Virus record (IMG/VR): IMGVR_UViG_2574180227_000019 | Direction: 5' to 3' (one strand) | Length of the DNA stretch: 33,201 nt | DNA from: a virus | Taxonomy: Duplodnaviria; Heunggongvirae; Uroviricota; Caudoviricetes | Part shown: positions 1 to 33,201 of the stretch, in pieces | How the letters are laid out: the number at the start of each line of letters is the position of its first letter | How positions within the stretch are numbered: the first letter of the stretch is position 1 | The notes under the pieces: model-generated | Seen by the model: the letters and a program-made list of their open reading frames with translations, nothing else | What the model was told of the DNA's origin: nothing | Databases searched by the model: none | Made by a program: the position numbers and the translations under genes

Positions 1-18
1 AACCTCGGTTTACGGGAA
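1..18. other. Partial gix-like inversion crossover site (18 of about 26 bp; remainder left of the window)
   Basis: aacctcggtttacgggaa is the reverse complement of ttcccgtaaaccgaggtt, the first 18 bp of the complete site at 1418..1443; the two copies are in inverted orientation. Confidence 0.55.
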
Positions 19-387
19 ACGGTAAACAGGGCGGCGAATGCCCTGCCATCGAACGGAACGGCCGTTGCCGCGAACAGGCTGGCAAATGCCCACACAATTA
101 ATGGTGTTCCCTTTGACGGAACGCAGGATATCAACATTACCTCCGGTATGACCGAAGCTGCTGCTGATAACAAATACGTTCGCAACGTTCAGCTTGGTGC
201 CCAGAGTTACCATTCACCCGGAGGTAATGAAATGTCCTGGAGTTATGGCGCGCCTTCCGGTTGTATGCTTTCAGGTATTAACGTGCAGGAGACCGGGAGA
301 AATTCAGCCGATAATATCGGAGGCGTTTATTACCGTCCGGTGCAGATATATATCGGTAATGCCTGGCGCACAGTTTCATCCGTCTGA
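1..387 (+). CDS. Alternative tail-fibre C-terminal cassette (S'v-like), promoterless and without its own start; would be fused to the constant fibre N-terminus after inversion
   Basis: Frame 1 from position 1 reads NLGLRETVNRAANALPSNGTAVAANRLANAHTINGVPFDGTQDINITSGM..., homologous to residues from about 195 of the minus-strand tail fibre (NLGLRETVNKAADALPSGGTAVAANRLATPRNINGVPFDGTRDINITSGM...), then diverges. Stop at 385-387. In frame across the gix-like site. Confidence 0.6.
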   Translation, partial: NLGLRETVNRAANALPSNGTAVAANRLANAHTINGVPFDGTQDINITSGMTEAAADNKYVRNVQLGAQSYHSPGGNEMSWSYGAPSGCMLSGINVQETGRNSADNIGGVYYRPVQIYIGNAWRTVSSV

Positions 388-395
388 TTAAAGGA

Positions 396-418
396 AAAGG
401 GTGCGATAAGCACCCTTT
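396..418. terminator. Bidirectional hairpin between convergent fibre cassette and tail-fibre assembly gene
   Basis: Perfect 9 bp stem aaagggtgc / gcacccttt (396-404 / 410-418) with 5 nt loop gataa, lying between the stop at 387 (plus) and the stop at 422 (minus); T/A-rich flanks. Confidence 0.45.
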
Positions 419-421
419 ACG

Positions 422-964
422 TTATTCAGGCTTCTCCGGCCATTTAATGTCGTCAAATTCAGCTTTGTTTTTAATCGCTGGTAGTTCCATTTTTTTCACC
501 TGACTGATGTATGCCATCCATCGGGTAAGTGCGGCTCTGTCTTCATCACTGATGGTGCCCAGCTGTAATTCTGTTCTCCAGTCATTAATTTTTTCATATG
601 CCTGATTAAGATATGACTGGCGCATTGCTTCCAGTTTTCTTGCGTAGTTAACCGGAATACGGGAGATCACGCCATTATCAAACTTCCAGTTACCCGAAAT
701 ATCAGCACCTTCAGGGAGTTCGTCGACTTCAACCACAGAGAACCCCGCAGGATACAGCGCCGAAGCGTCCTGTGATATTGAGCAGATAATGCCGCTGTCA
801 GGTGTTATACAAAGTTTATATTTTTTTGTGAATAATGGCAGGGACTCGTAGAAATCCTTACCATCTTCACTCTGAAAATACTGTACATCATTACCATAGA
901 GGGTATTTTCCGGGTAATATCGTTTAACATTAATCAGTTGCATAAACATCACCATGTGAATCAA
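422..964 (-). CDS. Tail-fibre assembly protein (Tfa / Mu U-like)
   Basis: Translation has ...SEDGKDFYE...DASALYPAGFSVVEVDELPEGADISGNWKFDNGVISRI... and a C-terminal WPEKPE, resembling the Mu U / Tfa family as remembered. The track start is a TTG; a nearby in-frame ATG is equally plausible. Confidence 0.75.
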   Translation of the reverse strand: MIHMVMFMQLINVKRYYPENTLYGNDVQYFQSEDGKDFYESLPLFTKKYKLCITPDSGIICSISQDASALYPAGFSVVEVDELPEGADISGNWKFDNGVISRIPVNYARKLEAMRQSYLNQAYEKINDWRTELQLGTISDEDRAALTRWMAYISQVKKMELPAIKNKAEFDDIKWPEKPE

Positions 965-1063
965 TGATAAAAACAGGAATAATACTATCGCTATATACGG
1001 ACAGGGGTTGTCTGAGATAACGCATATATCAGGCGCTGCCTGCCGTACGCCATGAGCCGTTAA

Positions 1064-2017
1064 TTAAATACTTGCAGCGGATACCCAATTCCCATTAATA
1101 CAATATTGTATCTGTCTGTAATAAACACGGTCATCACCACCACGCATTTCCCAGTCTCCGTCAGTCTTAAAACCGGTAATCACATTTCCTGATGACAGGG
1201 AGTAATTATATTCCAGTACGCCGCTTAATGCCTGCGCTCCCAGTCTTACCCCTGTAACATAACGCTGATTGGCCGTTGATTCCGGCATTCCTGACGTAAT
1301 GTTTATATCCCGCGTCCCGTCGAAAGGAACACCATTAATATTTCTTGGGGTGGCGAGTCTGTTTGCTGCCACGGCGGTTCCCCCCGATGGCAGGGCATCA
1401 GCGGCCTTATTTACCGTTTCCCGTAAACCGAGGTTATCGATAAAGGCACTTCTGTTTGCAATGTCAGAACCATTTGACGCAACCTTAAGATATGACCCAT
1501 CACTTTGTTCGCGACTATATGAACCAATATCTGCGCCGCTTTTCAGATAACGCCGATCACCTTCTTCTTTACTGTAAACCCCAAGGTTGGTACGGGCCGC
1601 AACTTTATCGGGTACGTCAGACAAATTTTTGCTTTTTTCAAGCGCACCAACATCTGTTGGTGAAAGCTTATCTTTTGTCGCCAGAGTCCCCAGCCCAAGA
1701 GCTTTTCTGGCATTCGCCTGAGCACCAGCTCCCGCATCCTCGATTTCTTTCAGGTTGTTTTTACGTAAAAAAGCATTGGCCGTAATAATGGCCTTGATTG
1801 CCAGTGTAAGCTGATTCAGCTTCATTTTATCTGGTTGAATTTTTCCTTCAGTCAAAATCGCAAGCAATTCTGCCTGAATGATATTAAGCCAGTCCTGCCC
1901 GATATGGCTGATACCTTTATTACCGTCGCCTTCCGTAAACCACTTAACTTCAGTACCCTGCGATGGAGCCAGCGCTGGCATCTCTGTCGTACCGGTATTG
2001 TTATCCACGAAATACAT
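1064..2017 (-). CDS. Tail-fibre protein (constant N-terminal part about 194 aa plus variable C-terminal part Sv)
   Basis: 317 aa ORF, ATG at 2015-2017 overlapping the upstream stop (TAATG). A gix-like site sits inside the gene at the constant/variable junction; the C-terminal part is homologous to the plus-strand cassette at 1..387. Confidence 0.8.
   Translation of the reverse strand: MYFVDNNTGTTEMPALAPSQGTEVKWFTEGDGNKGISHIGQDWLNIIQAELLAILTEGKIQPDKMKLNQLTLAIKAIITANAFLRKNNLKEIEDAGAGAQANARKALGLGTLATKDKLSPTDVGALEKSKNLSDVPDKVAARTNLGVYSKEEGDRRYLKSGADIGSYSREQSDGSYLKVASNGSDIANRSAFIDNLGLRETVNKAADALPSGGTAVAANRLATPRNINGVPFDGTRDINITSGMPESTANQRYVTGVRLGAQALSGVLEYNYSLSSGNVITGFKTDGDWEMRGGDDRVYYRQIQYCINGNWVSAASI
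1418..1443. other. gix-like crossover site for a Gin/Hin/Cin-family serine invertase
   Basis: ttcccgtaaacc-ga-ggttatcgataa: 26 bp, two 12 bp imperfect inverted half-sites around a central GA. Closely resembles the gix site as I recall it (TTCCTGTAAACCGAGGTTTTGGATAA). Inverted partner at 1..18. Confidence 0.6.
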
Positions 2018-2574
2018 TATTCCGTCTCCTCATGCGACTTTTCGTAAATGTATAAAAACGTCTGCCAGGCCGGTTTATACCGGTTTAAAATGCATTCCAG
2101 CGCACCACCTTCATATATCCGCAGAGGCGTCAGAATGTGATCGAGCACATGCATGTGACGATACCCAACCTCGCTTTTTACGGTCACAATACTGATCCAC
2201 TGCGATTCCGGTGATGGCTGAATATCAATCACATAGCCAAATTCAGCCGCAAACCGGATATAAAACTCGCGGTTCAGTGACGGCTTCATACGGTATTTAT
2301 TCGCCGCGTATCGCTGGCGCTCCTGCAACGTTGCTCCTGCCATATCACATTCAGGCAACCCCAGATAACGCTCCCAGTCCTCCAGTAACATCCGGGATGT
2401 TTCCGGAAAGCGCTCCGAAAGTAACTGATTAGCCGTCCAGGATACACGCTCGGTGGCGTGACTTAGCCCAAGACATAAGGCTGACAACACGGATTCAGGA
2501 CGTTTATCCCATGCCAGGCCATCGGGTAGGAGCTGCAACAATGCGCGCTGATGAGCTGCAAGCGTCAGAGCCAT
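2017..2574 (-). CDS. Tail/baseplate protein (Mu gp48-like)
   Basis: 185 aa ORF immediately upstream of the tail fibre, ATG at 2572-2574, overlaps its neighbours; position matches Mu gp48. Call is by synteny. Confidence 0.55.
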   Translation of the reverse strand: MALTLAAHQRALLQLLPDGLAWDKRPESVLSALCLGLSHATERVSWTANQLLSERFPETSRMLLEDWERYLGLPECDMAGATLQERQRYAANKYRMKPSLNREFYIRFAAEFGYVIDIQPSPESQWISIVTVKSEVGYRHMHVLDHILTPLRIYEGGALECILNRYKPAWQTFLYIYEKSHEETE

Positions 2575-3650
2575 GTAATTTCTCCCACCGTCAGCAATTC
2601 AGCATCACCAGCCATAACCGATTTGAGGGGGCTGCGGACTTCAAAATCCTCAAGATTTTTCACACCTGCCACGGTTCGCCAGAATGAAGACGGAAGAACC
2701 AGGGCCCCCGGGCTTGATTCGTTATACAACAGGTCTGTCAGCGCCTGCTTTACAGCAGCCTGGTTCTCCGGCGTTTTCGGGACTATGCGGATTTCAAAAT
2801 CCACGGGCTTATTCGTTAACTTAAAGACCTTTACCGTTGGTCCCAGTGGCTGTCCGACGGGTTGCCCCGTTGCTGGATCATCATGGCTACGGATATATTC
2901 CGCCACGCGCTGTACGTCACCTTCGCCGGGGAAAATATCAGGGTTGTTATCCTGAACAAAGGTCACTCCAACGCTGCCAGCCTGAGGCCATTCCGGTTTA
3001 CACCATGCACGGGTTACCCCCGGAACTTCACGCGCCCAGCGCTCAAAATCATACTGCGTACCACCGGATGGTGGATTCTGTACACGAAACACCAGGCGGG
3101 ACAGCAATTCCGGGACTGACTCAACATCCGCACCTCCGGTGATCCCCGTACCGGTAATGGTGGCTGTCTGATTTATACCCGCCTGCGGGGTGACGAACGT
3201 CAGGGGGGTACCTGCTGGGGCATTACCGGAACGACCTGCATTTTCCGCTTCAACCTGCACGGTCAGGGTTCCGGCCTTTCCGGTAACAGACCCGGTGATG
3301 CGGTACACCTCACCATCACTGCGCTGAAGTTGTACCCCTTCGGTCACCCCGGCATCTGTCGTCAGCATCAACTGGACGGGACCATCGCCACGTGATGCCG
3401 GTTTACGGATCACACCCCAGAAGGAACAGTGTTTCAGCAGTTCAGCCTCGTCTGCTTCTGTCGGAATAATCTGCCTGGCAATCCAGGCAAGGTGCTCATG
3501 CTCCTGCGCAGACAACCCGGCCTGAGCATATGCAATGGCATTTAATGTTGTTTCACTCACACCCGGCTGGGAACCGGGAAGACGCTGGCTGATATCCTGC
3601 TGTGTCTGGGTGATCAGTTGCGCCAGTGGCAAGGGCTGATAAGGCATCAT
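2565..3650 (-). CDS. Baseplate J-like protein (Mu gp47-like)
   Basis: 361 aa ORF, ATGA overlap with the upstream gene; size and position match the baseplate J family in Mu-like tails. Confidence 0.7.
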   Translation of the reverse strand: MMPYQPLPLAQLITQTQQDISQRLPGSQPGVSETTLNAIAYAQAGLSAQEHEHLAWIARQIIPTEADEAELLKHCSFWGVIRKPASRGDGPVQLMLTTDAGVTEGVQLQRSDGEVYRITGSVTGKAGTLTVQVEAENAGRSGNAPAGTPLTFVTPQAGINQTATITGTGITGGADVESVPELLSRLVFRVQNPPSGGTQYDFERWAREVPGVTRAWCKPEWPQAGSVGVTFVQDNNPDIFPGEGDVQRVAEYIRSHDDPATGQPVGQPLGPTVKVFKLTNKPVDFEIRIVPKTPENQAAVKQALTDLLYNESSPGALVLPSSFWRTVAGVKNLEDFEVRSPLKSVMAGDAELLTVGEITWL

Positions 3651-4084
3651 TCCCCCTTAATATCAGCATAAAAAATCATGGGTTCCCGACTGCCGTCCGG
3701 CAGCGTGATTTCAACAAATAATGAAAGTTGCTCGTGCGCCGTTCGTTCAGCACGACACACAACATCCGATGCAACGCCGCTCTGACGAAGCCATGCCAGC
3801 GCCTCATCCGCATACGCCTGTGCACGACTTACCACCGAAGTAAGCGTTTTTTCCCGGCTCAGCAACCACAGACGGGAGCCTATGGGGTATTCCCGGAAGC
3901 TGTCACCCCACCATCCACGGCGATCGCGGGTACCATCTGGTATGACATCTGATGCCAGGGCTCGACGATCAGTAAACAGTGAGATAATCACTGCCGTCTG
4001 CAATGTATTGTCTGTCAGAAGATCTGCGCCATTCAGTTGCAGTGCACCATGCCCCTGTTTCCATATCACGGCAATATCAGCCAT
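3647..4084 (-). CDS. Baseplate protein (Mu gp46-like)
   Basis: Start re-chosen at the ATG at 4082-4084 (MADIAVIWKQ...), preceded by GGAGGA; the longer track ORF (to 4213) would overlap the upstream gene by about 135 nt. Confidence 0.6.
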   Translation of the reverse strand: MADIAVIWKQGHGALQLNGADLLTDNTLQTAVIISLFTDRRALASDVIPDGTRDRRGWWGDSFREYPIGSRLWLLSREKTLTSVVSRAQAYADEALAWLRQSGVASDVVCRAERTAHEQLSLFVEITLPDGSREPMIFYADIKGE

Positions 4085-4691
4085 TTTCCGGTCCTCCTGT
4101 TTTACTTCCTTTGCCGTTGTCATGGTGCACATGTCCGGAATAGGTGATCCCCGCAATCTTGGCTTCAGACATAGTAAATGTGCCTTTTGACATACCGGTT
4201 CCATCGATCGCAAGATTGCCTTTCACATGCAGATTTTTTTCCACGATGACATCGCCGGTGAAGACCGTTTCAGGGGTATCAACGCTCACGCGCTCATCAG
4301 CAAAAATCTCAAGCGTCCGGCAGGTGATGATGATGCGTCCGTCTTTTGTCAGGCGAATGCGGTGCCCTTCGTAGTGATAAAGCCCACTGTCGCCGGAAGT
4401 CAGCCCGGATGGGCGGTAACGCCGGTCATCAACCACCAGAACAACGGCCTGATCACGCTGACCACCAGGACAGGCGAAGAATAGCTCCGCCCCCGGTAAG
4501 GGTACGCTGATTTGTCCGTACTGCTGTGGCCGTTCAACATCATCAAACGTTTCCCCCTCCATTCCGGTAAGCTGTACATTCTGCATTTTCAGCTCATCAC
4601 GGATACCGGTAAGAACCCCCCGTCCAATCAGAAGACGCACCCCACGCATAACGGGGGCTATAAGGCGGCTGAAAACCTCTTCATTTATCAT
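4077..4691 (-). CDS. Baseplate assembly / spike protein (gpV-like, Mu gp45-like)
   Basis: 204 aa ORF, ATG at 4689-4691; position between the gpD/P-like gene and gp46-like gene. Confidence 0.6.
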   Translation of the reverse strand: MINEEVFSRLIAPVMRGVRLLIGRGVLTGIRDELKMQNVQLTGMEGETFDDVERPQQYGQISVPLPGAELFFACPGGQRDQAVVLVVDDRRYRPSGLTSGDSGLYHYEGHRIRLTKDGRIIITCRTLEIFADERVSVDTPETVFTGDVIVEKNLHVKGNLAIDGTGMSKGTFTMSEAKIAGITYSGHVHHDNGKGSKTGGPENG

Positions 4692-5811
4692 TAAAGGTGA
4701 TCCCCTGTTTTTTCATCTGCTGATGGATAAAGGCATCCACGCCACCGGCATCATTTCCGCCCCGACCTTTACTGTCAGGCTCCGCAGGAACAATAAAACC
4801 ATCACGGGGGGCAAGAATCAGCCGCGTGGTTTCGCCTTTTTGTGCGTCCAGGGAGAATTCAACCTGGCAAATCAGCAGATCACGCTGGTCAATACCAAAC
4901 CGTGAAGCGGTAACGCGCGTCAGCAGATTAAGATCCCACAACGTGCCGTCTGAGCGGAACCAGGTACGCACCACGGCGGTAAAGCGGGAGGAACGGGCCA
5001 CTGCCCGGCGCATTTCCCGTAATCCCCGCTGTGTGGCTCCGCTGGTATCAATGTGATGATCGGCGAGAACAATTTTCGGACGGTAACGGGTAACACCTTC
5101 GTCATTCACCACCCCGACCGGTGCAGACAGGCTGGCTGGTTTTGCGCTGTCACCGGATTTGCCGCCTCCGCGCCCGTGTCCTCTGATTCGGTATTCGCTG
5201 TAGCGCATACGGTGGTCATCGTTATAAATGGCCTCAAGCAAATTCTCACCCAGTACAAGCGTATCGGTCTGCTTGCTTCCAGCCTGAGTAAAAACCAGTT
5301 CACCCACAGCGTTACTGGTTACCAGAACCCCACGATGCCGTGCGGCTCGTGTGAGTGCATCCGCCACTGTTTCTGAGTTCTCAAGCGTGAAAGATGCGAA
5401 CGGTTTCTCTGCCGTGACATCATTAACCTGCCAGCGAACGCTGATACCAAACGGCGCACACAAATCAGCGGCTATCTGGGCCAGCGTCCGGTTCCGCCAC
5501 TGACTTCCCTGGTGAACAGCAGAGCAGTCAACCAGATCACCTGTTTTATCGCGGCCACTGATAGTAATTTGATAACGCGTGGCGCTGATACTCTGATTCA
5601 CCTGATCCAGCCAGCCGCTGATGACTGTCTGACCGTTAATTTTCAGTGTCACTGACTGACCGGGCGAGATGATCGCCGGAACCGGTTCACCGGGGAGCAT
5701 AAGGCCCAGCTCGAATGATCCCGCAAGATGTTCAAGAGAACGTCGTACACTGACCGTCACCCAGCCGGTAAAAATCTGGCTGCCAAGATACAGCTCCACT
5801 TTACTGTTCAC
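4681..5811 (-). CDS. Tail protein P (late control gene D / gpD family, baseplate hub)
   Basis: 376 aa ORF, GTG start at 5809-5811 with GGAGG six nt upstream; N-terminus MNSKVELYLGSQIFTGW... is typical of the gpD/Mu P family as remembered. Confidence 0.65.
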   Translation of the reverse strand: MNSKVELYLGSQIFTGWVTVSVRRSLEHLAGSFELGLMLPGEPVPAIISPGQSVTLKINGQTVISGWLDQVNQSISATRYQITISGRDKTGDLVDCSAVHQGSQWRNRTLAQIAADLCAPFGISVRWQVNDVTAEKPFASFTLENSETVADALTRAARHRGVLVTSNAVGELVFTQAGSKQTDTLVLGENLLEAIYNDDHRMRYSEYRIRGHGRGGGKSGDSAKPASLSAPVGVVNDEGVTRYRPKIVLADHHIDTSGATQRGLREMRRAVARSSRFTAVVRTWFRSDGTLWDLNLLTRVTASRFGIDQRDLLICQVEFSLDAQKGETTRLILAPRDGFIVPAEPDSKGRGGNDAGGVDAFIHQQMKKQGITFNDK

Positions 5812-7216
5812 TGATCACCTCCACAGTACTTCCCCCCGGCACAAAAAGCGGGTCTGAAATGTTGTTACGACGCACAAAATGTTGCCAGCGGGTGCTGTTT
5901 CCTGTTTCACGGTACAGGGTTACCAGTGCAGGTTCTGTCGCCCGGACGGATACCTGTACAGCCCCCGGCAGGGAGACCGCCCTGACCGTAAGATCTTCTG
6001 TCAACGCCAGGCGGGCATCCCTGAGAGTCAGGGCTGTGGAGGTATACCCCAGCGCAGACAAATCCATGACCTGTAATTCAAGCGCATCACTCAAATCACG
6101 GTTGATACGCTCAACATCTGCGGCACTTTCCAGCCAGACAAGACCGGCTGACTTCGTGTTATTACTTGTCCGGGCTGTTTCAAGACTGATTACCTGATCC
6201 AGCAATTTTCCCACTGTCTGAGCCTGAGACACCACGGCTGCACTCTGCATCACTGCCCTGAGAAGCCGGATATTTTGTTGAGCTGGCGGGGTAAGCCCAA
6301 TCAGACGCTGTGGATCATCCTGTTCTGTCAGCGCATAACGCAGGGAGGATAAGGTTCTGTAGAGCTGAGGAAGTCCCTGTTCAAGGGTGCTCTGCATCAC
6401 CACATCCAGACTCCCTGCGGGCAATTCGCCTCCACTGCCTCTGGTGTAAACCGTACCGCCATTCCCCCCGGAAGCACCGGTTACGGTACTGCCGGTATTC
6501 TTCCGGGTAAGGGAGAGCGCAGGGATCGTGGGTAATGCCGTCAGGGTGACAAACATACCCGCCAGTGATTCCGCCATTCGCTGCGGACTTGTGAGCAATG
6601 CGGTAACGTTACCTTTAAGCGCCGTAAACGTGGCCGTAAAGGCACTGATATCCTGCACAATCCCCATCCCGGAAACGGAATTTTCCAGCGCCTCAATTTT
6701 GTCACTGATGGTTTCAGCCATTGCCTGCACATCATGCATACCATCGGAAATGACGGTCCAGCCACTTGCCAGCGTACCAAACATGCTGTTCAGGGCTGCA
6801 CCACTTCTGGCCTCCAGAAGTGCAGCCGTATCCTGGCTGGCCGTTGGCGCTGTTTCATCACTGACCGGAGACACATTAATTGTGAATTCAACAATGCGCT
6901 GTTCATCGGCGCTGTAACGGCTTTCAAAGCTGTTTATCATCACGTTTAAAGTGCCATATTCCGGGTGCATAAGTTCACCCGGCCCGGGGGCGCGAAGGGC
7001 ATCCCGAAGACGGCTTCGTTGCGTGTGAACATCCTCTCCCATCACCAGTACGGTGAAGGTGTATTCCGGCAGTTTTGGCCCCAGATCATCTGCACCGCCC
7101 CGTTCCTGTAACGGATATTCCCGGCGAACGATATTACGCCCACCGCGTTCACGCTGTTCGCGAAATACCAGGAATGGCACACCGCGAAACGACCCCTTGC
7201 CGTCACCAGTGGACAT
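5801..7216 (-). CDS. DNA circularisation protein N-like (Mu gp43-like)
   Basis: Start re-chosen at the ATG at 7214-7216 (MSTGDGKGSFRGVPFLVF...) with GGAGGT upstream, overlapping the tape-measure stop (ATGTCCACTGGTGA); the track's N-terminal extension is rejected. Confidence 0.6.
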   Translation of the reverse strand: MSTGDGKGSFRGVPFLVFREQRERGGRNIVRREYPLQERGGADDLGPKLPEYTFTVLVMGEDVHTQRSRLRDALRAPGPGELMHPEYGTLNVMINSFESRYSADEQRIVEFTINVSPVSDETAPTASQDTAALLEARSGAALNSMFGTLASGWTVISDGMHDVQAMAETISDKIEALENSVSGMGIVQDISAFTATFTALKGNVTALLTSPQRMAESLAGMFVTLTALPTIPALSLTRKNTGSTVTGASGGNGGTVYTRGSGGELPAGSLDVVMQSTLEQGLPQLYRTLSSLRYALTEQDDPQRLIGLTPPAQQNIRLLRAVMQSAAVVSQAQTVGKLLDQVISLETARTSNNTKSAGLVWLESAADVERINRDLSDALELQVMDLSALGYTSTALTLRDARLALTEDLTVRAVSLPGAVQVSVRATEPALVTLYRETGNSTRWQHFVRRNNISDPLFVPGGSTVEVISEQ

Positions 7217-9269
7217 AGTTACCTCCGTTCCAGACATCCACATCCAGCGAACTGCCGGAGGTTTCATTGATATCAATACTTCTTGCGCTCCAGCCATCCG
7301 GGGCAACCAGCTCCACACGGGCAGAAGCCTGTTCAGCGGCTTTTCCTCCGCTGTTATCGGTATCCCCCCGTAGTTTTTGCCAGGCTTCTGTCAGCCAGCC
7401 GCCGAGATAATTACCGAGATAACTTCCCACCGTTGAACCGATAGCCACGCCGACAGGTCCTGCCGCAGCTCCCAGCGCTCCACCGGCAATGCTGCCAGCA
7501 AGAGAGCCGACAGCCTCCCCCTTGTTGGTAGCACTGGCACTATCGTCCAGCAGGACAGGGGCGGCCATCGCCCCGGCCCAAAGGGCTCCACCGCCCAAAC
7601 GACCGGCAACCCCACCGGCACGGCGGAAAAGGCCGGAGAAACGCCCCATACCCAGCCGGTTACCGGCGGATGAAAGCAAGCCACCGGCACGGCTCATCAT
7701 GCGCCCGAAGAAGCCCTGAGGGGGTGAGGCTGGCGGCGTTGCCGGTACAGTAACAACCGACGTCACCGGGCGTCCGCGCCCCGGCCCGCGTCTGGTGCGT
7801 CCACGCTGACGTTTTCCTTCACCTCCGCTGATCACATCAGAAACGCCCCCCGCCATGGCACCGGCTGGCCAGTTCATGACATTTACGGGCTGAATGGCTG
7901 CGGGGTTAACCCCCGTCAGAAAATTCAGGAACCGACCGCCACGCCCCGGTATGGTTTCGGGAACGGTGGTCTGTGGTTTGCGGAAGGGGGAGGTCAGAAC
8001 AGAAGCGGTGGACATGCCCCAGCGAAGCGGTGTTGCACCAAGACGCAGCGCACTTCCACCAACAGCCCTGACCAGTTTCAGTGCCCGGGTGGCCAGATAC
8101 ATATACAGCAGATATTTCGCAGCTGTCTGTGCACCACGAGCGATACCGTCCAGCGTATCGCCATACCCTGCATCACGCAGCGCCTGAAGCGTTTCCCGTA
8201 CCTTCTGAATAGCCCGGTAAAAACCAGTTGCCGCATCACGGGCATACTCAAAGCCCTGATTCAGGGCACCCGCTGTCTGTGCCGCCAGTTTTTCCTGAAG
8301 ACCGCTGGACTTTGCCTCATCAGCATAATCCAGAAAGCCTTTAAGGCTGTTTTTAAGGCTGTCAAAAGGTCCTTTGGCCATGACGTCACGGGCAAAGTCA
8401 TCCCATACATCCCCCATCATGGCAGTCATGCCCGTCCAGGAGTTCATGGCATTTTTCTGTGCACCTTTTGCCTGTTCTGCCATGACCTGGAACAGGAGAC
8501 GAATGCTGTCCGGTCCCAGCTTACCTTTGCTACCCAGATCACGAAGTACTTTCTGATCAACTTTCAGTTTTTCAGCCAGCAACTGATAAACGTTGATACC
8601 GTAGCCCGTCAGAATACTGGCATCAGCCGCCTGAATTGCACCACGGGAATACATCTGTTTGAGCTGAAGGGATGCGCCCTGCGCGTCAGCAAGGGACCAG
8701 CCGTGATAGCCCCCCTGATCCTGAAGCATGGTGATAAAGTTACGTGCTTCCTTATCACTCATACCAAAACCACGGCTGGAAGCGTATTCCTGCATAACGC
8801 CAGCCAGCCCCCACGTGGTTTCTTTTGCATTCTGGACAGCCCACTTACGGACGTCTTCTGTTCTGGATGTATCACCATGATTGATGGCATTGAGACGAAG
8901 AATGTAATTCTCCATCTCTGATGCGGGACGAAGAAAAGCCTTGTTAAATCCGTACGCAGCCGCACCACCGGCCAGCATCCCGTAAAGGTTGCTGATACGT
9001 CCCAGCGTACCGGTAATACTTCCCTGAAGCCGGTCAAAATCAGAGGTGACTGAACGGATACTGCCACGGACTCCGGCAAGCATACGTTGCATACGGGTGC
9101 CAACAAGATCAGTTTCCTGACCGGCACGACGGGCTGCATTACCCAGACCACCCAGCCCCGACTGTCCGGAACGGGAAAATGCCCCCAGCTCCTGCGACCA
9201 CTGGCGAGATTTAGCGGAAATATTGCCGAGCAGATCGACTATCAGGGAGGCTTTCAGATTTTTTGCCAT
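7203..9269 (-). CDS. Tail tape measure protein
   Basis: 688 aa ORF downstream of tube and chaperone; Gly/Ala-rich C-terminal region; correct position in a contractile-tail module. Confidence 0.8.
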   Translation of the reverse strand: MAKNLKASLIVDLLGNISAKSRQWSQELGAFSRSGQSGLGGLGNAARRAGQETDLVGTRMQRMLAGVRGSIRSVTSDFDRLQGSITGTLGRISNLYGMLAGGAAAYGFNKAFLRPASEMENYILRLNAINHGDTSRTEDVRKWAVQNAKETTWGLAGVMQEYASSRGFGMSDKEARNFITMLQDQGGYHGWSLADAQGASLQLKQMYSRGAIQAADASILTGYGINVYQLLAEKLKVDQKVLRDLGSKGKLGPDSIRLLFQVMAEQAKGAQKNAMNSWTGMTAMMGDVWDDFARDVMAKGPFDSLKNSLKGFLDYADEAKSSGLQEKLAAQTAGALNQGFEYARDAATGFYRAIQKVRETLQALRDAGYGDTLDGIARGAQTAAKYLLYMYLATRALKLVRAVGGSALRLGATPLRWGMSTASVLTSPFRKPQTTVPETIPGRGGRFLNFLTGVNPAAIQPVNVMNWPAGAMAGGVSDVISGGEGKRQRGRTRRGPGRGRPVTSVVTVPATPPASPPQGFFGRMMSRAGGLLSSAGNRLGMGRFSGLFRRAGGVAGRLGGGALWAGAMAAPVLLDDSASATNKGEAVGSLAGSIAGGALGAAAGPVGVAIGSTVGSYLGNYLGGWLTEAWQKLRGDTDNSGGKAAEQASARVELVAPDGWSARSIDINETSGSSLDVDVWNGGNYVHW

Positions 9270-9275
9270 CGTTTA

Positions 9276-9485
9276 CTGCTTCGCTTTAAGGATTTTTTCC
9301 GTTTGTTGGCAGTGCCGGTAAAGTTGCGATAAGGGGAGGTTCAGCGCCCATTCCGGGCCGCTTTTCGTCACCATCCCCAGTACTATCGCCGCTTCTTCAA
9401 TCTGCGCCCGACACTGCGCCTGCTCGCCCCCGGTCAGCCGCCAGCTTTCCGGCCATGGCTGTATCCAGAATGCCGACCGCCGCCA
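9276..9485 (-). CDS. Candidate frameshift extension of the tail assembly chaperone (+1 frame relative to 9397..9873)
   Basis: Manual translation: the frame shared with the tape measure is open for 70 codons between stops at 9486-9488 and 9273-9275, overlapping the last 28 or so codons of the chaperone and ending 3 nt before the tape-measure ATG. The -1 frame is closed (stops at 9434-9436 and 9383-9385). Confidence 0.3.
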
Positions 9486-9873
9486 TCAGACGGGACAGGT
9501 CACGTTCACTCAACTGCCCAACCTGGCGGAGGGATAACGGTCCCTGAATCTCACCGACAGCGGCAATCTGACGGCGCAGAAGTGCAATCCCCCGTAGAGA
9601 GGGAGACGCAATCAGCATCGGACCGTTACGTGTATCCATCACTTTCTCGGCTTCTGATTCAGCATCAATGCTGTCTTTCGCGGTCAGTTCCCGGAATGTG
9701 ACACGGTATTCACGGCTTTCACCGCAGGGCAGACCATCCAGCAGATCCACATACCCATTAGCCAGTTGTTCAGTCAGACCGGCGGTGCGCGGATCGCCTC
9801 CTTCAAGCGCTTCACGAATGGCCTCCATGACGCCTTCGTCTGAAACCGCTGTTTTTTTCTTACGTGATGCCAT
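9397..9873 (-). CDS. Tail assembly chaperone-like protein (Mu gp41-like)
   Basis: 158 aa ORF between tail tube and tape measure, the conserved location of the chaperone gene. Confidence 0.5.
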   Translation of the reverse strand: MASRKKKTAVSDEGVMEAIREALEGGDPRTAGLTEQLANGYVDLLDGLPCGESREYRVTFRELTAKDSIDAESEAEKVMDTRNGPMLIASPSLRGIALLRRQIAAVGEIQGPLSLRQVGQLSERDLSRLMAAVGILDTAMAGKLAADRGRAGAVSGAD

Positions 9874-9882
9874 AACTGCTCC

Positions 9883-10248
9883 TTACTGAACACGGGTACT
9901 GGTTGCGCTGGCGAACTTCGCAGAGATATCGCCACCACCATCTAAAGACGCGGGCTCCACACTCCAGGCTTTGGTCATCATATGGACTTCACCGGTATCG
10001 GCGACGAATTCAATTGTGACTGCGTTCCAGCTGTTGATTTCATCCGTTGCCGGCGAGCCTTCACCACCGGCCGGAAATTTGCATTCCAGCGTGGCCTCAC
10101 GGGGTTTCTCCCGGTAACCGTAGACCTTTGCGCCTTTCACGGCTTCACGTTCAAAACCGGATGGCGAGAAGGTTGCGCCTTCCAGCGTGGCAAACTCCTG
10201 ACCGTTCACACGGATGGTTGCGGTCCCCTGATACTGTTTTCCGCTCAT
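9883..10248 (-). CDS. Tail tube protein (Mu M-like)
   Basis: 121 aa ORF immediately downstream of the sheath gene; size and position. Confidence 0.65.
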   Translation of the reverse strand: MSGKQYQGTATIRVNGQEFATLEGATFSPSGFEREAVKGAKVYGYREKPREATLECKFPAGGEGSPATDEINSWNAVTIEFVADTGEVHMMTKAWSVEPASLDGGGDISAKFASATSTRVQ

Positions 10249-10256
10249 GAATTACC

Positions 10257-11759
10257 TCACAAAATGAAACGGATCTGCGCGGCCATAAAGCGGAACTGGT
10301 TAACCAGGTCCGGTGTGCACAACACATCAAGGCGGTTGCGATCTGATGTGTTACGCTCCACGAGCAGATTCTTTTTAAAAGTGTCCAGGTTCTCGACCAA
10401 CCCCTGATCGACCCATTCCTCACCCAGAGCAATCAACTGAAGCGTCATGATTTCCGGGGTTACAATATTCTGTCCCGCGCTCACCGGTGTGCCATTATCC
10501 GCCAGCTTATGGCGCGGAAAACGCTGCGTGATGAACGTTCGCAGGGAGTAACGCAGATATGAAAGGGTGTAGACGGTTTCCACATCCAGATAGCTGGGGT
10601 CATTGTCTCCATAGGCGTTCTGACGATACATCGTCACCTGACGTTCGATTTGCACCACATCACCGGTTGCGACGGTTACTGTAGCGATACCGCTCCACAG
10701 CAGGCTGTTTCGCTCTTCACGGGTCAGACGATCCGCTGCGGCGGGTGCCAGTCGGGGCGTGATGGCCAGTGTCTGAAGTGGACGTGCCGGATCCGAAGAT
10801 AATGACGGTGCGCATGTCGCACACACCGAGGCTGCCCACAGATAATCGGGTTCCGGTGCTTTTGGAATAGCCGTACAGGTAGCAAGAAAATCGTTACGTT
10901 TTTCACCGAACGCCTGTACTTCTCCGAATGTGCCCGTGTGAGCCATCCAGATGACTCCATCGGACATTTTGACCGGTCCCCAGCGTTTCAGCAGTTCATC
11001 GCTGATCACCTTCAGGTTTGCGTCATCCTTATAGGGCATGACGATGTAGTTGTACTGACGATCCCCCATCCCCGCCACGCTGCGGGTGATATCCGGGTTT
11101 GTGGCCTTCTGTTTTGGAGATGTTATCTGCAATGTAAGGCCGGAAGGGGTGGTTTCACCGTCGTAATAGTTCACACGTAAATCATGAACTGAGCACTCAC
11201 CGGTAAAACGGGCATTCACCCCCATACTGCCTTTAAGGCCTTCAGCATTATCTCCACTGACTTCTGCTGCATAAGCCGTGAATGGTGCATCAACATCGGC
11301 GTTAATGACCTTCACAAGTGCTTCCACAAGCGCTTTACCTTTTTGCCCTGTACCGACAGCCAGCAGATAACGGCGACCACCAATATAGACGCATAACACA
11401 CCGTCTGCCGTCGCCGTACCAATGATATTCATCACACACGCCTGCGGCTGACCAGTGCCCGCCCCCTGGGCAATGGCATATAACTCTGTGTCGGGATTAA
11501 TGGCGATGAATTCCGCCACCATCAGCGCAATCATGGAACCACGCCCCCAAAGCTCTCTTGCCTGAGATGCACGGGTAATACGTACAGGAATGTCCAGTTG
11601 ACCGGAACCCTGTACGGCGGTGTCTTTCATGGCAGCCTGCCCGAACAGCAACACAGACTGACGTTGCGCCGGGGTGCCGGTGACGGCCATGGAATTATCA
11701 AATTCAATCTGTACAAGCGGGATGCGGTTATCATCCCCAATCTGATTAAAACTGATCAT
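10257..11759 (-). CDS. Contractile tail sheath protein (Mu L-like)
   Basis: 500 aa ORF, ATG at 11757-11759, followed by the tube gene; size and synteny. Confidence 0.75.
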   Translation of the reverse strand: MISFNQIGDDNRIPLVQIEFDNSMAVTGTPAQRQSVLLFGQAAMKDTAVQGSGQLDIPVRITRASQARELWGRGSMIALMVAEFIAINPDTELYAIAQGAGTGQPQACVMNIIGTATADGVLCVYIGGRRYLLAVGTGQKGKALVEALVKVINADVDAPFTAYAAEVSGDNAEGLKGSMGVNARFTGECSVHDLRVNYYDGETTPSGLTLQITSPKQKATNPDITRSVAGMGDRQYNYIVMPYKDDANLKVISDELLKRWGPVKMSDGVIWMAHTGTFGEVQAFGEKRNDFLATCTAIPKAPEPDYLWAASVCATCAPSLSSDPARPLQTLAITPRLAPAAADRLTREERNSLLWSGIATVTVATGDVVQIERQVTMYRQNAYGDNDPSYLDVETVYTLSYLRYSLRTFITQRFPRHKLADNGTPVSAGQNIVTPEIMTLQLIALGEEWVDQGLVENLDTFKKNLLVERNTSDRNRLDVLCTPDLVNQFRFMAAQIRFIL

Positions 11760-12037
11760 CAGAGCGTTTCCTCATCTGAGACTGCGGGGCCGGATACCGT
11801 GTCACTGTCCATAACCGGGTCGGCATTCATCGCCATGTCGTTATCACTGTTTTCTTCCGTCACGGCGGGAGCTTCACTTTCCGGCAGGCTTCCAGGCTGA
11901 ATGACATCGCCGTCATCAAGACGCCGACACCAGAACGGCGTGAAGGTTTTTTCCTCCCCCTCCTGTGCCAGCGGGCGCATTGTGTCGGGATCACGAATCA
12001 GGCGTCCCGGCGCGGGTTTGATAAAGATGGTTTTCAT
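11759..12037 (-). CDS. Hypothetical neck/tail protein (Mu gp38 position)
   Basis: 92 aa acidic ORF overlapping the sheath start by 1 nt; synteny only. Confidence 0.4.
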   Translation of the reverse strand: MKTIFIKPAPGRLIRDPDTMRPLAQEGEEKTFTPFWCRRLDDGDVIQPGSLPESEAPAVTEENSDNDMAMNADPVMDSDTVSGPAVSDEETL

Positions 12038-12598
12038 TTACAGTTCCTCCGGCGGTTCGACCGCCGTTGTCGTGTTCCCCGGCAAATCAATATGTGCCTC
12101 AAACGGCGGCGTACCGGGCGGCTCCACAAAGGTTTCGTAATGACGCAGGAAGTCGTCCAGCGAGCTGATATCGGTCAGCGGTGCGATCATTTCCTCGCAG
12201 GAGAAATAAAGCGCATACATCACCGCACCACTGTTCGCCTGGGTTTCGGTGTAACCGTTGACCGCCTTTTCAAAGTAAAGCGGTGAGGTTTTTTCGGTTC
12301 TGAAGCCGTTAAGCACGGCAATCAGCCGGGCCACAATCTGATACAGTCCGGGACGGCTGGCCTCACGCCCGTTGAGCATGTCGCCGATGACGTAGAACAC
12401 CCAGTGACTGACCAGGCGACCACGGGTACGGCCTTCACCGGCACCCAGCCAGGCAACGTAGATCGCCGGAGCGTTAATCAGCATGGTGCGCAGTACGCTG
12501 TCGCTCCAGTCGCCGGGATGCGTGTCAACAGACACAAGTTCATTCCCGAAATACTCACGGATACGGGCGATGTATGCCTGTTCGGTTTCCGTAATCAT
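12038..12598 (-). CDS. Head-tail joining protein (Mu gp37-like)
   Basis: 186 aa ORF; synteny only. Confidence 0.45.
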   Translation of the reverse strand: MITETEQAYIARIREYFGNELVSVDTHPGDWSDSVLRTMLINAPAIYVAWLGAGEGRTRGRLVSHWVFYVIGDMLNGREASRPGLYQIVARLIAVLNGFRTEKTSPLYFEKAVNGYTETQANSGAVMYALYFSCEEMIAPLTDISSLDDFLRHYETFVEPPGTPPFEAHIDLPGNTTTAVEPPEEL

Positions 12599-13014
12599 AT
12601 GAAGCCCTTCTGGTTGCGCCCGAATACCGCTGCATCAGACTGAACCTGTGGTAAATCCCCGGATTCAGGGGCCGCACCGTTCGTATCCACACCTACCGGC
12701 ACATTGCCGTTCATGACATCTTTCAGCCAGGCCAGCGCTTCACGGTAACGGTCACGCGCCTGATCGGAGGCTCGCTGATCGCACAGGTAATAAAAGGCAA
12801 TCGCGCAACAGTGCTGAACAAGAACAGCCGGGATAACCTCCAGCGGCAGCGTGTAACGGGCGGACAGATAGCTGTCGATAAGGGCTGACGCATCTGTCAG
12901 CGCCCGGTTCAGCTTGCGCGTGTCCAGCTCATCCGAACGGGGCACTGCCAGTAACGGCCTGAGCAAATCCTCGCGGTAACGCGCCCGCATATCGCTTTCA
13001 GTGGCGTAATTCAT
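12595..13014 (-). CDS. Head-tail connector protein (Mu gp36-like)
   Basis: 139 aa ORF; synteny only. Confidence 0.45.
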   Translation of the reverse strand: MNYATESDMRARYREDLLRPLLAVPRSDELDTRKLNRALTDASALIDSYLSARYTLPLEVIPAVLVQHCCAIAFYYLCDQRASDQARDRYREALAWLKDVMNGNVPVGVDTNGAAPESGDLPQVQSDAAVFGRNQKGFI

Positions 13015-13394
13015 GCGCGGGCCTTTTTCGCCTGTTTCGCTTTGTTACCGGTCTTTTTCCGGGGAGCATCCTGTCCGGCTTCGGCTTCGGCTTCGGCTTC
13101 GGCTTCGGCTTCGGCTAAATCTGTACCGGCCACTGCATGAACCACCCCCGCCACGCTCCCCGCATCATCAGCAGGCGTCTGTAGTATTCGCACAGTGAGG
13201 CATGGCTCCGCCTCCAGTCGGGCAAGCTGCTCCGGGGTGACCTCAACCTGCTGACGTCCACGCGTGAACAGGAACCCCGCACGACGAAACGCCGAACGAC
13301 TGCAACGCACTTCTGCCAGCACCGTGACAGAATTGTCACCACTGACCTGAAGACCTGAATCATCTGTTGCTGCCACAGTGTGATGTTCATTCAT
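13011..13394 (-). CDS. Hypothetical protein (Mu gp35 position) with internal (Glu-Ala)6 repeat and Lys-rich C-terminus
   Basis: 127 aa ORF, ATG at 13392-13394 with GGAGGG upstream; contains the (GCTTCG)n repeat in frame. Confidence 0.5.
   Translation of the reverse strand: MNEHHTVAATDDSGLQVSGDNSVTVLAEVRCSRSAFRRAGFLFTRGRQQVEVTPEQLARLEAEPCLTVRILQTPADDAGSVAGVVHAVAGTDLAEAEAEAEAEAEAGQDAPRKKTGNKAKQAKKARA
13076..13116. repeat. Hexanucleotide tandem repeat (cggctt)x6.8, in frame, encoding (EA)6
   Basis: Read directly: cggctt repeated 6 times plus a partial copy at 13076..13116. Confidence 0.9.
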
Positions 13395-13409
13395 ATTTGC
13401 CCTCCGCAG

Positions 13410-13432
13410 GGGCCGGGCCGTAAGCCCGGCTC
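13410..13432 (-). promoter_or_regulatory. GC-rich hairpin immediately downstream of the major capsid gene
   Basis: ccgggc / gcccgg stem (13413-13418 / 13424-13429), extendable by about 2 bp, loop cgtaa; no U-tract follows, and the next gene's Shine-Dalgarno lies just beyond. Confidence 0.3.
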
Positions 13433-13437
13433 ACCGT

Positions 13438-14385
13438 TTACAGATAATCCGCGACAACCAGCTCCAGCTTGCCCTTCATCTCGTTAGAGACGGTGGCGTT
13501 TCCGTCTGCGAACAGTTCACGCTCCAGCAGCTGCACCGCCTGTTTTTCCAGCGAGGTGGGGACAACAATATGGGTGGGTTTGATGCCGAGCTTGCGGCCA
13601 CCGTCAGCGGTAAATTCGCGCATGGCTGACCAGCCGTGCCACAGTGCATCCAGCGTCAGCGGTGACTGCATCATGTAGGCCATCTGCCAGAAGCCGTAGC
13701 CCACATTGCGACGGGCGGAAGCACCGAACACAAATTCGTTATCGGTGAATGCGCGACCTTCATCGACTTTGGTCTGGGCAACCAGTTCAGCCTTACGGCG
13801 ATCCTGATAAATCAGCGGTTTGATTGCGCGTGAACAGTCGAGCAGATACCAGGCAGGACCGCTGTAATCCGCCTGTGCACCGACAGAGCCGGTTTTTGCC
13901 ACAAACATATTGCTGACCATCTGCGCATCCCCGGAGCCATCCACTTTGGGGTAAACAGGATGTTCGGTATCAAAGAAGTTCTGGCCGTCATAGCAGGCCG
14001 CATTAATCCCGTCACGAAGAGCAGCAAAGACCAGTTCATCCGGTTGTGCCGCAGCAGCGCGCCCCATCTCCTGGAACAACGGGGAATAAATACCGAGGTT
14101 ATCGTCTTCGAAGTCATCACGGTTAATGGCGACGGTGCCTTCAAAGGTTTTGTTCACGATGGCATAGCCATAGGCCTTCATCTTCTCGATGACGCGGGAG
14201 CCGATCCACTCACGGAACTGCGGGAACTGCCCCAGCCAGCCGTAGGTGTTGGATTTCGAGGTGGAGGGCACGGTCATCGCAATTTTTTTGTACTGCGACG
14301 GGGCCATGGACATCCCGGCCTGAAAATCAGAACGGTAGCCCGTCATCAGGGCGGTGATCATCGCCGGTGTAATCGGGGTAGGCAT
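13438..14385 (-). CDS. Major capsid protein (Mu T-like)
   Basis: 315 aa ORF directly after protease/scaffold gene I with 1 nt overlap; size and position match Mu T. Confidence 0.75.
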   Translation of the reverse strand: MPTPITPAMITALMTGYRSDFQAGMSMAPSQYKKIAMTVPSTSKSNTYGWLGQFPQFREWIGSRVIEKMKAYGYAIVNKTFEGTVAINRDDFEDDNLGIYSPLFQEMGRAAAAQPDELVFAALRDGINAACYDGQNFFDTEHPVYPKVDGSGDAQMVSNMFVAKTGSVGAQADYSGPAWYLLDCSRAIKPLIYQDRRKAELVAQTKVDEGRAFTDNEFVFGASARRNVGYGFWQMAYMMQSPLTLDALWHGWSAMREFTADGGRKLGIKPTHIVVPTSLEKQAVQLLERELFADGNATVSNEMKGKLELVVADYL

Positions 14386-15509
14386 TATTGCATTTCCTCT
14401 TTCATTTTCAGGAATTCGGCTTCGGTTTTACCCAGAAGATGGGCGGCGGCGATATCTTCAGCCGACAGCGAGGCGGTGGCGGTCTTTTTATCCGGCACGG
14501 TCACGGTGTCGGTCTGAAGACCGGTCAGAGCCGCAACCGGCTGGCGGGCGTCAAGCTGCGCAGAAAGTGCTGCAACGCCAATCTGTTGTCCGAGTCCTTC
14601 CATGTATCCGCGTTCGCTTTTGAAAATGCGTCCTTCGGACTCGGCCTTATCCAGCAACTGCTCCAGCGTGGTGCTGCCGTGCTGTGCCGACAGCGCGACA
14701 TATTCGGTACGCAGGGCGTTATACGTCTCAACGGGCACGTATTTCGTCAGATCAATACTGCCGCCAGCCGGTGTGCCTTTTGCGGTTTCCAGCTCTGCCG
14801 ACAGACTGGCGACCTGTGTTTTCAGGTTGTCGTGTGCATCCGCACGGGGTTTGATCCCGGTGAGGGCAGACAGCGCCGCCGTGCCCAGCTCCGGCGTAAA
14901 TTCGTCACCGTCAGCCACGGTCAGACCGAGCGCCGTCAGCAACTGGCGTAATTGCTCATTCATGGAGGTATCCTTTAAAGGAGGGTTTAAGGCGTTATAA
15001 AGGTCATCCGCCGACAGCGCGGCGACAGGATTCATGCCGGTCAGACCGGGGTCACCGGTAATAGCCAGCATCCGAAGTTCGACAGGTTCGCCGGTGTTCT
15101 CGTCATAGCCAATCACCGGTGAAAACCAGGGGAATTCGTTATTACGCAGATGTTCAAGGGCCGGAGGGTTCCACTTCGGGCGCACCTCGAAGCCACGCTC
15201 TTCACTGAAGCGGAAGTTTTCCGGTGAAGCCGTCACAAAACCGGCAGCCGGTGCCTGATGCCCCTTAATCAGGGTCTGGTGGTTGTAGTCAATTTTTACC
15301 GGCTGATTGAGCGCCACAACCCGGGATACCATGCGCTCAACGGTCGCACGGTTAATCAGCCAGCCTTCAGCCGGTTTTTCCGGGCGACCGTCACGGGCCT
15401 TTACCCGACCGGCTGGCATGATCTGACACCAGTCACCGTCCCCGTCTGCGGACAGGCTGATGGCATTCAGAATGGCATAAGCAAGTTTGGGCGTGTTTTT
15501 CGTCTTCAT
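14385..15509 (-). CDS. Prohead protease / scaffold protein (Mu I-like)
   Basis: 374 aa ORF between G and T; N-terminus MKTKNTPKLAYAILNAISLSADGDGDWCQIMPAGRVKA... resembles Mu gpI as remembered. Confidence 0.75.
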   Translation of the reverse strand: MKTKNTPKLAYAILNAISLSADGDGDWCQIMPAGRVKARDGRPEKPAEGWLINRATVERMVSRVVALNQPVKIDYNHQTLIKGHQAPAAGFVTASPENFRFSEERGFEVRPKWNPPALEHLRNNEFPWFSPVIGYDENTGEPVELRMLAITGDPGLTGMNPVAALSADDLYNALNPPLKDTSMNEQLRQLLTALGLTVADGDEFTPELGTAALSALTGIKPRADAHDNLKTQVASLSAELETAKGTPAGGSIDLTKYVPVETYNALRTEYVALSAQHGSTTLEQLLDKAESEGRIFKSERGYMEGLGQQIGVAALSAQLDARQPVAALTGLQTDTVTVPDKKTATASLSAEDIAAAHLLGKTEAEFLKMKEEMQ

Positions 15510-15654
15510 TCCGGCAGCATAAGCCGGGAATTTTCAGGGCGGGTTTTGCGGGATTTCAGGAAGTGCTTTCAGGGGAAAAATACAAAGGCGCTTCACGCAG
15601 ATTTTAAAGCCCGTTAAATACAGGTTAGAAAATCACGACACGCGCCTGAAGGGG

Positions 15655-15681
15655 GTAAGGTAATGCATTTGCATACCTTAA
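15655..15681. promoter_or_regulatory. Imperfect palindrome in the G-I intergenic region (candidate late-promoter operator or RNA hairpin)
   Basis: taaggta ... tacctta inverted repeat flanking the self-palindromic atgcat core, inside the 176 bp non-coding gap upstream of gene I. Confidence 0.25.
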
Positions 15682-15685
15682 ACAA

Positions 15686-16159
15686 TTAAGGCGTTTCTGT
15701 GGCCTTTTTAAAGCGTTTTCTGATTTCGTCCATGATCTCCTGTTCAGCCACCTCATCAAAGCCCATATACGGACGTGCGCCAATGGCTGCCAGTCCCGGT
15801 GGCATACCAGGCAGGCCACCCCACTGATGAATGGCTGCATAAGGTTCATTTGATCCAATCAGCGCCCAGGTATCGCCATAATCCGTGGTCAGGCGGCGGG
15901 CCAGATCGCCGTTCAGCGTCAGGATTTTGCCGGGCGTGTATCCCTTACGGGTACGCCACTTGCGGTAAGGATCTGACCAGTCATGCCAGCGTTCGCCGTC
16001 CGGCTCTTTTTCCTGTTCAAACGCCATTTCTGAGGATGACAGAAGGCTGGACGCCACACTGCGGGCCAGGTCTTTTCCGCCCCCCACAAACTGAAGCCGG
16101 GCAAACACCCGCTGGAGACGCGTAACGTCAACAACGACAGCGGCATCAATGGATGACAT
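15686..16159 (-). CDS. Virion morphogenesis protein (Mu G-like)
   Basis: 157 aa ORF, ATG at 16157-16159 with GGAGG upstream; position between F and I. Confidence 0.65.
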   Translation of the reverse strand: MSSIDAAVVVDVTRLQRVFARLQFVGGGKDLARSVASSLLSSSEMAFEQEKEPDGERWHDWSDPYRKWRTRKGYTPGKILTLNGDLARRLTTDYGDTWALIGSNEPYAAIHQWGGLPGMPPGLAAIGARPYMGFDEVAEQEIMDEIRKRFKKATETP

Positions 16160-16197
16160 ATTGCCTCCGTGAAACTACCTGGTTAAAATAAAAGCAG

Positions 16198-16282
16198 GTC
16201 GGTGTACTCTTAACTGGTAAAGCGGCGCCTGATGGTTTTTTCCTGAGGGATGTTTATGCGGGTTCGACCCCCGCCACCGACC
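16198..16282 (+). ncRNA. tRNA-like element (class II length), uncertain
   Basis: Perfect 7 bp acceptor-like stem (16198-16204 with 16275-16281), T-arm gcggg-ttcgacc-cccgc (16258-16274), T8 A9, GG in the D-loop, U33 and purine 37 around a GAT anticodon-like triplet. The anticodon stem pairs poorly (G-U pairs and mismatches) and the D-stem has one mismatch. Confidence 0.25.
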
Positions 16283-17607
16283 TACAATTCACCCTCCAGT
16301 AATTCCAGCTTTCCACCGCGCAGATCATCAAGTAATGCCTCCTTTTTGACTCTGTAGGCATTAATCACCACATCCAGCTTATCCGGCTGACGTTTCACAC
16401 TATAAGGCGCATTGACGGCAATCTTTGCCGTTCCGTCACGGGTTTCAGTGATGTAAAGCAGATTCTGATGGACATGATCCCACAGCACGGCATCAGGCGC
16501 GGCCAGCATTGCCGGTAATCGCCCGAAATCCTCCGGCGTCAGGGCAATGCCGTCATTCTGATGTTTCACGCTGTCCGCATGGAGCACATTTTTACCGCTC
16601 ATCGCCAGCAGGCGGGCCGGTGGCGTTCCCGTCCGGCTTTCCACCGCCTGCGCAATACTTTCGGTCATAAAGCCCAGCGTGCGGATATCGTGACCACCTC
16701 GCCGGGTCTTCATGATGTTTTTTGCCCAGATGCGGAACGCCAGCTGCCGCTCCGGGCTGTTGTTCATCTCCTGAACCACCATTTCCCGTAACGCCGGGCT
16801 TTTCACCTCGATCAGTTTACGGATCAGCGCCTGGTCTGTGCCGAACGCCGCCGAACCGGGGTTATATGACCAGCCCACATCCGGTGTCATGGTTCTGGTG
16901 CCATCTGAATATGTGGTCACCGGCATTTCTCTGACTTCTCCGGTCTGCTTATCCACGCCAGCCTCAACATTGCGGGTGGAGAGATGATCCTGACCGGATG
17001 AAACGGATAACCCCATTGCATCCAGACGGGCCTGAGATAATGGCCGGACACGGCAGCGGCAGTTCCAGCCATTGGGCGGGTAGTGTGTATTCCAGAACGG
17101 ATCGTCATAGCGGAATACCAGCCCGTTAAAGGCGGAATGTGCCGGGCGGGTGCGGCTGTCCATCACCGCCACATACTGCCAGAACGGATGCGTGTCCGTG
17201 TTGTTCATCATCTGCGTGTAACGCCCGGCATTGTAAGCCACACGGGTGTTCACGTTGTAAATCAGCGCCAGACGGCGGGGACTGCCCAGCTGCACTTCTT
17301 CCGCGTTACCGGCACTGTCCACCACAATCTGTTTTCCCCACCATCCCAGCTTTTGCAGGCGGGGTGTCAGCGTGCGAATAAATGCTTTCTGTGAAATTCC
17401 CTCATCAATGGCCCGCTGCACTTCGGCCTGTAACGTGGTCACCACATCCAGGCGTGCCGCTTTTGCTGCCGTGAATGAGCGGGCATGAACATCCGCGGCT
17501 GTTTCGAACCAGTTCCAGCTGATATGCGCCCCTTTGACACGGAAGTATGCTACCGCCTCTTTTGAGGGAAGCGTGGCGGCATAACCTAAATCAATCCCCT
17601 GTGTCAT
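16282..17607 (-). CDS. Head morphogenesis protein (Mu F-like)
   Basis: 441 aa ORF after portal; contains ...SRTRPAHSAFNGLVFRYDDPFWNTHYPPNGWNCRCRVRPL..., typical of the Mu F / minor head protein family as remembered. Confidence 0.75.
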   Translation of the reverse strand: MTQGIDLGYAATLPSKEAVAYFRVKGAHISWNWFETAADVHARSFTAAKAARLDVVTTLQAEVQRAIDEGISQKAFIRTLTPRLQKLGWWGKQIVVDSAGNAEEVQLGSPRRLALIYNVNTRVAYNAGRYTQMMNNTDTHPFWQYVAVMDSRTRPAHSAFNGLVFRYDDPFWNTHYPPNGWNCRCRVRPLSQARLDAMGLSVSSGQDHLSTRNVEAGVDKQTGEVREMPVTTYSDGTRTMTPDVGWSYNPGSAAFGTDQALIRKLIEVKSPALREMVVQEMNNSPERQLAFRIWAKNIMKTRRGGHDIRTLGFMTESIAQAVESRTGTPPARLLAMSGKNVLHADSVKHQNDGIALTPEDFGRLPAMLAAPDAVLWDHVHQNLLYITETRDGTAKIAVNAPYSVKRQPDKLDVVINAYRVKKEALLDDLRGGKLELLEGEL

Positions 17608-19189
17608 CCAGCATCCCCTTCATTTCCGCAGCAAACATGGCATCACTGAGCAGCGTCATCAGGCGGGAATCATCCATTTCACGATAAAGGGCAGGCAGGT
17701 CTGCCAGCGCATCCGCCAGCCCCCGCGTTCTGATGGCATCAATGACCGGCTCCAGTACCGGGTCGATGGCCTCCTGTAAGCGGCGGGCAGGCACCGCGTC
17801 CCCCATATCATCCAGTTCATCACGCGGCGTGCTTTTCGCTTCCGGCAGTCTGGCTGACAGCGCCGTCTGCTCTGTTTTTTCCTGTTTTTCCGGTGGTGTT
17901 TCCCTGTCGGTCTGAGCCGGTTCATTGCCACTCTGACGGACACGGAATATGGCTTCACCGGGCGTGGGCTGCGGAATACCCGTCTGCTCACGTATCCAGG
18001 GATCAGAAATATCCATCCCCGTACTGAGCTGCATCACCGCACTGGTGATTTTGGTGATATCCCCCGGTTCTTTTGTCTGGAAGCAGATACGTGGCAGACG
18101 GCGGATATCAATAGTGTGCGTGGTGTTCAGGGCGTACAGCGGATACACCAGATCGCGGTTCAGGGTTGCAGCCAGCTGTCGTAAATCAGAATCCCTGATT
18201 TCCCGGCGCACCTCGTTATGCACTTCACCCAGCGAGCGCGCGCCTTTGTCTCCGGCTTCCGTGGTCAGCGTGCCGCCGAGTATTGCTTTGGAGATGGAGC
18301 GCTCCCCCCACGAAATCATGGTTTCAAACGGATCGGCCTGACCGTTCGCGGCTGCCTGAAACTCCAGCGACATCCCGGCCGGGATGATCCCGCCTGTACG
18401 TCGCCCGATATCCATCACCGCCCGCATCAGGGCGCTTTTCTGCTCCGGTGTTGCCCCGGACGGGTATTTACCGACCTTCATCGGCAGGCCGTACACCTCC
18501 AGAAATTCAGCCAGATCGCGCACGGAATAGTTTTTGAAAATGAACGGCCAGATAAGCGTTCTGACAAGCCCTGTTGCGCCGCCGTAACCGGTGCGTGAAC
18601 GTGACTGATGCACTATCCAGCCAAAGGGCTGAAACGCCACCCCGGCATGGCTGCCGTCACGCAGCCGCAGTTCGCTCAAATCATCCGGGTTAAGGCAGAA
18701 ATGCCCGCTGTCACGCCAGCGGATGGCGCGGATGATGTGCATTTTACCGAGCATCCCGTGCTCAATCTCCATGCAGGAATAGCCTTTCAGGATGGCATCG
18801 GTGGCATCAAACAGCATGGCATCAAACCAGTCGGCGGAATGCAGGTATTCGTCGAGCATTTCCGCGTCCTTTTTCTCATTCGCGCTGGCGTTCGGGGGCG
18901 GCTCAATACTCCAGGGCACCCCCTGAATGGCAAGACGTCGCTTGCCCAGCTCTGCAAAAAGATGGGTATCCTTTTCTTCAATGTCAGCGGCCAGATCGGA
19001 CTGGGCAATCAGATCGCCACGTTCAGCCCCGCGAAGGCACTGTGCCGCCCGGTTCGGGGTGATACCCGAGGCCGGATGTTCAATATAACGGCTGGCAATC
19101 TGCGGAATATCCAGCACGGCACTCTGCATCTCCGGGTCAAAGGAGAAAGGTTTTCCGTCAAGATCAATTATGCATCCCACTACCAGCAC
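17591..19189 (-). CDS. Portal protein (Mu gp29-like)
   Basis: 532 aa ORF between terminase large subunit and F; GTG start in the track, true start uncertain. Confidence 0.75.
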   Translation of the reverse strand: MLVVGCIIDLDGKPFSFDPEMQSAVLDIPQIASRYIEHPASGITPNRAAQCLRGAERGDLIAQSDLAADIEEKDTHLFAELGKRRLAIQGVPWSIEPPPNASANEKKDAEMLDEYLHSADWFDAMLFDATDAILKGYSCMEIEHGMLGKMHIIRAIRWRDSGHFCLNPDDLSELRLRDGSHAGVAFQPFGWIVHQSRSRTGYGGATGLVRTLIWPFIFKNYSVRDLAEFLEVYGLPMKVGKYPSGATPEQKSALMRAVMDIGRRTGGIIPAGMSLEFQAAANGQADPFETMISWGERSISKAILGGTLTTEAGDKGARSLGEVHNEVRREIRDSDLRQLAATLNRDLVYPLYALNTTHTIDIRRLPRICFQTKEPGDITKITSAVMQLSTGMDISDPWIREQTGIPQPTPGEAIFRVRQSGNEPAQTDRETPPEKQEKTEQTALSARLPEAKSTPRDELDDMGDAVPARRLQEAIDPVLEPVIDAIRTRGLADALADLPALYREMDDSRLMTLLSDAMFAAEMKGMLDDTGD

Positions 19190-20844
19190 CCCCGATCAAA
19201 TTCATGATATGCCTCATCGTCATCACGATAACCGCCCTCCATGGCCCGCGACCGCTCCGGCAGCGCCTGGCAGGCTGATTCATCCAGGATAAAGCCCTCC
19301 ATGTATGACGCCCGGTTTGCCATACAGAGCGCCACGGCAAAATCACCATGGCGGCGGGCGTTCACAGCCGTTGCGTTCTGGTCCTTCGTACGCCCCTTGT
19401 CGATTTGCGGGATACCGTTCACCACCTTCACATGGCGCAAATCATCAAGCGTGGTCTGATGGCGGGCGACGAGGATATTCTGATCCTCAAACTCGGCCTT
19501 CAGTTTTGGCATCCACTCGCCGTACCACTTCGGCGATAACATCACGCAGTCGATGATGTCCGGGCCAAAGGCCAGCAGCGCGGCTTCGGCCAGATAGCCG
19601 CCGTTACCGGTGGCGTCGAACGCCGCACCGACCAGCGCCGGAACGCGGGTCAGGATGTACATCATCACCTGCTCCTGCTGGGCATACGGCAGGTTGCGCA
19701 GCTCCACGCGAAACACCTCGCGTTTTGCCAGGGATTCAGTGATTTCCAGCAGCACAAAACAGGACAGGTCTCCGGTGCGGGCAAAGTCTTCCCCGAAGCT
19801 GAATCGGGAACGGGGATTTAACGCCTCTAAAAGCGGTTTTAAATGTTCTTCACACCAGGTTAAAACCTCCGATTCACGCAGCCATGCGGCACGGCTGATG
19901 AAGTCGTCCGGGGCTTCAAACGTCAGAATCGGGATGTCGCGGATCATCGCCATTTCAATAAGCGCGTGAGGAATATAGGCACCGCCGGATTTTTTCGGGA
20001 TACAGCCGTATTCCTCGTCGGCATCCTCACGGGTCGGGGCGTTTTTGTAGAGATCATCACGCCACTTCTGCTCGCTTTCCGGTGACCATTCGCGGCCGGT
20101 GACATAACAGATACGACGGTACAGCCCGTCCGCAATGGCATCATCCAGGGTAATGCGGTGGACGCTGTAATCCTTGCGCCCTTCGCGGGCTTCCTGAATG
20201 TACTGATTAAACAGATTATCGACGCCGTTATGCGTGGAGATAATACGCACGCGCGCGCCCCACATGGTAAGCGCCATTGCCGCCTTGAGAAGCTCATCCA
20301 GTGACTCGTGGAACGCGGCTTCATCAATCACCACATCCCCCTGAAGGCCGCGCAGGTTTGACGGACGGGAAGACAGTGCCTGAATTTTGAATCCACTGTT
20401 CGGAAAGCGGATCATGTAGGTCAGAATTTCTTCTTTTTTATCCCGATCCCAGAAGGTCTGCTCATACACATCAGCATCTGCCAGCTGGTTAAAGGCACGG
20501 GAGAACAGTGCACAGGCAGAAATATATTCCAGCGCCATCTCCTGCTTTGACCCCACATAAAACACATTGCGGCCACCGCGCCGCTTCGGTTTTGCAGCGG
20601 TAATGACGTTACGCCCGGCTTCCGCCCAGGTAAGCCCGGTGCGGCGGGATTTTTCCGCGATGCAGACCTCGCTTTCATCCTCAAACCAGCGGGCCTGATA
20701 ATCCAGAAATACCGGCATATCACCGGGCAAATCAAGGCTGTCCGGCACATCCACGCCCAGTAGGGCTTTTTCACCGGCCAGATCAATTTTGCGGGTGGAG
20801 ACGGTATTCGTCAGTAAGGGGGAGAGTTCTTCGGCGTTATTCAT
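19180..20844 (-). CDS. Terminase large subunit (Mu gp28-like)
   Basis: 554 aa ORF, ATG at 20842-20844; position immediately after the small-subunit gene. Confidence 0.8.
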   Translation of the reverse strand: MNNAEELSPLLTNTVSTRKIDLAGEKALLGVDVPDSLDLPGDMPVFLDYQARWFEDESEVCIAEKSRRTGLTWAEAGRNVITAAKPKRRGGRNVFYVGSKQEMALEYISACALFSRAFNQLADADVYEQTFWDRDKKEEILTYMIRFPNSGFKIQALSSRPSNLRGLQGDVVIDEAAFHESLDELLKAAMALTMWGARVRIISTHNGVDNLFNQYIQEAREGRKDYSVHRITLDDAIADGLYRRICYVTGREWSPESEQKWRDDLYKNAPTREDADEEYGCIPKKSGGAYIPHALIEMAMIRDIPILTFEAPDDFISRAAWLRESEVLTWCEEHLKPLLEALNPRSRFSFGEDFARTGDLSCFVLLEITESLAKREVFRVELRNLPYAQQEQVMMYILTRVPALVGAAFDATGNGGYLAEAALLAFGPDIIDCVMLSPKWYGEWMPKLKAEFEDQNILVARHQTTLDDLRHVKVVNGIPQIDKGRTKDQNATAVNARRHGDFAVALCMANRASYMEGFILDESACQALPERSRAMEGGYRDDDEAYHEFDRGCW

Positions 20845-21425
20845 CAGACTTTACCCAACAGAATCCCCTTAATACGGGACTCAAGCTGTTCACTCATCCC
20901 GTCCACGCCGCGCAGCTCGTCGGTGACGGCGTTTGCCATCTCTTCAGCAAATGCAGCCCTGATTTCTTTTTCACGCTTAATGCTGCGCTCGGCGGCACTT
21001 TCCGCACGCTGTGCTGACAGGAGGATGTCCTTAATAAGACGCATATCCACGTCGCTGTCACTGTTCAGGGATTCGGTCGCGGCACGCAGACGGCGGTACA
21101 TCAGGGCGCGGGACATCTCCAGGATCAATGCAGTGGTTTCACCGGTTGGCTTGTCCCCCAGTTCGGCCATCATGGCTTTTGTCTGCTCGCGTAAATCACG
21201 CAGGTTACGGGCAATCAGCTCATTACGGGAGGCTTCCCGGCTGATGGCCGCCGGTGAAAGCTGCTGCTCTTCCGGCAGGCCCGCCTCACGGATCAGACGG
21301 TTGATTTCCTCGCGTATCTGGACCTGCGTCAGACGTTTTTCACGCAGCATTTCCAGCAGTGGCTTACGGATGCTGTCGGGGAGCAAATCCACCTTGCGCA
21401 CGCGTCCACGCGTCGGCTTGTCCAT
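20844..21425 (-). CDS. Terminase small subunit-like protein (Mu gp27-like)
   Basis: 193 aa ORF with AAGGGGGT Shine-Dalgarno, coiled-coil-rich, directly upstream of the large subunit. Confidence 0.55.
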   Translation of the reverse strand: MDKPTRGRVRKVDLLPDSIRKPLLEMLREKRLTQVQIREEINRLIREAGLPEEQQLSPAAISREASRNELIARNLRDLREQTKAMMAELGDKPTGETTALILEMSRALMYRRLRAATESLNSDSDVDMRLIKDILLSAQRAESAAERSIKREKEIRAAFAEEMANAVTDELRGVDGMSEQLESRIKGILLGKV

Positions 21426-21427
21426 CG

Positions 21428-21718
21428 TTACCCCCTTGCGCGTGGTTTCTTCACACCCGGAACGCTGGCGCGGCCTTCCGCCACATCCTGCCCCCGGCCG
21501 GTCAGTTCCGCGATGAAATAACCGTTAATCAGAACGCGTTTGCGCACCAGTCCCTGCTCGGCAAGCCAGGCAATGTGGGTGTGAACGGTGTCGCGGGACA
21601 CGCGGTGGCCGTAATCATCCAGACAGTCCTGGAGCACGGATTCACCCAGTTCACCGTTGTAATCTGCCAGCGACCGCAGAATGACCAGACGCTGATCTTC
21701 AGTAATGAAATCACTCAT
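21428..21718 (-). CDS. Hypothetical protein (Mu gp26 position)
   Basis: 96 aa ORF; synteny only. Confidence 0.4.
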   Translation of the reverse strand: MSDFITEDQRLVILRSLADYNGELGESVLQDCLDDYGHRVSRDTVHTHIAWLAEQGLVRKRVLINGYFIAELTGRGQDVAEGRASVPGVKKPRARG

Positions 21719-22022
21719 TCGTTTTTTTCCTTACCGCCTGCTCCAGCAGCAGTTCGTTCTGATAGGAGACAGAGCGGAGCGTGGCGTTCGTGGTTTTCAG
21801 TTCACCCCGCAGGGTCACGATTTCCACATTCAGACGGTTGACCTCAGCTTCTGTCGGCAGTGACGACAGGCGGGTTTCCACCTTCTCAACGCGGTCGGAG
21901 AGTTTTTCAAAGGCCTCGCGGGGGACAAACGTTTTGCGCATCAGCGCCATGAATATCCCGCCAGCGGTTGCCGTCGCCGAAAGGATCGGCACAACATAAT
22001 CTTTAACGATGCTGACCCACAT
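21711..22022 (-). CDS. Small membrane protein (Mu gp25-like; candidate lysis accessory / releasin-like)
   Basis: 103 aa, N-terminal hydrophobic helix (VVPILSATATAGGIFMALM) then coiled coil; GGAGG Shine-Dalgarno; adjacent to the lysis genes. Confidence 0.4.
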   Translation of the reverse strand: MWVSIVKDYVVPILSATATAGGIFMALMRKTFVPREAFEKLSDRVEKVETRLSSLPTEAEVNRLNVEIVTLRGELKTTNATLRSVSYQNELLLEQAVRKKTNE

Positions 22023-22230
22023 GACGGGCCTCCATGATGTTCTGGCAGTTCACACAACGGATGGCATCCGGCACAGCAACAAGACGTGCGGCGGGGATCT
22101 CTCCGCCACAGTCCGCGCAGACACGTCTGCCCGGAGCATCCATTGCCCGGCGCTTACGTGTCAGCCGGTTACAAAGGGCGCGTTCTGATCCCCGCTCCAT
22201 CACAGCCTGAGCACGATCTGAATCATCCAT
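22003..22230 (-). CDS. TraR/DksA-family C4 zinc-finger protein
   Basis: 75 aa with CADCGGEI...x17...CVNCQ (CxxC-x17-CxxC) and AAGGA Shine-Dalgarno. Confidence 0.6.
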   Translation of the reverse strand: MDDSDRAQAVMERGSERALCNRLTRKRRAMDAPGRRVCADCGGEIPAARLVAVPDAIRCVNCQNIMEARHVGQHR

Positions 22231-22240
22231 ACCTTTTTCC

Positions 22241-22516
22241 TTACTTCGTCTTTCCTGCCGGAACAGCAGGCGTTCCGGTCATATCAGTAAATTCATGTTG
22301 TCGCCGCGCCTCCAGACGACGAATACTGGCCTTGTCCACGTTGCAGTTCTTGATCACCGCCAGCAGTTGCAGGTTGTAAGTGACCGATGCCCCAAACGTG
22401 AACGGCTCCGGCACAGGAGGGACCAGGCAGTCAGCCAGCCATTCAGCGGGGATCGGCACCGGCTTCACAGGCACGTATTTCACAGACGGCCCGGCGCACC
22501 CGATCAGCCACATCAT
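22241..22516 (-). CDS. o-spanin (Rz1-like outer-membrane lipoprotein), overlapping the i-spanin in another frame
   Basis: The internal part of track ORF 22241..22807 reads MMWLIGCAGPSVKYVPVKPVPIPAEW...: hydrophobic leader, lipobox LIGC, proline-rich mature region. Start ambiguous (alternative ATG near 22612). Confidence 0.45.
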   Translation of the reverse strand: MMWLIGCAGPSVKYVPVKPVPIPAEWLADCLVPPVPEPFTFGASVTYNLQLLAVIKNCNVDKASIRRLEARRQHEFTDMTGTPAVPAGKTK

Positions 22517-22793
22517 CAGGAACAGGGGCAGAGGCCGCAGGCACCGCTGCCAGCGACCGGCGGACAACGCTCTGCTGTCCCTCGCTGTGCTGAATGTTCT
22601 GTTGTTTTTCATTCGTGGCCGCCTCACTGATTTGTGAAATGAGTTGCAGGGTGTGCTGCTGATTTGCCAGCACCTGACGCGCCTCATCCCGCTCACGCAC
22701 AAGCACCTGATTATTGTCTTCAAGGCGCTGCGTCTTCTGGTGCATTCCCCATATCGCGGCAACCAGTACAGCGATAATCCCCAGCGCCGCCAT
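22443..22793 (-). CDS. i-spanin (Rz-like inner-membrane protein)
   Basis: From the ATG at 22791-22793: MAALGIIAVLVAAIWG (transmembrane helix) followed by a Gln/Glu/Arg-rich predicted coiled coil. Start uncertain; in-frame ATG also at 22943 and TTG at 22964. Confidence 0.45.
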   Translation of the reverse strand: MAALGIIAVLVAAIWGMHQKTQRLEDNNQVLVRERDEARQVLANQQHTLQLISQISEAATNEKQQNIQHSEGQQSVVRRSLAAVPAASAPVPDDVADRVRRAVCEIRACEAGADPR

Positions 22794-22905
22794 GCACGCC
22801 CCGGCAATCAGGGCCGGTAAGGCATTATTCACCGCAGCCACAAGACACCCCGTAACAGCAGTACCGCACACAGCAGCGCTATCATGAGCGGTCGCCAGAA
22901 GCGGT

Positions 22906-23406
22906 TCAGACTTTCGGCAAGTCGTAGCGACATAACCATTCATCCGCCGAACGGCGGGCCTCAAGGCCGGGGAGTTTCACCCCCTTTGAATAAATCCAGC
23001 GGATATACTGCTTACAGGACGCGGGCATCTGCCCGGCATTGATCAGGCGCAGAAGCGTGGAGTTGCGGAAGTTCGTTTCACCGGCCCAGAAGATCCACGA
23101 AGCCAGCGCCACAGTCTGACCACGGGTAAGCGGCACCTGAACACGCCGATCAATGGCCGCAAAGGCCCATTTCATGTCCTTTTCCAGTAGTTCCAGGCAT
23201 TCTTCATCCGTCAGGGTCATACCCGGTTTCACATCCGGGCCGGTATGGCCGTAACAGATGGTGGGTGTACCGGTGGGATCGATATACGTGGAGTTTTCTT
23301 TCCCTTCCCAGTAACCGGTGTAATGCGTGGCAATCGTGAACGTCCCGGCACCGGCCAGAACAAGGGCAATCAGCTTTTTACGCAGTGGTGCGGGGAGTTT
23401 TGGCAT
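22906..23406 (-). CDS. Endolysin, phage lysozyme with N-terminal signal-anchor-release (SAR)-like domain
   Basis: N-terminal KKLIALVLAGAGTFTIA hydrophobic segment followed by YWEGKENSTYIDPTGTPTICYGHT, i.e. the E-x8-D-x5-T catalytic arrangement of T4-type and SAR lysozymes. Confidence 0.75.
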   Translation of the reverse strand: MPKLPAPLRKKLIALVLAGAGTFTIATHYTGYWEGKENSTYIDPTGTPTICYGHTGPDVKPGMTLTDEECLELLEKDMKWAFAAIDRRVQVPLTRGQTVALASWIFWAGETNFRNSTLLRLINAGQMPASCKQYIRWIYSKGVKLPGLEARRSADEWLCRYDLPKV

Positions 23407-23407
23407 T

Positions 23408-23445
23408 GTTACGCTGTCTCATGATGTTCTCTGAGTCAGCGTAAC
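23408..23445. promoter_or_regulatory. Perfect 9 bp inverted repeat ending 1 nt before the endolysin start codon
   Basis: gttacgctg (23408-23416) and cagcgtaac (23437-23445), 20 bp spacer, in the 71 bp gap between the Mor/C-family gene and the endolysin. Confidence 0.3.
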
Positions 23446-23477
23446 GGTGAAGGAAAGGCGGCAGGCTTTGCGGAATA

Positions 23478-23903
23478 TCAGAAAAGTGGCGGTTGCGTTC
23501 TTGCCAGATGCAGACGGCGCTGTTCACGTATGACGGTATAAATCTGGGTTTCTGACATCCGGTAATGGCGGCGAAGGGATTCAATTTTCTCGCCCCGGTC
23601 CCAGCGCGAAAATATCTCATTGTTTCGCAGCTCGGCAAAGAGAGATTCCCCGACCGGCAGGTAATAACCCCGTCCGCCCATATAGGCTGCCTGAGCCGCA
23701 GCCACCTTGCGTGCCAGTTTACCGGCCAGTACCGGCTCAATCCCCTGACGCTGAAGTTCTGCGCCGGTGACTTCAACCAGTTCTGACAGGGTCCGCGGCC
23801 AGTTCTTTTTGAGAACATCATCAGGGATGTCATCAAGGCGGTCGATAAGGGCGTGCAGTTGCTCACTGTCACCACCAAACATGCTCATCTGAGTTTCTGC
23901 CAT
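23478..23903 (-). CDS. Mor/C-family transcriptional activator (middle/late gene activator)
   Basis: 141 aa; C-terminal ...YYLPVGESLFAELRNNEIFSRWDRGEKIESLRRHYRMSETQIYTVIREQRR... resembles the Mu Mor/C family as remembered; GGAGG Shine-Dalgarno; lies just downstream of an intrinsic terminator and upstream of the endolysin. Confidence 0.7.
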   Translation of the reverse strand: MAETQMSMFGGDSEQLHALIDRLDDIPDDVLKKNWPRTLSELVEVTGAELQRQGIEPVLAGKLARKVAAAQAAYMGGRGYYLPVGESLFAELRNNEIFSRWDRGEKIESLRRHYRMSETQIYTVIREQRRLHLARTQPPLF

Positions 23904-23944
23904 ATCAGCCTCCGGTTCTCGCGTTCCCGGTAAGTTTAAAATAA

Positions 23945-23968
23945 AAATCCCGCGTTGTGGCGGGATTT
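23945..23968 (-). terminator. Rho-independent terminator between GemA and the Mor/C-family gene
   Basis: On the minus-strand transcript: aaaucccgc-cacaac-gcgggauuu (9 bp stem, 6 nt loop) followed by uuauuuuaaa. Confidence 0.5.
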
Positions 23969-23972
23969 GGGG

Positions 23973-24482
23973 TTAACGGGGAAGTGATTTTTCATACTGC
24001 CTGCAAACGGCGTCATACCCCATCAGCGTGCGTTCGGGCATTCCCATCGCGGCCAGCATTTTGCGGCGGTGCCATCGCTTGAGACGCTCCAGCACATCTG
24101 AGGCCAGGGCGGGGTGTTGCTCCAGCCACTGCCAGTTTGCCACACCTTCGCCGCCGTTCTGCGCGGCCGTCTGCGATTTCACCCAGCGGTTAAGAGCGGT
24201 TTCCGCACCATCAGAGATAAAGCCCTGCCGGTGCATCACCTTCCAGATGGCGCGAATTTTAGCGGTCACCGTACCCGGTTTTAAGGCCCGGTTAACCGGG
24301 TTCTGACGCACTTTAAAACCGCGTTTTTTGAAAACATCCAGCACGCGGGACAACTCATCCGGTGACATATCCCGGCAGCTGGTTTTGCCGGTGGCTGCCA
24401 GCAGCACGAATGTATAAGTCTCATCATCCAGGGCAAGCTCGCGCTTTGCCACATGAATGGCGGATATCAGTTTTCCTCTCAT
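23973..24482 (-). CDS. GemA-like protein (Mu gp16 family)
   Basis: 169 aa ORF directly upstream of the Mor/C gene; sequence and position consistent with Mu GemA as remembered. Confidence 0.6.
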   Translation of the reverse strand: MRGKLISAIHVAKRELALDDETYTFVLLAATGKTSCRDMSPDELSRVLDVFKKRGFKVRQNPVNRALKPGTVTAKIRAIWKVMHRQGFISDGAETALNRWVKSQTAAQNGGEGVANWQWLEQHPALASDVLERLKRWHRRKMLAAMGMPERTLMGYDAVCRQYEKSLPR

Positions 24483-24775
24483 ACCGTATTTACCTTTTTA
24501 CGGACATGGAAAGCCTTTTCTGCCTCATCCCACCGGGCATGGTGTGTTGGCGGAATAATCATTATGTGCCAGCCATCTCTGGTTGTTATCCGGCAGAAAA
24601 ATTCACCGCTATATAACACAATGGCCTGCTGAATGAGCGCATCAGCCGCCCGTTCAACCGGATGTCTTTTATCAAAAAAGCAGATGATTTTTCGACATAA
24701 CCACCGGGTAATAACAAATGCGCCGAAAAAGGATGTGATATATAAGCACCAGAACAACAGAGAACTATTGTCCAT
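24479..24775 (-). CDS. Small membrane protein, unknown function
   Basis: 98 aa, strong AAGGAG Shine-Dalgarno, N-terminal hydrophobic helix (LLFWCLYITSFFGAFVI); ATGA-coupled to GemA. Confidence 0.5.
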   Translation of the reverse strand: MDNSSLLFWCLYITSFFGAFVITRWLCRKIICFFDKRHPVERAADALIQQAIVLYSGEFFCRITTRDGWHIMIIPPTHHARWDEAEKAFHVRKKVNTV

Positions 24776-24955
24776 TATCTTTCTCCTTATTCACTCTTCT
24801 GCGGCATTCGGCACAGTCATCAGGGCTTTCAAATGTATCCGGCTCGCGATTATGAGCCAGATATAACCACCGTCCACATATACTGATATTTTCGCCTGTT
24901 TTAAAAAAAATGATGCTTCCTGGCCATTAGTGGCCGCGCCCATCCAGCGGGTAGA

Positions 24956-25291
24956 CTATTCATTTGCTTTATCCTCCATACTGGAGAGAATCATATGTAT
25001 TAATGTCGGGCGTGGAGATATACGCATTTCATTAAGCGTCTGAAGGGCAGCAACAGCTGCCTGTTTATCGGTGCCTTTGGCAATTTCAGCAAGAGAATGC
25101 ACAATCCATAACGGGCTTAACGCTACGGCTGAATGCAGAATCATGTCATCCATAATAATTTCTGGCATATCCCGTTTGTCACATTCTTTATCCATAAAAG
25201 AAACAATTTTTTCTGCATCTTCCGGTTTCATGCCTCCGGCGATGAGAATTTTACGATATTCATAAGACGATCTTAATTCAATACTCATCAT
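24956..25291 (-). CDS. Hypothetical early protein
   Basis: 111 aa ORF in the AT-richer early block; no recognisable motif. Confidence 0.4.
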   Translation of the reverse strand: MMSIELRSSYEYRKILIAGGMKPEDAEKIVSFMDKECDKRDMPEIIMDDMILHSAVALSPLWIVHSLAEIAKGTDKQAAVAALQTLNEMRISPRPTLIHMILSSMEDKANE

Positions 25292-25303
25292 TCACCTGCC
25301 TGT

Positions 25304-25672
25304 TTAATCAGTTTCCAGTGCTTTGCTACGGGCAACAGCCTCACACTCAAAAAATACCGACTCCGGCACACGTTCTTTTAATTCACGAACAAGGAAGTTA
25401 TTAACGCGCTCGTGACATCTTATATTTCTTTCCTTTTCCTCCTGGCGTAATACAGCAAGGCGGTATTCAACAGTCCGGCGTTGTTTCTGAAAGACAGCCA
25501 GTGCTTTTCTGGCAGAGTTACGCCATGTATCATCACCACAGGGTGCGTATTCAAGCTGAAATTTAATCTCTTCAATGGTTTCTTTTATTTTTGCCAGCAA
25601 GCTAAGACAGTCGCTGATTGTCTTCAGTTTTTCATTATCAATATAACTTCTCACGCATTCACCTCCCGTCAT
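25304..25672 (-). CDS. Hypothetical early protein (coiled-coil)
   Basis: The track ORF runs to 25696 (GTG); the ATG at 25670-25672 forms an ATGA overlap with the upstream stop, and an in-frame GTG at 25654 has GGAGGT upstream. Start uncertain. Confidence 0.4.
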   Translation of the reverse strand: MTGGECVRSYIDNEKLKTISDCLSLLAKIKETIEEIKFQLEYAPCGDDTWRNSARKALAVFQKQRRTVEYRLAVLRQEEKERNIRCHERVNNFLVRELKERVPESVFFECEAVARSKALETD

Positions 25673-25980
25673 TCCGGTAAAGCTGAAATATGGCACCAGT
25701 GCGTCACCTGTCCGTCCTCATCTTCAAGGCAGGCTCCGGTTTCTTCATCAACAAAAAAGCCTTCATACCCCATATGGCCGATGCGCAGCTCCTGACGGTG
25801 ACCATACTGAACAATCAGCACGACAGCCTCCATATCAGGTGGGAAAGCATCATTCAGTGAATGCCAGGGATAACCGCGTAAATCCCCGAAATAAACACCG
25901 GTCAGCGTTCCGCCACAGAGCGGCATTCCGGCGGCACACACAAGAGGTTCATCTGATTCAACAAATAAGGTCGTTATCAT
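25669..25980 (-). CDS. Hypothetical early protein (possibly DUF551-like)
   Basis: 103 aa, ATGA-coupled to the upstream gene; the DUF551 resemblance is a weak impression from memory. Confidence 0.4.
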   Translation of the reverse strand: MITTLFVESDEPLVCAAGMPLCGGTLTGVYFGDLRGYPWHSLNDAFPPDMEAVVLIVQYGHRQELRIGHMGYEGFFVDEETGACLEDEDGQVTHWCHISALPE

Positions 25981-26528
25981 GGCGTTAACTCCCGTAATAC
26001 AGCGTCCTCGGCAGTCCGGCGACGGTAATAAACTGCGTGAGCAGAATGTTCAGATATTCCAAACTTTTCGCCAATTTCCCGGAATGACAGACGGCGTGGG
26101 TAATCGGAATCACGCAGCGCACGTATAAGACGTACATCATAATCAGATATGCGCGTGCCGGGGCGTAACTCTCCGCACTTTGTTAATCCAGCACCAATCA
26201 TTCCTGCCCGACATCTGACAGAATCTTTATTACGTCCGAGATATTCTCCCATTTGCTGGCAGGTCATTGTTCTGGCATTTTTTCGAATAAACTTATCTTC
26301 ATCAGGTGTAAATCTTGGGTGTTTATATTTCAGTAACTCCGGGTATGAACTGCGCAATACACCAGTCCGGTTATATACAGCCCAGACAGTTCTTTTTATT
26401 CTGGCAGCAATATCCTTAACCGGGGTGGATGAATAAAGCGCAATCAGCAGCGCATCTTCTTCAGGTGTCCACGGACGGACATGAGCGGGGGCGCGACCTT
26501 TTAGTCCCATGGGTTGTAATTTCATCAT
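25977..26528 (-). CDS. Putative DNA-binding protein with tandem helix-turn-helix repeats (Myb/SANT-like and sigma region-4-like)
   Basis: 183 aa, GGGGGTGA Shine-Dalgarno. Two repeats of the pattern (W/F)TPEED...x20-25 (RPWTPEEDALLIALY...IAARIKRTVWAVYNR and PRFTPDEDKFIRKNARTMTCQQMGEYLGRN), then ...LSFREIGEKFGISEHSAHAVYYRR. Confidence 0.45.
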   Translation of the reverse strand: MMKLQPMGLKGRAPAHVRPWTPEEDALLIALYSSTPVKDIAARIKRTVWAVYNRTGVLRSSYPELLKYKHPRFTPDEDKFIRKNARTMTCQQMGEYLGRNKDSVRCRAGMIGAGLTKCGELRPGTRISDYDVRLIRALRDSDYPRRLSFREIGEKFGISEHSAHAVYYRRRTAEDAVLRELTP

Positions 26529-26531
26529 GCA

Positions 26532-27047
26532 TCACCCCCTGACTCGCTTTTCAGCAGCATAAAACTCATCAGACAGTATTTCGGTCATTTTCTGTTTTGC
26601 GGGTTTTACGCCGCACTGAAGGTAAATCACATCGTCAACGCAGAACCACTTCACAGGGCCAAACAGGATTGCCGAGAAATCAATACCCAGCCAGAACAAC
26701 AGCGCATCGGTTCTGGCATACGTGACGGGCGAATATTCACGCCACAGACTGTACAGTTCATCAGAGGCAACACGCAGGGTTTTAGGGATACGTGATGTGC
26801 GCGGTGTGCAGCTCCAGCCATTCGACGCAGTCGGTTTTCGCCATAAGTCGCGATGAAAAGGATATTTGTCCTCCGTAAAACGCAGTCCCTTAAAGCAAAA
26901 TCCACTGATACCGGATACAAATACCGACCGGCACGCAACATTCAGCACGGCCTCAAGGCGTTTTGCCTCATCCTTAACTTTCTGGCAGTCCTGCTGGTAT
27001 TTTTGCCACGCAGCCAGCGCGGAAGGGTTTGATGTTTTAAAGAACAT
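26532..27047 (-). CDS. Hypothetical early protein
   Basis: 171 aa, GGAGGTGG Shine-Dalgarno, tightly coupled to its neighbours. Confidence 0.45.
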   Translation of the reverse strand: MFFKTSNPSALAAWQKYQQDCQKVKDEAKRLEAVLNVACRSVFVSGISGFCFKGLRFTEDKYPFHRDLWRKPTASNGWSCTPRTSRIPKTLRVASDELYSLWREYSPVTYARTDALLFWLGIDFSAILFGPVKWFCVDDVIYLQCGVKPAKQKMTEILSDEFYAAEKRVRG

Positions 27048-27580
27048 TACGCCACCTCCGCAGATATCCCGGCAGGCGCAGCCGTCCGGTCAACAATCAG
27101 GTAACGCAGAACATGTTCGGTGATATTCCAGCCGCTTAAACCGCAGATAATGACACCCAGGCGAATGTCGATATACGCCATCACAAACTGGGGCACGCCT
27201 TCTTTCATGGCCTGCTCATCAACTTCAGCCACCACATAAACGGTTTCACAGGTCAGAACGCCCTGAGCAAATTCCCACGCCATCGACGGAATATCATGCC
27301 CTTCAATCCACGGCAGGGATTTTCTGAAGCTGCACCACTGAACATCATCAGCCGCAGACTCCTGGCTGCATTTGCGACGAACCGGCTGCACCGGGCGGGG
27401 ACGCGGAATATCATAAAAACCGTTACGGTCCGTCAGCACGCCTGCATCAACCGCATCACGCAGAAAATAAACCATGGAGGATAGCGGCATATTCATTTTT
27501 TCTGCCAGAGAACGACTGGTCAGACGGCCAGAAAAACGCAGCCAGTTTTTAACCCCTTCAAGCACTTTTGCATCAATCAT
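27047..27580 (-). CDS. Hypothetical early protein with N-terminal winged-helix-like segment
   Basis: 177 aa, GGAGGA Shine-Dalgarno; N-terminal ...TSRSLAEKMNMPLSSMVYFLRDAVDAGVL... looks HTH-like. Confidence 0.45.
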   Translation of the reverse strand: MIDAKVLEGVKNWLRFSGRLTSRSLAEKMNMPLSSMVYFLRDAVDAGVLTDRNGFYDIPRPRPVQPVRRKCSQESAADDVQWCSFRKSLPWIEGHDIPSMAWEFAQGVLTCETVYVVAEVDEQAMKEGVPQFVMAYIDIRLGVIICGLSGWNITEHVLRYLIVDRTAAPAGISAEVA

Positions 27581-27583
27581 GAA

Positions 27584-28126
27584 TTATTCCTCCGTCAGCG
27601 CCACATATTCAGAATGTTTAATCTCCTGGCATTCTTCAGGAATACACCCTTTTATTTCCCTGCCATAAGCGCCTACTTTAAACACCACGCACAGGGCATC
27701 ACGGGAGAGCGACGGGGTCCACCAGGAGTCCGTGTTAAACATGGAGGGGATTCTCATTACCCCCAGCTTTTCACAGAGCCAGACAAGGAAATCAGGACGC
27801 TTTCTTAACTCGCGTTCAGCGGCTTCAATCATTGCGGCAATCGCCGCTCCTTCAGGGCATGACTCATCAGGTCTGGCTATAAAGCACTGTCCACCACCGA
27901 TAAAAGCCACATCATCGCGCTTACACCAGCCCGCAGGCAGAGCACCGGAAAAATAAAACTCACTGATTACGTCCATGGCGAACGGCTTTAAGCGCAATCC
28001 GGTAGCGCCTGTATTTTTCAGTAACGCCCGAAGAATACTGTTGCGTAGCGGTAAAACAGTCTGTTGATATTTGGTGAAATATTTATTTGTCTGCACACAG
28101 TCTAATTTGAAATAAAAATATGCCAT
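27584..28126 (-). CDS. Hypothetical early protein
   Basis: 180 aa, AGGA Shine-Dalgarno; no recognisable motif. Confidence 0.45.
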   Translation of the reverse strand: MAYFYFKLDCVQTNKYFTKYQQTVLPLRNSILRALLKNTGATGLRLKPFAMDVISEFYFSGALPAGWCKRDDVAFIGGGQCFIARPDESCPEGAAIAAMIEAAERELRKRPDFLVWLCEKLGVMRIPSMFNTDSWWTPSLSRDALCVVFKVGAYGREIKGCIPEECQEIKHSEYVALTEE

Positions 28127-28223
28127 ATTTCCTGTTCCTTATTTTCAGTTTACAGGCGCAGGCAGTCCCCTGACGCGAGCGCCATAATTAAAATGAAGTG
28201 ATATTTAAAGATTTAATGCGGTG

Positions 28224-28754
28224 TTATTTGTTCAGTCCGGCGTCCTGTTCAAAAGGCTCGACATAAAAACTTTCAGCGCCTTTATTCACCTTAATACCGG
28301 CAATGTCTTTCACCGCATCCGGCTCCGCCAGGACAGCTTGCTTATTCACTTCCTCTTTCGTGCGGATGAAGCGCTCAAGGCCCATACGGCGCAGCATTTC
28401 AATCACGCCTTCCACATCACGGCTGACGCTGCATGATGGCGTTCCCAGCCGCCATGACACCGTTCCGGTGGTCAGATTGGCTGTTTTGGTTTCACCGCCG
28501 TTCGTCAGCTCATTGCGGTTGGTTTTACACCAGTCCTGAATCCCTTTAAAAAGCACTTTGATTTCTTTTTTAAGGTTTTCAATCTGCGGCGTATAACGGG
28601 CGGTAATTTCTGCCACTTCGTCATTCATCGCTGTTTCCAGGCGCAGCGCCTCACGCTGCATATCCCCAAAGCGTCGGATATCGCGGCTGACTTCTTCGCG
28701 GGTCTGTGGTGCGGCCTCGGCTGCGGCCTTTAATTTTGTAACGCGTTTAGCCAT
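28224..28754 (-). CDS. gam: Host-nuclease inhibitor Gam (Mu Gam family)
   Basis: 176 aa; ...FGDMQREALRLETAMNDEVAEITARY...WCKTNRNELTNGGETKTANLTTGTVSWRLG...GLERFIRTKEEVNKQAVLAEP...PFEQDAGL closely parallels Mu Gam as remembered; AAGGA Shine-Dalgarno. Confidence 0.85.
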   Translation of the reverse strand: MAKRVTKLKAAAEAAPQTREEVSRDIRRFGDMQREALRLETAMNDEVAEITARYTPQIENLKKEIKVLFKGIQDWCKTNRNELTNGGETKTANLTTGTVSWRLGTPSCSVSRDVEGVIEMLRRMGLERFIRTKEEVNKQAVLAEPDAVKDIAGIKVNKGAESFYVEPFEQDAGLNK

Positions 28755-28765
28755 TTTGTTTTTCC

Positions 28766-29059
28766 TTATTGCAGTGTGCCTGATGCTTTATGCACGCGGT
28801 GGTGTTTAATGATGGCATCCGCTCCAAAATCCTGTGCAGATGCCTGAAATTCCGCTGAGAGGAAATGAATAATTGCAGGACTGTGATACTGGAGAATACT
28901 TGCATAAACATCACAGAGTGACGTCGGGCTGTTCTCCGTATCACGTTCTGTTTTCACATCCACACCAATCTTTTCATGCACTTCAACACAGTCATTGCCT
29001 GCCAGCTTTTCGTCATGCGAAACATTCTCAAATTCAAAAATAACGCGTACTTTGCTCAT
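28766..29059 (-). CDS. Small early protein, paralogue B of a tandem pair
   Basis: Start re-chosen at the ATG at 29057-29059 (MSKVRVIFEFENVSHDEK...); the N-terminus parallels the adjacent gene. Confidence 0.45.
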   Translation of the reverse strand: MSKVRVIFEFENVSHDEKLAGNDCVEVHEKIGVDVKTERDTENSPTSLCDVYASILQYHSPAIIHFLSAEFQASAQDFGADAIIKHHRVHKASGTLQ

Positions 29060-29063
29060 GGAA

Positions 29064-29336
29064 TTACCCCTGCTGATTAAATTCATTACCTTTAATAACC
29101 CCGGAACTCATGTTCATATCTTTCATGAGCGCTCTGGCTTTCATTGCCACAAGTTCAGCAAAGTCTCTGCTTTCCGCGAGCATAACCACCCCAAAAATCA
29201 TGGCGGGTCCATCACCTTTCTGCTTTATCCCGGTTGAACGTATGTCCAGACTTACCCCCATGTGCACTGTTTCATCAGCGTTTTTATGGATAACGTGCTC
29301 CTTGTATTCGAAAATAATGCGTACAACTTTACTCAT
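29064..29336 (-). CDS. Small early protein, paralogue A of a tandem pair
   Basis: 90 aa (MSKVVRIIFEYKEHVIHKNADE...), GAGGA Shine-Dalgarno, ATGA-coupled to the upstream gene. Confidence 0.45.
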   Translation of the reverse strand: MSKVVRIIFEYKEHVIHKNADETVHMGVSLDIRSTGIKQKGDGPAMIFGVVMLAESRDFAELVAMKARALMKDMNMSSGVIKGNEFNQQG

Positions 29337-29614
29337 CCTCTGGTCCTCGTTCTGTTTGGATAACTGACCCGGCGTCTGACCTCACGGCAGAACCGAATCA
29401 TGGCATTAAAGGCTTCTTCCTCCGTCACCGCTTCCGGTATCCCCGGAACCAGTAACTGCTCCTGTTCATCACGTCCATGACGCGCCATAACCTCAATCAC
29501 ATGCCGTACTGTGGCAGGCTTTCCGGCAACTATCGGCAATGCACCTTCCGGCAGGACGTAACCAAACTCAATGAGACCGCTCGACCACGCCCACGCAATC
29601 AGATTTCGTTTCAT
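29333..29614 (-). CDS. Hypothetical early protein
   Basis: 93 aa with strong GGGAGGTG Shine-Dalgarno. Confidence 0.45.
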   Translation of the reverse strand: MKRNLIAWAWSSGLIEFGYVLPEGALPIVAGKPATVRHVIEVMARHGRDEQEQLLVPGIPEAVTEEEAFNAMIRFCREVRRRVSYPNRTRTRG

Positions 29615-29615
29615 C

Positions 29616-29870
29616 TCACACCTCCCAGTAAACCGTGCATCCGCTTATGCGGGTGGCCTTCACACGGCGGCGCAGGCCGTTGGTCTGTATGGTGATTTCA
29701 ATTTCACCGGTTCCCTGCACGTTGCCTACCGGCGGCGTGGTTTTCAGTGCAAAACGTTGTGGGTAGCGCTTACTGCGTTCCAGTACCGCACCGGCAAGTT
29801 CGGTCAGACGGCGCGCGCTGTTCAGGGAGTCGAATAAATTCATTTTGTTACCGCAGGATTGCATATTCAT
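29616..29870 (-). CDS. Hypothetical early protein
   Basis: Start chosen at the ATG at 29868-29870, preceded by GAGGTG; the track start at 29882 has no Shine-Dalgarno. Confidence 0.4.
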   Translation of the reverse strand: MNMQSCGNKMNLFDSLNSARRLTELAGAVLERSKRYPQRFALKTTPPVGNVQGTGEIEITIQTNGLRRRVKATRISGCTVYWEV

Positions 29871-29882
29871 ATAACACCTCAT

Positions 29883-30104
29883 TTAGCTGACTTGTTTCGC
29901 ACCAACAGAACGGCATATTCCGCTGTAAACTTCTGTCGCACCTTCGCGATCAAGTCCGGCAGATATCACCATTCGTGTGCGGTCATTAAATTCAAAAAGT
30001 AAATCGCCACATTCTTTATTTTCGGCCAGTGAAATCACCTTCACGTTATCGAAATTAACCAGGTAAAAGCGTCCGTAAATATCAGGAATATAAAATACCG
30101 CCAT
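29883..30104 (-). CDS. Hypothetical early protein at the Mu kil position (function not verified)
   Basis: First gene after B; ATG at 30102-30104 preceded by AGGTG (the track start at 30110 is GTG). Call is by synteny only. Confidence 0.4.
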   Translation of the reverse strand: MAVFYIPDIYGRFYLVNFDNVKVISLAENKECGDLLFEFNDRTRMVISAGLDREGATEVYSGICRSVGAKQVS

Positions 30105-30106
30105 AA

Positions 30107-31039
30107 TCACACCTGTGAGAGTAATTCAGGGTTGGTATAAACCTCTTTAAAGGCCGCATTAATATGTTTTTCTGTCAGCGCCGCGCCTTCACCACTGGCG
30201 GTGATCCATGCCTGGTTAAGCGTATGTGTCAGAACACGTAATGCTCCCGGTTTTTCAGCGATAGCCTGCATGACAGCCAGCTCGGCCTCACCACTGATAC
30301 CCCACGCCCTGGCAATAGCCAGCACATCCGCCTTTTTGGCCTTGCGAAGTTGTTTTGTACGGGCAAGACGGCTGAACAGGCGCGATAAATCATCAACGGC
30401 GCGGCGCCCCCCCTTAAACAGTCCGCGCGGGTTACCAATAAGCACCATCCCGATCCCCGTGGCGTCCTGGATTGCCCGGAGTTGCTCCAGACCGTCAATA
30501 CCAAGATGATCCGCCTCATCCACAATCACCAGTCCACGCGTTCCCATCAGGCGACGGCGGATGGCGCGGGATAACGCCCCTTTGTTCGCGCGGGTATAAT
30601 CAATCCCCAGCGCATCGGCCAGCTCCAGCAGACACTCCGTGACGCTGGAATGCGCGGGAGACAGGGTGATCATCCAGGTGTTTGGTTGCTCCTGGCAGTA
30701 ATTACGGGCGGTGGCCGTTTTACCCACCCCGGGCACGCCCACTATGACGTTAATACAGCCCATCAGGCGGACCGCCTGAAACAGCGCGCGCAGCTCCTGG
30801 ACTGTCTGCGTTTCCACAAACTGCGGCGGCTCGGGCAGTGCGCTTTGTTTATTCCAGTTCTCATACCAGGAACGCAGGGAAGCAGCCACAGCAGCGTTAT
30901 CGCCTTTATATTTTCCCTTACGGAAAGCCGATAATGTGCCATCGGAAATTCCCGCCTCTCTGGCGATGGCATACTGCGTCAGTACGCCGCCATCAATAAG
31001 TTCATCAATGGTCTTGATTACATCGTTAATATCAGTCAT
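30107..31039 (-). CDS. B: Transposition target-DNA activator B (MuB-like AAA+ ATPase)
   Basis: 310 aa, directly downstream of the transposase; Walker A GVPGVGKT, Walker B-like VIVDEADHL, N-terminal HTH-like segment. Confidence 0.85.
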   Translation of the reverse strand: MTDINDVIKTIDELIDGGVLTQYAIAREAGISDGTLSAFRKGKYKGDNAAVAASLRSWYENWNKQSALPEPPQFVETQTVQELRALFQAVRLMGCINVIVGVPGVGKTATARNYCQEQPNTWMITLSPAHSSVTECLLELADALGIDYTRANKGALSRAIRRRLMGTRGLVIVDEADHLGIDGLEQLRAIQDATGIGMVLIGNPRGLFKGGRRAVDDLSRLFSRLARTKQLRKAKKADVLAIARAWGISGEAELAVMQAIAEKPGALRVLTHTLNQAWITASGEGAALTEKHINAAFKEVYTNPELLSQV

Positions 31040-31077
31040 ATTATTAACCTCTCATTTGATACCTTGTTTAATCAAAT

Positions 31078-31107
31078 AACCTGAGTCGCCGCTCGGGTTA
31101 TTTTTTT
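31078..31107 (+). terminator. Terminator-like hairpin plus T7 tract in the A-B intergenic region, best oriented on the plus (antisense) strand
   Basis: aacctgag-tcgccg-ctcgggtt (8 bp stem, one G-U pair) followed by attttttt on the plus strand; on the minus-strand mRNA the same hairpin is followed by a weaker auuugauu. Confidence 0.35.
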
Positions 31108-31110
31108 ATT

Positions 31111-33201
31111 TCAGGCCAGCGGGTCATTTTCTTTTAATTTCGCTTCCAGCAACTGCAATCCCCGCTGGAAATTACGCTCGTATTCTTCATCAGGTTCATC
31201 ATCAACGGCAGGTTGCTGAACGGCCACCGTATTACCCACCGGGCGGTAGATGTTTTCCAGCCATGGCTCCTGCGGCTTGTGCTCCAGCACGTTGACAACC
31301 TCATCCTCGGCATCACGGATTTTTTCCTCTGCGCGTTTACGCATACCTTTAAGGCGCTGCTGCTGTTTGTAGTATTCCGCGCTGACCGGGAAGGCTTCGC
31401 GTTTATTGCCGTCCCATACCGCCTCGCAAATCACGCTGCCATCCGGGCGACGTACGGTAATTCGTTCGGCATCATGAATGTCATAGCTGATAAGCACTTT
31501 GCGGCCATGTTCATCACGCAGCTCGGGCGCGTAGTAAATATTATTCAGCCAGCGTATTTCACAGCGTCTTACAGGGCGTTCCACCATCGGCCGGAACATG
31601 TCCCGCAATTCCACATCGGACAGCCATTCAATTTCCGTGTCCTCTTCTGCCAGGCGTTTTTTTCTGAACTCCGCCGGGCTGTAATGTTTACCGTTCGGCT
31701 TCATGGGTAATTCATCGTGCGGCCGGTTGTTGTACCACTCAACGCCGTCACGAATGGCATCAATCAGTTCAGACCAGGACGGTAAATCACGCATCGCTGA
31801 CTGCTGCCGGGCGTTCAGCCGCTTGCCCTGTTGCAGGGCAGTGAATGCCGAGCGTAAATCGCGGTTGGTTTTGCGTAACGTCTCGCGATCTGCACCTTTC
31901 CCGAAATAGGTGCGGTATTTACGGGCTATGCGCATCGGTAATGTGCGGTTAAGCCGTTCGATAATGCCCCGTCCCTGCGGATTACCGGCAATCCCGGTCG
32001 GGTGATTAATCCCCAGTCGCGGTAGTATCCCCACAATCTCCTTATCCAGGATGTCGGCGGTTTCCCCGGAGCCATTATCCGAGTAATACAGAAACGGTTT
32101 GCCGTGATGTCGAATACCGTGCTGTATGGCACCGGCTACGGCGAAAACATTTTCAGCCAGGTCAAGGCTCCAGCCCACCACAAAGCGTGTACCGCCATCG
32201 ATAACAAAGGTTACTTCCGGTGCAAATGGCCGCCCGTGAACCGGGTGCCTGCATTTCAGCTTCATGCCGTGACCGTCACCAATCCAGACATAGTTCACCG
32301 GCATTCTGGACCAGTCGCGGCGCGTGAATCCCTCAAGCTGGCGGTATTCACTGCCGGTCACCCGGCCTTTTTGTTTCACCACTTCCGGCAGTTTCTTCAT
32401 TGCGCGGCGAATGGTGTCATAAGACGGCATGATATCGAGCATATAAGGCTCATCAGCGTGCCGGTGCTGCCATTCAGCAACAAAATCCTCGTAAGCCTCG
32501 GTCATTGGTCGGCCGTTTGACTGGCGATACTGCGCCAGAAATTCGGGCAGCCAGTTAATATCTTCGGCTTTTATTTCCTGACGTTTACCCGGTGCCAGTA
32601 AAAGCAGGCGTTCAGCGGCGTTCTGTGCCTTGTTAAAGGCCGCAATCCAGCGTTTCAGCGTGATTTCACTCAACACGCGGCTGTTTCCCTTTTTGGCGTT
32701 CGCCGTCTCAACCATTGCCACTATGCGCTCGTCCAGTTGTGAGCGTGACAGGCGGTCAACGATAAAACGGATGGCTCTAGCGCAGCTGAAACCGGGTTGT
32801 TGCGCGAATTTCAGCACCTCGCTGACAATCGCGATTCGTGCCTCTGCCACCTGGCGCTGTTTTTCAGTCAGGGCATTGAGGCGTTCGACCATCAGTTGTG
32901 GTGAACCGCGATATGCCTCCACCGCATCAACCACGTCAGGTGAGCGTCTGGCCTTTGTCACCACCGGAACCGGTGATTCATCGACTTTTTGAGTCATCAG
33001 TTGCAGGGCGTAGCGTTCACGTAATGCCTGCTGCGTCACTTCAGGTAAACAGTCGATGCTGTATTCAGTTGCTTTAGAGCCTGAGCGACGACGGGAACAA
33101 CAGCTTTTCCCTTGTACGTAACGTTGTAATGCCTGGCGAATACCTTTTGTTGTAGCAGGCATTCCGGGCGCGCCAATCAGTTCTTTTGCAATGACATACA
33201 T
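31111..33201 (-). CDS. A: DDE transposase A (MuA-like); start at or just beyond the window edge
   Basis: 696 aa; N-terminus MYVIAKELIGAPGMPATTKGIRQA... parallels the MuA N-terminal DNA-binding domain as remembered; followed by the B gene as in Mu. The ATG falls on the last 3 nt of the window. Confidence 0.85.
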   Translation of the reverse strand: MYVIAKELIGAPGMPATTKGIRQALQRYVQGKSCCSRRRSGSKATEYSIDCLPEVTQQALRERYALQLMTQKVDESPVPVVTKARRSPDVVDAVEAYRGSPQLMVERLNALTEKQRQVAEARIAIVSEVLKFAQQPGFSCARAIRFIVDRLSRSQLDERIVAMVETANAKKGNSRVLSEITLKRWIAAFNKAQNAAERLLLLAPGKRQEIKAEDINWLPEFLAQYRQSNGRPMTEAYEDFVAEWQHRHADEPYMLDIMPSYDTIRRAMKKLPEVVKQKGRVTGSEYRQLEGFTRRDWSRMPVNYVWIGDGHGMKLKCRHPVHGRPFAPEVTFVIDGGTRFVVGWSLDLAENVFAVAGAIQHGIRHHGKPFLYYSDNGSGETADILDKEIVGILPRLGINHPTGIAGNPQGRGIIERLNRTLPMRIARKYRTYFGKGADRETLRKTNRDLRSAFTALQQGKRLNARQQSAMRDLPSWSELIDAIRDGVEWYNNRPHDELPMKPNGKHYSPAEFRKKRLAEEDTEIEWLSDVELRDMFRPMVERPVRRCEIRWLNNIYYAPELRDEHGRKVLISYDIHDAERITVRRPDGSVICEAVWDGNKREAFPVSAEYYKQQQRLKGMRKRAEEKIRDAEDEVVNVLEHKPQEPWLENIYRPVGNTVAVQQPAVDDEPDEEYERNFQRGLQLLEAKLKENDPLA

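What the first reader, a model, noticed from the sequence alone, without database searches (positions are those of the whole stretch)
1..1443. Gin/Hin-type invertible tail-fibre segment with a gix-like site cut by the window edge
A 26 bp site (1418..1443, ttcccgtaaacc-GA-ggttatcgataa) lies inside the tail-fibre gene at the constant/variable boundary, and its inverted copy begins the window (1..18). About 150 bp of flanking homology continues inward from both sites in mirror orientation. Inversion would swap the current fibre C-terminus for the plus-strand cassette at 1..387, which is in frame across the site. This is a host-range switch of the Mu G-segment / P1 C-segment type; the invertase gene and the rest of the left site should lie just left of position 1.
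Basis: partly seen in the sequence, partly recalled or inferred. Interest (0 to 1): 0.6.

Follow-up and report, generated by a model that had tools for sequence, protein, structure and literature searches.

The report
Gin-type invertible tail-fibre switch, Mu-like prophage
The left end of this window is a DNA-flipping host-range switch of an E. coli Mu-like prophage, the same kind as phage Mu's G segment, so it is real but ordinary apart from being unusually compact and carrying only one fibre-chaperone gene instead of two.

Summary
The observation and the interpretation are both confirmed. Window 1418-1443 (TTCCCGTAAACC-GA-GGTTATCGATAA) matches phage Mu gixR at 23 of 26 positions with the same GA core. 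It lies in the fibre gene (1064-2017, minus strand) at the constant/variable boundary. Window 1-18 is its inverted copy, and arms 1-156 and 1280-1435 are 78% identical. Two contigs identical to the window over 8,017 nt supply the missing 8 bp of the left site. They also carry a 186-aa serine invertase gene starting 62 nt left of position 1. That protein is 75% identical to Gin and keeps the catalytic Ser9 and the Fis-contact residues. A 99.5%-identical prophage in two complete E. coli genomes carries the 1,435-bp segment at 99.9-100% identity but flipped. There the constant part is fused in frame to the cassette at 1-387. Among 5,426 complete E. coli genomes, 15 are flipped and 12 are in the window state. 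The segment is a compact G segment: cassette A (1-387, +), a hairpin, one Mu-U-like chaperone gene (422-943, -), and cassette B (1064-1435, -). Mu, e14 and three P2-like or Mu-like phages all have two chaperone genes. How the chaperone is expressed in the flipped state is unresolved. Verdict: a new member of a known kind, of low to moderate interest.

The parts
1..18 (.). Inner 18 bp of the left (invertase-proximal) crossover site. The full site is ATCCCTGAAACC-TC-GGTTTACGGGAA; its outer 8 bp lie outside the window. The central dinucleotide TC is at positions 5-6.
   Evidence: Reverse complement of 1418-1435. The outer 8 bp were read from contigs L010 and L012, identical to the window over 8,017 nt. 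The full site matches Mu gixR at 20 of 26 positions.
1..387 (+). Cassette A: a silent, promoterless alternative fibre C-terminus of 128 codons (stop at 385-387). After inversion it is joined in frame to the constant part.
   Evidence: Open frame. It is 50% identical to cassette B. The fused 322-aa protein is annotated in L001 and L004 and is seen on 96 public contigs. dN/dS is 0.06-0.12 between lineages. Its tip resembles the phage phiTE short-tail-fibre tip, 9CUY_c (E = 3e-15). A TGA codon lies immediately upstream in frame in the flank, so it is not translated in the window state.
1..156 (.). Left arm of the inverted repeat (pairs with 1280-1435).
   Evidence: 122 of 156 positions identical; score 54 against a shuffle maximum of 20.
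391..423 (.). GC-rich hairpin between the converging stops of cassette A and tfa; a likely bidirectional intrinsic terminator.
   Evidence: Inverted repeat I8. RNA fold of -24.7 kcal/mol (z = -3.7) on the plus strand. Fold of -18.9 kcal/mol (z = -2.9) on the minus strand, followed there by UUUUCCUUUAAU. Terminator function is inferred.
422..943 (-). tfa: the single tail-fibre assembly (chaperone) gene, 173 aa from the ATG at 943 (alternative upstream starts at 955 and 964). It is a homologue of Mu U.
   Evidence: Pfam Caudo_TAP, E = 3e-19. Matches Mu U in the fibre-chaperone crystal structure 5YVQ_B, E = 2e-17. Annotated as tail fiber assembly protein in all related records.
944..1063 (-). A 120-nt non-coding spacer between the cassette B stop and the tfa start (in Mu the S-U gap is 2 nt). 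Its function is unknown.
   Evidence: It is 120-121 nt in the window, L002 and L007 lineages, but 79 nt and unrelated in L005. No conserved or above-chance promoter was found.
1064..1435 (-). Cassette B: the currently expressed variable C-terminus of the fibre (123 codons plus stop). Its tip is of the Mu S type.
   Evidence: Part of the 317-aa ORF. Residues 249-316 align with Mu S 436-503 in 5YVQ_A.
1280..1435 (.). Right arm of the inverted repeat.
1418..1443 (.). Complete right crossover site, TTCCCGTAAACC-GA-GGTTATCGATAA, inside the fibre gene at the constant/variable boundary. It encodes ...F-I-D-N-L-G-L-R-E... The central dinucleotide GA is at 1430-1431.
   Evidence: Matches Mu gixR at 23 of 26 positions. 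The breakpoint between window-state and flipped genomes falls within this site.
1436..2017 (-). Constant part of the fibre gene (Sc, 194 codons), outside the invertible DNA.
   Evidence: Residues 1-110 align with Mu S 1-110, and residues 178-217 with Mu S 152-191 across the gix-encoded motif. This stretch is 99.5% identical to L001 whatever the segment orientation.
1064..2017 (-). The whole tail-fibre gene in the window's state (317 aa), a shortened homologue of Mu S that lacks roughly S residues 192-435.
   Evidence: The exact protein is found on 24 or more public contigs, all with the invertase gene beyond the segment.

Best explanation
This is the invertible host-range segment (a compact G segment) of an Sp18-type Mu-like prophage of E. 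coli. A Gin-family serine invertase is encoded 62 nt left of the window. It binds as dimers to two inverted 26-bp gix-like sites, one inside the fibre gene (1418-1443) and one next to its own gene (window 1-18 plus 8 bp outside). It cuts both at the central GA/TC dinucleotide and rotates the roughly 1,425 bp between them. By analogy with Gin and Hin, this probably needs host Fis bound to an enhancer in the 5' end of the invertase gene. Inversion replaces the last 123 residues of the 317-aa fibre (a Mu-S-type tip, cassette B) with 128 different residues (cassette A). A lysogen population therefore releases phage with two receptor specificities. The segment carries a single Mu-U-like chaperone gene, co-directional with cassette B and convergent with cassette A, separated from A by a terminator-like hairpin.

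Shown: the sites, the in-frame cassettes, the neighbouring invertase, both orientations occurring in nature, and homology to Mu S, U and Gin.

Inferred: catalysis at the GA core, Fis/enhancer dependence, different receptor specificities, and one chaperone serving both tips.
For: The inverted repeat and the site are far beyond chance. The site matches Mu gixR at 23 of 26 positions with an identical core. Contigs identical to the window over 8,017 nt supply the rest of the left site and a 186-aa Resolvase+HTH_7 gene. That protein is 75% identical to Mu Gin and aligns over residues 1-182 with Gin structure 3UJ3 at E = 2e-91. It keeps Ser9, R42, K46, R47 and K50, and the Q/R/L of DNA-binding-domain helix 1. 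PMC3798978 reports these residues as uniquely conserved in Fis/enhancer-dependent invertases.

Two Fis-like motifs lie at gene nt 22-36 and 71-85. They are nearly invariant across this gene, gin and pinE. Synonymous-site conservation is higher there (11/21 vs 21/79, Fisher p = 0.025).

L001 and L004 carry the same prophage (99.5% identical flank) with the segment at 99.9-100% identity but inverted. The breakpoints fall in the sites and the fusion is in frame. Of complete E. coli genomes, 15 are flipped and 12 are in the window state, with both states inside the same sequence subgroups. The exact flipped fusion protein is on 96 contigs and the exact window-state protein on 24.

The fibre is a Mu S homologue and tfa a Mu U homologue. 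Cassette A stays open in all lineages with dN/dS of about 0.1 at dS > 0.9. Each locus has exactly two sites.
Against: The invertase gene and 8 bp of the left site are not in the window itself; they are inferred from identical contigs. No read-level or experimental evidence of flipping within one culture was obtained. Draft contigs that end inside the site, and stand-alone 1.4-kb segment contigs, could arise from the inverted repeat alone at small k. The enhancer is supported only by conservation. In the flipped state tfa is antisense to the fibre operon, and no promoter for it was found, so it is not shown that cassette A fibres can be assembled. The outer half-site next to the invertase gene is degenerate (ATCCCTGAAACC).
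Confidence: 0.93

Rival explanations
1. The orientation polymorphism comes from occasional RecA-dependent homologous recombination between the 156-bp inverted repeats, and the invertase plays no current role (a fossil switch).
For: The two states share a 26-nt perfectly identical block at the boundary, so the sequences cannot place the crossover at the GA dinucleotide as opposed to elsewhere in that block. L015 shows a gene-conversion tract at window 27-37 in one arm, so homologous exchange between the arms does occur.
Against: The arms are only 78% identical, with 26 nt of perfect identity, which is a poor RecA substrate. In every lineage examined the boundary coincides with the gix-like site, not with other identical blocks of the arms. 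The invertase ORF is intact, with catalytic and Fis-contact residues, in all loci. The two states are about equally frequent and are interspersed within near-identical lineages, which indicates frequent switching.
Confidence: 0.04
2. The switch is effectively ON/OFF and does not choose between two functional fibres. Only the window orientation (cassette B followed by tfa) yields assembled fibres. In the flipped state tfa is not transcribed and cassette A fibres fail to fold.
For: There is only one tfa gene. It is co-directional with cassette B and convergent with cassette A in all family members. A hairpin between cassette A and tfa would stop read-through. No promoter for tfa was detected. 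Mu, e14, P88, Cartapus, Chris1 and the CP066032 prophage all supply one chaperone per cassette.
Against: Cassette A is under strong purifying selection (dN/dS 0.06-0.12 at dS 0.9-2.4) and is open in every lineage, so it is translated and useful over evolutionary time. The same Tfa allele (L005 and L007, very similar by eye; identity not computed) is paired with unrelated cassette B tips, one of them A-like. This suggests a promiscuous chaperone that could serve both tips. The 80-120-nt spacer upstream of tfa leaves room for an undetected (for example activator-dependent) promoter.
Confidence: 0.15
3. The apparent inverted arrangement is an assembly artefact at an inverted repeat.
For: Draft assemblies often break at this site: 193-201-aa truncated fibre proteins on about 29 contigs, and stand-alone 1,425-1,442-nt segment contigs.
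Against: Both orientations occur in closed, complete genomes and in many independent assemblies from different sources. Both junction types give clean in-frame genes.
Confidence: 0.01

Closest known systems
Phage Mu G segment with Gin and gix sites
   Same: It sits in a Mu-like genome at the same map position (gp47, gp48, S, then the segment, then the invertase, then com and a mom-like or methylase gene). The site matches gixR at 23 of 26 positions, has the same GA core, and lies at the same place in the fibre reading frame (FIxNLGLxETVN). The invertase is 75% identical to Gin. The fibre N-terminus and cassette B tip are homologous to Mu S, and the chaperone to Mu U.
   Different: The segment is 1.4 kb, not 3.0 kb. 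The variable parts are 123-128 aa, not about 330 aa, and Mu S residues ~192-435 are absent. There is one chaperone gene, not U plus U'. A 120-nt spacer precedes the chaperone gene and a hairpin separates it from cassette A. The invertase-side outer half-site is degenerate, whereas Mu's two sites lie in a 41-nt inverted repeat that is 93% complementary. Cassette A is not S'-like.
e14 P segment with PinE (E. coli K-12); also P1 C segment with Cin
   Same: A serine invertase sits next to an invertible segment that swaps fibre C-termini. A YmfQ/gp48-family gene lies upstream. The first 90 nt of pinE are nearly identical to this invertase gene at the two Fis-like motifs.
   Different: e14 has the symmetric layout stfP-tfaP / tfaE-stfE, with two chaperone genes. 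The e14 site core found here is TT, not GA/TC. P1 was not examined here; its similarity rests on general knowledge.
P2-like and Mu-like cultured phages with Gin-like invertases (Cartapus, P88, Chris1)
   Same: Their invertases are 74-76% identical to this one, next to an invertible fibre and chaperone region.
   Different: All three have two convergent chaperone genes, each paired with its own fibre cassette.
Carotovoricin Er tail-fibre inversion (Ein invertase; Nguyen et al. 2001)
   Same: A compact invertase-driven swap of fibre C-termini that changes killing range. The inversion is cited in PMC13195805. The ~790-bp size and 26-bp repeats are recalled from memory and were not checked.
   Different: It is a tailocin of P2 ancestry in Pectobacterium. 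Its chaperone arrangement could not be checked because the paper is not held.

Membership tests
Gin/Hin/Cin/Pin DNA-invertase systems (Fis/enhancer-dependent serine invertases) | A small (~190 aa) serine recombinase with an N-terminal resolvase catalytic domain (active-site Ser9/10) and a C-terminal HTH, encoded next to the invertible segment | tested here: met
   The gene is not in the window. It is in contigs identical to the window over 8,017 nt, 62 nt left of position 1: 186 aa, Resolvase E = 1e-51 plus HTH_7 E = 2e-14, Ser9 present, aligned over 1-182 with Gin 3UJ3 at E = 2e-91.
Gin/Hin/Cin/Pin DNA-invertase systems (Fis/enhancer-dependent serine invertases) | Two 26-bp recombination sites in inverted orientation, each made of two imperfect 12-bp half-sites around a 2-bp core that is identical in both sites | tested here: met
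   Right site TTCCCGTAAACC-GA-GGTTATCGATAA (1418-1443). Left site ATCCCTGAAACC-TC-GGTTTACGGGAA (8 bp outside the window plus window 1-18). The cores are GA and its complement TC. The sites match Mu gixR at 23/26 and 20/26. Each locus has exactly two sites.
Gin/Hin/Cin/Pin DNA-invertase systems (Fis/enhancer-dependent serine invertases) | A recombinational enhancer with two Fis sites inside the 5' end of the invertase gene | tested here: inconclusive
   Two G-N13-C Fis-like 15-mers lie at gene nt 22-36 and 71-85, with centres 49 bp apart. They are nearly invariant in this gene, gin and pinE. Synonymous conservation is higher over nt 19-90 (p = 0.025).
Gin/Hin/Cin/Pin DNA-invertase systems (Fis/enhancer-dependent serine invertases) | Residues reported as uniquely conserved in Fis-dependent invertases: Hin R43, K47, K/R48 and K/R51 (helix B), and Q151, R154 and L155 (DNA-binding-domain helix 1) (PMC3798978) | tested here: met
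   R42, K46, R47 and K50, and the Q...RL of 'EQVGRLLA', align with the corresponding Gin residues in the 3UJ3 alignment.
Gin/Hin/Cin/Pin DNA-invertase systems (Fis/enhancer-dependent serine invertases) | The segment is actually found in both orientations | tested here: met
   The segment is 99.9-100% identical and inverted in L001 and L004, within a 99.5%-identical prophage. There are 15 flipped and 12 window-state complete genomes, and 96 vs 24 contigs for the two exact fusion proteins. Coexistence within one culture was not shown.
Mu G-type host-range segments (Sc + Sv-U / U'-S'v) | The crossover site lies inside the tail-fibre gene, so a constant N-terminal part is fused to alternative C-terminal parts | tested here: met
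   The site lies after codon 194 of 317. Both fusions are in frame, and both are annotated or observed as proteins. The fibre is homologous to Mu S on both sides of the site.
Mu G-type host-range segments (Sc + Sv-U / U'-S'v) | Each alternative fibre end is followed by its own co-oriented assembly (chaperone) gene (U and U') | tested here: not met
   There is only one Caudo_TAP / Mu-U-like gene (422-943, minus strand). Just 34 nt, the hairpin, separate the cassette A stop from the tfa stop. The same holds in every family member examined. Mu, e14, P88, Cartapus, Chris1 and CP066032 all have two.
Mu G-type host-range segments (Sc + Sv-U / U'-S'v) | The two orientations give different host ranges | not testable with these tools
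   The tips are only 50% identical. They diverge most in the middle of the tip and resemble different solved fibres: Mu S for B and phiTE short tail fibre for A. Different receptor specificity is inferred only.

The most novel reading that the evidence does not exclude
The one-chaperone layout is a distinct, functional design. A single promiscuous Tfa would serve two different fibre tips. It would have to be expressed independently of segment orientation, for example from an activator-dependent promoter in the 80-120-nt spacer carried on the invertible DNA. Alternatively, the flip would also switch chaperone supply on and off, so that one phase makes Tfa-free fibres. Either case would be a new regulatory solution within invertible host-range segments, and it is widespread in Sp18-type Mu-like prophages of STEC.
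Probability: 0.3. Interest if true: 0.45.

Novelty: new member of a known kind. Interest (0 to 1): 0.25.

Why it matters
It shows that the Sp18-type Mu-like prophages common in Shiga-toxin-producing and other E. coli carry an active-looking Gin/gix host-range switch, so a lysogen can release particles with two receptor specificities. It also explains why automated annotation reports a truncated 'phage tail protein' pseudogene here, and why draft assemblies break at this point. The compact single-chaperone layout raises a small, testable question about how fibre chaperones are supplied and how specific they are. This is relevant to engineering fibre tips. The mechanism itself is textbook.

Tried and rejected
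1. I looked for a promoter that could express tfa in the flipped state. The sigma-70 scans of window 1-2100 and L001 5900-8100 gave no more hits than shuffles. A comparison of the spacer with other late-operon upstream gaps gave no shared motif; an ACCCC-N7-TATATA element in the window is not conserved in L007. The spacer in L005 is unrelated and only 79 nt long.\n\n2. I tested whether the long-read-confirmed Mu-like inversion of Milman et al. 2023 (CP066032) is the same architecture. It is the classical two-chaperone Mu layout.\n\n3. I tried to find the EPEC E2348/69 'Mu prophage' inversion coordinates of Goldberg et al. 2014. They are not in the held text or supplements.\n\n4. I considered stand-alone 1.4-kb contigs, and contigs ending inside the site, as proof of mixed orientation within cultures. 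I rejected this as decisive. The contigs end 5-7 nt inside the core, which is what a k of about 21 graph collapsing the 26-nt perfect repeat would give.\n\n5. North et al. 2019 (Tfa modularity) and Nguyen et al. 2001 (carotovoricin) are not held.\n\n6. The Rfam and tRNA scans of the window found nothing.\n\n7. The plasmid tblastn with the invertase added nothing useful.\n\n8. The 9CUY paper gave no information on chaperone need, because the fibre tip was not modelled.
Full report
**Observation.** Window 1418-1443 reads TTCCCGTAAACC-GA-GGTTATCGATAA. Window 1-18 is the reverse complement of 1418-1435. Perfect identity between the two ends runs for 26 nt (1-26 = rc 1410-1435). The mirror homology continues inward: arms 1-83/1353-1435 and 97-156/1280-1339 are each 83% complementary, and 122 of 156 positions match overall. 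The best inverted-repeat score is 54, against a mean of 11 and a maximum of 20 in 100 dinucleotide-preserving shuffles. The right site lies inside a 317-aa minus-strand ORF (1064-2017), after codon 194. The plus-strand frame from position 1 is open for 128 codons (stop at 385-387) and joins in frame across the site.

**What the genes are.** The window is one arm of a Mu-like prophage. It encodes a MuA-like transposase, MuB, Gam, GemA, Mor, lysis genes, the gpT head protein, tail sheath, a baseplate set (the gp43-48 homologues) and the fibre.
- The 317-aa protein is a shortened homologue of the Mu tail fibre S (PDB 5YVQ_A). Residues 1-110 match S 1-110. Residues 178-217 match S 152-191 across the gix-encoded FIxNLGLxETVN motif. 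Residues 249-316 match the receptor-binding tip, S 436-503. About 245 residues of the Mu S shaft are absent.
- The minus-strand gene at 422-943 is a Caudo_TAP protein homologous to the Mu chaperone U (5YVQ_B, E = 2e-17).
- The silent plus-strand cassette (A, 1-387) is 50% identical to the expressed one (B, 1064-1435). The two share the first ~50 residues and the last ~20, and differ in the middle of the tip.
- The cassette A tip is closest to the tip of the phage phiTE short tail fibre (9CUY_c, E = 3e-15). It is only weakly similar to Mu S and S'.

**The site.** Mu's own G region was fetched. Its gixR is TTCCTGTAAACCGAGGTTTTGGATAA. The window site matches it at 23 of 26 positions, has the same central GA, and sits at the same place in the fibre reading frame.

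**What lies left of position 1.**
- The exact 317-aa protein, which is specific to this orientation, is encoded on many public contigs. Two of them are identical to the window over all 8,017 comparable bases: JACCNS010000002.1 of GCA_013424505.1 and UGCV01000008.1 of GCA_900449405.1.
- In these contigs the 8 bases before position 1 are ATCCCTGA. The complete left site is therefore ATCCCTGAAACC-TC-GGTTTACGGGAA, which matches gixR at 20 of 26 positions.
- A 186-aa gene starts 62 nt from position 1 and is transcribed away from the segment. It has Resolvase and HTH_7 domains. It is 75% identical to Mu Gin and aligns over residues 1-182 with crystallised Gin (3UJ3, E = 2e-91).
- It keeps Ser9, R42/K46/R47/K50, and the Q...RL of DNA-binding-domain helix 1. 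McLean et al. (PMC3798978) report these residues as uniquely conserved in Fis/enhancer-dependent invertases.
- Two Fis-like 15-mers lie at nt 22-36 and 71-85 of the gene. They are almost invariant between this gene, gin and pinE. Synonymous-site identity over nt 19-90 (11/21) exceeds that of nt 181-540 (21/79; Fisher p = 0.025). This fits an embedded enhancer but does not prove one.
- The window edges coincide with gene coordinates: the pseudo-CDS start as annotated in L002, and the MuA ATG. The site is therefore cut by the way the window was drawn, not by an assembly break.

**Evidence that it flips.**
- Two complete E. coli genomes (SW070917 and DETEC-S792) carry the same prophage. The constant side (window 1436-7435) is 99.5% identical in SW070917. 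The 1,435-bp segment is 99.9-100% identical in both but in the opposite orientation. The switch point lies inside the two sites.
- There the constant part is fused to cassette A as an annotated 322-aa protein, and cassette B lies silent next to the invertase gene.
- Two synthetic queries were built from identical sequence, the invertase gene plus the segment in either orientation. At 80% coverage or more, they found 15 flipped and 12 window-state copies among 5,426 complete genomes, with both states inside the same sequence subgroups.
- In the 15-billion-protein collection the exact flipped fusion is on 96 contigs and the exact window-state fusion on 24.
- Draft assemblies often break here. 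There are fibre proteins truncated at ...SAFI...SAFID and ...NLGLRET, and stand-alone contigs of 1,425-1,442 nt that hold only the segment. These contigs end 5-7 nt inside the core, which a small-k graph would produce from the 26-nt perfect repeat alone. I do not count this as proof of mixed cultures.

**Architecture and how it differs from the textbook cases.**
- In the five distinct family members whose segments were translated, the layout is cassette A (+), a 33-nt GC-rich hairpin, tfa (-), an 80-120-nt spacer, and cassette B (-). Each has exactly two sites and only one chaperone gene. The annotation of all related loci fetched agrees.
- Mu, the CP066032 prophage whose inversion was confirmed by long reads in PMC9881135, e14, and phages Cartapus, P88 and Chris1 all have the symmetric layout with one chaperone gene per cassette.
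- Here tfa is co-directional with cassette B and convergent with cassette A. The hairpin folds on both strands, at -24.7 and -18.9 kcal/mol. It would stop the late transcript after cassette A in the flipped state.
- Cassette A is nevertheless not decaying. It is open in all lineages, and dN/dS is 0.06-0.12 at dS 0.9-2.4.
- The cassettes and tfa are mosaic between prophages. Very similar Tfa alleles (L005 and L007) sit next to unrelated cassette B tips, one of them A-like. This suggests a chaperone that is not tip-specific.
- I found no promoter for tfa by consensus scans, motif comparison with other late-operon leaders, or positional conservation. How the chaperone is supplied in the flipped state is the one open mechanistic point.

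**Rivals.**
- Homologous recombination between the arms cannot be excluded from the sequences alone, because the states share 26 identical nucleotides at the boundary. L015 also shows a conversion tract at window 27-37. But the arms are only 78% identical, the boundary is always at the gix-like site, and the invertase is intact everywhere.
- An ON/OFF reading, in which the flipped state is fibre-defective, is disfavoured by the selection on cassette A but is not refuted.
- An assembly artefact is excluded by closed genomes in both states.

**Novelty.** The mechanism and the family are textbook: Gin/gix in a Mu-like phage. Sp18-type Mu-like prophages are known (PMC7430833, PMC2669165). I found no description of their invertible segment or of the one-chaperone layout in the searchable literature. 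That search does not cover most subscription journals. I file it as a new member of a known kind, with an architectural peculiarity worth a small experiment. Interest is 0.25.

Noticed in passing
window 1 and 33201: Both window edges coincide with gene coordinates. Position 1 is where PGAP starts a 5'-truncated 'phage tail protein' pseudogene in a related record (L002 6001-6387). Position 33201 is the ATG of the 696-aa MuA-like ORF. The 'site cut by the window edge' is therefore a consequence of how the window was drawn, not a contig break.
   Followed up: yes
L015 (GCA_037022815.1), equivalent to window 27-37: In this otherwise near-identical copy, the left repeat arm carries the right arm's bases at positions 27, 29, 33, 36 and 37. 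This is a short gene-conversion tract between the arms, and it lengthens the perfect repeat.
   Followed up: partly
L010 8740-10779 (just beyond the invertase gene, outside the window): A 679-aa protein with a SASA (sialate O-acetylesterase-like) domain and DUF6645 follows the invertase gene in all family members. It may be a second receptor-modifying or receptor-binding tail protein. It is followed by small DUF1378 and DUF826 genes.
   Followed up: no
L001 11429-12635 and L010 12011-12954, versus L002 888-1779 and L011 12154-12891: The Com-regulated modification module at the prophage end is interchangeable. Some copies have Com plus Mom. Others, including the copies identical to the window, have Com followed by a DNA cytosine methyltransferase.
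   Followed up: no
window 944-1063: A 120-nt non-coding spacer separates the fibre stop from the chaperone start, where Mu has 2 nt. It is conserved in three lineages but replaced by an unrelated 79-nt spacer in L005. No function was found.
   Followed up: partly
L019, L020, L021 and proteins P0006, P0008, P0015: Public draft and metagenome assemblies frequently break at this switch. The segment appears as a stand-alone contig of 1,425-1,442 nt, and fibre proteins are truncated at residues 193-201, inside the site.
   Followed up: yes
L009 (NZ_CP024056.1), locus 3501-5600: This is a degenerate copy of the locus. The invertase, cassette A and tfa are intact, but the right site and most of the fibre gene are missing. 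It lies next to a truncated sialate O-acetylesterase gene and a tyrosine integrase, so the switch is dead in a prophage remnant.
   Followed up: no
window 1-387 (cassette A tip): The closest solved relative of the silent tip is the C-terminus of the short tail fibre of the flagellotropic Pectobacterium myophage phiTE (9CUY_c residues 457-553, E = 3e-15), not Mu S or S'. No receptor inference can be drawn from this.
   Followed up: partly
cluster (P0010, P0013): The same fibre protein, including the exact-length 317-aa form, is also recorded from Shigella sonnei, so the prophage family is not confined to E. coli sensu stricto.
   Followed up: no

What the first reader, a model, noticed from the sequence alone, without database searches (positions are those of the whole stretch)
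1..1443. Invertible segment carries two fibre cassettes but only one tail-fibre assembly gene
In Mu and P1, as I recall, each orientation supplies its own assembly gene (U and U'). Here the plus-strand cassette ends at 387 and abuts the 3' end of the single assembly gene (422..964), separated only by a bidirectional hairpin, with no second assembly gene in between. After inversion the assembly gene would point against late transcription. Either the alternative fibre does not need it, it has its own promoter, or the cassette is a decaying remnant.
Basis: partly seen in the sequence, partly recalled or inferred. Interest (0 to 1): 0.5.

Follow-up and report, generated by a model that had tools for sequence, protein, structure and literature searches.

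The report
Invertible tail-fibre switch, one shared chaperone
A Mu-like E. coli prophage flips a 1.4-kb DNA segment to swap the receptor-binding tip of its tail fibre, but unlike phage Mu it carries a single fibre-assembly gene for both tips; this is a real, widespread variant of a known switch, and how the gene is expressed in one orientation is still open.

Summary
Window 1-1443 is almost all of a Gin/gix-type invertible segment of an Sp18-like Mu-like prophage. It holds two alternative tail-fibre C-terminal cassettes: Sv at 1431..1064 (-) and S'v at 1..387 (+). Between them lie one tfa gene (943..422, -) and a hairpin (393-415).

A 100%-identical E. coli prophage carries the segment flipped. 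There the Gin-like invertase gene starts 62 nt beyond the left site, so no second tfa is hidden left of the window. Only two crossover sites exist.

All 30 IMG/VR relatives in which the tfa gene and at least one neighbouring cassette could be read, plus seven further E. coli/Stx-phage loci, have exactly one tfa. Both orientations are common in genomes.

S'v is not a remnant. It is intact everywhere, with dN/dS of 0.04-0.22.

S'v-like tips in non-invertible relatives are followed directly by a tfa of the same clade, so S'v probably needs the chaperone. In this family tfa is preceded by a 51-120 nt AT-rich spacer, against 4-17 nt in 46 other relatives. It also stays intact in "locked" variants that are permanently convergent.

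My best reading is one generalist chaperone, transcribed independently of the late operon when S'v is on. No promoter could be demonstrated.

Verdict: a new variant of a known kind, of moderate interest.

The parts
1..18 (.). Inner 18 nt of the invertase-side 26-bp gix-like crossover site (AACC TC GGTTTACGGGAA). The crossover dinucleotide is at 5-6. The outer 8 nt (ATCCCTGA) lie left of the window.
   Evidence: The complete site is seen in L001 and L002, which carry identical or 93%-identical DNA.
1..387 (+). S'v: the alternative fibre C-terminal cassette. 128 codons plus TGA, with no start codon. It is fused to the constant part Sc after inversion.
   Evidence: In L001 it is fused to Sc as a 322-aa gene. 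It is intact in all relatives and dN/dS is 0.04-0.22.
1..156 (.). Left arm of the extended imperfect inverted repeat. It encodes the conserved stretch NLGLRETVN...INITSGM that is common to both cassettes.
   Evidence: I1 and I2, 83% complementary.
393..415 (.). G+C-rich hairpin between the converging stop codons of S'v and tfa. It is a likely bidirectional terminator.
   Evidence: A hairpin is present at this position in all three subfamilies, with two unrelated sequences.
422..943 (-). tfa: the single tail-fibre assembly (chaperone) gene, 173 aa.
   Evidence: Pfam Caudo_TAP, E = 2.8e-19. Homologue of Mu U, PDB 5yvq_B, E = 2.3e-17. RefSeq annotates it on identical DNA.
944..1063 (-). 120-nt non-coding spacer between the Sv stop and the tfa start. 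Positions 1029-1063 are a remnant of another tip class's 3' end. The proximal ~85 nt are conserved and AT-rich. This is the candidate site of a tfa promoter, which is unproven.
1064..1431 (-). Sv: the fibre C-terminal cassette currently fused to Sc. Its tip is Mu-S-like.
   Evidence: (the last 68 aa align to the Mu S tip, E = 1e-18).
1280..1435 (.). Right arm of the extended inverted repeat.
1418..1443 (.). Fibre-side 26-bp gix-like crossover site, TTCCCGTAAACC GA GGTTATCGATAA. The crossover dinucleotide is at 1430-1431.
   Evidence: (Mu gix is TTCCTGTAAACCGAGGTTTTGGATAA).
1432..2017 (-). Sc: the constant N-terminal part of the tail-fibre gene, lying outside the invertible segment.
   Evidence: residues 1-110 align to Mu S 1-110. 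The junction is the same in both isomers.

Best explanation
The region is a compact Mu G-segment-like host-range switch. A Gin-type serine invertase is encoded just left of the window. It recombines two inverted 26-bp gix-like sites and flips about 1.43 kb as one unit. This exchanges the last 123-128 codons of the tail-fibre gene (Sv or S'v).

Both tips belong to one structural family, and a single Tfa chaperone gene between them serves both.

In the window's orientation, tfa is read as the last gene of the late tail operon.

In the other orientation, the late transcript ends at the hairpin after S'v. Tfa must then come from a separate transcript. The most likely source is the AT-rich spacer upstream of tfa. 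A less likely source is transcription entering from the invertase side.

Shown here: the anatomy, the inversion, the single tfa, and that S'v and tfa are under selection.

Inferred: that one Tfa folds both tips, and that tfa is transcribed independently.
For: Inversion and boundaries.
- Identical or near-identical prophages occur as both isomers.
- An inner half-site SNP travels with the Sv cassette between isomers L005 and L008.
- The invertase is 76% identical to Gin and has Resolvase and HTH_7 domains.

Both states are common.
- 44 complete E. coli genomes match the S'v-on junction and 27 match the Sv-on junction.
- Among IMG/VR loci with a detectable invertase the split is 16 versus 5.

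One tfa is the rule. All 30 IMG/VR family loci in which the tfa and at least one neighbouring cassette could be read (complete segments 1.30-1.41 kb between the two site cores), and all E. coli loci examined, have one tfa.

S'v is functional. It is intact in every cassette recovered, with dN/dS of 0.04-0.22 at saturating dS.

S'v probably needs Tfa. In at least 15 non-invertible relatives an S'v-like tip (42-63% identity) is followed within 4-17 nt by a co-oriented tfa of this clade. The N-terminal 100 residues of those Tfa proteins are 59-63% identical to this Tfa, against 40% for Mu U.

The chaperone is a generalist. Near-identical tfa alleles sit next to three different Sv tip classes and two S'v classes, all sharing one scaffold.

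Independent expression.
- The spacer before tfa is 51, 79 or 120 nt in every family member that retains the Sv cassette. It is 4-17 nt in all 46 non-family relatives.
- Eight 'locked' variants lack Sv, the invertase and the second site, and share one deletion junction. All keep an intact tfa that is permanently convergent with Sc-S'v, with pN/pS of 0.13-0.25 between their alleles.
- A terminator-like hairpin between the converging genes is kept in all subfamilies despite unrelated sequences.
Against: - No promoter was demonstrated. The best sigma-70 PWM score in the 135 nt before tfa is 6.7, and 21% of background windows score as well. The simple scan finds nothing there.
- The phage's own late-promoter box was deduced from the regions before lys and I. 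In the spacer it is represented only by CTGATAT, a heptamer of a type (CTGAWAT) that occurs 27 times in the window.
- The three spacer types share no sequence. Part of the window's spacer is simply a recombination scar.
- Allele diversity of tfa in the locked variants could have arrived by recombination rather than by evolution in place.
- Binding of this Tfa to either tip was not tested.
- The orientation counts are not phylogenetically independent.
Confidence: 0.55

Rival explanations
1. S'v fibres do not need the phage's own tfa in cis. Either they fold unaided, or they borrow a Tfa made by another prophage in the same cell. On this view tfa serves only the Sv orientation.
For: No promoter could be shown for tfa in the flipped state. 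The tip classes found in the S'v position (D and E) never occur in the Sv position, so they could have special properties. E. coli hosts of this family carry many other prophages with tfa genes (for example the lambdoid prophage around the element). From my own recollection, Tfa proteins can cross-complement between phages (lambda Tfa for T4 gp38).
Against: S'v-like tips in non-invertible relatives are always followed within 4-17 nt by a tfa of this clade. Locked S'v-only variants keep an intact, selected tfa. This Tfa's N-terminal 100 residues are closer to those of the partners of S'v-like tips (59-63%) than to Mu U (40%), the partner of the Sv-like tip. Other prophages' late genes are not expected to be on during Mu-type induction.
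Confidence: 0.2
2. The S'v-on orientation is a poorly infectious or 'off' state. Without co-oriented tfa the fibres misfold, and the switch works mainly as an on/off toggle.
For: After inversion tfa is antisense to the late operon, and a hairpin ends the late transcript. No promoter was detected.
Against: S'v is under strong purifying selection, with variation concentrated in loop positions as in working receptor-binding tips. S'v-on is the more frequent state in assembled lysogens. A whole lineage is locked S'v-on yet keeps the fibre gene and tfa intact.
Confidence: 0.1
3. The plus-strand cassette is a decaying remnant of a former Mu-like S'/U' pair whose U' has already been lost.
For: Classical Mu-like prophages with two tfa genes exist in E. 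coli.
Against: S'v is an intact 118- or 128-codon reading frame in all 23 distinct S'v-position cassettes recovered. dN/dS is 0.04-0.22 while synonymous sites are saturated. No U' fragment lies between 387 and 422 or anywhere else in the segment.
Confidence: 0.02
4. A second tfa or further crossover sites lie outside the window, so that tfa stays co-oriented with the expressed fibre (a multi-site system of the Min or shufflon type).
For: The window ends inside the left site, so its left flank is not visible in the window itself.
Against: Identical DNA in a complete genome shows the invertase gene 62 nt beyond the site and no tfa. Only two sites are found per locus at up to 2-3 mismatches. The observed isomers flip the whole unit.
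Confidence: 0.01

Closest known systems
Phage Mu G segment with Gin/gix (S, U / U', S')
   Same: The fibre is a Mu S homologue with a constant N-terminal part outside the segment and a variable C-terminus inside it. The crossover site is nearly the Mu gix sequence and falls at the same place in the protein (NLGL(R/Q)ETVN). The invertase is 76% identical to Gin and lies immediately beyond the segment, reading away from it. The Tfa is a Mu U homologue.
   Different: The segment is 1.43 kb instead of 3 kb. The variable parts are 123-128 codons instead of about 320-335. There is one tfa instead of two, so tfa becomes antisense to late transcription in one state. A 51-120 nt spacer precedes tfa, against a 2-nt gap in Mu. 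A hairpin lies between the converging S'v and tfa stop codons.
Sp18, the Mu-like prophage of E. coli O157:H7 Sakai
   Same: It appears to be the same prophage family, by inference: Sakai's own sequence was not examined. O157:H7 genomes carry the same module, with an identical invertase protein accession and one tfa. Asadulghani et al. [quoted passage not shown]
   Different: The window's constant fibre part and its tfa allele differ from the O157 type (tfa about 70% nucleotide identity). The single-tfa layout and its consequence were not discussed in the papers I could search.
Other Din-family switches: P1 C segment/Cin, e14 P segment/Pin, p15B Min
   Same: All use a serine invertase acting on short inverted sites inside a tail-fibre gene to alternate its C-terminus. 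This rests on my own knowledge; only pinE was seen here, as a 75-76% nucleotide match to the invertase gene.
   Different: As I recall, P1 and e14 supply a tfa with each cassette, and Min has six sites. Here there are two sites and one tfa.
Non-invertible Mu-like/P2-like fibre-tfa pairs (IMG/VR loci L044-L091)
   Same: The same Tfa clade (53-61% identity) and S'v-like tips. This shows the usual partnership of this tip type with this chaperone.
   Different: Most have no invertase and no gix sites. The tfa is co-oriented and separated from the fibre gene by only 4-17 nt.

Membership tests
Gin/Din serine-invertase DNA inversion systems | An adjacent serine recombinase with Resolvase and HTH_7 domains, closely related to Gin, Cin, Pin or Hin | tested here: met
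   The gene is not in the window. On 100%-identical DNA (L001 7498-8058) it has PF00239 at 1.4e-51 and PF02796 at 1.7e-14, and it is 76% identical to Mu Gin.
Gin/Din serine-invertase DNA inversion systems | Two inverted 26-bp crossover sites with matching central dinucleotides | tested here: met
   The right site is 1418-1443. The left site is cut by the window end (positions 1-18) but is complete in L001 and L002. The core is TTCCCGTAAACC GA GGTT, against Mu's TTCCTGTAAACC GA GGTT.
Gin/Din serine-invertase DNA inversion systems | Inversion actually occurs | tested here: met
   The window and NZ_CM129862/NZ_CP116067 are 100% identical but inverted. Both junction types occur in tens of genomes. 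Direct reads from one culture were not examined.
Gin/Din serine-invertase DNA inversion systems | A Fis-dependent recombinational enhancer in or near the invertase gene | not tested
   No reliable sequence test is available here, and the invertase gene lies outside the window.
Mu G-segment-type host-range switch (S-U / U'-S') | A fibre gene split into a constant part outside the segment and alternative variable parts inside it | tested here: met
   Sc is 2017..1432; Sv is 1431..1064; S'v is 1..387. The fused 322-aa Sc-S'v gene is seen in L001.
Mu G-segment-type host-range switch (S-U / U'-S') | Each orientation brings its own co-oriented assembly gene (U and U') | tested here: not met
   There is one tfa per segment in the window and in every family locus examined. 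Mu and NZ_CP066032 have two.
Caudo_TAP tail-fibre assembly proteins (Tfa/U/gpG) | A Pfam PF02413 match above threshold and homology to a Tfa of known structure | tested here: met
   70 bits against a cut-off of 22.1. Mu U, PDB 5yvq_B, E = 2.3e-17.
Caudo_TAP tail-fibre assembly proteins (Tfa/U/gpG) | Binds the fibre tip and is required for its trimerisation | not testable with these tools
   This needs co-expression or pull-down experiments, or a multimer structure prediction. Only monomer prediction is offered here.
Multiple-inversion systems (p15B Min, shufflons) | More than two crossover sites that allow sub-segments to invert | tested here: not met
   Exactly two sites per locus, and one in the locked variants.

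The most novel reading that the evidence does not exclude
A single, naturally generalist Tfa chaperone sits inside an invertible segment and folds at least five divergent tip classes. It is supplied by two alternative transcription routes: read-through of the late operon in one orientation, and a dedicated promoter in the family-specific spacer in the other. This would be a previously undescribed solution for coupling chaperone supply to a DNA switch, and a possible 'universal' chaperone for fibre engineering.
Probability: 0.4. Interest if true: 0.5.

Novelty: new variant of a known kind. Interest (0 to 1): 0.38.

Why it matters
Tail-fibre chaperones are usually treated as tip-specific partners that must accompany each receptor-binding module. 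Mu, the textbook case, duplicates the chaperone with the tip.

This family occurs in more than 200 complete E. coli genomes, including O157:H7, and it manages with one chaperone for two or more tips. That implies two things. Tfa specificity is broader than the Mu paradigm suggests. Chaperone expression must also be uncoupled from the late operon in one state.

This has two practical uses. It helps predict the host range of Mu-like prophages in pathogenic E. coli. It also helps engineering of retargeted phages or tailocins, where having to co-transfer a matching chaperone is a nuisance.

It does not overturn any principle. The inversion machinery itself is ordinary.

Tried and rejected
1. A sigma-70 promoter in the spacer. 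The consensus scan and a PWM with an empirical background gave nothing above chance.

2. A C-dependent late promoter in the spacer. I derived the phage's late box from the regions before lys and I, and compared it with the four annotated Mu late promoters. The spacer shares only CTGATAT; heptamers of that type (CTGAWAT) are frequent in the window, and the -10-like hexamer is 3 nt out of register.

3. An inward-facing promoter at the invertase start, TTGAYA-16-CAGCAT (PWM 8.2-10.1). It overlaps the conserved catalytic-serine codons, so its conservation is explained by coding. It is left as a lead only.

4. Counting orientations with junction queries centred on the fibre-side site. This failed because the constant fibre part of this window is shared by only two genomes. 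I replaced it with invertase-side junction queries.

5. CP066032, the Mu-type inversion confirmed by long reads in PMC9881135. It turned out to be a classical two-tfa segment, not this architecture.

6. A genome-contig scan with the Tfa protein found no confirmed relatives, so the taxonomic range beyond E. coli and IMG/VR was not established.

7. Rfam and tRNA scans of the region were empty.

8. The North et al. 2019 paper on the Mu S-U structure is not in the library. I therefore could not map Tfa-contact residues onto the two tips.

9. Transcriptome papers that mention Sp18 contained no usable strand-specific data for tfa.
Full report
**What is there**

The window is a Mu-like prophage with its late genes on the minus strand. 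It encodes baseplate J, a Mu gp48-family protein and a fibre gene.

The 317-aa fibre (2017..1064) is a homologue of Mu tail fibre S (PDB 5yvq_A, E = 1.1e-58). Its first 110 residues, the crossover region (NLGLRETVN against Mu NLGLQETVN) and the last 68 residues all align to Mu S.

Downstream lies one Caudo_TAP gene (Pfam E = 2.8e-19), a homologue of Mu U (5yvq_B, E = 2.3e-17). Its likely start is the ATG at 943, not the TTG at 964.

On the plus strand an open frame runs from base 1 to the TGA at 385-387. It has no start codon. It is 50% identical to the last 123 residues of the fibre: about 80% in the first 50 residues and much less in the tip. It matches a solved 'short tail fiber' tip (9cuy_c, E = 8.4e-16) and the Mu S tip.

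A 9-bp G+C hairpin (393-415) sits between the two converging stop codons.

Imperfect inverted repeats of about 156 nt, with a perfect 26-nt core, bracket the unit.

**Boundaries and the missing second gene**

The sequence at 1418-1443, TTCCCGTAAACC GA GGTTATCGATAA, is almost the Mu gix site, TTCCTGTAAACC GA GGTTTTGGATAA. The window begins 4 nt outside the crossover dinucleotide of the partner site.

Two complete E. coli genomes carry DNA that is 100% or 99.9% identical over 1-1435, but in the opposite orientation relative to 1436 onwards. In NZ_CM129862 the constant part is fused to the plus-strand cassette as a 322-aa gene. There tfa is convergent with it. The Sv fragment follows, then the second site, and 62 nt further a recombinase gene reads away from the segment.

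That recombinase has Resolvase and HTH_7 domains and is 76% identical to Gin.

So nothing is hidden left of the window. The invertible unit is about 1.43 kb and contains one tfa. Only two sites exist, even allowing mismatches.

**Is it an oddity of one genome?**

No. About 230 of 5,426 complete E. coli genomes match the module. The loci I opened include O157:H7, other STEC and a Stx phage carrying a Mu-like insertion. Those with a gene table all show the same layout with one tfa. The Stx-phage record has no gene table; its single tfa match and its two cassettes were found by sequence.

Among 80 IMG/VR loci found with the Tfa protein, 32 are family members. In 30 of these the tfa and at least one neighbouring cassette could be read. 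All 30 have a single tfa. Where both sites lie on the contig, they are 1.30-1.41 kb apart.

Classical Mu (AF083977) and a classical Mu-like prophage (NZ_CP066032) have two tfa genes and a gap of about 2 nt between fibre and tfa.

Asadulghani et al. [quoted passage not shown] I did not examine Sakai's own sequence, so placing the window in the Sp18 family rests on other O157:H7 genomes that carry the module. I found no paper that discusses the single assembly gene.

**Inversion is active and both states are common**

The window and its identical relatives are isomers of each other. L005 and L008 are also isomers, and an inner half-site SNP travels with the Sv cassette between them. That places the exchange at the site core.

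I used junction queries on the invertase side. 44 genomes hold the S'v-on junction (Sv next to the invertase) at 80% coverage or more. 27 hold the Sv-on junction.

In IMG/VR loci with a detectable invertase the split is 16 to 5.

These counts are lower bounds. They are also not phylogenetically independent. They still show that the state in which tfa is antisense to the late operon is at least as frequent as the other.

**Is S'v a remnant?**

No. Every S'v cassette recovered is an intact frame of 118 or 128 codons (23 distinct sequences). Its variation is concentrated in a few loop segments on a conserved scaffold.

Pairwise dN/dS is 0.04-0.22 while synonymous sites approach saturation. This is comparable with tfa itself.

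**Does S'v need the chaperone?**

Probably. In at least 15 non-invertible relatives, a fibre ending in an S'v-like tip (42-63% identity) is followed within 4-17 nt by a co-oriented tfa of the same clade.

I compared the N-terminal 100 residues of the Tfa proteins, a stretch I took to approximate the fibre-binding domain. The modular model of Tfa proteins comes from North et al. 2019. That paper is cited in the Mu cryo-EM paper, but I could not read it, so the domain assignment rests on my recollection of its abstract. On this measure the window's Tfa is 59-63% identical to those partners of S'v-like tips, but only 40% identical to Mu U, the partner of the Sv-like tip.

Near-identical tfa alleles occur beside three Sv tip classes (A, which is Mu-S-like, plus B and C) and two S'v classes (D and E). 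All five share these motifs: [RK]Y[VI]..[VI][RQ]LG, G.[VM][LIM][TS]G and [YF][YF]R..Q..[IL].G.W.

The window's Sv tip looks like a recent import. A 35-nt remnant of a class-B tip's 3' end still follows its stop codon.

All of this fits one tolerant chaperone serving the whole tip family.

**How is tfa expressed when S'v is on?**

This step is not resolved. The indirect evidence for independent transcription is as follows.

1. In every family member that still has an Sv cassette, tfa is preceded by an AT-rich spacer of 51, 79 or 120 nt. In all 46 non-family relatives the gap is 4-17 nt.

2. Eight 'locked' relatives have lost Sv, the second site and the invertase through one shared deletion. They are permanently S'v-on with tfa convergent. 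All keep an intact 173-codon tfa, with pN/pS of 0.13-0.25 between their alleles.

3. A hairpin between the converging genes is retained in all three subfamilies, although it exists in two unrelated sequences. That is what one would expect if two transcripts meet there.

The evidence against is as follows.

- No sigma-70-like promoter scores above background.
- The phage's late-promoter box is not present in the spacer. I deduced that box from the regions before lys and I. It reads CTGAWATYCCGCAAARCC, with TAYGCT starting 38 nt downstream of the start of the box.
- The three spacer types share no sequence.
- An inward-facing promoter-like element exists over the invertase start codon, but coding constraint explains its conservation.

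**Comparison and verdict**

Mechanistically this is a Gin/gix switch of the Mu G-segment kind. It meets the defining features of the inversion system. It fails one feature of the Mu arrangement, namely a chaperone gene for each orientation.

I classify it as a new variant of a known kind. It is a minimal segment that exchanges only the tip and shares one tfa.

Of its three interpretations, 'remnant' is rejected, 'no need for Tfa' is disfavoured, and 'own promoter' is favoured but unproven.

Interest is moderate. It bears on chaperone specificity and on host-range prediction and engineering. It is not a surprise at the level of mechanism.

Noticed in passing
window 1-18; L012 5560-5922: The window starts 4 nt outside the crossover dinucleotide of a gix site. 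An IMG/VR contig with identical DNA (L012) also ends inside this repeat. Assemblies seem to break here, probably because both isomers are present in the sequenced cultures.
   Followed up: partly
window 1029-1063 (-): Directly after the Sv stop codon lies a 35-nt remnant of the 3' end of a different tip class. In L007 the same sequence is in frame as ...LINGSWRTAGST*. The Mu-S-like Sv tip therefore replaced an older tip by recombination.
   Followed up: partly
window ~23481-23436 (-) and ~15559-15514 (-): The regions before the lysozyme gene and before the protease (I) gene share the box CTGAWATYCCGCAAARCCYGCC, with a TAYGCT hexamer starting 38 nt downstream of the start of the box. These are probably this phage's C-dependent late promoters. 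The box differs from Mu's CCATAAYCCC.
   Followed up: partly
L003 (NZ_CM129862 1874000-1918000): The identical Mu-like prophage is inserted inside the tail genes of a lambdoid prophage, between minor tail protein L and the C40 peptidase/K gene. Two Stx-converting phage records (LC727895, LC727881) carry a related Mu-like insertion.
   Followed up: no
L001 8158-12635; L002 888-5287: Beyond the invertase lie a 680-aa DUF6645 gene, DUF1378, DUF826 and com. These are followed either by mom (L002) or by a DNA cytosine methyltransferase in its place (L001).
   Followed up: no
L009, L015, L022, L023, L025, L028, L029, L032: These are 'locked' relatives. One shared deletion removed Sv, the invertase and one crossover site. 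It fixed the S'v-on state with tfa convergent. In L009 tfa is divergent from DUF6645 across about 305 nt.
   Followed up: partly
L001 7299-7484; L002 7299-7493: RefSeq annotates a 61-64 aa 'hypothetical protein' antisense to the conserved 5' end of the cassette and running across the gix site, in both isomers. It is probably a spurious ORF.
   Followed up: no
window ~16222-16306 (L003 23153-23237): RefSeq marks a 'tRNA-OTHER' here, between the head morphogenesis genes. ARAGORN finds no tRNA anywhere in the window.
   Followed up: partly
L001 7498-7530 (antisense); L016 ~4480-4510: The antisense strand of the first invertase codons (MLIGYIRVST) reads as an inward-facing TTGAYA-16-CAGCAT promoter-like element (PWM 8.2-10.1). 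It could transcribe whichever cassette lies next to the invertase. Its conservation is explained by coding constraint, and it is unproven.
   Followed up: partly
window 1012-1032 (-): The spacer holds a 21-nt dyad. It is CTGAAAT-ATGCGTT-ATTTCAG in most alleles and imperfect in the window (CTGATAT...ATCTCAG). It lies just after the old stop codon and is absent from the other two spacer types. Its function is unknown.
   Followed up: no

What the first reader, a model, noticed from the sequence alone, without database searches (positions are those of the whole stretch)
9273..9873. Candidate programmed frameshift between tail chaperone and tape measure, requiring +1 rather than -1
The chaperone ORF ends at 9397, but the +1 frame (the tape-measure frame) is open for 70 codons from 9485 to 3 nt before the tape-measure ATG, overlapping the last 28 or so chaperone codons. 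The -1 frame is closed. Conserved tail-chaperone frameshifts are usually -1, so a +1 (or -2) event would be atypical; a chance open frame in GC-rich DNA is the alternative. No canonical slippery heptamer is visible in the overlap.
Basis: seen in the sequence. Interest (0 to 1): 0.4.

Follow-up and report, generated by a model that had tools for sequence, protein, structure and literature searches.

The report
Mu-type -2 tail chaperone frameshift
The open frame is real and is the counterpart, in an E. coli Mu-like prophage, of the programmed -2 ribosomal frameshift already shown experimentally in phage Mu, so it is a correct call of something already known.

Summary
On the minus strand the chaperone ORF (9873..9397) is overlapped by a 70-codon open +1/-2 frame (9485..9276, stop 9275-9273, 3 nt before the tape-measure ATG at 9269), and the -1 frame is closed. 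On its own this is not significant (chance about 0.06). Comparison settles it. The window is a Mu-type transposable prophage of E. coli, and the chaperone is a Gp41_Mu (PF23746) protein. At 9431..9424 it carries GG_GGG_CGA in phase, the same octamer on which phage Mu makes its verified tandem -2 shift (GenBank AF083977 Mu_56; Xu, Hendrix and Duda 2004). In 175 related loci (134 distinct sequences), 133 keep NNG_GGG_CGA in phase. Codon choice there is frozen (GGG and CGA 67/67 in the first set), while other invariant residues use 2-6 codons. The extension stays open for 47-51 codons and evolves as coding sequence in that frame (changes at codon positions 1/2/3 = 200/112/331). The predicted product is a 200-aa fusion, ...DRGR|EQAQC...KQ, analogous to lambda gpGT. 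No stimulatory RNA structure was found here. Already known; low interest.

The parts
9883..10248 (-). Tail tube gene (Mu gpM homologue), immediately upstream of the chaperone
   Evidence: Pfam PF10618 Tail_tube, E 2.7e-30. Same order sheath-tube-chaperone-tape measure as in Mu.
9397..9873 (-). Tail assembly chaperone ORF, frame 0 (158 aa, Mu gp41 homologue); the product of standard translation
   Evidence: ORF list. Pfam PF23746 Gp41_Mu, E 1.2e-30, residues 44-150 covering the whole profile, which ends at the RGR of the slip site. phrog_508 tail assembly chaperone, E 2.6e-40. 49% identity to Mu gp41 by tblastn.
9424..9431 (-). Slip site GG_GGG_CGA: last two bases of Arg148 CGG, then Gly149 GGG (P site) and Arg150 CGA (A site)
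   Evidence: Read directly from the sequence. Identical in sequence and phase to the Mu site (PMC3458567). NNG_GGG_CGA is in phase in 133 of 134 distinct relatives. Synonymous codon choice is invariant.
9397..9425 (-). Dual-coding overlap: chaperone codons 151-158 plus stop in frame 0, extension codons 1-9 in the -2 frame
   Evidence: Frame translations. There are 0 substitutions from the slip site to the frame-0 stop (35 nt) against the ~83%-identical E. coli relatives L015 and L004, versus 62-63/300 in the chaperone body upstream.
9273..9425 (-). -2-frame extension: 50 codons (EQAQCRAQIEEAAIVLGMVTKSGPEWALNLPLSQLYRHCQQTEKILKAKQ) plus stop TAA 9275-9273. Predicted fusion is join(9873..9424, 9425..9273), 200 aa
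   Evidence: Matches phrog_12783 (the family of separately annotated '41.5' ORFs), E 4.8e-35. Aligns to the Mu extension, sharing KSGPEWAL.LPLS...RHCQQ. Third-codon-position excess of substitutions in this frame.
7203..9269 (-). Tape measure protein gene, starting 3 nt after the extension stop
   Evidence: Pfam PF20155 TMP_3, E 1.8e-17. In relatives the extension ends from 17 nt before to 79 nt after the tape-measure start.

Best explanation
This is the orthologue, in an E. coli Mu-like prophage, of the phage Mu gp41 / FS-gp41 programmed -2 ribosomal frameshift. Most ribosomes translate the chaperone gene to its TGA (9399-9397) and make the 158-aa chaperone. A minority, with tRNA-Gly on GGG (9429-9427) in the P site and tRNA-Arg(ICG) on CGA (9426-9424) in the A site, slip back two bases on GG_GGG_CGA. 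tRNA-Gly re-pairs perfectly with GGG (9431-9429), and tRNA-Arg re-pairs at two of three positions with GGC. Translation resumes at GAG (9425-9423) and adds 50 residues, ending 3 nt before the tape-measure ATG. The result is a 200-aa fusion, ...AADRGR|EQAQC...KAKQ. By analogy with lambda gpG/gpGT, the shared N-terminal part would bind the tape measure protein and the extension would recruit the tube protein, with the fixed low ratio set by shift efficiency; neither protein would end up in the virion. Shown here: the frame, the slip site, its conservation, and coding selection on the extension. Taken from the literature and the Mu record: that the shift is -2 and tandem. Inferred only: the shift efficiency and the roles of the two domains in this prophage.
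For: The window is a Mu-type prophage: MuA, MuB, Portal_Mu, Mu-like_gpT, Gp37, sheath, tube, Gp41_Mu and TMP_3. It is 100% and 99.9% identical over 9150-10000 to two E. coli chromosomes. The Mu record AF083977.1 annotates Mu_56 as a joined CDS, 'verified -2 translational frameshift in PMID 15469818'. PMC3458567 states that tandem -2 slippage occurs on GG GGG CGA with A-site tRNA-Arg, and PMC5009743 lists Mu among -2 cases. The window has the same octamer in the same phase, and its extension aligns with Mu's. In 175 loci (134 distinct sequences), retrieved with peptide patterns that do not include the site, there are 116 CGG_GGG_CGA, 6 AGG_GGG_CGA, 11 AAG_GGG_CGA and 1 degenerate copy. These span chaperones down to ~35% identity, from phages and prophages of Escherichia, Shigella, Yersinia, Salmonella, Klebsiella, Serratia, Pasteurella, Vibrio, Shewanella and Alteromonadaceae hosts, plus unassigned IMG/VR contigs. 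Codon use at the site is frozen (GGG 67/67, CGA 67/67), whereas other invariant Gly and Arg columns use 4-6 codons. The C of CGA could change to A without altering either frame's protein, yet it never does. The third base of the preceding codon is always G, which a +1 shift would not require. The extension is 46-54 codons in 131 of 132 sequences and ends near the tape-measure start. Variation at -2-frame codon positions 1/2/3 is 200/112/331, chi-square p = 2e-25. No canonical start codon is conserved in position in the -2 ORF: none before extension codon 18 in the window, and none before codon 13 (usually codon 28, or none at all) in the Mu clade.
Against: Nothing in this window itself shows that the fusion protein is made; there are no proteomic or ribosome-profiling data. 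The open frame alone has a chance probability of about 0.06. No stimulatory element was found here. Downstream folding is no better than shuffles (z +0.82; clade mean +0.71). No consensus structure emerged, there was no Rfam match, and only a weak SD-like element lies upstream (-5.3 kcal/mol). Sequence alone cannot separate -2 from +1, because both reach the same frame. The sister clade with AAG_GGG_CGA lacks the G needed for perfect -2 re-pairing of tRNA-Gly. The chi-square treats alignment columns as independent and ignores shared ancestry.
Confidence: 0.9

Rival explanations
1. The shift into this frame is +1, not -2. tRNA-Gly in the P site moves from GGG to GGC while the A-site codon CGA (decoded through a poor I:A wobble) is slow to fill. 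This would give ...DRG|EQAQ..., one residue shorter.
For: It reaches the same frame as -2, so all the conservation and coding evidence is equally compatible. The invariant CGA would also fit a slow-codon mechanism. The Salmonella/Klebsiella/Serratia clade has AAG_GGG_CGA, where -2 re-pairing of tRNA-Gly meets AGG, a first-position mismatch, yet the extension is still under purifying selection.
Against: The homologous Mu event is recorded as an experimentally verified -2 shift. In 122 of 133 sites the two bases 5' of GGG are GG, and the synonymous third base of the preceding codon is G in all 133. That constraint is needed for backward re-pairing and is irrelevant to a +1 shift. SD-like elements 9-14 nt upstream in several clades are at the spacing I recall for stimulators of backward shifts (dnaX); this rests on my own knowledge, not a test.
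Confidence: 0.06
2. Chance open frame in GC-rich DNA; the 127-nt gap is simply non-coding spacer.
For: The single-sequence probability of 70 open codons is about 0.06-0.07. RefSeq/PGAP leaves the gap unannotated.
Against: The frame stays open with nearly constant length in 131 of 132 distinct relatives across many genera. The extension peptide is conserved and matches a PHROG family at E 4.8e-35. Substitutions show a third-position excess in exactly this frame. The slip octamer is invariant.
Confidence: 0.01
3. The extension is an independent small gene with its own start, as annotated in D108 (gene 41.5), not a frameshift product.
For: D108 annotates a separate 48-aa ORF there, and phrog_12783 exists as a stand-alone family.
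Against: There is no positionally conserved ATG/GTG/TTG; the first one ranges from 88 codons upstream to 27 codons into the extension, or is absent. In the window the first is the ATG at extension codon 18, which would drop the conserved N-terminal third. In Mu the -2 frame is closed 3 codons upstream of the site. The D108 ORF starts at what is CTG in the Mu sequence (the D108 sequence itself was not read). Protein conservation begins exactly at the slip site.
Confidence: 0.02
4. Transcriptional slippage on the G5 run (loss of one G or gain of two G in the mRNA) produces the fused reading frame.
For: Such changes would reach the same frame. Public assemblies do exist in which the chaperone and extension are fused in one ORF with a junction one residue shorter, consistent with a G-run one base shorter (confirmed at DNA level only for L140; P0002, P0100, L140). 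These are DNA-level variants or homopolymer sequencing errors.
Against: As far as I know (own knowledge), known transcriptional slippage sites are longer A or T runs, and five G is short. It would not explain the invariance of CGA, including its doubly synonymous first base. The Mu event is described as ribosomal tandem slippage.
Confidence: 0.01

Closest known systems
Phage Mu gp41 / FS-gp41 (Mu_41 / Mu_56) -2 programmed ribosomal frameshift (Xu, Hendrix and Duda 2004, PMID 15469818)
   Same: Same gene family (PF23746) and same position between tube and tape-measure genes. Identical slip octamer GG_GGG_CGA in the same phase. Same frame, same extension length (50 codons) and homologous extension sequence.
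   Different: The chaperone is only ~49% identical and carries a 14-residue longer N-terminus. The frame-0 stop lies 8 codons rather than 6 after the site. The extension stop is 3 nt rather than 14 nt before the tape-measure start. There is no experimental evidence for this prophage, and the event is not annotated in RefSeq.
Lambda gpG / gpGT and P2 gpE / gpE+E' tail assembly chaperone frameshifts
   Same: Same logic and genome position: two products sharing an N-terminus at a fixed ratio, encoded just upstream of the tape-measure gene (PMC5009743). The weak Pfam match to Phage_TAC_7 ('E, or 41 or 14', E 6.5e-5, below cut-off) links it to the P2 E family.
   Different: Those shift by -1 on X_XXY_YYZ heptamers. 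Here the -1 frame is closed, the shift is by two bases on an octamer, and there is no significant sequence similarity to lambda G/T.
Other documented -2 frameshifts (arterivirus nsp2TF, Trichomonas vaginalis virus 1)
   Same: Two-base backward slippage giving access to the +1 frame with one extra residue compared with a +1 shift (PMC5009743).
   Different: Unrelated genes and different slip sequences. The arterivirus case depends on a trans-acting protein stimulator (my own knowledge). No stimulator was detected here.

Membership tests
Mu-type tail assembly chaperone with -2 programmed frameshift | Chaperone belongs to the Gp41_Mu family | tested here: met
   PF23746, E 1.2e-30, 106 bits against a cut-off of 27, full profile 1-107 matched. 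tblastn to Mu gp41, E 3e-34.
Mu-type tail assembly chaperone with -2 programmed frameshift | Gene lies between the tail tube and tape-measure genes of a Mu-like myovirus tail module | tested here: met
   Sheath 11759..10257, tube 10248..9883, chaperone 9873..9397, tape measure 9269..7203. Same order as in Mu.
Mu-type tail assembly chaperone with -2 programmed frameshift | Slip site GG_GGG_CGA in phase with the chaperone frame, near its 3' end | tested here: met
   Window 9431..9424, with codons CGG GGG CGA = R148 G149 R150. Same as Mu (PMC3458567).
Mu-type tail assembly chaperone with -2 programmed frameshift | -2 (= +1) frame open from the site to the tape-measure start, encoding a conserved ~50-residue extension under purifying selection | tested here: met
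   50 codons, stop 3 nt before the ATG. phrog_12783, E 4.8e-35. Codon-position pattern 200/112/331. Window versus L015: 1/2/6.
Mu-type tail assembly chaperone with -2 programmed frameshift | A fusion protein is actually made, with a junction showing a two-base backward shift (extra residue) | not testable with these tools
   Known only for Mu, through the GenBank note and the literature. Curated records disagree on the junction residue: GenBank UIW09302.1 has RGR|E, UniProt P0DJY4 has RGG|E.
Canonical -1 tail chaperone frameshift (lambda G/GT type) | X_XXY_YYZ heptamer in phase, with the -1 frame open to the tape-measure gene | tested here: not met
   No in-phase heptamer in the last 150 nt of the window's chaperone gene. 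The -1 frame is closed at 9385, 39 nt after the site.
Frameshift sites with a downstream RNA stimulator | Stable or covarying hairpin or pseudoknot a few nucleotides 3' of the slip site | tested here: not met
   Window z +0.82, Mu z -0.09. No covarying pairs among enterobacterial relatives or family-wide. Clade mean z +0.71. Pseudoknots were not modelled.

The most novel reading that the evidence does not exclude
The slip mechanism may not be uniform across the family. The window's nearest non-E. coli relatives (Salmonella, Klebsiella and Serratia prophages) have AAG_GGG_CGA, which removes the perfect -2 re-pairing of tRNA-Gly. The enterobacterial clades also lack the downstream hairpins and strong upstream SD-like elements seen in the Vibrio/Shewanella and B23 clades. 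So in this lineage part or all of the flux into the extension frame might be +1 (GGG to GGC with a slow CGA), or a P-site-only -2 shift giving RGG|E as UniProt annotates.
Probability: 0.08. Interest if true: 0.4.

Novelty: already known. Interest (0 to 1): 0.15.

Why it matters
There is little new biology. The Mu -2 frameshift has been the documented exception to the -1 rule for tail assembly chaperones since 2004, and this window carries the same site in the same gene family. The practical value is for annotation. RefSeq/PGAP leaves the 127-nt gap empty in E. coli genomes carrying this prophage, and other records call the extension a separate hypothetical gene. A simple rule would therefore add the missing fusion product in many Mu-like prophages: a Gp41_Mu chaperone, in-phase NNG_GGG_CGA, and a -2 frame open to the tape-measure gene. 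The survey also quantifies how rigidly the octamer is kept, 133 of 134 distinct sequences across many gammaproteobacterial hosts. It turns up one natural variant (AAG_GGG_CGA) and clade-specific candidate stimulators that could serve anyone studying what makes a ribosome slip by two bases.

Tried and rejected
1. DNA-level search against phage records finds only a Mu-like insert in two Stx phages at 83% identity and a short 70% patch in SfMu. Mu itself is too diverged for blastn, and protein-level search was needed.

2. The search for related loci with chaperone alignments A1 and A2 failed, because no stretch was conserved enough. A single-protein scan of genome contigs found nothing. The survey therefore rests on eight viral-contig scans, phage records, E. 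coli genomes and Logan contigs.

3. The paper of Xu et al. 2004 is not held in the library. Its content is cited only through the GenBank note and two open-access papers.

4. A literature search for the octamer gave only PMC3458567.

5. The search for a downstream stimulatory structure was negative for the window and its clade: single-sequence folds, family-wide and clade alignments, z-scores against dinucleotide shuffles and Rfam.

6. The upstream SD-like element is enriched family-wide (mean best -7.15 versus -3.93 kcal/mol in controls) but weak in the window and Mu. It is also confounded by a conserved (K/Q)EL peptide, so it is not claimed as part of the mechanism here.

7. There is no Pfam family for the extension and no solved structure related by sequence.

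8. The 5.8-billion-protein search returned no annotated full-length fusion for this clade, only short products and two ORFs fused with a junction one residue shorter.

9. Structure prediction and fold search were not run, because they would not bear on whether or how the shift occurs.

Full report
**What is in the sequence**

All genes of the window run on the minus strand. Around the finding lie four genes:
- the tail sheath gene, 11759..10257;
- the tail tube gene, 10248..9883;
- a 158-aa ORF, 9873..9397, stop TGA 9399-9397;
- a 688-aa tape-measure gene starting at ATG 9269, after a 127-nt gap.

Translating the three forward frames of the minus strand from 9873 shows the following:
- The frame offset by +1 (equivalent to -2) is open from 9485 to 9276, 70 codons. 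It ends at TAA 9275-9273, and only ACG separates that stop from the tape-measure ATG.
- The -1 frame has stops at 9436, 9385, 9370 and 9343.

**Is the open frame more than chance?**

Not on its own evidence (all):
- In the +1 frame of 18 long genes of this window, stops make up 3.9% of codons, which gives a probability of 0.06 for 70 open codons.
- Of 20000 shuffles of the segment, 1345 remain open.
- Of 264 +1-frame open runs in those genes, 14 are at least 70 codons long.

**Identity of the element**

The window is a Mu-type transposable prophage. Pfam finds Mu transposase domains, MuB, Portal_Mu, Mu-like gpT, Gp37, sheath, tube, the tape-measure family TMP_3 and the DNA circularisation protein. 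The segment 9150-10000 is 100% and 99.9% identical to the chromosomes of E. coli SW070917 and DETEC-S792. It is about 83% identical to prophages in 15 other complete E. coli genomes.

The 158-aa protein matches Pfam PF23746 (Gp41_Mu) at E 1.2e-30 over the whole profile, and the profile ends exactly at residue 150. A conceptual chaperone-plus-extension fusion aligns by tblastn to Mu, D108, SfMu and Yersinia Mu-like phages over residues 33-195. The alignment comes in two pieces, that is, in two reading frames.

**The known counterpart**

The current GenBank record of Mu (AF083977.1) carries, besides Mu_41, a joined CDS Mu_56. Its annotation reads 'verified -2 translational frameshift in PMID 15469818; tail assembly chaperone frameshift product'.

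Lin et al. 2012 (PMC3458567) describe the event as tandem -2 slippage on GG GGG CGA. After the slip, the A-site tRNA-Arg (anticodon ICG) pairs better in the -2 frame than in the -1 frame. The review of Atkins et al. 2016 (PMC5009743) lists Mu among the -2 cases. It also notes that tailed phages use -1, -2 or +1 shifts for the two tail assembly products. I could not read Xu et al. 2004 itself.

**The slip site in the window**

Mu reads ...CAA GAA CGG GGG CGA GTG.... The window reads ...GCT GAC CGG GGG CGA GCA..., with CGG at 9432-9430, GGG at 9429-9427 and CGA at 9426-9424. This is the same octamer in the same phase.

After a tandem two-base slip the next codon is GAG (9425-9423). The added peptide is EQAQCRAQIEEAAIVLGMVTKSGPEWALNLPLSQLYRHCQQTEKILKAKQ, 50 residues. 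Mu adds EWLRCRNDIEKAATAIGVILKSGPEWALSLPLSRFFRHCQQAKTLSQYHR, also 50 residues.

The window's extension matches phrog_12783 at E 4.8e-35. That family consists of ORFs some annotators call a separate gene, such as D108 '41.5'. The predicted fusion is 200 aa.

**Comparative test**

I collected loci from several sources:
- phage records;
- E. coli genomes;
- eight scans of IMG/VR with ten-fold different chaperone queries;
- Logan contigs.

None of the peptide patterns used for retrieval covers the slip site. In total there are 175 loci, 134 of them distinct over the last 150 nt of the chaperone plus the extension. They fall into four classes:

| In-phase site | Distinct sequences |
|---|---|
| CGG_GGG_CGA | 116 |
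| AGG_GGG_CGA | 6 |
| AAG_GGG_CGA | 11 |
| None | 1 |

The single sequence without a site (L140) is a copy with a G4 run and a second frameshift upstream, so it is probably decaying or mis-assembled.

The chaperones go down to about 35% identity with the window's protein. They come from phages or prophages of Escherichia, Shigella, Yersinia, Salmonella, Klebsiella, Serratia, Pasteurella, Vibrio, Shewanella and Alteromonadaceae hosts, plus IMG/VR contigs with no host assignment.

The extension is 46-54 codons in 131 of 132 scorable sequences. It ends between 17 nt before and 79 nt after the tape-measure start.

**Selection acts on the nucleotides of the site**

In a codon alignment of the first 67 distinct sequences, other invariant residues use many codons. 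One invariant Arg uses 6 codons, two invariant Gly use 4 each, and an invariant Ser uses 6. At the site, Gly is GGG in 67/67, Arg is CGA in 67/67, and the preceding Arg is CGG (61) or AGG (6).

Three positions are informative because a change there would alter neither protein:
- the third base of the preceding codon;
- the third base of GGG;
- the first base of CGA (CGA to AGA keeps Arg, and GGC to GGA keeps Gly).

All three are invariant. The base just 5' of the G run does vary (C or A). A requirement for G at the two positions upstream of GGG is what backward re-pairing of tRNA-Gly by two bases needs. A +1 shift would not need it.

**The extension is coding in the -2 frame**

Downstream of the frame-0 stop, I counted the minimum number of changes per alignment column, summed within groups of equal geometry. 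The totals are 200, 112 and 331 at -2-frame codon positions 1, 2 and 3 (chi-square p = 2e-25). This ignores phylogenetic non-independence.

Between the window and its 83%-identical E. coli relatives the counts are 1/2/6, 4/2/10 and 1/2/7. The chaperone body shows 11/4/47 in frame 0. The stretch from the slip site to the frame-0 stop, 35 nt including the 29-nt dual-coding overlap, has no change at all against two of the three relatives.

**Independent initiation is unlikely**

The first ATG/GTG/TTG in the -2 ORF has no conserved position. It lies anywhere from 88 codons upstream of the extension to 27 codons inside it, or is absent. In the window the first one is the ATG at extension codon 18. 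In Mu the -2 frame is closed three codons upstream of the site.

**Stimulators**

I found none for the window:
- The 105 nt from the site fold no better than shuffles: window z +0.82, Mu z -0.09.
- RNAalifold gives no structure family-wide. Among ten enterobacterial sequences it gives only invariant or single-sided pairs.
- The window's clade has mean z +0.71.
- Rfam has no match.
- Complementarity to the 16S 3' end, 9-14 nt upstream of the site, is enriched across the family (mean best -7.15 against -3.93 kcal/mol at control positions). It is strong in the B23 (-10.3) and Vibrio (-8.2) clades but weak in the window (-5.3) and Mu (-4.0).
- The G5 run itself is strongly complementary to the anti-SD sequence.

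These are leads only.

**Direction of the shift and the junction**

Sequence alone cannot separate -2 from +1. The case for -2 rests on the Mu record, the literature, and the conserved upstream G bases.

Curated records disagree on the junction residue. GenBank UIW09302.1 has ...ERGR|EWLRC (tandem slip), while UniProt P0DJY4 has ...ERGG|EWLRC. For the window the corresponding predictions are ...DRGR|EQAQC and ...DRGG|EQAQC. A +1 shift would give ...DRG|EQAQC.

**Function**

In lambda, gpG and the G part of gpGT bind the tape measure protein, and the T part binds the major tail protein. The ratio of the two products matters for assembly, and neither is in the virion (PMC5009743). The same roles are inferred here by position and by homology to Mu gp41. 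They were not tested.

**Verdict**

The interpretation as a programmed shift into the +1/-2 frame is right, but the event is the already documented Mu-type -2 frameshift on GG_GGG_CGA. It is not a new or atypical +1 case. The useful by-product is an annotation gap: PGAP does not annotate the fusion product in E. coli genomes with this prophage, and the large protein collection holds no annotated fusion for this clade.

Noticed in passing
L084:1956-1967, L085, L086:1959-1970, L087; also L144-L149 and L174 (Salmonella, Klebsiella, Serratia prophages): The closest non-E. coli relatives of the window's chaperone (74-77% identity) carry GAC_AAG_GGG_CGA: four G instead of five, with Lys in place of the first Arg. 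This is 11 of 134 distinct sequences and 27 of 102 close protein homologues. The extension frame is the same, open, and under purifying selection (codon positions 20/9/38). A -2 slip of tRNA-Gly would land on AGG here, so either a first-position mismatch is tolerated or the mechanism differs. One protein of the clade (P0081) has DRGR.
   Followed up: partly
L009, L010, L011, L061-L083 (Vibrio and Shewanella Mu-like phages), about 20-60 nt after the slip site: The 66 nt downstream of the site fold far better than dinucleotide shuffles in these clades (mean z -3.1 to -5.3; 71-100% below -2). Enterobacterial clades, including the window, show nothing (z about 0). By eye, the 6-10 bp hairpins sit in different registers in different lineages, so RNAalifold finds no consensus. 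The spacer of ~22 nt is long for a classical stimulator.
   Followed up: partly
9-14 nt upstream of the slip site in L007, L036-L045 (B23 clade) and the Vibrio clade; window 9442-9434: There are Shine-Dalgarno-like elements (GAGGTGG, AAGGAG) upstream of the site: -10.3 and -8.2 kcal/mol against a -3.9 background. They are weak in the window (GGCGGCTGA, -5.3) and in Mu (-4.0). The signal is confounded by a conserved (K/Q)EL peptide.
   Followed up: partly
Mu record L001:1453-2017; proteins P0103 and P0104: Two curated databases give different junctions for the Mu frameshift product. GenBank UIW09302.1 has ...TQERGR-EWLRC, and UniProt P0DJY4 has ...TQERGG-EWLRC. Both are 188 aa.
   Followed up: yes
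Proteins P0002 (E. coli, NCBI), P0100, P0105, P0110 (Logan assemblies); locus L140:1527: In several public assemblies the chaperone and extension are fused in one ORF. P0002 and P0100 have junctions ...DRG-DQAQC and ...ERG-EWLRC, one residue shorter than a -2 product, and P0105 and P0110 are 187 aa. This implies a G run one base shorter. A G4 run was seen at DNA level only in L140, which also has a second frameshift upstream. These are either homopolymer sequencing errors or natural variants that make only the long product.
   Followed up: partly
window 9273-9396; L014, L015, L016 (RefSeq E. coli genomes); L003:1871-2017 (D108): PGAP annotates only the 158-aa 'phage tail assembly protein' and leaves the 127-nt gap empty in E. 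coli genomes with this prophage. D108 annotates the extension as a separate 48-aa hypothetical protein (gene 41.5) beginning at what is a CTG codon in the Mu sequence (the D108 sequence itself was not read).
   Followed up: yes
window 9282-9292 (minus strand GGAAAAAATCC): A run of six A lies near the end of the extension, 10-20 nt before the tape-measure start. It is not in phase for an X_XXY_YYZ shift in the extension frame, and I saw no open frame that it would give access to.
   Followed up: no
window 31111-33201: The Mu transposase A ORF begins at the very last base of the window (ATG at 33201 on the minus strand), so the repressor/early-regulatory end of the prophage and its left attachment end lie outside the window. 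The low-coordinate end (1-1000) lies in the tail-fibre region, so the window holds most but not all of the prophage.
   Followed up: no

What the first reader, a model, noticed from the sequence alone, without database searches (positions are those of the whole stretch)
13076..13116. In-frame hexanucleotide microsatellite (cggctt)n encoding (Glu-Ala)6 in a head-module gene
A perfect 6.8-copy hexamer repeat lies inside the gp35-position gene, upstream of a Lys-rich C-terminal tail. Unit length divisible by three means slippage changes repeat number without frameshifting, so the protein may be length-polymorphic between isolates.
Basis: seen in the sequence. Interest (0 to 1): 0.4.

Follow-up and report, generated by a model that had tools for sequence, protein, structure and literature searches.

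The report
Known variable repeat in prophage gene

Summary
Window 13076-13116 is a perfect (CGGCTT)6.8 tract. On the coding (minus) strand it reads (GAA GCC)n and encodes A(EA)6 in a 127-aa gene (13011-13394) between the Mu-type major head gene gpT and gp36.

In complete E. coli genomes and IMG/VR prophage contigs the tract runs from 1 to 20 units, always in steps of 6 bp. Two near-clonal cattle isolates have 20.3 kb of identical flanking sequence but 14 versus 13 units.

It is not new. The published primers for MLVA locus EHC-5 (Izumiya et al. 2010 scheme) match exactly on either side of this repeat in O157:H7 Sakai prophage Sp18 (ECs_4975), and match the window with one mismatch each. Published EHC-5 data show the same polymorphism.

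The protein belongs to the HI1506/Mu gp35 family (Pfam FluMu_N; PDB 2OUT), whose function is unknown. This E. coli subtype lacks the family's usual C-terminal helical domain. In its place are the EA repeat and a Lys-rich tail, both predicted disordered.

Best explanation: replication slippage in a pure in-frame hexamer within a length-tolerant disordered segment, with near-neutral effect. It is not an on/off switch. Low interest; already known.

The parts
13076..13116 (-). Perfect hexanucleotide repeat: (CGGCTT)6.8 on the + strand, (GAAGCC)6 on the coding strand. Encodes A(EA)6, residues 94-106. This is the VNTR core of MLVA locus EHC-5.
   Evidence: copy-number variation.
13011..13394 (-). 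Gene for a 127-aa HI1506-related / Mu gp35-position protein (orthologue of Sakai Sp18 ECs_4975). GGAGG ribosome-binding site upstream. Its stop overlaps the gp36 start (ATGA at 13011-13014).
13179..13328 (-). Folded FluMu_N domain (residues about 23-72; beta-hairpin, helix, strand). It is the only part of the protein predicted with confidence.
13014..13076 (-). Lys/Arg-rich C-terminal tail GQDAPRKKTGNKAKQAKKARA (residues 107-127), predicted disordered. It stands where other family members have a roughly 50-aa helical C-domain.
13037..13059 (+). Binding site of the EHC-5 reverse primer CCGCTTTGTTACCGGTCTTTTTC (1 mismatch in the window, exact in Sakai).
13165..13187 (-). Binding site of the EHC-5 forward primer ATACTACAGACGTCTGCTGATGA (1 mismatch in the window, exact in Sakai). 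The predicted amplicon in the window is 13037-13187, 151 bp.
13021..13029 (-). Second, minor in-frame length polymorphism. The 9 bp GCCTTTTTC (residues KKA of the tail) are present here and absent in Sakai-type alleles. It lies between short direct repeats.
   Evidence: TRF period-9 row; alignments.

Best explanation
The tract is a slippage-prone, in-frame coding microsatellite (a VNTR) in the gp35-position gene of an Sp18-type Mu-like prophage of E. coli. Because all units are identical at the DNA level (GAAGCC), strand misalignment during replication adds or removes whole 6-bp units. Each event adds or removes one Glu-Ala dipeptide and keeps the frame.

The repeat lies after the folded FluMu_N domain, in a C-terminal segment predicted to be disordered, between that domain and a basic Lys-rich tail. 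Length changes there are tolerated, and alleles from 1 to at least 20 units coexist in the population. The variation is most likely near-neutral. It gives a graded change in spacer length, not an on/off switch.

Shown: the repeat, its reading frame, the polymorphism, recent one-unit changes, its identity with EHC-5, family membership of the N-domain, and absence of the C-domain. Inferred: slippage as the mechanism, neutrality, and disorder (prediction only).
For: - The repeat is perfect and far beyond chance.
- All length differences among E. coli genomes are multiples of 6 bp, from 1 to 20 units. There are 14 allele sizes in the 56 sampled matches. Simpson diversity is about 0.92 (my arithmetic from the counts).
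- Near-clonal strains 114 and 121 have identical 20.3-kb flanks and 14 versus 13 units.
- Expansion occurred on several haplotype backgrounds: AGTDL with a KQAKKARA tail, AGTDL with an EQARA tail, ACTDL, and the roughly 88%-identical AETGADL lineage, which itself spans 1-17 units.
- Mutated units have themselves expanded, giving AGAGAG, AEVEVE and AESESE. This fits a DNA-level process rather than selection for a particular peptide.
- One-unit alleles recur unchanged: 17 of the 40 matches listed are 30 bp shorter than the query (1761 bp), and one of them, fetched as L010 (strain 107), has one unit. A single unit cannot slip.
- EHC-5 primers flank the tract. Published MLVA tables list alleles 2, 3, 5, 6, 7, 9, 10, 11, 12, 13 and so on, plus 'absent', in O157 isolates.
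- AF2 gives pLDDT of about 41-49 and no secondary structure for residues 78-127, against 80-89 for residues 23-72.
- The homologue HI1506 is described, from my recollection of Sari et al. 2007, as two domains joined by an unstructured 30-residue linker.
Against: - Neutrality is not demonstrated. No fitness, burst-size or virion data exist for different alleles.
- Disorder rests on an AF2 model built from a shallow 16-sequence alignment. (EA)n peptides can form helices.
- The function of the protein is unknown. Mu gp35 was not resolved in the 2025 Mu cryo-EM study (PMC11915804). A role for spacer length therefore cannot be excluded.
- The frame and the basic tail are retained in nearly all alleles. 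This shows that the tail is under constraint. It says nothing either way about the spacer.
Confidence: 0.85

Rival explanations
1. Adaptive length tuning. The (EA)n segment is a functional acidic spacer between a capsid-binding domain and a DNA- or terminase-facing basic tail, by analogy with lambda gpFI. On this view, high-rate copy-number change lets the phage population sample spacer lengths, either to tune packaging or assembly efficiency or to vary a surface-exposed epitope.
For: - The gene sits exactly where lambda has FI (major capsid, then FI, then adaptor FII), here gpT, then gp35, then adaptor gp36 (lambda order from general knowledge).
- The basic tail is conserved across alleles while the spacer varies.
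- Long alleles (10-14 units) are common rather than rare.
Against: - There is no functional data.
- Allele sizes are broadly spread from 1 to 20 with no clear optimum, and near-clonal isolates differ by one unit. That is the pattern expected of drift at a mutable locus.
- Other family members manage with unrelated, non-repetitive linkers.
Confidence: 0.08
2. Phase-variation (contingency) switch. Repeat-number changes turn the gene, or the translationally coupled downstream gp36, on and off.
For: - The tract is a highly mutable simple repeat inside a coding region, as in classical contingency loci.
- The gp35 stop overlaps the gp36 start (ATGA), so a frameshift would also affect coupling.
Against: - The unit is 6 bp, so slippage cannot shift the frame.
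- Every sampled length difference is a multiple of 6.
- All complete alleles fetched keep the same frame and tail.
- Frameshifted forms are rare singletons among 86 database clusters (for example P0072, P0049, P0054).
Confidence: 0.01
3. Sequencing or assembly artefact. The apparent copy-number differences arise from mis-assembly of a repeat, not from biology.
For: - Short-read assemblies do break here. Many database proteins are 'partial' and end inside the repeat (P0060, P0066, P0067, P0069).
- IMG/VR contigs L004, L025 and L026 end within it.
Against: - The variation is seen in closed 'complete genome' assemblies.
- The tract, at 120 bp or less, is far shorter than long reads.
- The same polymorphism is measured independently by PCR fragment sizing in routine MLVA (PMC10062581).
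Confidence: 0.02
4. The repeat acts at the nucleic-acid level, for example as a protein-binding array, an RNA structure or a translational pause that sets the gp35:gp36 ratio. On this view the peptide is incidental.
For: The tract lies about 60 nt upstream of the translationally coupled gp36 start. Nothing else supports this.
Against: - The unit is not self-complementary.
- A tract that can be 1 or 20 units long in apparently intact prophages is hard to reconcile with a dosage-sensitive cis element.
- No such element is known for Mu-like late operons.
Confidence: 0.02

Closest known systems
MLVA/VNTR locus EHC-5 of the Izumiya et al. 2010 EHEC O157/O26/O111 typing scheme
   Same: It is the same locus. 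Both published EHC-5 primers (S5 Table of PMC10062581) match uniquely and flank this repeat. The match is exact in Sakai Sp18 ECs_4975 and has 1 mismatch each in the window. The unit is 6 bp. The locus is absent from strains lacking the prophage, and published alleles range widely.
   Different: Nothing substantive. The window carries a 6-unit allele and primer-site SNPs. I could not read the 2010 paper itself, so its allele numbering and any offset are unverified.
HI1506 / FluMu gp35 / phage Mu gp35 (Pfam FluMu_N PF17891; PDB 2OUT)
   Same: - Same gene position, between major head gpT and gp36.
- A low-complexity segment follows that domain.
   Different: Mu gp35, the Edwardsiella protein and most distant members carry a conserved roughly 50-aa C-terminal helical domain (DLNxRIRxAVxxL...HFTxxGxPKV...). 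The Sp18-type protein lacks it. The EA repeat starts right after the conserved 'DL', and a 21-aa Lys-rich tail ends the protein. Other members have no tandem DNA repeat.
Phage lambda gpFI DNA-packaging chaperone (PDB 2LSM)
   Same: - Small protein encoded directly after the major capsid gene and before the head-tail adaptor.
- One small folded domain plus a flexible segment.
- From memory, Popovic et al. 2012 reported prophage proteins structurally similar to gpFI. I believe these were HI1506 and YqbF.
   Different: There is no sequence similarity. The fold match is not specific. Domain order differs: the gpFI head-binding domain is C-terminal, whereas here the folded domain is N-terminal. No packaging role has been shown for any gp35.
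Other coding 6-bp VNTRs used in E. coli O157 MLVA (for example the O157-series loci of the PulseNet scheme)
   Same: Short perfect repeats with high slippage rates, used as epidemiological markers and typed by fragment length (PMC10062581).
   Different: EHC-5 is carried on a mobile Mu-like prophage. It is therefore present or absent by strain, and can occur in up to 4 copies per genome, which complicates typing.
Contingency loci (phase-variable simple-sequence repeats of Haemophilus and Neisseria)
   Same: A hypermutable simple repeat inside an ORF.
   Different: Here the unit is divisible by three, so the outcome is graded protein length rather than ON/OFF expression.

Membership tests
MLVA locus EHC-5 | Amplified by the EHC-5 primer pair (F ATACTACAGACGTCTGCTGATGA, R CCGCTTTGTTACCGGTCTTTTTC) | tested here: met
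   There are unique matches at 13165-13187(-) and 13037-13059(+), with 1 mismatch each. Both are exact in Sakai L007 at 1648-1670 and 1508-1530. Both pairs flank the repeat.
MLVA locus EHC-5 | Variable number of short tandem units between isolates; locus absent in some strains | tested here: met
   The tract runs from 1 to 20 units across genomes. The locus is present in 228 of 5426 complete genomes. Published alleles include 0 (absent) and 2 to at least 13.
MLVA locus EHC-5 | Genomic coordinate and repeat unit as given in the original description (Izumiya et al. 2010) | not testable with these tools
   The paper is not held in the library. Identity rests on the primer sequences reproduced in PMC10062581.
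HI1506 / Mu gp35 family (Pfam FluMu_N) | FluMu_N domain above the Pfam gathering score | tested here: met
   Score 37.5 bits against a cut-off of 25.8, E 2e-9. PDB 2OUT E 4.6e-5. BLASTP to Mu gp35 E 2e-12.
HI1506 / Mu gp35 family (Pfam FluMu_N) | Gene located between the Mu-type major head gene (gpT) and gp36 | tested here: met
HI1506 / Mu gp35 family (Pfam FluMu_N) | Second, C-terminal helical domain after a flexible linker (the two-domain architecture of HI1506 and Mu gp35) | tested here: not met
   Alignment A1 shows the C-domain in Mu gp35, P0084, P0087, P0090-92, P0095, P0096 and P0100. In the window protein it is replaced by (EA)6 plus a 21-aa basic tail. AF2 predicts no structure there. 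The protein is therefore a truncated or variant subtype (PHROG 3622, against 2498 for Mu gp35).
Lambda gpFI-like packaging chaperones | Fold of the head-binding domain similar to the gpFI C-domain | tested here: inconclusive
   [not shown]
Lambda gpFI-like packaging chaperones | Binds the major capsid protein and stimulates terminase-dependent packaging | not testable with these tools
   This needs biochemistry or genetics. Mu gp35 was unresolved in the Mu cryo-EM study.
Phase-variable contingency locus | Repeat-number change shifts the reading frame or alters promoter spacing to switch expression | tested here: not met
   The unit is 6 bp. All observed length differences are multiples of 6, and the frame and tail are preserved.

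The most novel reading that the evidence does not exclude
The Sp18-type gp35 may be a gpFI-like assembly or packaging accessory protein whose ancestral C-terminal helical domain has been replaced by an evolvable module of an acidic (EA)n spacer plus a basic tail. On this reading, the hypermutable spacer length is used by the phage population to tune an interaction between capsid and DNA or terminase, or to vary a virion-exposed segment. That would be a graded 'contingency' mechanism in a phage structural or assembly gene rather than neutral drift.
Probability: 0.06. Interest if true: 0.45.

Novelty: already known. Interest (0 to 1): 0.15.

Why it matters
In practice, the repeat is a working epidemiological marker (EHC-5) for outbreak typing of enterohaemorrhagic E. 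coli. Three things affect how EHC-5 alleles and short-read assemblies should be read:
- It sits on a mobile Mu-like prophage.
- It can be absent or multi-copy.
- It breaks short-read assemblies.

In biological terms it is a clean example of a coding microsatellite tolerated in a disordered protein segment. It also draws attention to gp35, one of the few Mu head-module proteins still without a function, and to a subtype in which the usual C-terminal domain is replaced by low-complexity sequence. None of this changes current understanding.

Tried and rejected
- Chance: rejected by the shuffle test.
- Phase variation: rejected, because the unit is 6 bp and all differences are multiples of 6.
- Second MLVA locus EHC-6 on the same prophage: its primers do not match the window.
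- Antisense ORF 13013-13198 (an (RL)n peptide) and alternative-frame ORF 13115-13390: no family support. I treated them as by-products of the real gene.
They gave only one distant hit, L014. In the protein searches, close relatives are nearly all E. coli or Shigella, and the nearest other genus is Edwardsiella at 62% identity.
- Literature: searches for Sp18+VNTR, ECs4975, HI1506 and YqbF found nothing useful. Izumiya 2010 and Popovic 2012 are not held.
- NCBIfam: no model hit. PHROGs: only 'unknown function' families.

Full report
**Observation**

Window 13076-13116 is a perfect hexanucleotide array. Tandem Repeats Finder gives period 6, 6.8 copies, 100% matches, no indels and consensus CGGCTT, and the raw sequence agrees. 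It is by far the strongest tandem repeat in the 33-kb window. The longest perfect period-6 run is 41 nt. In 200 dinucleotide-preserving shuffles the mean is 13.5 nt and the maximum 17 nt.

The tract lies in a minus-strand ORF, 13011..13394, of 127 aa. Read on that strand it is GCC GAA GCC GAA..., giving residues 94-106 AEAEAEAEAEAEA. The tail GQDAPRKKTGNKAKQAKKARA follows.

**Genomic context**

The window is a Mu-like prophage. On the minus strand the order is:
- Mu I protease/scaffold, 14385-15509
- major head gpT, 13438-14385 (Pfam Mu-like_gpT, E 3e-119)
- the 127-aa gene
- Phage_Mu_Gp36, 12595-13014
- Phage_Mu_Gp37, 12038-12598
- a 92-aa gp38-position ORF
- tail sheath, 10257-11759

The order is the same as Mup32, 34, 35, 36, 37, 38 and 39 in phage Mu.

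The 127-aa protein hits Pfam FluMu_N (37.5 bits, cut-off 25.8). It also hits the NMR structure 2OUT of H. influenzae HI1506, 'FluMu protein gp35' (E 4.6e-5), and is 51% identical to Mu gp35 over 41 residues of the N-domain.

At the DNA level the region is 95-99% identical to prophages in 228 of 5426 complete E. coli genomes, where NCBI annotates the gene as 'HI1506-related protein'. In O157:H7 Sakai it is ECs_4975 in prophage Sp18, 'Mu-like phage'.

**Polymorphism**

The gene was searched against complete E. coli genomes and the hits sampled evenly down the ranking. This gave 56 full-length matches. Their lengths differ from the window only by multiples of 6 bp. They correspond to 1, 2, 4-14 and 20 units, which is 14 allele sizes.

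I fetched representative loci and translated them. Proteins of 116-152 aa differ in length only by the number of EA units (1, 2, 3, 6, 7, 8, 11, 13, 14, 16, 17, 20). The one exception is a separate 9-bp tail indel. IMG/VR prophage contigs add 4, 5, 9 and an interrupted 12. They also show that a more divergent lineage, about 88% identical in the N-domain with the local sequence 'AETGADL', independently spans 1-17 units.

Two near-clonal cattle isolates, strains 114 and 121, have 10,046 + 10,283 bp of flanking sequence with no mismatch, yet carry 14 versus 13 units. This is a direct trace of a recent one-unit slippage event.

At the protein-database level, mutated units have themselves expanded (AGAGAG, AEVEVE, AESESE). 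Frameshifted forms are rare singletons.

**Already known**

A paper from the Japanese EHEC surveillance network (PMC10062581) lists the primers of the 17-locus MLVA scheme of Izumiya et al. 2010. The EHC-5 primers are ATACTACAGACGTCTGCTGATGA and CCGCTTTGTTACCGGTCTTTTTC.

Each primer matches the window once, at 13165-13187(-) and 13037-13059(+), with one mismatch each. Both match Sakai ECs_4975 exactly. In both sequences they flank the repeat. The predicted amplicons are 151 bp for the window (6 units) and 163 bp for Sakai (8 units). The 12-bp difference equals two units.

The same paper's tables show EHC-5 absent ('0') in most O157 clades. Where present, values such as 2, 3, 5, 6, 7, 9-13 are recorded. 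This fits a hypervariable repeat on a variably present prophage.

[quoted passage not shown] I could not open the 2010 paper itself. Its coordinates and allele numbering remain unverified.

**The protein**

A full HMMER scan of 1.8 billion representative proteins found only 18 relatives. The typical family member has four parts:
- a variable N-terminal lead;
- the roughly 50-aa FluMu_N domain;
- a low-complexity Pro/Ala/Gly/acidic linker;
- a conserved roughly 50-aa C-terminal domain (DLNxRIRxAVxxL...NPxHFTxxGxPKVxAV...LG...QIxAAL).

Mu gp35, the Edwardsiella protein P0084, and P0087, P0090-92, P0095, P0096 and P0100 all follow this pattern. In the Sp18-type protein, homology runs up to the conserved 'DL'. 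The EA repeat then starts exactly where the first C-domain helix would begin, and the protein ends in a 21-aa basic tail. Two distant members (P0101, P0097) also end in Lys/Ala-rich low-complexity tails.

AlphaFold2 on a 16-sequence alignment gives pLDDT 80-89 for residues 23-72 (beta-hairpin, helix, strand). Residues 78-127, which include the repeat, score about 41-49 with no secondary structure. A domain-only model reaches pLDDT 84.6.

The function of the family is unknown:
- PHROGs list it as 'unknown function'.
- NCBIfam has no model.
- The 2025 cryo-EM study of Mu calls gp35 'probably structural', possibly 'connector-related', and could not resolve it (PMC11915804).

The gene order parallels lambda, where major capsid E is followed by FI and then adaptor FII. 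Together with a folded domain plus a flexible segment, this makes a gpFI-like packaging-accessory role a reasonable hypothesis. The fold evidence here is inconclusive. The literature link (Popovic et al. 2012) is from my memory only.

**Mechanism**

The best-supported account is replication slippage in a pure 6-bp array, which adds or deletes Glu-Ala dipeptides in a disordered, length-tolerant segment. It fits the following:
- the strict 6-bp quantisation;
- the DNA-level purity of the units;
- expansion of mutated units;
- independent expansion on several haplotypes;
- one-unit differences between otherwise identical prophages;
- recurrence of the unchanged one-unit allele, which cannot slip.

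An on/off phase switch is excluded by the unit length. Assembly artefact is excluded by closed genomes and independent PCR sizing, although the repeat does truncate short-read contigs. Adaptive tuning of spacer length cannot be excluded, but nothing positive supports it. The allele spectrum is broad and has no obvious optimum.

**Verdict**

The feature is an already known VNTR (EHC-5) in a gp35/HI1506-family gene of an Sp18-type Mu-like prophage. Interest is low. The only mildly new points are descriptive: the repeat and basic tail stand in place of the family's C-terminal domain, and the repeat lies in a predicted disordered region.

Noticed in passing
window 13014-13116 (-); alignment A1: The Sp18-type gp35 lacks the roughly 50-aa C-terminal helical domain found in Mu gp35, the Edwardsiella protein and most distant homologues. 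The EA repeat begins immediately after the conserved 'DL' where that domain would start. MAFFT aligns 'GQDAPRKKT' with 'EADNPAHFT', so the tail may be a degenerate remnant of the lost domain.
   Followed up: partly
window 13021-13029: A second in-frame length polymorphism: the 9 bp GCCTTTTTC (tail residues KKA) are present here and absent in Sakai-type alleles (AKQAKKARA versus AEQARA). It is flanked by short direct repeats.
   Followed up: partly
P0060, P0066, P0067, P0069; L004, L025, L026: Many database proteins are 'partial' and end inside the EA repeat, and several IMG/VR contigs terminate within it. The repeat, or multi-copy prophages with different alleles, breaks short-read assemblies, so long alleles are probably under-counted in draft genomes.
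   Followed up: partly
P0046-P0048, P0052, P0061, P0002, P0003, P0009: Variant units have themselves expanded: (AG)n runs next to (AE)n, and AEVEVE or AESESE at the 5' end of the array. This shows point mutation followed by slippage of the mutated unit.
   Followed up: partly
P0072: A rare allele reads the repeat in another frame (…TKPKPKPDEGYS…) and then returns to the normal tail. This implies compensating indels on either side of the tract. It is seen on one contig only.
   Followed up: no
window 13403-13444 (-), core stem 13412-13430: There is a GC-rich stem-loop (GCCGGGC-UUACG-GCCCGGC, -23.6 kcal/mol) in the 43-nt gap between the gpT stop and the gp35 ribosome-binding site, with no U-tract. 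The z-score is only -1.9 against shuffles. It may be an mRNA-stabilising or attenuating hairpin after the major capsid gene.
   Followed up: partly
E. coli genomes; H41 and H42: Some genomes carry up to 4 copies of this prophage region, and one copy is on a plasmid record. In two Stx-converting phage records the Mu-like phage is annotated as inserted inside the Stx phage. Multi-copy carriage would give mixed EHC-5 amplicons.
   Followed up: no
[not shown]
   Followed up: partly
window 13013-13198 (+) and 13115-13390 (-): An antisense ORF encodes (RL)n across the repeat, and a 91-aa alternative-frame ORF overlaps gp35. The latter has been called as a protein in at least one public assembly (P0083). 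Both are probably spurious.
   Followed up: no
PMC10062581 S3 Table: In the single O157 clade whose rows were visible in the excerpt (clade 2), MLVA loci EHC-5 and EHC-6 show the same 'absent' frequency (0.762), although individual strains differ. This suggests linked carriage. However, the EHC-6 primers do not match this window, so EHC-6 must lie elsewhere.
   Followed up: partly

Follow-up and report, generated by a model that had tools for sequence, protein, structure and literature searches.

What lies between the head genes F and G of this Mu-like prophage, on the strand opposite to them: a tRNA, the remains of one, or an RNA of another kind? In the window (the whole stretch of DNA analysed here, 33,201 nt, IMG/VR virus record IMGVR_UViG_2574180227_000019) practically every long ORF lies on the minus strand, and the start of G is separated from the stop of F by a gap of 122 nt (16160-16281). 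An original prediction, made from the letters of the sequence alone, had placed in this gap a tRNA-like element, antisense to the late genes and overlapping the F stop codon, and had hesitated between a decayed tRNA, a structure in the late mRNA and mere coincidence. The element is there. It fills the gap, its 3' end overlaps the F stop codon (16282-16284, CTA on the plus strand), and at its other side the translation start region of G, with a Shine-Dalgarno sequence GGAGG at 16164-16168 (minus strand), overlaps the putative -35 hexamer of the RNA gene (Table 1). We found no relative of F with a solved structure. The sequence comparisons described below give good support to the conclusion that the element is a real and conserved gene for an RNA of about 88 nt, which is shaped like a tRNA, cannot decode and has a predicted promoter of its own.

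Detection by RNA finders and distribution among Mu-like phages

The interval 16196-16283 (plus strand) folds into a tRNA-like cloverleaf. The Rfam tRNA model (RF00005) aligns over its full length to 16198-16282 on the same strand with 27.4 bits, just under the curated gathering score of 29, and with 25 nt inside the anticodon arm where the model expects 13. The E-value of this match is 8e-4 for a 301-nt query against all families, which by arithmetic becomes about 2e-5 for the tRNA family alone across the whole window. At gathering thresholds no Rfam family matched anywhere in the window. ARAGORN with default settings found neither a tRNA nor a tmRNA, and its relaxed modes, one of the checks proposed at the outset, detected the same interval with mutually incompatible anticodons: -ps80 reported 'tRNA-?(Ser|Ile)(ga)' with an 8-bp acceptor, and -i -ps90 reported 'tRNA-Lys(ttt)' with a 4-nt intron. 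The C4 family was not among the Rfam matches in 16100-16400 with E up to 10, and tmRNA, tRNA-Sec, C4 and other Rfam families were ruled out as no matches to them were obtained (ARAGORN tmRNA search, Rfam). Since the folding energy of the single sequence is ordinary on both strands (z = -0.85), the case for an RNA gene rests on comparative data.

The 301-nt query retrieved homologues in 176 RefSeq records, among them 175 of 5,426 complete E. coli genomes. Among the matches listed, all carry a PGAP annotation 'tRNA-OTHER', a label for an undetermined type, between 'phage head morphogenesis protein' and 'phage virion morphogenesis protein'. One RefSeq genome is identical to the window over 14850-16475 and has its 'tRNA-OTHER' at exactly 16198..16282 (plus strand); as collinearity between this genome and the window is limited to about 13-24 kb, its annotation was not transferred beyond that part. 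In E. coli O157:H7 Sakai the element is found in prophage Sp18, at 5058638-5058723 on the minus strand of NC_002695.2 and between ECs_4971 and ECs_4972, where the curated record leaves it unannotated. A search of the full-text literature on tRNA-like RNAs in Mu-like prophages, Sp18, pseudo-tRNA, tRNA decoys and anti-defence RNAs returned no description of it. The element is thus already flagged by machine in the databases, and we found no study of it in the full-text literature.

Table 1. Coordinates of the RNA element, its predicted promoter and the neighbouring genes in the window.
Feature	Positions	Strand	Basis or remark
Portal gene	17591-19189		in the neighbourhood of the RNA element
Gene F, MuF minor head protein, 441 aa	16282..17607	-	Pfam Phage_Mu_F and MuF_C
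Predicted promoter, -35 hexamer TTGCCT	16161..16166	+	overlaps the G Shine-Dalgarno sequence (GGAGG, minus strand)
Predicted promoter, -10 hexamer TAAAAT	16184..16189	+	predicted start ~16196
Closing (acceptor-type) helix, 5' strand AGGUCGGUG, positions -2, -1, 1-7	16196..16204	+	pairs with 16275-16283; 8 of 9 pairs with compensatory changes
U8 A9 connector	16205..16206	+	invariant in alignments A2 and A3
D arm	16207..16225	+	RNAalifold consensus
D stem	C16207-G16225, U16208·G16224, bulged C16223, C16209-G16222, U16210-A16221, U16211-A16220	+	RNAalifold consensus
D loop AACUGGUA with GG	16212-16219	+	invariant in A3
Central arm in place of the anticodon arm: irregular hairpin, tandem G·A internal loop, UUUUUU apical loop (16236-16241)	16226..16252	+	constrained folds, alignments
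Connector UUUAU (variable-loop equivalent)	16253..16257	+	final UAU conserved
T arm GCGGG-UUCGACC-CCCGC	16258..16274	+	stem covaries; UUCGA of the loop nearly invariant
Closing helix, 3' strand CACCGACCU, positions 66-74	16275..16283	+	followed by UAC...; CCA not encoded
Gene G, virion morphogenesis / tail-completion family, 157 aa	15686..16159	-	Pfam Phage_tail_S
Protease I gene	14385-15509		in the neighbourhood of the RNA element
Major head protein T gene	13438-14385		in the neighbourhood of the RNA element

Homologues for comparison came from E. coli variants, Edwardsiella anguillarum, Pasteurella phage Pmp9, IMG/VR and metagenome contigs retrieved by DNA patterns, and 80 IMG/VR loci retrieved with an F protein profile. 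Other routes were less productive: G as a single-protein query against genome contigs gave 2 loci only, an initial loose DNA pattern in IMG/VR returned mostly ordinary phage tRNAs, and a D-arm pattern run on metagenomes also matched an unrelated coding gene. A covariance model built from 18 variants was run on the 80 Mu-like loci sampled with the F profile, where F identities range from 41 to 99%, and found the element in 53 of them. All matches lie on the strand opposite to F and start at most a few bases away from its stop codon, and the site is kept while F drops to about 41-48% identity.

In loci with the element, F and G are separated by 85-147 nt (by about 574 nt where an additional ORF has entered the gap), whereas in loci without it the two genes mostly overlap or lie at most 26 nt apart, as they do in the D108 and SfMu-type loci. 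In phage Mu the two genes share ATGA, and the overlap accounts for the lack of the element there. Presence is therefore all-or-none: a gap that holds the gene, or no gap. Two loci (L283, L272) gave weak matches at the expected place, and in two others (L266, L269) the slot is occupied by a different cloverleaf-like RNA; these two, Rhizobium phage RR1-B and Mannheimia phage 3927AP2 hold other small structured sequences with -10 boxes between F and G. Family-like copies also occur outside the F-G context (L081, L069), and duplicated copies carry along a piece of the F C-terminus. When loci are ordered by F/G similarity, carriers and non-carriers are interleaved, which indicates that the gene has been precisely lost several times and hence that it is dispensable for phage growth, at least in Mu. 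A predicted promoter of its own, a site between two genes of an operon and absence from close relatives are the features by which we judged whether the element behaves as a moron, and it has all three.

Covariation, strand and predicted promoter

In an alignment of 39 distinct members from the 80 F loci, 96.1% of the pair cells are standard pairs, against 72% in shuffled alignments and 38-45% when the pairing partners were slid. Compensatory changes, with both sides changed, are seen at 15 of 18 pairs, and the covariation score is 0.709 versus 0.239 in shuffles, none of 500 reaching the observed score. A set of 23 distinct members behaves alike (93.9% of cells paired, 40-54% in the slid controls, 11 pairs with compensatory changes, the observed value reached by 0 of 500 shuffles on any measure), and a set of 18 sequences gives the same picture as the set of 23. 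RNAalifold, run independently, recovered a 9-bp helix, the T arm and a covarying D stem. Little or no variation is seen in U8, A9, the D-loop GG and the T-loop UUCGA, even in members whose F is only 31-48% identical. Strong covariation with conserved stems across homologous phages, together with the full-length Rfam alignment, bears out the tRNA-like element that had been proposed for the antisense strand. Because compensatory mutations preserve the fold in most of the Mu-like phages sampled, we regard the element as functional.

The same alignments indicate which strand is the RNA. G·U pairs within the helices number 48 when the plus strand is read and 8 when the minus strand is read; in a smaller set the figures are 27 and 1. 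This asymmetry, plus the fact that the tRNA loop signatures read correctly only on the plus strand, points to the plus strand as the RNA, antisense to the late mRNA.

Upstream of the cloverleaf, TTGCCT and TAAAAT with a 17-nt spacer (16161-16189, plus strand) form the only sigma-70-like site in 15900-17000, and the start predicted from it is the first paired base of the closing helix. A promoter matching at 9/12 or better, with its -10 box ending 3-11 nt before the first paired base, is found in 37 of 53 distinct members, against 1.1% at random positions of the same loci. In most of the family a -35-like hexamer stands 16-18 nt upstream of the -10; the -10 boxes themselves vary (TAAAAT, TATACT, TATAAT and one TGnTATAAT) at a constant position. 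The predicted transcript has no leader or one of 1-2 nt. Since this conserved predicted promoter points in the plus direction, the RNA would be the product of its own gene and not a part of the late transcript.

A scan of the region detected no terminator after the RNA gene. Synonymous diversity in the last 20-40 codons of F, into whose antisense a transcript would run, is 0.51-0.62 compared with 0.45 over the gene, that is, not reduced, and constraint seems to be confined to the tRNA-like body. On these two grounds we dropped the idea of a conserved trailer RNA or a terminator downstream in the antisense of F.

A tRNA-like body with a closed end and a variable central hairpin

The original prediction had pointed to a canonical T arm (GCGGG-TTCGACC-CCCGC), to T8 A9 and to the GG of the D loop, and all of these are present in the sequence. 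As in a tRNA, the T arm has a 5-bp stem and a 7-nt loop of the UUCRAnn type; the stem covaries (C-G to U-A, G-C to A-U, G-C to G·U) and the loop hardly varies. Of the nucleotides that form the tertiary core of tRNA (G18 G19, U8, A14), the family keeps U8, A9 and the D loop AACUGGUA unchanged in alignment A3. The D stem departs from that of tRNA by an extra C-G pair and a bulge. Its pair 13:31 is C-G in 23/23 members, and pair 14:30 covaries (UG 11, GC 6, UA 5).

The two ends that a tRNA uses in translation are different. The perfect 7-bp acceptor stem that had been noticed, GTCGGTG/CACCGAC, is indeed perfect, and is only part of the helix: A16196-U16283 and G16197-C16282 also pair and covary, which makes 9 bp in the window; the terminal helix is of 8-9 bp family-wide. 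Instead of the 7 bp, unpaired position 73 and 3' CCA of a tRNA acceptor, -1:73 is paired in 39 of 39 members (GC 23, AU 9, UA 5, CG 1, GU 1) and -2:74 in 34 of 39 (AU 15, CG 12, GC 6, GU 1), whereas -3:75 pairs at chance level save in one lineage whose helices reach 10 bp. CCA is not encoded in any F-G member; position 73 is followed by UAC, GUU, UUA and the like. The conserved G-1:C73 of tRNA-His is not found either, since the two bases pair in every member but are G-C in only 23 of 39. Similarly, the mark of a tmRNA is missing, with pair 3:70 being CG in 23 members, UA in 10, GC in 3, AU in 1 and never G·U, in an RNA of only about 88 nt.

The 5-bp stem, 7-nt loop and U33 of an anticodon arm are likewise missing. 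The GAT triplet that had been read as an anticodon flanked by U33 and R37 falls inside the tandem G·A internal loop of a long hairpin, without a 7-nt anticodon loop. Constrained folds of 18 variants and the alignments give central hairpins of 5-11 bp with internal loops, capped by tetraloops (UUCG, UCCG, CUUG, GUAA, GCAA), by triloops or by loops of 6-10 nt; they vary in length and sequence and cannot be aligned between subfamilies, and a 7-nt loop with U33 and a purine at 37 occurs in none of those examined. What had looked like decay of the anticodon stem is a hairpin that keeps its structure and varies in sequence. An intron or an enlarged anticodon loop in an otherwise ordinary tRNA is ruled out by these unrelated and often tetraloop-capped hairpins, the 4-nt 'intron' of ARAGORN being arbitrary. 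GGA motifs of the CsrA type were seen by eye in the central arm of some variants, but are missing from others and were dropped.

Decoding is excluded by the 8-9-bp terminal helix in which 73 is always paired, by the lack of an encoded CCA and by the variable hairpin that stands for the anticodon arm. In practical terms, thousands of features now labelled 'tRNA-OTHER' in the genomes of E. coli and others do not represent tRNAs and have no place in tRNA counts.

Possible functions and comparison with known RNAs

Phage tRNA genes are usually ascribed to codon supply or, lately, to escape from tRNA-cleaving defences. This RNA cannot decode, yet its tRNA shape is selected across divergent phages and hosts, so its value must lie in being recognized as a tRNA body. 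The reading that we prefer, at a probability of roughly 35-40%, is that it imitates the tRNA body and acts in trans. Host RNA polymerase with sigma-70 would start at about 16196, on the first base of the closing helix, so that the 5' triphosphate would be buried in a duplex and trimming by RNase P would be unnecessary. Transcription would run into the antisense of F, where the untranslated tail would probably be ended by Rho and then trimmed by 3' exonucleases back to the stable body. The parts under selection would be the D-loop/T-loop elbow, the tertiary core and the coaxial stack of closing helix and T stem (13-14 bp), while the paired 73, the missing CCA and the central hairpin would keep the RNA off synthetases, EF-Tu and the ribosome. 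It may occupy or recruit a bacterially universal factor that reads tRNA shape; candidate partners are enzymes that process or modify tRNA, and toxins or defence effectors directed at tRNA. The G+C of the members, from 0.46 to 0.72, speaks for many hosts and hence for a universal target. The RNA would be produced constitutively, in the lysogen and upon infection, as an accessory 'RNA moron'. In a more specific form, which we put forward tentatively, the gene would be dedicated to an anticodon-less, closed-ended tRNA mimic serving as decoy or inhibitor of a universal tRNA-recognising protein such as a defence toxin or a processing enzyme.

Action in trans is favoured by the copies outside the F-G context, and by hyperstable tetraloops and a closed helix that are poorly suited to antisense kissing; the element-less loci scattered among carriers and the wide G+C of the members fit an accessory trans-acting RNA. 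On the other hand, many tRNA-binding enzymes require a free 3' end, which is apparently absent here, the repeated loss of the element weighs against the mimic, and its strict site and orientation, as well as the other structured sequences with -10 boxes in the same slot, also fit a role in cis.

Such a cis-acting antisense unit is the strongest rival, though we consider it rather unlikely. Either its constitutive promoter would fire against the late operon or its transcript would pair with the F-G junction of the late mRNA, tuning or silencing F/G or processing the late transcript, and the tRNA fold would be a stable 5' module and processing signal. Several observations agree with this: it is always antisense and exactly between the F stop and the G start, its -35 lies over the ribosome-binding region of G, some phages hold other small structured sequences with -10 boxes there, and duplicated copies accompany a piece of the F C-terminus. 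There is also precedent in the antisense immunity RNAs C4 of P1/P7 and CI of P4, which are tRNA-like substrates of RNase P. However, neither stability nor pairing as such needs the tertiary nucleotides of tRNA (GG, UUCGA, U8, A9) that are under selection, and apical tetraloops (UUCG, CUUG, GNRA) together with a closed terminal helix disfavour the initiation of loop-loop pairing. Moreover, family-like copies exist away from F (L081, L069), and Mu manages without the element, its F and G simply overlapping. The orientation has another explanation too, as antisense is the sole way to have a constitutive promoter in the late operon without switching on the late genes. Two further ideas about the neighbourhood were abandoned. 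The idea that the RNA is an 'immunity' partner of MuF_C in F was dropped since Mu, whose F is 60% identical over its full length and has the same domain, has no RNA gene, and a connection with the strong gyrase site at the centre of Mu was discarded because that site lies between G and I and not between F and G.

Trans action as a mimic of the tRNA body should also be set against a chargeable acceptor of the tRNA-His type, in which RNase P or the site of initiation would leave an extra -1 base opposite 73, the 3' end would be trimmed, CCA added and the RNA aminoacylated, for some non-ribosomal use or for sequestration of the synthetase. A paired -1:73 is the hallmark of tRNA-His, and the pair is G-C in the window as in the 23 members counted above; among the tRNA genes of phage T4 are some without CCA, which the host then adds, and L069, a relative out of context, encodes ACCA. 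We nevertheless find this improbable. In 16 of the 39 members -1:73 is A-U, U-A, C-G or G·U, so that His identity is not conserved; the covariation of -2:74, and in one lineage of -3:75, would be pointless if these bases were replaced by CCA; the G3·U70 pair is absent; and the predicted start leaves a leader of only 0-2 nt.

Still less probable is that the functional molecule is the complement, located in the late mRNA, where it would serve for processing or stabilisation between the cistrons of F and G in the manner of the 't-elements' of plant mitochondria. The reverse complement does form most helices (90.3% of cells paired, -25.2 kcal/mol) and would stand 26 nt upstream of the G Shine-Dalgarno sequence, but the G·U asymmetry given above means that mismatches accumulate on the mRNA strand, the conserved predicted promoter points the opposite way, and the invariant GG and UUCGA loops are correct only on the plus strand; the structure in the late mRNA first suggested was thus assigned to the wrong strand. 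Finally, a decaying tRNA pseudogene or a functionless chance resemblance, which would explain the score below the Rfam threshold, the silence of default ARAGORN and the unexceptional folding z-score, is refuted by the comparative data, namely the compensatory changes at 15 of 18 pairs that no shuffle equalled, the invariant loops among F proteins 41-99% identical, the conserved predicted promoter, and the all-or-none presence in gaps of about 85-150 nt, at a site that stays constant although F identity falls to about 41-48%.

We then compared the RNA with systems already described. With canonical bacterial tRNA it shares the 5-bp T stem, the 7-nt UUCGAnn loop, the GG of the D loop, U8, A9 and a size within 76-94 nt, and it differs from it in the paired 73, the lack of an encoded CCA and of an anticodon stem and loop, the altered D stem and the predicted start at the helix. 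C4 and CI are, like it, small phage RNAs with tRNA-like features that act outside translation, and they are handled by tRNA-processing enzymes; they pair through conserved single-stranded loops, whereas the only variable loop of the element is often a closed tetraloop. The T4 stable RNAs 'species 1 and 2' are also phage-encoded with tRNA-like ends, and are set apart by their description: they are larger, belong to the tRNA cluster, are co-transcribed with tRNAs and processed by RNase P, and have a CCA end. Among eukaryotic viruses, the TMER tRNA-like units of gammaherpesviruses are non-decoding tRNA mimics. These units, mascRNA and menRNA are eukaryotic or eukaryotic-viral, are excised by RNase P and RNase Z and receive CCA, in contrast to what is apparently a closed-end primary transcript here. 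The likeness to mascRNA and menRNA is that these too mimic tRNA without decoding, keep the elbow intact and have an anticodon arm that is shortened or altered (PMC11693755, PMC8457004).

Mimicry of the acceptor, T and D parts without an anticodon is known in bacteria and phages from the tRNA-like domain of tmRNA and from YrlA (bioRxiv 10.1101/312249). The G3·U70, CCA, alanine charging and tag reading frame of tmRNA are all missing from the element, and in YrlA the 5' and 3' ends form a Ro-binding stem and not an acceptor helix (bioRxiv 10.1101/312249). Acceptor stems longer than 7 bp occur in tRNA-His, with -1:73 paired as here, in tRNA-Sec (8 bp for both) and in the 8/4 and 9/3 tRNAs (Mukai et al., PMC5389517); in all of these the acceptor/T stack is still of 12 or 13 bp, the 3' CCA is free and the anticodon works (PMC5389517), while the element has a stack of 13-14 bp (8-9 + 5), no fixed identity at -1:73 and no anticodon. 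The tRNAOther of Bacillus cereus is a chromosomal 'pseudo-tRNA' that does not take part in translation and affects cell physiology (PMC3399842). It shares with the element the finder label 'Other', the non-translational nature and the tie to mobile DNA (PMC3399842), and is set apart by its description, being an island-flanking gene of an unrelated host, unlike an RNA without an anticodon loop and with a closed acceptor end.

The element is therefore outside all the systems compared. It resembles the non-decoding tRNA mimics most and also brings to mind the tRNA-like C4 and CI RNAs, and it is distinguished by the closed 8-9-bp terminal helix, the absence of an anticodon loop, the predicted start at the helix and the fixed niche in Mu-like phages. 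If it is indeed a decoy or inhibitor of a tRNA-recognising protein, it would represent a new class of phage regulatory or counter-defence RNA. Its partner might lead to a new mode of phage interference with the tRNA biology of the host or with immunity directed at tRNAs; otherwise, the element may stand for a new kind of antisense control among transposable phages. Either possibility is directly testable, as the gene is present in the well-studied E. coli O157:H7 Sakai, in prophage Sp18, and in the cultured Pasteurella phage Pmp9.

Paired copies of the tRNA-like gene

In two metagenome contigs, L053 and L040, the tRNA-like gene is present twice (see table), every copy having its own predicted promoter (TATAAT or TATACT), and in both contigs the paired copies lie on either side of a fragment with homology to the C-terminal region of F. 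The closing helix is common to both L053 copies, while their central arms, D loops and T loops differ. Such a combination suggests that the copies arose by recombination of alleles at this site rather than by simple recent duplication.

Family-like copies and possible relatives elsewhere

The family model also gave strong matches in two contigs in which the F-G context is absent. The L081 copy (78 bits) has a predicted TGnTATAAT promoter and is followed on the same strand by a gene for a 287-aa membrane protein, for which no match was found in Pfam. In the L069 copy (60 bits) the central hairpin is capped by GUAA and, in contrast to the phage copies, ACCA is encoded 3' of the acceptor stem.

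The D arm of the tRNA-like gene, GCUUAACUGGUAAAGC, is shared with odd tRNA-like genes in two further IMG/VR phage contigs, L108 and L120, listed by ARAGORN as 'tRNA-His(atg)' (86 nt) and 'tRNA-???'. These genes may be relatives of the family or else other non-standard phage tRNAs.

Features in the compared contigs and in the window
Feature	Location	Strand	Remark
tRNA-like gene, two copies	L053 1203-1281 and 1541-1623	-	metagenome contig
tRNA-like gene, two copies	L040 120-197 and 754-833	-	metagenome contig
Family-model match	L081 319-398	+	no F-G context
Family-model match	L069 640-718	-	no F-G context
Odd tRNA-like gene	L108 8498-8586	+	shared D arm
Odd tRNA-like gene	L120 4340-4415	+	shared D arm
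Cloverleaf-like F-G gap sequence	L266 2824-2963	-	resembles another cloverleaf
Cloverleaf-like F-G gap sequence	L269 2824-2948	-	resembles another cloverleaf
Structured F-G gap sequence	L290 957-1059		Rhizobium phage RR1-B
Structured F-G gap sequence	L288 1015-1164		Mannheimia phage vB_MhM_3927AP2
Region with ORF-bearing insert	L272, L279, L280, about 2815-3400		between RNA gene and G
F C-terminal motif coding stretch	window 16285-16320	-	directly adjoins RNA gene
G-I gap	window 15510-15685		176 nt, non-coding, downstream of G

Other occupants of the F-G junction

F and G are 100-150 nt apart in some Mu-like phages, and the gap contains a -10-like box oriented as in the tRNA-like gene. The structured gap sequences of L266, L269, L290 and L288 did not match the family model; that of Rhizobium phage RR1-B contains a UUCG hairpin and a terminator-like GGCCGG...CCGGCC-UUUU. 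The slot may host different small RNA genes. In three other loci an insert of ~450 nt with an ORF separates the RNA gene from G, and the junction therefore tolerates protein-coding inserts as well.

Surroundings of the element

Across highly divergent phages, F proteins terminate in a conserved GGxLE(L/V)LEG motif followed by 1-4 residues. The NZ_CP053731.1 prophage, identical to the window around the element, is collinear with it only over ~13-24 kb; indels or mosaic replacement set the two apart in the tail and early regions (window 1-13000 and 24000-33201). The phage Mu counterpart of the G-I gap holds the central strong gyrase site, 20 nt after G according to the NC_000929 annotation, and also the late promoter for I.

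What the first reader, a model, noticed from the sequence alone, without database searches (positions are those of the whole stretch)
23408..23968. Single Mor/C-family activator flanked by a terminator upstream and an inverted repeat abutting the endolysin start
A clear intrinsic terminator (23945..23968) separates GemA from a single Mor/C-family gene, which is followed after only 71 bp by the endolysin. Mu, as I recall, has separate Mor (early) and C (middle) activators with genes between them, so this looks like a compressed cascade or a Mor located elsewhere. A perfect 9 bp inverted repeat ends 1 nt before the endolysin AUG and could occlude its initiation region or act as an operator.
Basis: partly seen in the sequence, partly recalled or inferred. 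Interest (0 to 1): 0.4.

Follow-up and report, generated by a model that had tools for sequence, protein, structure and literature searches.

The report
Late-promoter hairpin gating endolysin translation
In this Mu-like E. coli prophage, a single C-type activator gene sits between an ordinary terminator and the endolysin gene, and the inverted repeat before the endolysin most likely blocks its translation on read-through transcripts only, as in phage T4 lysozyme.

Summary
All genes lie on the minus strand: GemA (24482-23973), a terminator-type hairpin with a U-run (23968-23945), one Mor/C-family gene (23903-23478), a 71-nt spacer, then a SAR endolysin (23406-22906). The repeat is larger than reported: 14-nt arms with one mismatch, -18.6 kcal/mol.

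No second Mor/C gene exists in the window or in the complete prophage. The protein is C-like (39% identity to Mu C, 27% to Mor). One activator is the rule among Mu relatives; only Mu-proper and one close relative carry two.

New result: the spacer is a late promoter. Its 22-nt box recurs with identical spacing upstream of the protease gene I. Its -10 (TACGCT) lies inside the 5' arm of the repeat. A late transcript would therefore start at the 3' edge of that arm and lack it. Transcripts reading through from the activator gene would fold and bury the endolysin ribosome-binding region. No terminator intervenes there.

The same design, with different sequences, appears at PI in six lineages. It also appears at Mu's Plys, PI and Pm. 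Transcription starts in this prophage are inferred, not mapped. How the activator gene itself is switched on remains unresolved.

The parts
23973..24482 (-). gemA (gp16 family), last gene before the terminator
   Evidence: Pfam GemA 1.2e-29; 43-47% identical to GemA of Mu and relatives
23945..23968 (-). Terminator-type hairpin AAATCCCGC-CACAAC-GCGGGATTT, followed by a U-run (23944-23935)
   Evidence: Pattern scan; -12.9 kcal/mol, z -4.9. The stem core TCCCGC/GCGGGA is kept in four lineages while the loops vary
23933..23938 (-). TAAACT, a conserved -10-like hexamer directly after the U-run; putative promoter (Pc) of the activator gene, with no -35
   Evidence: T-run plus TAAACT / GTATACT is retained even in loci that lost the hairpin or its 5' arm (L033, L008, L052, L082). 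Function is inferred
23909..23913 (-). GGAGG Shine-Dalgarno of the activator gene, not masked by structure
   Evidence: Sequence; fold; upstream/TIR duplex test not significant (p 0.067)
23478..23903 (-). Single Mor/C-family activator, C-like
   Evidence: Pfam Mor 2.8e-32; 39%/105 bits to Mu C against 27%/52 bits to Mu Mor; groups with the C clade in the NJ tree
23460..23481 (-). Late-promoter box of Plys, CTGATATTCCGCAAAGCCTGCC; it contains the activator gene's TGA stop
   Evidence: The same box (IUPAC pattern) occurs only here and at PI; 0.01 matches expected. Box conserved and spacer variable in 82%-identical relatives
23438..23443 (-). TACGCT, predicted -10 hexamer of Plys, inside the 5' arm of the repeat
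   Evidence: Same 16-nt distance from the box as TATGCT at PI. Only TAnnnT hexamer in the spacer (read). TG/CA of the box is symmetric about -43.5, as for Mu C sites
23431..23432 (-). Predicted start of the late lys transcript (6th-7th nt after the -10)
   Evidence: Inferred from the -10 position and from the start at nt 7 after the hexamer at Mu Plys. That start is back-calculated from the published site centre at -43.5. Not mapped here
23432..23445 (-). 5' arm of the inverted repeat (GTTACGCTGACTCA): -10 hexamer plus discriminator
   Evidence: fold
23408..23421 (-). 3' arm of the inverted repeat (TGAGACAGCGTAAC): covers -15 to -2 of the lys initiation region
   Evidence: Mean unpaired probability of the initiation region is 0.27 on read-through RNA and 0.53 on late RNA
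22906..23406 (-). SAR-type endolysin (lys)
   Evidence: Pfam Phage_lysozyme 6.3e-37; hydrophobic N-terminus like Mu gp22
15511..15559 (-). Second late promoter (PI): box 15559-15538, -10 TATGCT 15521-15516, small hairpin CCGGC/GCCGG 15527-15511 ending 1 nt before the ATG of protease gene I (15509)
   Evidence: the gene I start is supported by alignment to Mu I

Best explanation
The region is the regulatory hub of an Sp18-type Mu-like prophage that runs on one C-type activator. (1) An intrinsic terminator after gemA ends most early transcription. (2) The activator gene follows, with an open, strong ribosome-binding site and a conserved -35-less promoter-like element that abuts the terminator. 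It is probably primed by terminator read-through and then boosted from this promoter. (3) The activator turns on late promoters that carry a shared 22-nt box. One of them, Plys, fills the 71-nt spacer and overlaps the activator's stop codon, so there is no room for a terminator. (4) The -10 and discriminator of Plys form the 5' strand of an -18.6 kcal/mol hairpin. Its 3' strand is the endolysin ribosome-binding region. Transcripts entering from the activator gene fold and are poorly translated. Transcripts started at Plys begin at the 3' edge of the 5' arm, cannot fold, and are translated. Endolysin synthesis in this apparently holin-less lysis system is thereby tied to late-promoter firing. 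Shown: the anatomy, the folds, the box and its spacing, and the comparative pattern. Inferred: transcription starts, termination, activator binding and the translational effect.
For: Gene identities and the single activator. C-like identity. Terminator. Late box found only at Plys and PI, with identical 16-nt spacing to TAyGCT. Both promoters show a conserved box, a variable spacer and a conserved -10 in diverged relatives. No terminator-like site lies between the activator gene and lys in the window. L010 has one there, and the Mu record annotates one. Hairpin: -18.6 kcal/mol, z -6.4. RNA starting at 23432/23431 folds at only -2 to -6 kcal/mol. In 10 sequence variants, 12 of 45 unpaired spacer columns vary and 0 of 26 paired columns vary (p 0.002). 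Generality: at PI in six lineages the -10/+1 segment pairs with the gene I initiation region using different sequences. The p-values are 0.007, 0.033, 0.001, 0.013, 0.004 and 0.010. Mu Plys gives p about 0.03-0.05. In a control of 90 other gene starts, 1.5% of 270 tests reach p<0.05. The two best control hits are Mu E18, the first gene after Pm, and mom, which on my recollection has a Com-regulated hairpin. Precedent: T4 gene e (PMC3014915). Rationale: Mu lysis lacks holin control (PMC9239132).
Against: No transcription start has been mapped for this prophage; the start is inferred from a -10 match and from homology. MAFFT aligns the window box with Mu's C box, and this places the box 7 nt further from the start region than in Mu, so the promoter geometry is not certain. 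The window's AUG itself is not paired, and its Shine-Dalgarno (GAGA) is weak. At Plys of the Kluyvera and L010 lineages the equivalent pairing is not significant (p 0.1-0.3). Conservation of the arms could come from promoter and ribosome-site constraints alone, since no compensatory change occurs within the window's own lineage. The lineages in the PI test are related, so the combined p-value overstates independence. How the activator gene's promoter is activated is unresolved.
Confidence: 0.55

Rival explanations
1. The hairpin is part of the normal late lys mRNA because the start lies upstream of it. It would act as a constant translational damper or 5' stabiliser, or need a factor to open it, as Com does for Mu mom (from my own knowledge).
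For: The hairpin is strong and buries the ribosome-binding region. A small zinc-finger protein of the TraR/DksA type is encoded in the same lysis cassette. The MAFFT alignment leaves the promoter geometry ambiguous.
Against: TACGCT is the only TAnnnT hexamer in the spacer. It sits at the same distance from the box as the PI hexamer. At Mu Plys and PI, whose published starts I located indirectly from the -43.5 site centre, the 5' arms end at or span +1. The zinc-finger gene lies downstream in the same operon, so it could not open the hairpin first.
Confidence: 0.2
2. The inverted repeat is a DNA operator for a dimeric repressor that covers the -10 to +25 region of the late promoter.
For: Dyad symmetry overlaps a promoter core.
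Against: There is no other copy of the half-site in the 33-kb window. The arm centres are 24 bp apart. Equivalent repeats in other lineages differ in sequence, and their loops range from 7 to about 22 nt while staying complementary. That pattern fits nucleic-acid pairing, not a protein site.
Confidence: 0.07
3. The upstream 'terminator' palindrome is mainly a binding site for the activator itself, giving autoregulation. It would parallel Mu, where the Mor dyad in Pm coincides with the t9.2 hairpin.
For: In the Mu record the terminator (9179-9200) lies inside Pm. The stem core TCCCGC/GCGGGA is nearly invariant across four lineages while the loops vary. The arm AAATCCCGC is identical to the core of the PI box. 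In the Kluyvera and L010 lineages, AATCCCGC/ATTCCCGC sits at -39 to -31, within 1 nt of its position in Mu Plys. The promoter has no -35 and has a T-run spacer like Mu Plys and Pmom.
Against: The hairpin centre lies at about -30 from the conserved -10, not at -43.5. In register, the window's sequence does not match its own late boxes; the match needs a 5-nt shift. Sequence upstream of the hairpin is not conserved, and some loci lack the hairpin yet keep the -10. Covariation is weak (41 of 500 shuffles reach the observed score).
Confidence: 0.25
4. The features carry no regulatory function: the repeat and hairpins are accidents of promoter and ribosome-site sequence.
For: There is no compensatory change within the window's own lineage.
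Against: z -6.4 and 0 of 200 shuffles fold as well. The design recurs at PI in six lineages with different sequences, against a control rate of 1.5%.
Confidence: 0.03

Closest known systems
Phage T4 gene e (lysozyme) translational control; also T4 soc, 49 and I-TevI
   Same: A hairpin sequesters the initiation region of the lysis enzyme on transcripts that read in from upstream. The late promoter lies in the DNA that encodes the 5' strand, so late transcripts lack that strand and are translated (PMC3014915).
   Different: Here the embedded promoter is a sigma-70, activator-dependent, -35-less promoter rather than a gp55 late promoter (TATAAATA). The window's AUG is left unpaired. The effect on translation is untested here. 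The PI version places the -10 in the hairpin loop and predicts a leaderless mRNA.
Phage Mu Mor -> Pm -> C -> Plys/PI/PP/Pmom cascade
   Same: It shares the gemA neighbourhood and a C-like activator directly upstream of a SAR endolysin. It also shares -35-less late promoters, with an imperfect dyad box symmetric about -43.5, and a terminator hairpin at the end of the early operon.
   Different: There is no Mor and there are no E18-gp20 genes. The terminator follows gemA rather than mor. The hairpin centre lies at about -30 from the next -10, not -43.5. No terminator separates the activator gene from lys. The late box sequence differs (CTGAwATyCCGCAAA against ccATAAyCCC).
Single-activator Mu-like phages (SuMu, Mannheimia 3927AP2/phiMhaMu2; loci L011-L013, L076-L084)
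   Same: One Mor/C-family gene, and in the published cases lys lies directly downstream (PMC4553209).
   Different: In the distant loci gemA abuts or overlaps the activator gene with no terminator, so the activator is an early gene there. In the window it is insulated from the early operon.
IS10/Tn10 'fold-back inhibition' of read-through transcripts (recalled from memory, not checked here)
   Same: Translation of a dangerous gene is blocked only on transcripts that enter from outside, by pairing of upstream sequence with the ribosome-binding site.
   Different: The element and purpose differ. It is cited only as an analogy.

Membership tests
[quoted passage not shown] | Match to the family profile above the curated cut-off | tested here: met
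   111.3 bits against a cut-off of 24.9, E 2.8e-32, profile covered 2-107 of 107
[quoted passage not shown] | Invariant linker residues between the dimerisation and HTH domains (C: G70 G71 Y75 P77 G79), and a size of about 100-150 aa | tested here: met
   G76 G77 Y81 P83 G85 are invariant in the alignment with Mu C and Mor; the residue list comes from PMC2582627; the protein is 141 aa
[quoted passage not shown] | Binds an imperfect dyad centred at -43.5 and activates a -35-less promoter | not testable with these tools
   Only candidate boxes were found
C-type (late) rather than Mor-type (middle) activator | Closer in sequence to Mu C than to Mu Mor | tested here: met
   39%/105 bits against 27%/52 bits. 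NJ distances are 0.60 against 0.76, and the protein is sister to the C clade (no bootstrap)
C-type (late) rather than Mor-type (middle) activator | Gene lies immediately upstream of lys, with a late promoter between them | tested here: met
   71-nt spacer holding the box plus -10
Intrinsic (Rho-independent) terminator | G+C-rich stem-loop directly followed by a U-run | tested here: met
   9-bp stem, 5 G-C pairs, 6-nt loop, tail UUAUUUUAAA; -12.9 kcal/mol
Intrinsic (Rho-independent) terminator | Stops transcription in vivo or in vitro | not testable with these tools
   No transcript data are available
Mu Pm/t9.2 arrangement (terminator hairpin doubles as the activator dyad at -43.5) | Hairpin centre about 43.5 bp upstream of the start of the next promoter | tested here: not met
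   The centre lies at about -30 from the conserved TAAACT/TATACT hexamer in all four lineages
T4 gene e-type promoter-gated masking of the translation initiation region | Stable hairpin that includes the Shine-Dalgarno region and/or AUG of the gene | tested here: met
   -18.6 kcal/mol; the 3' arm covers -15 to -2; the AUG itself is unpaired
T4 gene e-type promoter-gated masking of the translation initiation region | Late promoter lies in the 5' strand, so late transcripts lack it | tested here: inconclusive
   The -10 TACGCT lies in the 5' arm, judged by box spacing and homology. The start is not mapped, and the alignment ambiguity remains
T4 gene e-type promoter-gated masking of the translation initiation region | Upstream transcription reads into the gene | tested here: met
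   No terminator-like site lies between 23477 and 23407, and the stop codon is inside the box. Actual read-through is inferred
T4 gene e-type promoter-gated masking of the translation initiation region | Read-through transcripts are poorly translated and late transcripts are well translated | not testable with these tools
   Only predicted accessibility is available: 0.27 against 0.53

The most novel reading that the evidence does not exclude
Across Mu-like phages, including Mu itself at Pm, Plys and PI, every activator-dependent promoter that directly precedes a gene is built into the 5' strand, or the loop, of a hairpin that masks that gene's ribosome-binding region. Translation of the first gene of each regulated operon would then be licensed by promoter choice. 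In the Sp18 and L148 lineages the PI transcript would even be leaderless. This would be a general, apparently undescribed post-transcriptional layer in a paradigm phage family.
Probability: 0.4. Interest if true: 0.6.

Novelty: new variant of a known kind. Interest (0 to 1): 0.45.

Why it matters
Mu-type lysis has no holin clock (PMC9239132), so the time of lysis depends on when endolysin and releasin are made. A hairpin that lets only late-promoter transcripts be translated would explain one puzzle. This phage can place its endolysin 71 nt behind an earlier-expressed gene, with no terminator, and still not kill the host early. If the same rule holds at Mu's own Pm, Plys and PI, it adds an overlooked control layer to a textbook regulatory cascade. 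The result also corrects an expectation: the two-activator Mor/C cascade of Mu is the exception among its relatives, not the norm. In practice, expression constructs and prophage-induction models for Sp18-like elements in EHEC should not assume that read-through transcription yields endolysin.

Tried and rejected
(1) I searched for a second Mor/C gene by tblastn on the window, Pfam on 20 ORFs and RefSeq annotation of the whole prophage. None was found. The weak hit in ORF 26532-27047 (E 0.14) is a homologue of Mu gp12 (54% identity), not a Mor.

(2) Rfam on 22700-24700 at E<=1 gave nothing.

(3) I looked for other copies of the repeat half-site as an operator test. There are none beyond chance.

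(4) I looked for a third promoter with the late box, allowing up to 7 mismatches plus a TAnnnT hexamer. None was found, so the tail-operon promoter remains unidentified.

(5) I tested covariation in the upstream hairpin. Only one compensatory pair and two G-U pairs appear, which is not significant.

(6) I tested whether the activator-gene promoter is a standard late promoter of the same phage. In register it does not match; the match needs a 5-nt shift. Autoactivation is therefore kept only as a hypothesis.

(7) I tested whether the Plys pairing is conserved in the Kluyvera/Erwinia and L010-type lineages. It is not significant there.

(8) The search for homologous proteins returned only relatives at 64% identity or more, which was no use for a wide tree. 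The genome-contig scan gave only 8 loci.

(9) The original Mu promoter-mapping papers (PMC209851, PMC210775) are not held. Mu start sites were therefore back-calculated from the published site centre at -43.5.

(10) I fetched the JKHS016 prophage for its PI region, but that prophage is rearranged there.

Full report
**What the window is.** The window is a Mu-like prophage read on the minus strand. It runs from transposase A (cut at 33201) and B, through the early region, Gam, GemA and the lysis genes, to the head and tail genes. The 800 bases around the finding occur at >=99% identity in 202 RefSeq records of complete E. coli genomes (O157:H7, O26, O111, O145 and others). They occur at 80-90% identity in 30 more. 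They are also annotated as an "inserted Mu-like phage" inside two Stx phage records. The element therefore appears to be the Sp18 type of O157 Sakai. I did not compare it with the Sakai sequence directly. Sp18 was judged intact and not mitomycin-inducible (PMC2669165).

**Checking the observation.**
- GemA lies at 24482-23973, a Mor-family gene at 23903-23478, and a lysozyme with a hydrophobic (SAR-like) N-terminus at 23406-22906.
- The spacer between the Mor-family gene and the lysozyme is 71 nt.
- The site at 23968-23945 has a 9-bp stem, a 6-nt loop and a U-rich tail. It folds at -12.9 kcal/mol, like Mu's t9.2 hairpin at -11.7.
- The repeat next to the endolysin start is larger than reported. 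It has 14-nt arms (23432-23445 and 23408-23421) with one mismatch and a 10-nt loop. It folds at -18.6 kcal/mol with z -6.4.

**One activator, and it is C-like.**
- tblastn of the protein against the window finds nothing else.
- Pfam on twenty surrounding ORFs finds no second Mor domain.
- The RefSeq annotation of the complete prophage in strain SJ7 lists a single Mor-family CDS between the repressor/ner end and the tail.
- The protein is 39% identical (105 bits) to Mu C and 27% (52 bits) to Mu Mor.
- It keeps the family's invariant GG..Y.P.G linker (residues from PMC2582627).
- In a neighbour-joining tree it is sister to the C clade, while Mor is the outlying branch (no bootstrap).

**The arrangement is common.** I scanned one genome per species and IMG/VR and ran a tblastn census. 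Two family members occur only in Mu-proper (C 98-99% identical) and in one close relative (L054/L055). All of the following groups have one:
- the window's lineage;
- its 83-88% variants;
- a Kluyvera/Erwinia group (C 62-67% identical);
- an L010-type group (C 73-74%, lys about 80%);
- several distant groups.

A published comparison had already remarked that lys directly follows mor, and C is missing, in Mannheimia phages and SuMu (PMC4553209). So "single Mor/C" is real but ordinary, and "Mor elsewhere" is refuted. In the distant groups gemA abuts the activator gene with no terminator. In the window's group and its nearer relatives a hairpin intervenes.

**The upstream hairpin.** By form it is an intrinsic terminator at the end of the early operon. 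Comparison adds several points.
- The stem core TCCCGC/GCGGGA is nearly invariant across four lineages, while the loops differ freely.
- The U-run is followed at once by a conserved -10-like hexamer: TAAACT here, GTATACT elsewhere.
- The T-run and this hexamer persist in loci that have lost the hairpin or its 5' arm (L033, L008, L052, L082).
- In strain M3 the whole element travels with the activator gene, although gp16 is no longer adjacent.

I therefore read the hexamer as the -10 of the activator gene's own promoter. It lacks a -35 and has a T-run spacer, as Mu Plys and Pmom do.

What activates this promoter is open. In Mu the Mor dyad of Pm coincides with the t9.2 hairpin. Here, however, the hairpin centre is at about -30, not -43.5. 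The arm AAATCCCGC equals the core of the PI box, but the match to the window's own late boxes needs a 5-nt shift. Covariation is weak.

The activator gene has a strong, unmasked GGAGG. This fits priming by terminator read-through, perhaps followed by autoactivation. That step is inference.

**The spacer is a late promoter.** A 22-nt box, CTGAwATyCCGCAAArCCyGCC, occurs exactly twice in the window, against 0.01 expected. One copy is at 23481-23460; the other, at 15559-15538, lies upstream of the protease/scaffold gene I. In both, a TAyGCT hexamer follows after exactly 16 nt.

In relatives about 82% identical, both promoters show the same pattern: a conserved box, a variable spacer, and a conserved hexamer. 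With these hexamers as -10, the TG/CA pairs of the box are symmetric about -43.5. That is the published centre of Mu C and Mor sites.

TACGCT (23443-23438) is the only TAnnnT hexamer in the spacer, and it lies inside the 5' arm of the repeat. At Mu Plys the start is the 7th nt after the hexamer; I back-calculated this from the -43.5 centre. The equivalent position here is 23432/23431, the last base of the 5' arm or the base after it.

One caution applies. MAFFT prefers to align the window's box with Mu's C box. That places the box 7 nt further from the start region than in Mu, so the geometry is inferred, not proven.

**Consequence for the repeat.**
- The activator's TGA stop lies inside the box, and no terminator-like site lies between the activator gene and lys. 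L010 has one there, and the Mu record annotates one.
- RNA entering from the activator gene therefore contains both arms and folds. The 3' arm covers positions -15 to -2 of the lys initiation region.
- RNA started at Plys lacks the 5' arm and folds at only -2 to -6 kcal/mol.
- Among ten sequence variants of the spacer, 12 of 45 unpaired columns vary. These include the mismatch position and a loop base. None of the 26 paired columns varies (p 0.002). Promoter and ribosome-site constraints confound this test.

This is the logic described for T4 lysozyme gene e. There the late promoters lie in the DNA encoding the 5' strand of a hairpin that masks the initiation region on early read-through transcripts (PMC3014915). 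Mu-type lysis has no holin control (PMC9239132), which gives a reason to block premature endolysin synthesis.

**Generality.** At Plys the pairing is strong only in the window's lineage, which lacks the terminator. It is modest in Mu (GCCAUCA/UGAUGGC, p about 0.03-0.05) and not significant in the Kluyvera and L010 groups.

At PI, six diverged lineages all pair the -10/+1 segment with the gene I initiation region, using different sequences and different spacings:

| Lineage | Pairing at PI | p |
|---|---|---|
| Window | CCGGC[TTATGCT]GCCGG-A-ATG | 0.007 |
| L148 | TCCCCC[TGACAAT]GGGGGA-ATG | 0.033 |
| Kluyvera group (L149) | AUGGUCCG / CGGACCAU | 0.001 |
| L010 group (L150) | AUGGCCU / AGGCCAU | 0.013 |
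| L173 | AUGGCC / GGCCAU | 0.004 |
| Mu | CUGCUCA / UGAGCAG | 0.010 |

The combined p-value is about 3e-8, but this is overstated because the lineages are related.

As a control, I applied the same test to 90 other gene starts of the window and Mu, at three upstream offsets each. It gives p<0.05 in 1.5% of the 270 tests. The two best control hits are Mu E18, the first gene after Pm, and mom. Mom's initiation region is, on my recollection, held in a Com-regulated hairpin. The changing sequence and arm spacing argue for nucleic-acid pairing rather than a protein operator. The repeat's half-site also has no other copy in the window.

**Verdict.** The single-activator layout and the terminator are ordinary for Mu relatives. 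The repeat is real and strongly non-random. It is best explained as a promoter-gated mask on endolysin translation. This is a known kind of mechanism (T4 gene e), and I found no description of it for Mu-like phages in the papers I read. The main gaps are unmapped transcription starts, untested translation effects, and the unknown trigger of the activator gene's promoter.

Noticed in passing
window 15509-15527 (minus strand): The predicted -10 of the late promoter PI (TATGCT, 15521-15516) ends 6 nt before the ATG of protease gene I, with no Shine-Dalgarno. The late transcript should therefore start at or next to the A of the ATG, giving a leaderless mRNA. L148, whose protein I is 56% identical, has the same layout with different bases (TCCCCC[TGACAAT]GGGGGA-ATG).
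   Followed up: partly
L005 (phage Mu) 9210-9250, 10445-10490, 18020-18060: In Mu itself the -10/+1 regions of Pm, Plys and PI are complementary to the initiation regions of E18, lys and I. The pairings are UGAUGA/UCAUCA, GCCAUCA/UGAUGGC and CUGCUCA/UGAGCAG. E18 came up as the top hit of a control set (p 0.0025).
   Followed up: partly
window, 12 sites (e.g. 27403-27411 -, 28847-28855 +, 19102-19110 -, 20644-20652 -): The 9-mer AWATYCCGC, the core of the late boxes and of the terminator arms, occurs 12 times against 1.6 expected. The longer TGAWATYCCGC occurs 4 times, against my rough estimate of 0.06. The extra copies lie inside genes on both strands and have no -10 at promoter distance. Their meaning is unknown.
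   Followed up: partly
window 22003-22230 (minus strand): A 75-aa TraR/DksA-type C4 zinc-finger protein (Pfam 5.4e-12) is encoded inside the lysis cassette, between the spanin genes and the DUF2730 releasin homologue. Mu has no homologue at this position; the Idiomarina-type loci L011 and L012 do.
   Followed up: no
window 25977-26528 (minus strand): An early-region ORF of 183 aa has weak HTH/Myb-like hits and is annotated by RefSeq as a SANT/Myb-like DNA-binding protein. It has no counterpart in Mu or in the related loci examined. It is a candidate for an unrelated early regulator.
   Followed up: no
L009 / L049 (Erwinia tracheiphila) about 3030-3100: The endolysin start region carries a tandem expansion of AAAAGCCCC (about six copies) just after the ATG. 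It either lengthens or disrupts the N-terminal SAR segment.
   Followed up: no
L004 (E. coli M3) 2100-2820; L033; L085 (E. coli JKHS016): The early/activator junction is a recombination hot spot. M3 has an opposite-strand gene between gp16 and the activator gene. L033 has lost the 5' arm of the terminator hairpin. In JKHS016 the tail genes lie on the opposite strand about 7 kb beyond lys, where gene I is expected, so that prophage is rearranged.
   Followed up: partly
window 24776-24955: A 180-nt gap in the early region holds only a 50-aa ORF (24791-24943), with an A8/T8 run. It was not examined.
   Followed up: no

What the first reader, a model, noticed from the sequence alone, without database searches (positions are those of the whole stretch)
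24479..30104. AT-richer early accessory block of about 18 small genes with unknown function
Between B and GemA lie about 18 tightly coupled small genes (73-183 aa) with good Shine-Dalgarno sequences; only Gam is recognisable. The region looks visibly AT-richer than the structural module (not computed). This is the Mu semi-essential early position where host-takeover, anti-nuclease and anti-defence functions sit, so these are the most plausible carriers of any novel activity in the window. No known defence or anti-defence fold is identifiable by eye.
Basis: inference. Interest (0 to 1): 0.6.

Follow-up and report, generated by a model that had tools for sequence, protein, structure and literature searches.

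The report
Mu-like prophage early accessory gene block
This is the ordinary "semi-essential early" gene block of a Mu-like (Sp18-type) prophage of E. coli: 15 small genes drawn from a cassette pool shared with other Mu-like phages, most still of unknown function, and none matching a known defence family.

Summary
The block is real, but it is ordinary. The window is an Sp18-type Mu-like E. coli prophage, and the same block occurs in 232 of 5,426 complete E. coli genomes. Between B and GemA lie 15 co-oriented, tightly packed genes, not 18. One of them (w14) is frameshifted here. The block has the lowest GC of any stretch of its size in the window: 47.8% against 56.1% for the structural module.

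More than Gam can be recognised:
- w02 is Kil-like.
- w04 and w05 are tandem paralogues of Mu gp7.
- w08 is Mu gp11 and w09 is Mu gp12.
- w10 is a three-HTH relative of Mu gp9.
- w07 is a divergent DUF5420 protein.
- w03 matches the small ORF beside Gam in Pseudomonas phages DMS3 and D3112.

w01 and w11 were found only in Sp18-type relatives. w12 to w15 have relatives elsewhere, but none has a known function.

Sixty related loci show 44 different gene orders, so variable cargo exists: w03, w07 and w11–w15. No PADLOC, Pfam or NCBIfam hit points to a defence function.

Confident models of w07 and gp12 share a topology and have no close relative among solved structures.

A conserved hairpin element follows gam.

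Interest is low to moderate.

The parts
29883..30104 (-). w01, 73 aa (alternative GTG start at 30110). Function unknown. Starts 2 nt after the stop codon of B.
   Evidence: phrog_3375, E 1.8e-46. Present in 21/21 complete Sp18-type loci and 0/33 Mu-type loci. PGAP calls it a CDS.
29616..29870 (-). w02, a Kil-like protein (84 aa; possibly 75 aa from an internal Met).
   Evidence: phrog_2679 'Kil protein', E 7.8e-46, with a cross-hit to Mu Kil's phrog_2743; Mu Kil cross-hits phrog_2679 in return. BLASTP to Mu Kil: 33% over 39 aa. hhalign is weak: E 1.2e-3, probability 19%.
29333..29614 (-). w03, 93 aa. Homologue of DMS3-12 and of the small D3112 ORF labelled 'gam'. Variable cargo.
   Evidence: phrog_1518, E 8.5e-43. 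tblastn gives 43-50% identity to 65 Pseudomonas Mu-like phage records. In DMS3 the homologue lies directly after the true Gam, DMS3-11. Present in 10/21 Sp18-type loci.
29064..29336 (-). w04, 90 aa, Mu gp7 (E6) family, tandem paralogue 1.
   Evidence: phrog_4107. Clusters with w05 and Mu gp7. hhalign of the w04+w05 group against the Mu gp7 group: probability 96.7%, E 4.5e-10. Intact in the window; frameshifted in the RefSeq copy.
28766..29059 (-). w05, 97 aa, Mu gp7 (E6) family, tandem paralogue 2.
   Evidence: phrog_2230. BLASTP of w04 against w05: 38% over the N-terminal 39 aa, E 0.005. hhalign to the Mu gp7 group as above.
28224..28754 (-). w06, Gam, the DNA-end-binding host-nuclease inhibitor (176 aa).
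   Evidence: Pfam Phage_Mu_Gam, E 2.6e-40. 55% identical to Mu Gam over its full length.
28127..28223 (-). Conserved non-coding spacer after gam: an AT-rich tract followed by an imperfect hairpin, GGCGC-TC-GCGTCAGGGGACTGC-CT-GCGCC (28155-28183).
   Evidence: Present after gam in Mu, in all Sp18-type loci and in the Kluyvera/Enterobacteriaceae loci L007/L009/L010, whichever gene follows. The hairpin is 67-77% identical where the gam CDS is 57-64%. There is one copy per contig in 70 viral contigs. No Rfam match.
27584..28126 (-). w07, 180 aa, a divergent DUF5420-family protein. Variable and allelic cargo.
27047..27580 (-). w08, homologue of Mu gp11 (177 aa). The N-terminal part looks like a winged HTH by eye; the C-terminal part is the Gp11_C domain.
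   Evidence: 65% identical to Mu gp11. Pfam Gp11_C, E 6e-41. The N-terminal HTH is not significant in the PDB search: AsnC regulator, E 0.6.
26532..27047 (-). w09, homologue of Mu gp12 (E13) (171 aa).
25977..26528 (-). w10, 183 aa, a DNA-binding protein with three HTH units (two SANT/Myb-like, one AsnC-type). Relative of Mu gp9. Highly allelic.
   Evidence: phrog_323, E 1.3e-51, the same PHROG as Mu gp9. hhalign to the Mu gp9 group: 97.2%, E 3.3e-11. Sub-threshold Pfam HTH hits. PGAP names it SANT/Myb-like. Median 74% identity among relatives whose neighbouring genes are about 95% identical.
25669..25980 (-). w11, 103 aa, unknown function, variable cargo. Found only in Sp18-type phages.
   Evidence: phrog_6925. 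tblastn against phages finds only the two Mu-like inserts in Stx phage records. Present in 10/21 loci.
25304..25654 (-). w12, 116 aa (130 aa from the upstream GTG at 25696), unknown function. The rarest cargo.
   Evidence: phrog_6158. Present in 6/21 loci. 39-41% identical homologues in non-Mu phages Fraca, AsXd-1 and SaltyDalty. No Pfam domain on its homologues.
24956..25288 (-). w13, 110 aa, unknown function, variable cargo shared with Mu-type phages.
   Evidence: phrog_1988. Homologues in SfMu and Yersinia Mu-like phages. Present in 14/21 Sp18-type and 18/33 Mu-type loci. No PDB relative.
24765..24963 (-). w14, a 65-aa Cys-rich ORF in relatives, frameshifted in the window by an extra base in the A8/T8 run at 24903-24910.
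   Evidence: The intact form hits phrog_2358, E 4.7e-34. Present in 11/21 loci.
24479..24775 (-). w15, 98 aa, with a hydrophobic N-terminal segment (probably a membrane anchor, judged by eye). Variable cargo.
   Evidence: phrog_17269. Present in 13/21 loci, with alleles down to 49% identity. Sequence.
23973..24482 (-). GemA (gp16 family), the distal boundary of the block.
   Evidence: Pfam GemA, E 1.2e-29. 43% identical to Mu GemA.
23945..23968 (-). Intrinsic-terminator-like hairpin with a T-run, 5 nt after the GemA stop. Probable end of the early operon.
   Evidence: 9-pair stem, then TTATTTT.

Best explanation
The block is the semi-essential early (SEE) region of an Sp18-type Mu-like transposable prophage of E. 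coli. It is the distal part of the early operon.

How it most likely works. On induction, the block would be transcribed with A and B from the early promoter, which lies beyond the window end. Transcription would stop at the hairpin after GemA. Most genes are translated through their own Shine-Dalgarno sites or by coupling to the gene upstream.

What the products are taken to do:
- Gam binds DNA ends and protects phage DNA from RecBCD-type nucleases.
- The Kil-like protein blocks host division or morphogenesis.
- w10, and perhaps gp11, are DNA-binding proteins.
- The remaining small proteins are non-essential modulators of the host or of phage replication.

The genes come from a pool of cassettes that enterobacterial Mu-like phages exchange by recombination. 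This explains both the low GC and the many different gene orders.

Shown here: identity, gene structure, homologies, mosaicism, composition. Inferred: co-transcription, early timing, and every function other than family membership.
For: Identity. The block is about 100% identical to E. coli SW070917 and about 94% identical to O157:H7 and other strains, in 232/5426 genomes. It is annotated as a 'Mu-like phage' insert in two Stx-phage records. Sp18 is described as an intact Mu-like prophage in PMC2669165.

Framing genes. MuB_C plus AAA in B, and GemA and Mor family hits.

Counterparts in Mu:
- Gam 55%, gp11 65% and gp12 54% identity.
- gp7 family, hhalign 96.7%.
- gp9 to w10, hhalign 97.2%.
- Reciprocal Kil PHROG cross-hits.

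Operon structure. Single strand, gaps of -11 to +15 nt, Shine-Dalgarno cores. Terminator-like hairpin after GemA. No excess of internal promoter-like sites: 8 found against 9.2 expected.

Mosaicism. 44 gene orders in 60 complete loci, with cassettes shared between Sp18-type and Mu-type phages.

Composition. Lowest-GC stretch of the window.
Against: No transcription or phenotype data exist for this block. The early promoter is not in the window. The Kil assignment rests on PHROG labels and a weak C-terminal similarity (hhalign probability 19%). Eight of the 15 proteins have no Mu counterpart and no functional clue at all. The terminator is only a pattern match.
Confidence: 0.88

Rival explanations
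1. Counter-defence island. One or more of the variable cassettes (w03, w07, w11-w15) would be dedicated inhibitors of host anti-phage systems such as restriction, CRISPR or abortive infection. They would be expressed first after induction or infection, as Gam is against RecBCD.
For: These genes sit in an early-operon position beside a proven anti-nuclease. They show presence/absence and allelic variation among phages that are otherwise about 95% identical. w12 is shared with unrelated phages. w03 is linked to Gam in Pseudomonas phages. They have low GC, are small, and have no enzymatic domain.
Against: There is no similarity to any characterised anti-defence protein in Pfam, PHROG labels or the PDB. 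The 'host nuclease inhibitor' label on w03's family looks like annotation carried over from the adjacent Gam and has no experiment behind it that I could find. Variability is equally expected for host-takeover genes or neutral cargo. No anti-defence HMM library was available, so this was not properly tested.
Confidence: 0.25
2. Lysogen-benefit genes (morons, superinfection exclusion or defence). Some of these genes, for example the membrane-anchored w15 or the Cys-rich w14, would be expressed from the prophage to protect or alter the host.
For: w15 has a hydrophobic N-terminus. One relative (E. coli 2015C-3121) carries an opposite-strand gene at this end of the block, so morons can land here.
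Against: In the window every gene is co-oriented inside the repressed early operon. Promoter-like sites are not enriched. There are no PADLOC hits. w14 is frameshifted here.
Confidence: 0.07
3. Some of the small ORFs are not genes but chance ORFs in an AT-rich spacer.
For: w14 is interrupted in the window. Several ORFs lack a clear Shine-Dalgarno core: w01, w05, w10, w13.
Against: Every ORF hits a PHROG family at E <= 1e-32. Each is conserved as a protein in other loci, some at 23-60% identity. The ORFs tile the strand without gaps. PGAP calls all of them.
Confidence: 0.03

Closest known systems
Semi-essential early (SEE) region of Escherichia phage Mu (genes kil/gp5 to gp15, AF083977 4315-8127)
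   Same: The position between B and gemA, the single strand and tight packing, and the low GC (48.4% in Mu) are the same. It has Gam, gp11 and gp12 orthologues, gp7-family and gp9-family relatives, a Kil-like gene, and the same conserved spacer with hairpin after gam.
   Different: The window has 15 genes against 11 in Mu. It has no counterparts of Mu gp6, gp8, gp13, gp14 or Mu_54. The gp7 gene is duplicated. The gp9 relative is twice as long and sits after gp12 instead of before gam. w01, w03, w07 and w11-w15 are extra. Only the gam-gp11-gp12 stretch aligns at DNA level, at about 69%.
Sp18, the Mu-like prophage of E. coli O157:H7 Sakai, and its relatives in EHEC genomes
   Same: It is the same phage type. 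The block aligns over 88-100% of its length at about 94% identity in O157:H7, O111 and other strains, with the same gene order. Sp18 is described as intact and Mu-like (PMC2669165).
   Different: The window carries a particular cassette combination (w03+w04+w07+w11+w12+w13+w14+w15) and a distinct w10 allele, about 70-74% identical to the common one. Many relatives lack w11 and w12 or carry other cassettes (f36, Mu13, Mu14).
Early accessory regions of Pseudomonas transposable phages (DMS3, D3112, JBD series)
   Same: The layout is the same: B, then about 12 small genes including Gam, then GemA and a Mor/C-type activator. A w03 homologue (DMS3-12) is present.
   Different: Apart from Gam, w03 and GemA, no gene families were seen to be shared. 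In DMS3 the w03 homologue directly follows gam; here it lies two genes upstream of it.
Pfam DUF5420 / Mu gp12 (PF26885) proteins
   Same: w07 belongs to the DUF5420 sequence neighbourhood, and w09 is a gp12 orthologue. Both models have the same order of strands and helices. They share the N-terminal [FY]FK motif and a C-terminal EI-x3-[EQ]-[FY]-x-A motif.
   Different: w07 itself scores below the DUF5420 threshold (13.1 against 26 bits). The link between the two families is only E 9.5e-4 with 22% probability in hhalign. It was not checked by superposing the models.

Membership tests
Mu-type semi-essential early region | Lies between transposition gene B and gemA, on the same strand as A and B | tested here: met
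   B at 30107-31039 (MuB_C, E 4.6e-25) and GemA at 23973-24482 (E 1.2e-29), with all intervening ORFs on the minus strand.
Mu-type semi-essential early region | Contains gam and kil | tested here: met
   Gam: Pfam E 2.6e-40 and 55% identity to Mu Gam. Kil: PHROG 'Kil' family at E 7.8e-46 with reciprocal cross-hits to Mu Kil's PHROG, but only weak direct similarity. The Kil part is therefore less secure.
Mu-type semi-essential early region | Dispensable for plaque formation but improves growth | not testable with these tools
   Needs deletion mutants of an inducible lysogen.
Mu-type semi-essential early region | Transcribed as part of the early operon from Pe | tested here: inconclusive
   The tight spacing, the lack of enrichment for internal promoter-like sites and the terminator-like hairpin after GemA are all consistent with this. 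Pe lies outside the window and no RNA data were available.
Phage_Mu_Gam (PF07352) | Full-length match above the Pfam gathering score | tested here: met
   138.2 bits against a cut-off of 28.3, covering profile positions 1-149 of 149.
Mu gp11 family (Gp11_C, PF25754) | C-terminal domain match above the gathering score | tested here: met
   w08: 139.1 bits against a cut-off of 27; 65% identity to Mu gp11.
DUF5420 (PF17457) | Match above the Pfam gathering score | tested here: not met
   w07 scores 13.1 bits against a cut-off of 26. However, 19 of 28 aligned family members match (best 9.3e-28), and the close E. coli allele is annotated DUF5420 by PGAP. w07 is a divergent relative, not a member by the threshold.
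SANT/Myb-like DNA-binding domain | Match above the Pfam gathering score | tested here: not met
   w10: Myb_DNA-binding 19.7 bits against 24.4; HTH_AsnC-type 20.4 against 27. PGAP names the protein SANT/Myb-like. phrog_323 at E 1.3e-51 and the hhalign link to Mu gp9 support an HTH-repeat DNA binder.
Known anti-phage defence systems (PADLOC-DB 2.0) | Any protein matching a defence-system model | tested here: not met
   No family at E <= 0.01 for any of the 15 proteins. Only chance-level hits at 0.03.
Known anti-defence proteins (Acr, Ocr/Ard, Tad, Gad and others) | Sequence or fold similarity to a characterised inhibitor | tested here: inconclusive

The most novel reading that the evidence does not exclude
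The part of the block just downstream of gam may be a conserved functional unit that nobody has described. It would comprise the sequence-conserved hairpin element after gam, gp11, and two distant paralogues flanking gp11 (DUF5420-like w07 and gp12). These paralogues share a fold with no close solved relative and have a near-invariant C-terminal 'EIKxSEFxALTEE' tail. Such a unit could act on DNA ends or transposition intermediates together with Gam, or could neutralise a host nuclease or defence system by a new mechanism.
Probability: 0.1. Interest if true: 0.6.

Novelty: new member of a known kind. Interest (0 to 1): 0.25.

Why it matters
For genome annotation, most of this block can now be labelled by its relation to Mu genes instead of as "hypothetical". 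The variable cassettes (w03, w07, w11-w15) are pinpointed for anyone screening Mu-like phages for host-takeover or counter-defence genes. The block itself is common and was sequenced long ago, so it does not open a new question.

Two small leads could be followed cheaply. One is the conserved element after gam. The other is the possible DUF5420/gp12 superfamily, which has no solved structure. Mu genetics is well developed, so both are testable.

Tried and rejected
Searches that gave nothing useful:
- Pfam and NCBIfam gave nothing for most of the proteins.
- PADLOC gave nothing on all 15 proteins.
- PDB sequence and profile searches for w07, w13, w10, w08 and w03 gave only chance-level hits.
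- Foldseek against BFVD for w07 found only uncharacterised phage proteins.
- Literature searches for DUF5420 and for Mu early or anti-defence genes found nothing specific.

Ideas tested and set aside or left open:
- A first hhalign of w07 against gp12 with shallow alignments was negative. With deeper alignments it gave a co-linear but weak match, so I treat the paralogy as probable, not shown.
- Two apparent hhalign links, w02-Mu8 and w01-w03, are artefacts. They come from fused ORFs in my greedy ORF calling or from a deletion-fusion variant in one relative.
- BLASTP shows no direct similarity for w10 against Mu gp9 or for w05 against Mu gp7. Only the profile comparisons link them.

For the element after gam, I rejected the following:
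- An Rfam family.
- An intrinsic terminator, because there is no U-run.
- A stable RNA fold (z = -0.83).
- Base-pair covariation.
- A conserved micro-ORF. The ATG is absent in L007, L009 and L010, and the frame differs between Mu and the window (sequences).
- A sigma-70 promoter.
- Extra copies of the AT-rich motif in the Mu operator region.

By eye, w11 resembles DUF551 ('VTHW..P' near the C-terminus). Pfam does not support this, so it stays an unconfirmed impression.

Full report
WHAT THE WINDOW IS

All long ORFs lie on the minus strand. From the high end the order is a Mu-type transposase A (31111-33201, running off the window), then B (30107-31039; MuB_C plus AAA), then the block in question. 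After the block come GemA (23973-24482), a Mor/C-family activator (23478-23903), a lysozyme, and the head and tail genes.

The block 24479-30104 is about 100% identical to E. coli SW070917 (NZ_CM129862.1). It is about 94% identical to O157:H7, O111 and many other strains. It occurs in 232 of 5,426 complete E. coli genomes, and in 213 of them over at least 80% of its length. Two Stx-phage records carry it as an 'inserted Mu-like phage'. This is the Sp18 type of Mu-like prophage. Sp18 of O157 Sakai is described as intact and Mu-like in PMC2669165.

CHECKING THE OBSERVATION

Between B and GemA there are 15 genes, not about 18. My ORF chain and NCBI's PGAP annotation of the near-identical RefSeq record agree on this.

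The genes are tightly packed. Gaps run from -11 to +15 nt, except for one 97-nt spacer after gam. Eleven of the 15 have a GGAG/GAGG/AGGA-type Shine-Dalgarno core.

The AT-richness is real. The block has 47.8% GC against 56.1% for the structural module. It is the lowest-GC 5.6-kb stretch of the whole window, and GC3 is 46% against 58%. Mu's own equivalent region has 48.4% GC.

The window differs from the RefSeq copy by two homopolymer indels. One makes w04 intact here and frameshifted in RefSeq. The other, A8 at 24903-24910, breaks w14 here. Six relatives have seven bases at that site and an intact 65-aa ORF.

GENE BY GENE

Genes are listed in transcription order.
- w01 (29883-30104): phrog_3375, function unknown. 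It is present in all Sp18-type loci and absent from Mu-type loci.
- w02 (29616-29870): a PHROG 'Kil' family at E 7.8e-46, with reciprocal cross-hits to Mu Kil's PHROG. Direct similarity is weak.
- w03 (29333-29614): phrog_1518, labelled 'host nuclease inhibitor'. tblastn shows it is the homologue of DMS3-12 and of a small ORF labelled gam in D3112 (43-50% identity). In DMS3 this ORF lies immediately after the true Gam, DMS3-11. The label therefore looks like annotation carry-over and not evidence.
- w04 and w05 (29064-29336 and 28766-29059): tandem paralogues belonging to the Mu gp7 (E6) family. hhalign gives 96.7%, E 4.5e-10.
- w06 (28224-28754): Gam (Pfam E 2.6e-40; 55% identical to Mu Gam).
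- w07 (27584-28126): a divergent DUF5420 protein. It scores below the Pfam threshold itself, but 19 of 28 family members match. The family is small, with 26 representatives among 1.84 billion proteins.
- w08: Mu gp11 (65% identity; Gp11_C at E 6e-41).
- w09: Mu gp12 (54% identity).
- w10 (25977-26528): three HTH units. It is in the same PHROG as Mu gp9 and linked to it by hhalign (97.2%, E 3.3e-11). It is present in all Sp18-type loci but strongly allelic, with median identity 74% where neighbouring genes are about 95%.
- w11 to w15 (24479-25980): no functional clue.
  - w11 is confined to Sp18-type phages.
  - w12 also occurs in unrelated phages such as Fraca and AsXd-1.
  - w13 also occurs in SfMu, Yersinia Mu-like phages and many Mu-type contigs.
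  - w14 is Cys-rich and broken here.
  - w15 has a hydrophobic N-terminus.

No protein matched a PADLOC defence model or an NCBIfam family.

VARIABLE CARGO

I fetched 103 Gam-anchored loci, called ORFs and clustered them. The 60 loci that contain both B and GemA show 44 different gene orders.

In 21 complete Sp18-type loci, w01, gp7-family genes, Gam, gp11, gp12 and w10 are always present, and the Kil-like gene is present in 20. The variable genes are w03 (10/21), w07 (18/21), w11 (10/21), w12 (6/21), w13 (14/21), w14 (11/21) and w15 (13/21).

Cassettes cross between the two phage types. w07 and w13 occur in Mu-type contigs, and Mu gp8, gp13 and gp14 occur in some Sp18-type ones. Annotated E. 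coli relatives confirm insertions, deletions and replacements, mainly between w10 and GemA.

Equally, every cassette is already a catalogued phage family.

STRUCTURES

AlphaFold2 gave confident models for gp12/w09 (pLDDT 92.5) and w07 (pLDDT 93.6). Their secondary-structure elements come in the same order: strand, long helix, hairpin, two helices, hairpin, strand, C-terminal helix. w07 has one extra hairpin.

With deeper alignments hhalign aligns the two families co-linearly over 155 columns (E 9.5e-4, probability 22%). This includes the N-terminal [FY]FK motif and the C-terminal EI...[EQ][FY].A motif. I consider them probable distant paralogues flanking gp11, but I could not superpose the models.

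A NON-CODING ELEMENT

The 97-nt spacer after gam holds an AT-rich tract and an imperfect hairpin, GGCGC-TC-GCGTCAGGGGACTGC-CT-GCGCC (28155-28183). The same element follows gam in Mu (about 6360-6400), in all Sp18-type loci, and in Kluyvera/Enterobacteriaceae relatives whose Gam is only 52-57% identical. It is there whichever gene comes next.

The hairpin is 67-77% identical where the gam CDS is 57-64%. It occurs once per contig in 70 viral contigs. It is not annotated in either Mu record.

It is not a terminator, because it has no U-run. It has no Rfam match, shows no covariation, and does not fold unusually well as RNA. Its role is open. It could be an mRNA processing or stability site, a protein-binding site, or a recombination joint at the boundary between cassettes.

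EXPLANATION AND VERDICT

The best-supported reading is that this is the ordinary semi-essential early region of an Sp18-type Mu-like prophage. It would be co-transcribed with A and B and end at the terminator-like hairpin after GemA. It carries Gam, a Kil-like protein, DNA-binding proteins and a mosaic set of small accessory proteins.

That some variable cassettes are counter-defence genes is plausible from their position and variability. Nothing found here supports it directly.

The finding is a correct description of a known kind of region, with an over-count of genes and an under-count of what can be recognised. Interest is low to moderate. The two small leads are the possible DUF5420/gp12 superfamily and the conserved element after gam.

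Noticed in passing
window 28127-28223 (hairpin 28155-28183), minus strand: A conserved non-coding element follows gam: an AT-rich tract and then the hairpin GGCGC..GCGTCAGGGGAYTGC..GCGCC. It is kept in Mu, in Sp18-type phages and in Kluyvera-type Mu-like phages, whichever gene comes next. It is not annotated in the Mu records, is not a terminator and has no Rfam match.
   Followed up: partly
window 24903-24910 (w14) and about 29255 (w04): Two homopolymer indels separate the window from the otherwise identical RefSeq record. A8 against A7 breaks the 65-aa w14 ORF in the window. C5 against C4 leaves w04 intact here but frameshifted in RefSeq. These are probably assembly errors in one or both copies.
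   Followed up: yes
window 23478-23903 and 23945-23968: There is only one Mor/C-family gene between GemA and the lysozyme. It is closer to Mu C (39%) than to Mor (27%), and it lies beyond a strong terminator-like hairpin placed 5 nt after GemA. Mu itself has mor inside the early operon and a separate C gene. The regulatory cascade may be one step shorter here.
   Followed up: no
window 23737-23751, minus strand, inside the Mor/C gene: A one-mismatch copy (GCGTCAGGGGATTGA) of the 15-nt loop motif of the post-gam hairpin. By my own rough estimate, about 0.005 such near-exact copies are expected by chance in the window. The shuffle control covers only matches with up to 3 mismatches (9 found, 2.3 expected). 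It has no hairpin context.
   Followed up: partly
window 1-2500: A second low-GC stretch (45-47%) covers a 317-aa ORF with no Pfam match that precedes the tail-fibre assembly gene (probably the tail fibre, by position only), a lambda-gpK-type tail-fibre assembly protein (422-964), and the end of a Mu Gp48-like gene. This is the usual exchangeable host-range module.
   Followed up: partly
window 31074-31103: A 13-pair AT-rich hairpin followed by a T-run lies in the 71-nt gap between A and B. The pattern scan reports it on the plus strand.
   Followed up: no
window 25977-26528 (w10) compared with relatives: w10 is present in every Sp18-type locus but in at least four alleles only 69-74% identical to one another, while flanking genes are 91-95% identical. 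This suggests allelic exchange or diversifying selection on a DNA-binding protein.
   Followed up: partly
L005 (E. coli 2015C-3121, NZ_CP027340.1), locus 2340-2579: This relative carries an opposite-strand 79-aa gene next to GemA, in place of w13-w15. It looks like a possible moron inserted in the same hotspot.
   Followed up: no
w07 family alignment A7 (window 27584-27622 encodes the motif): The extreme C-terminus 'EIK[HK]SE[FY][VI]A[LI]TEE-COOH' is nearly invariant across family members that share only about 20% identity overall. A sub-group has 'ITYG[QT]FYD' instead.
   Followed up: partly
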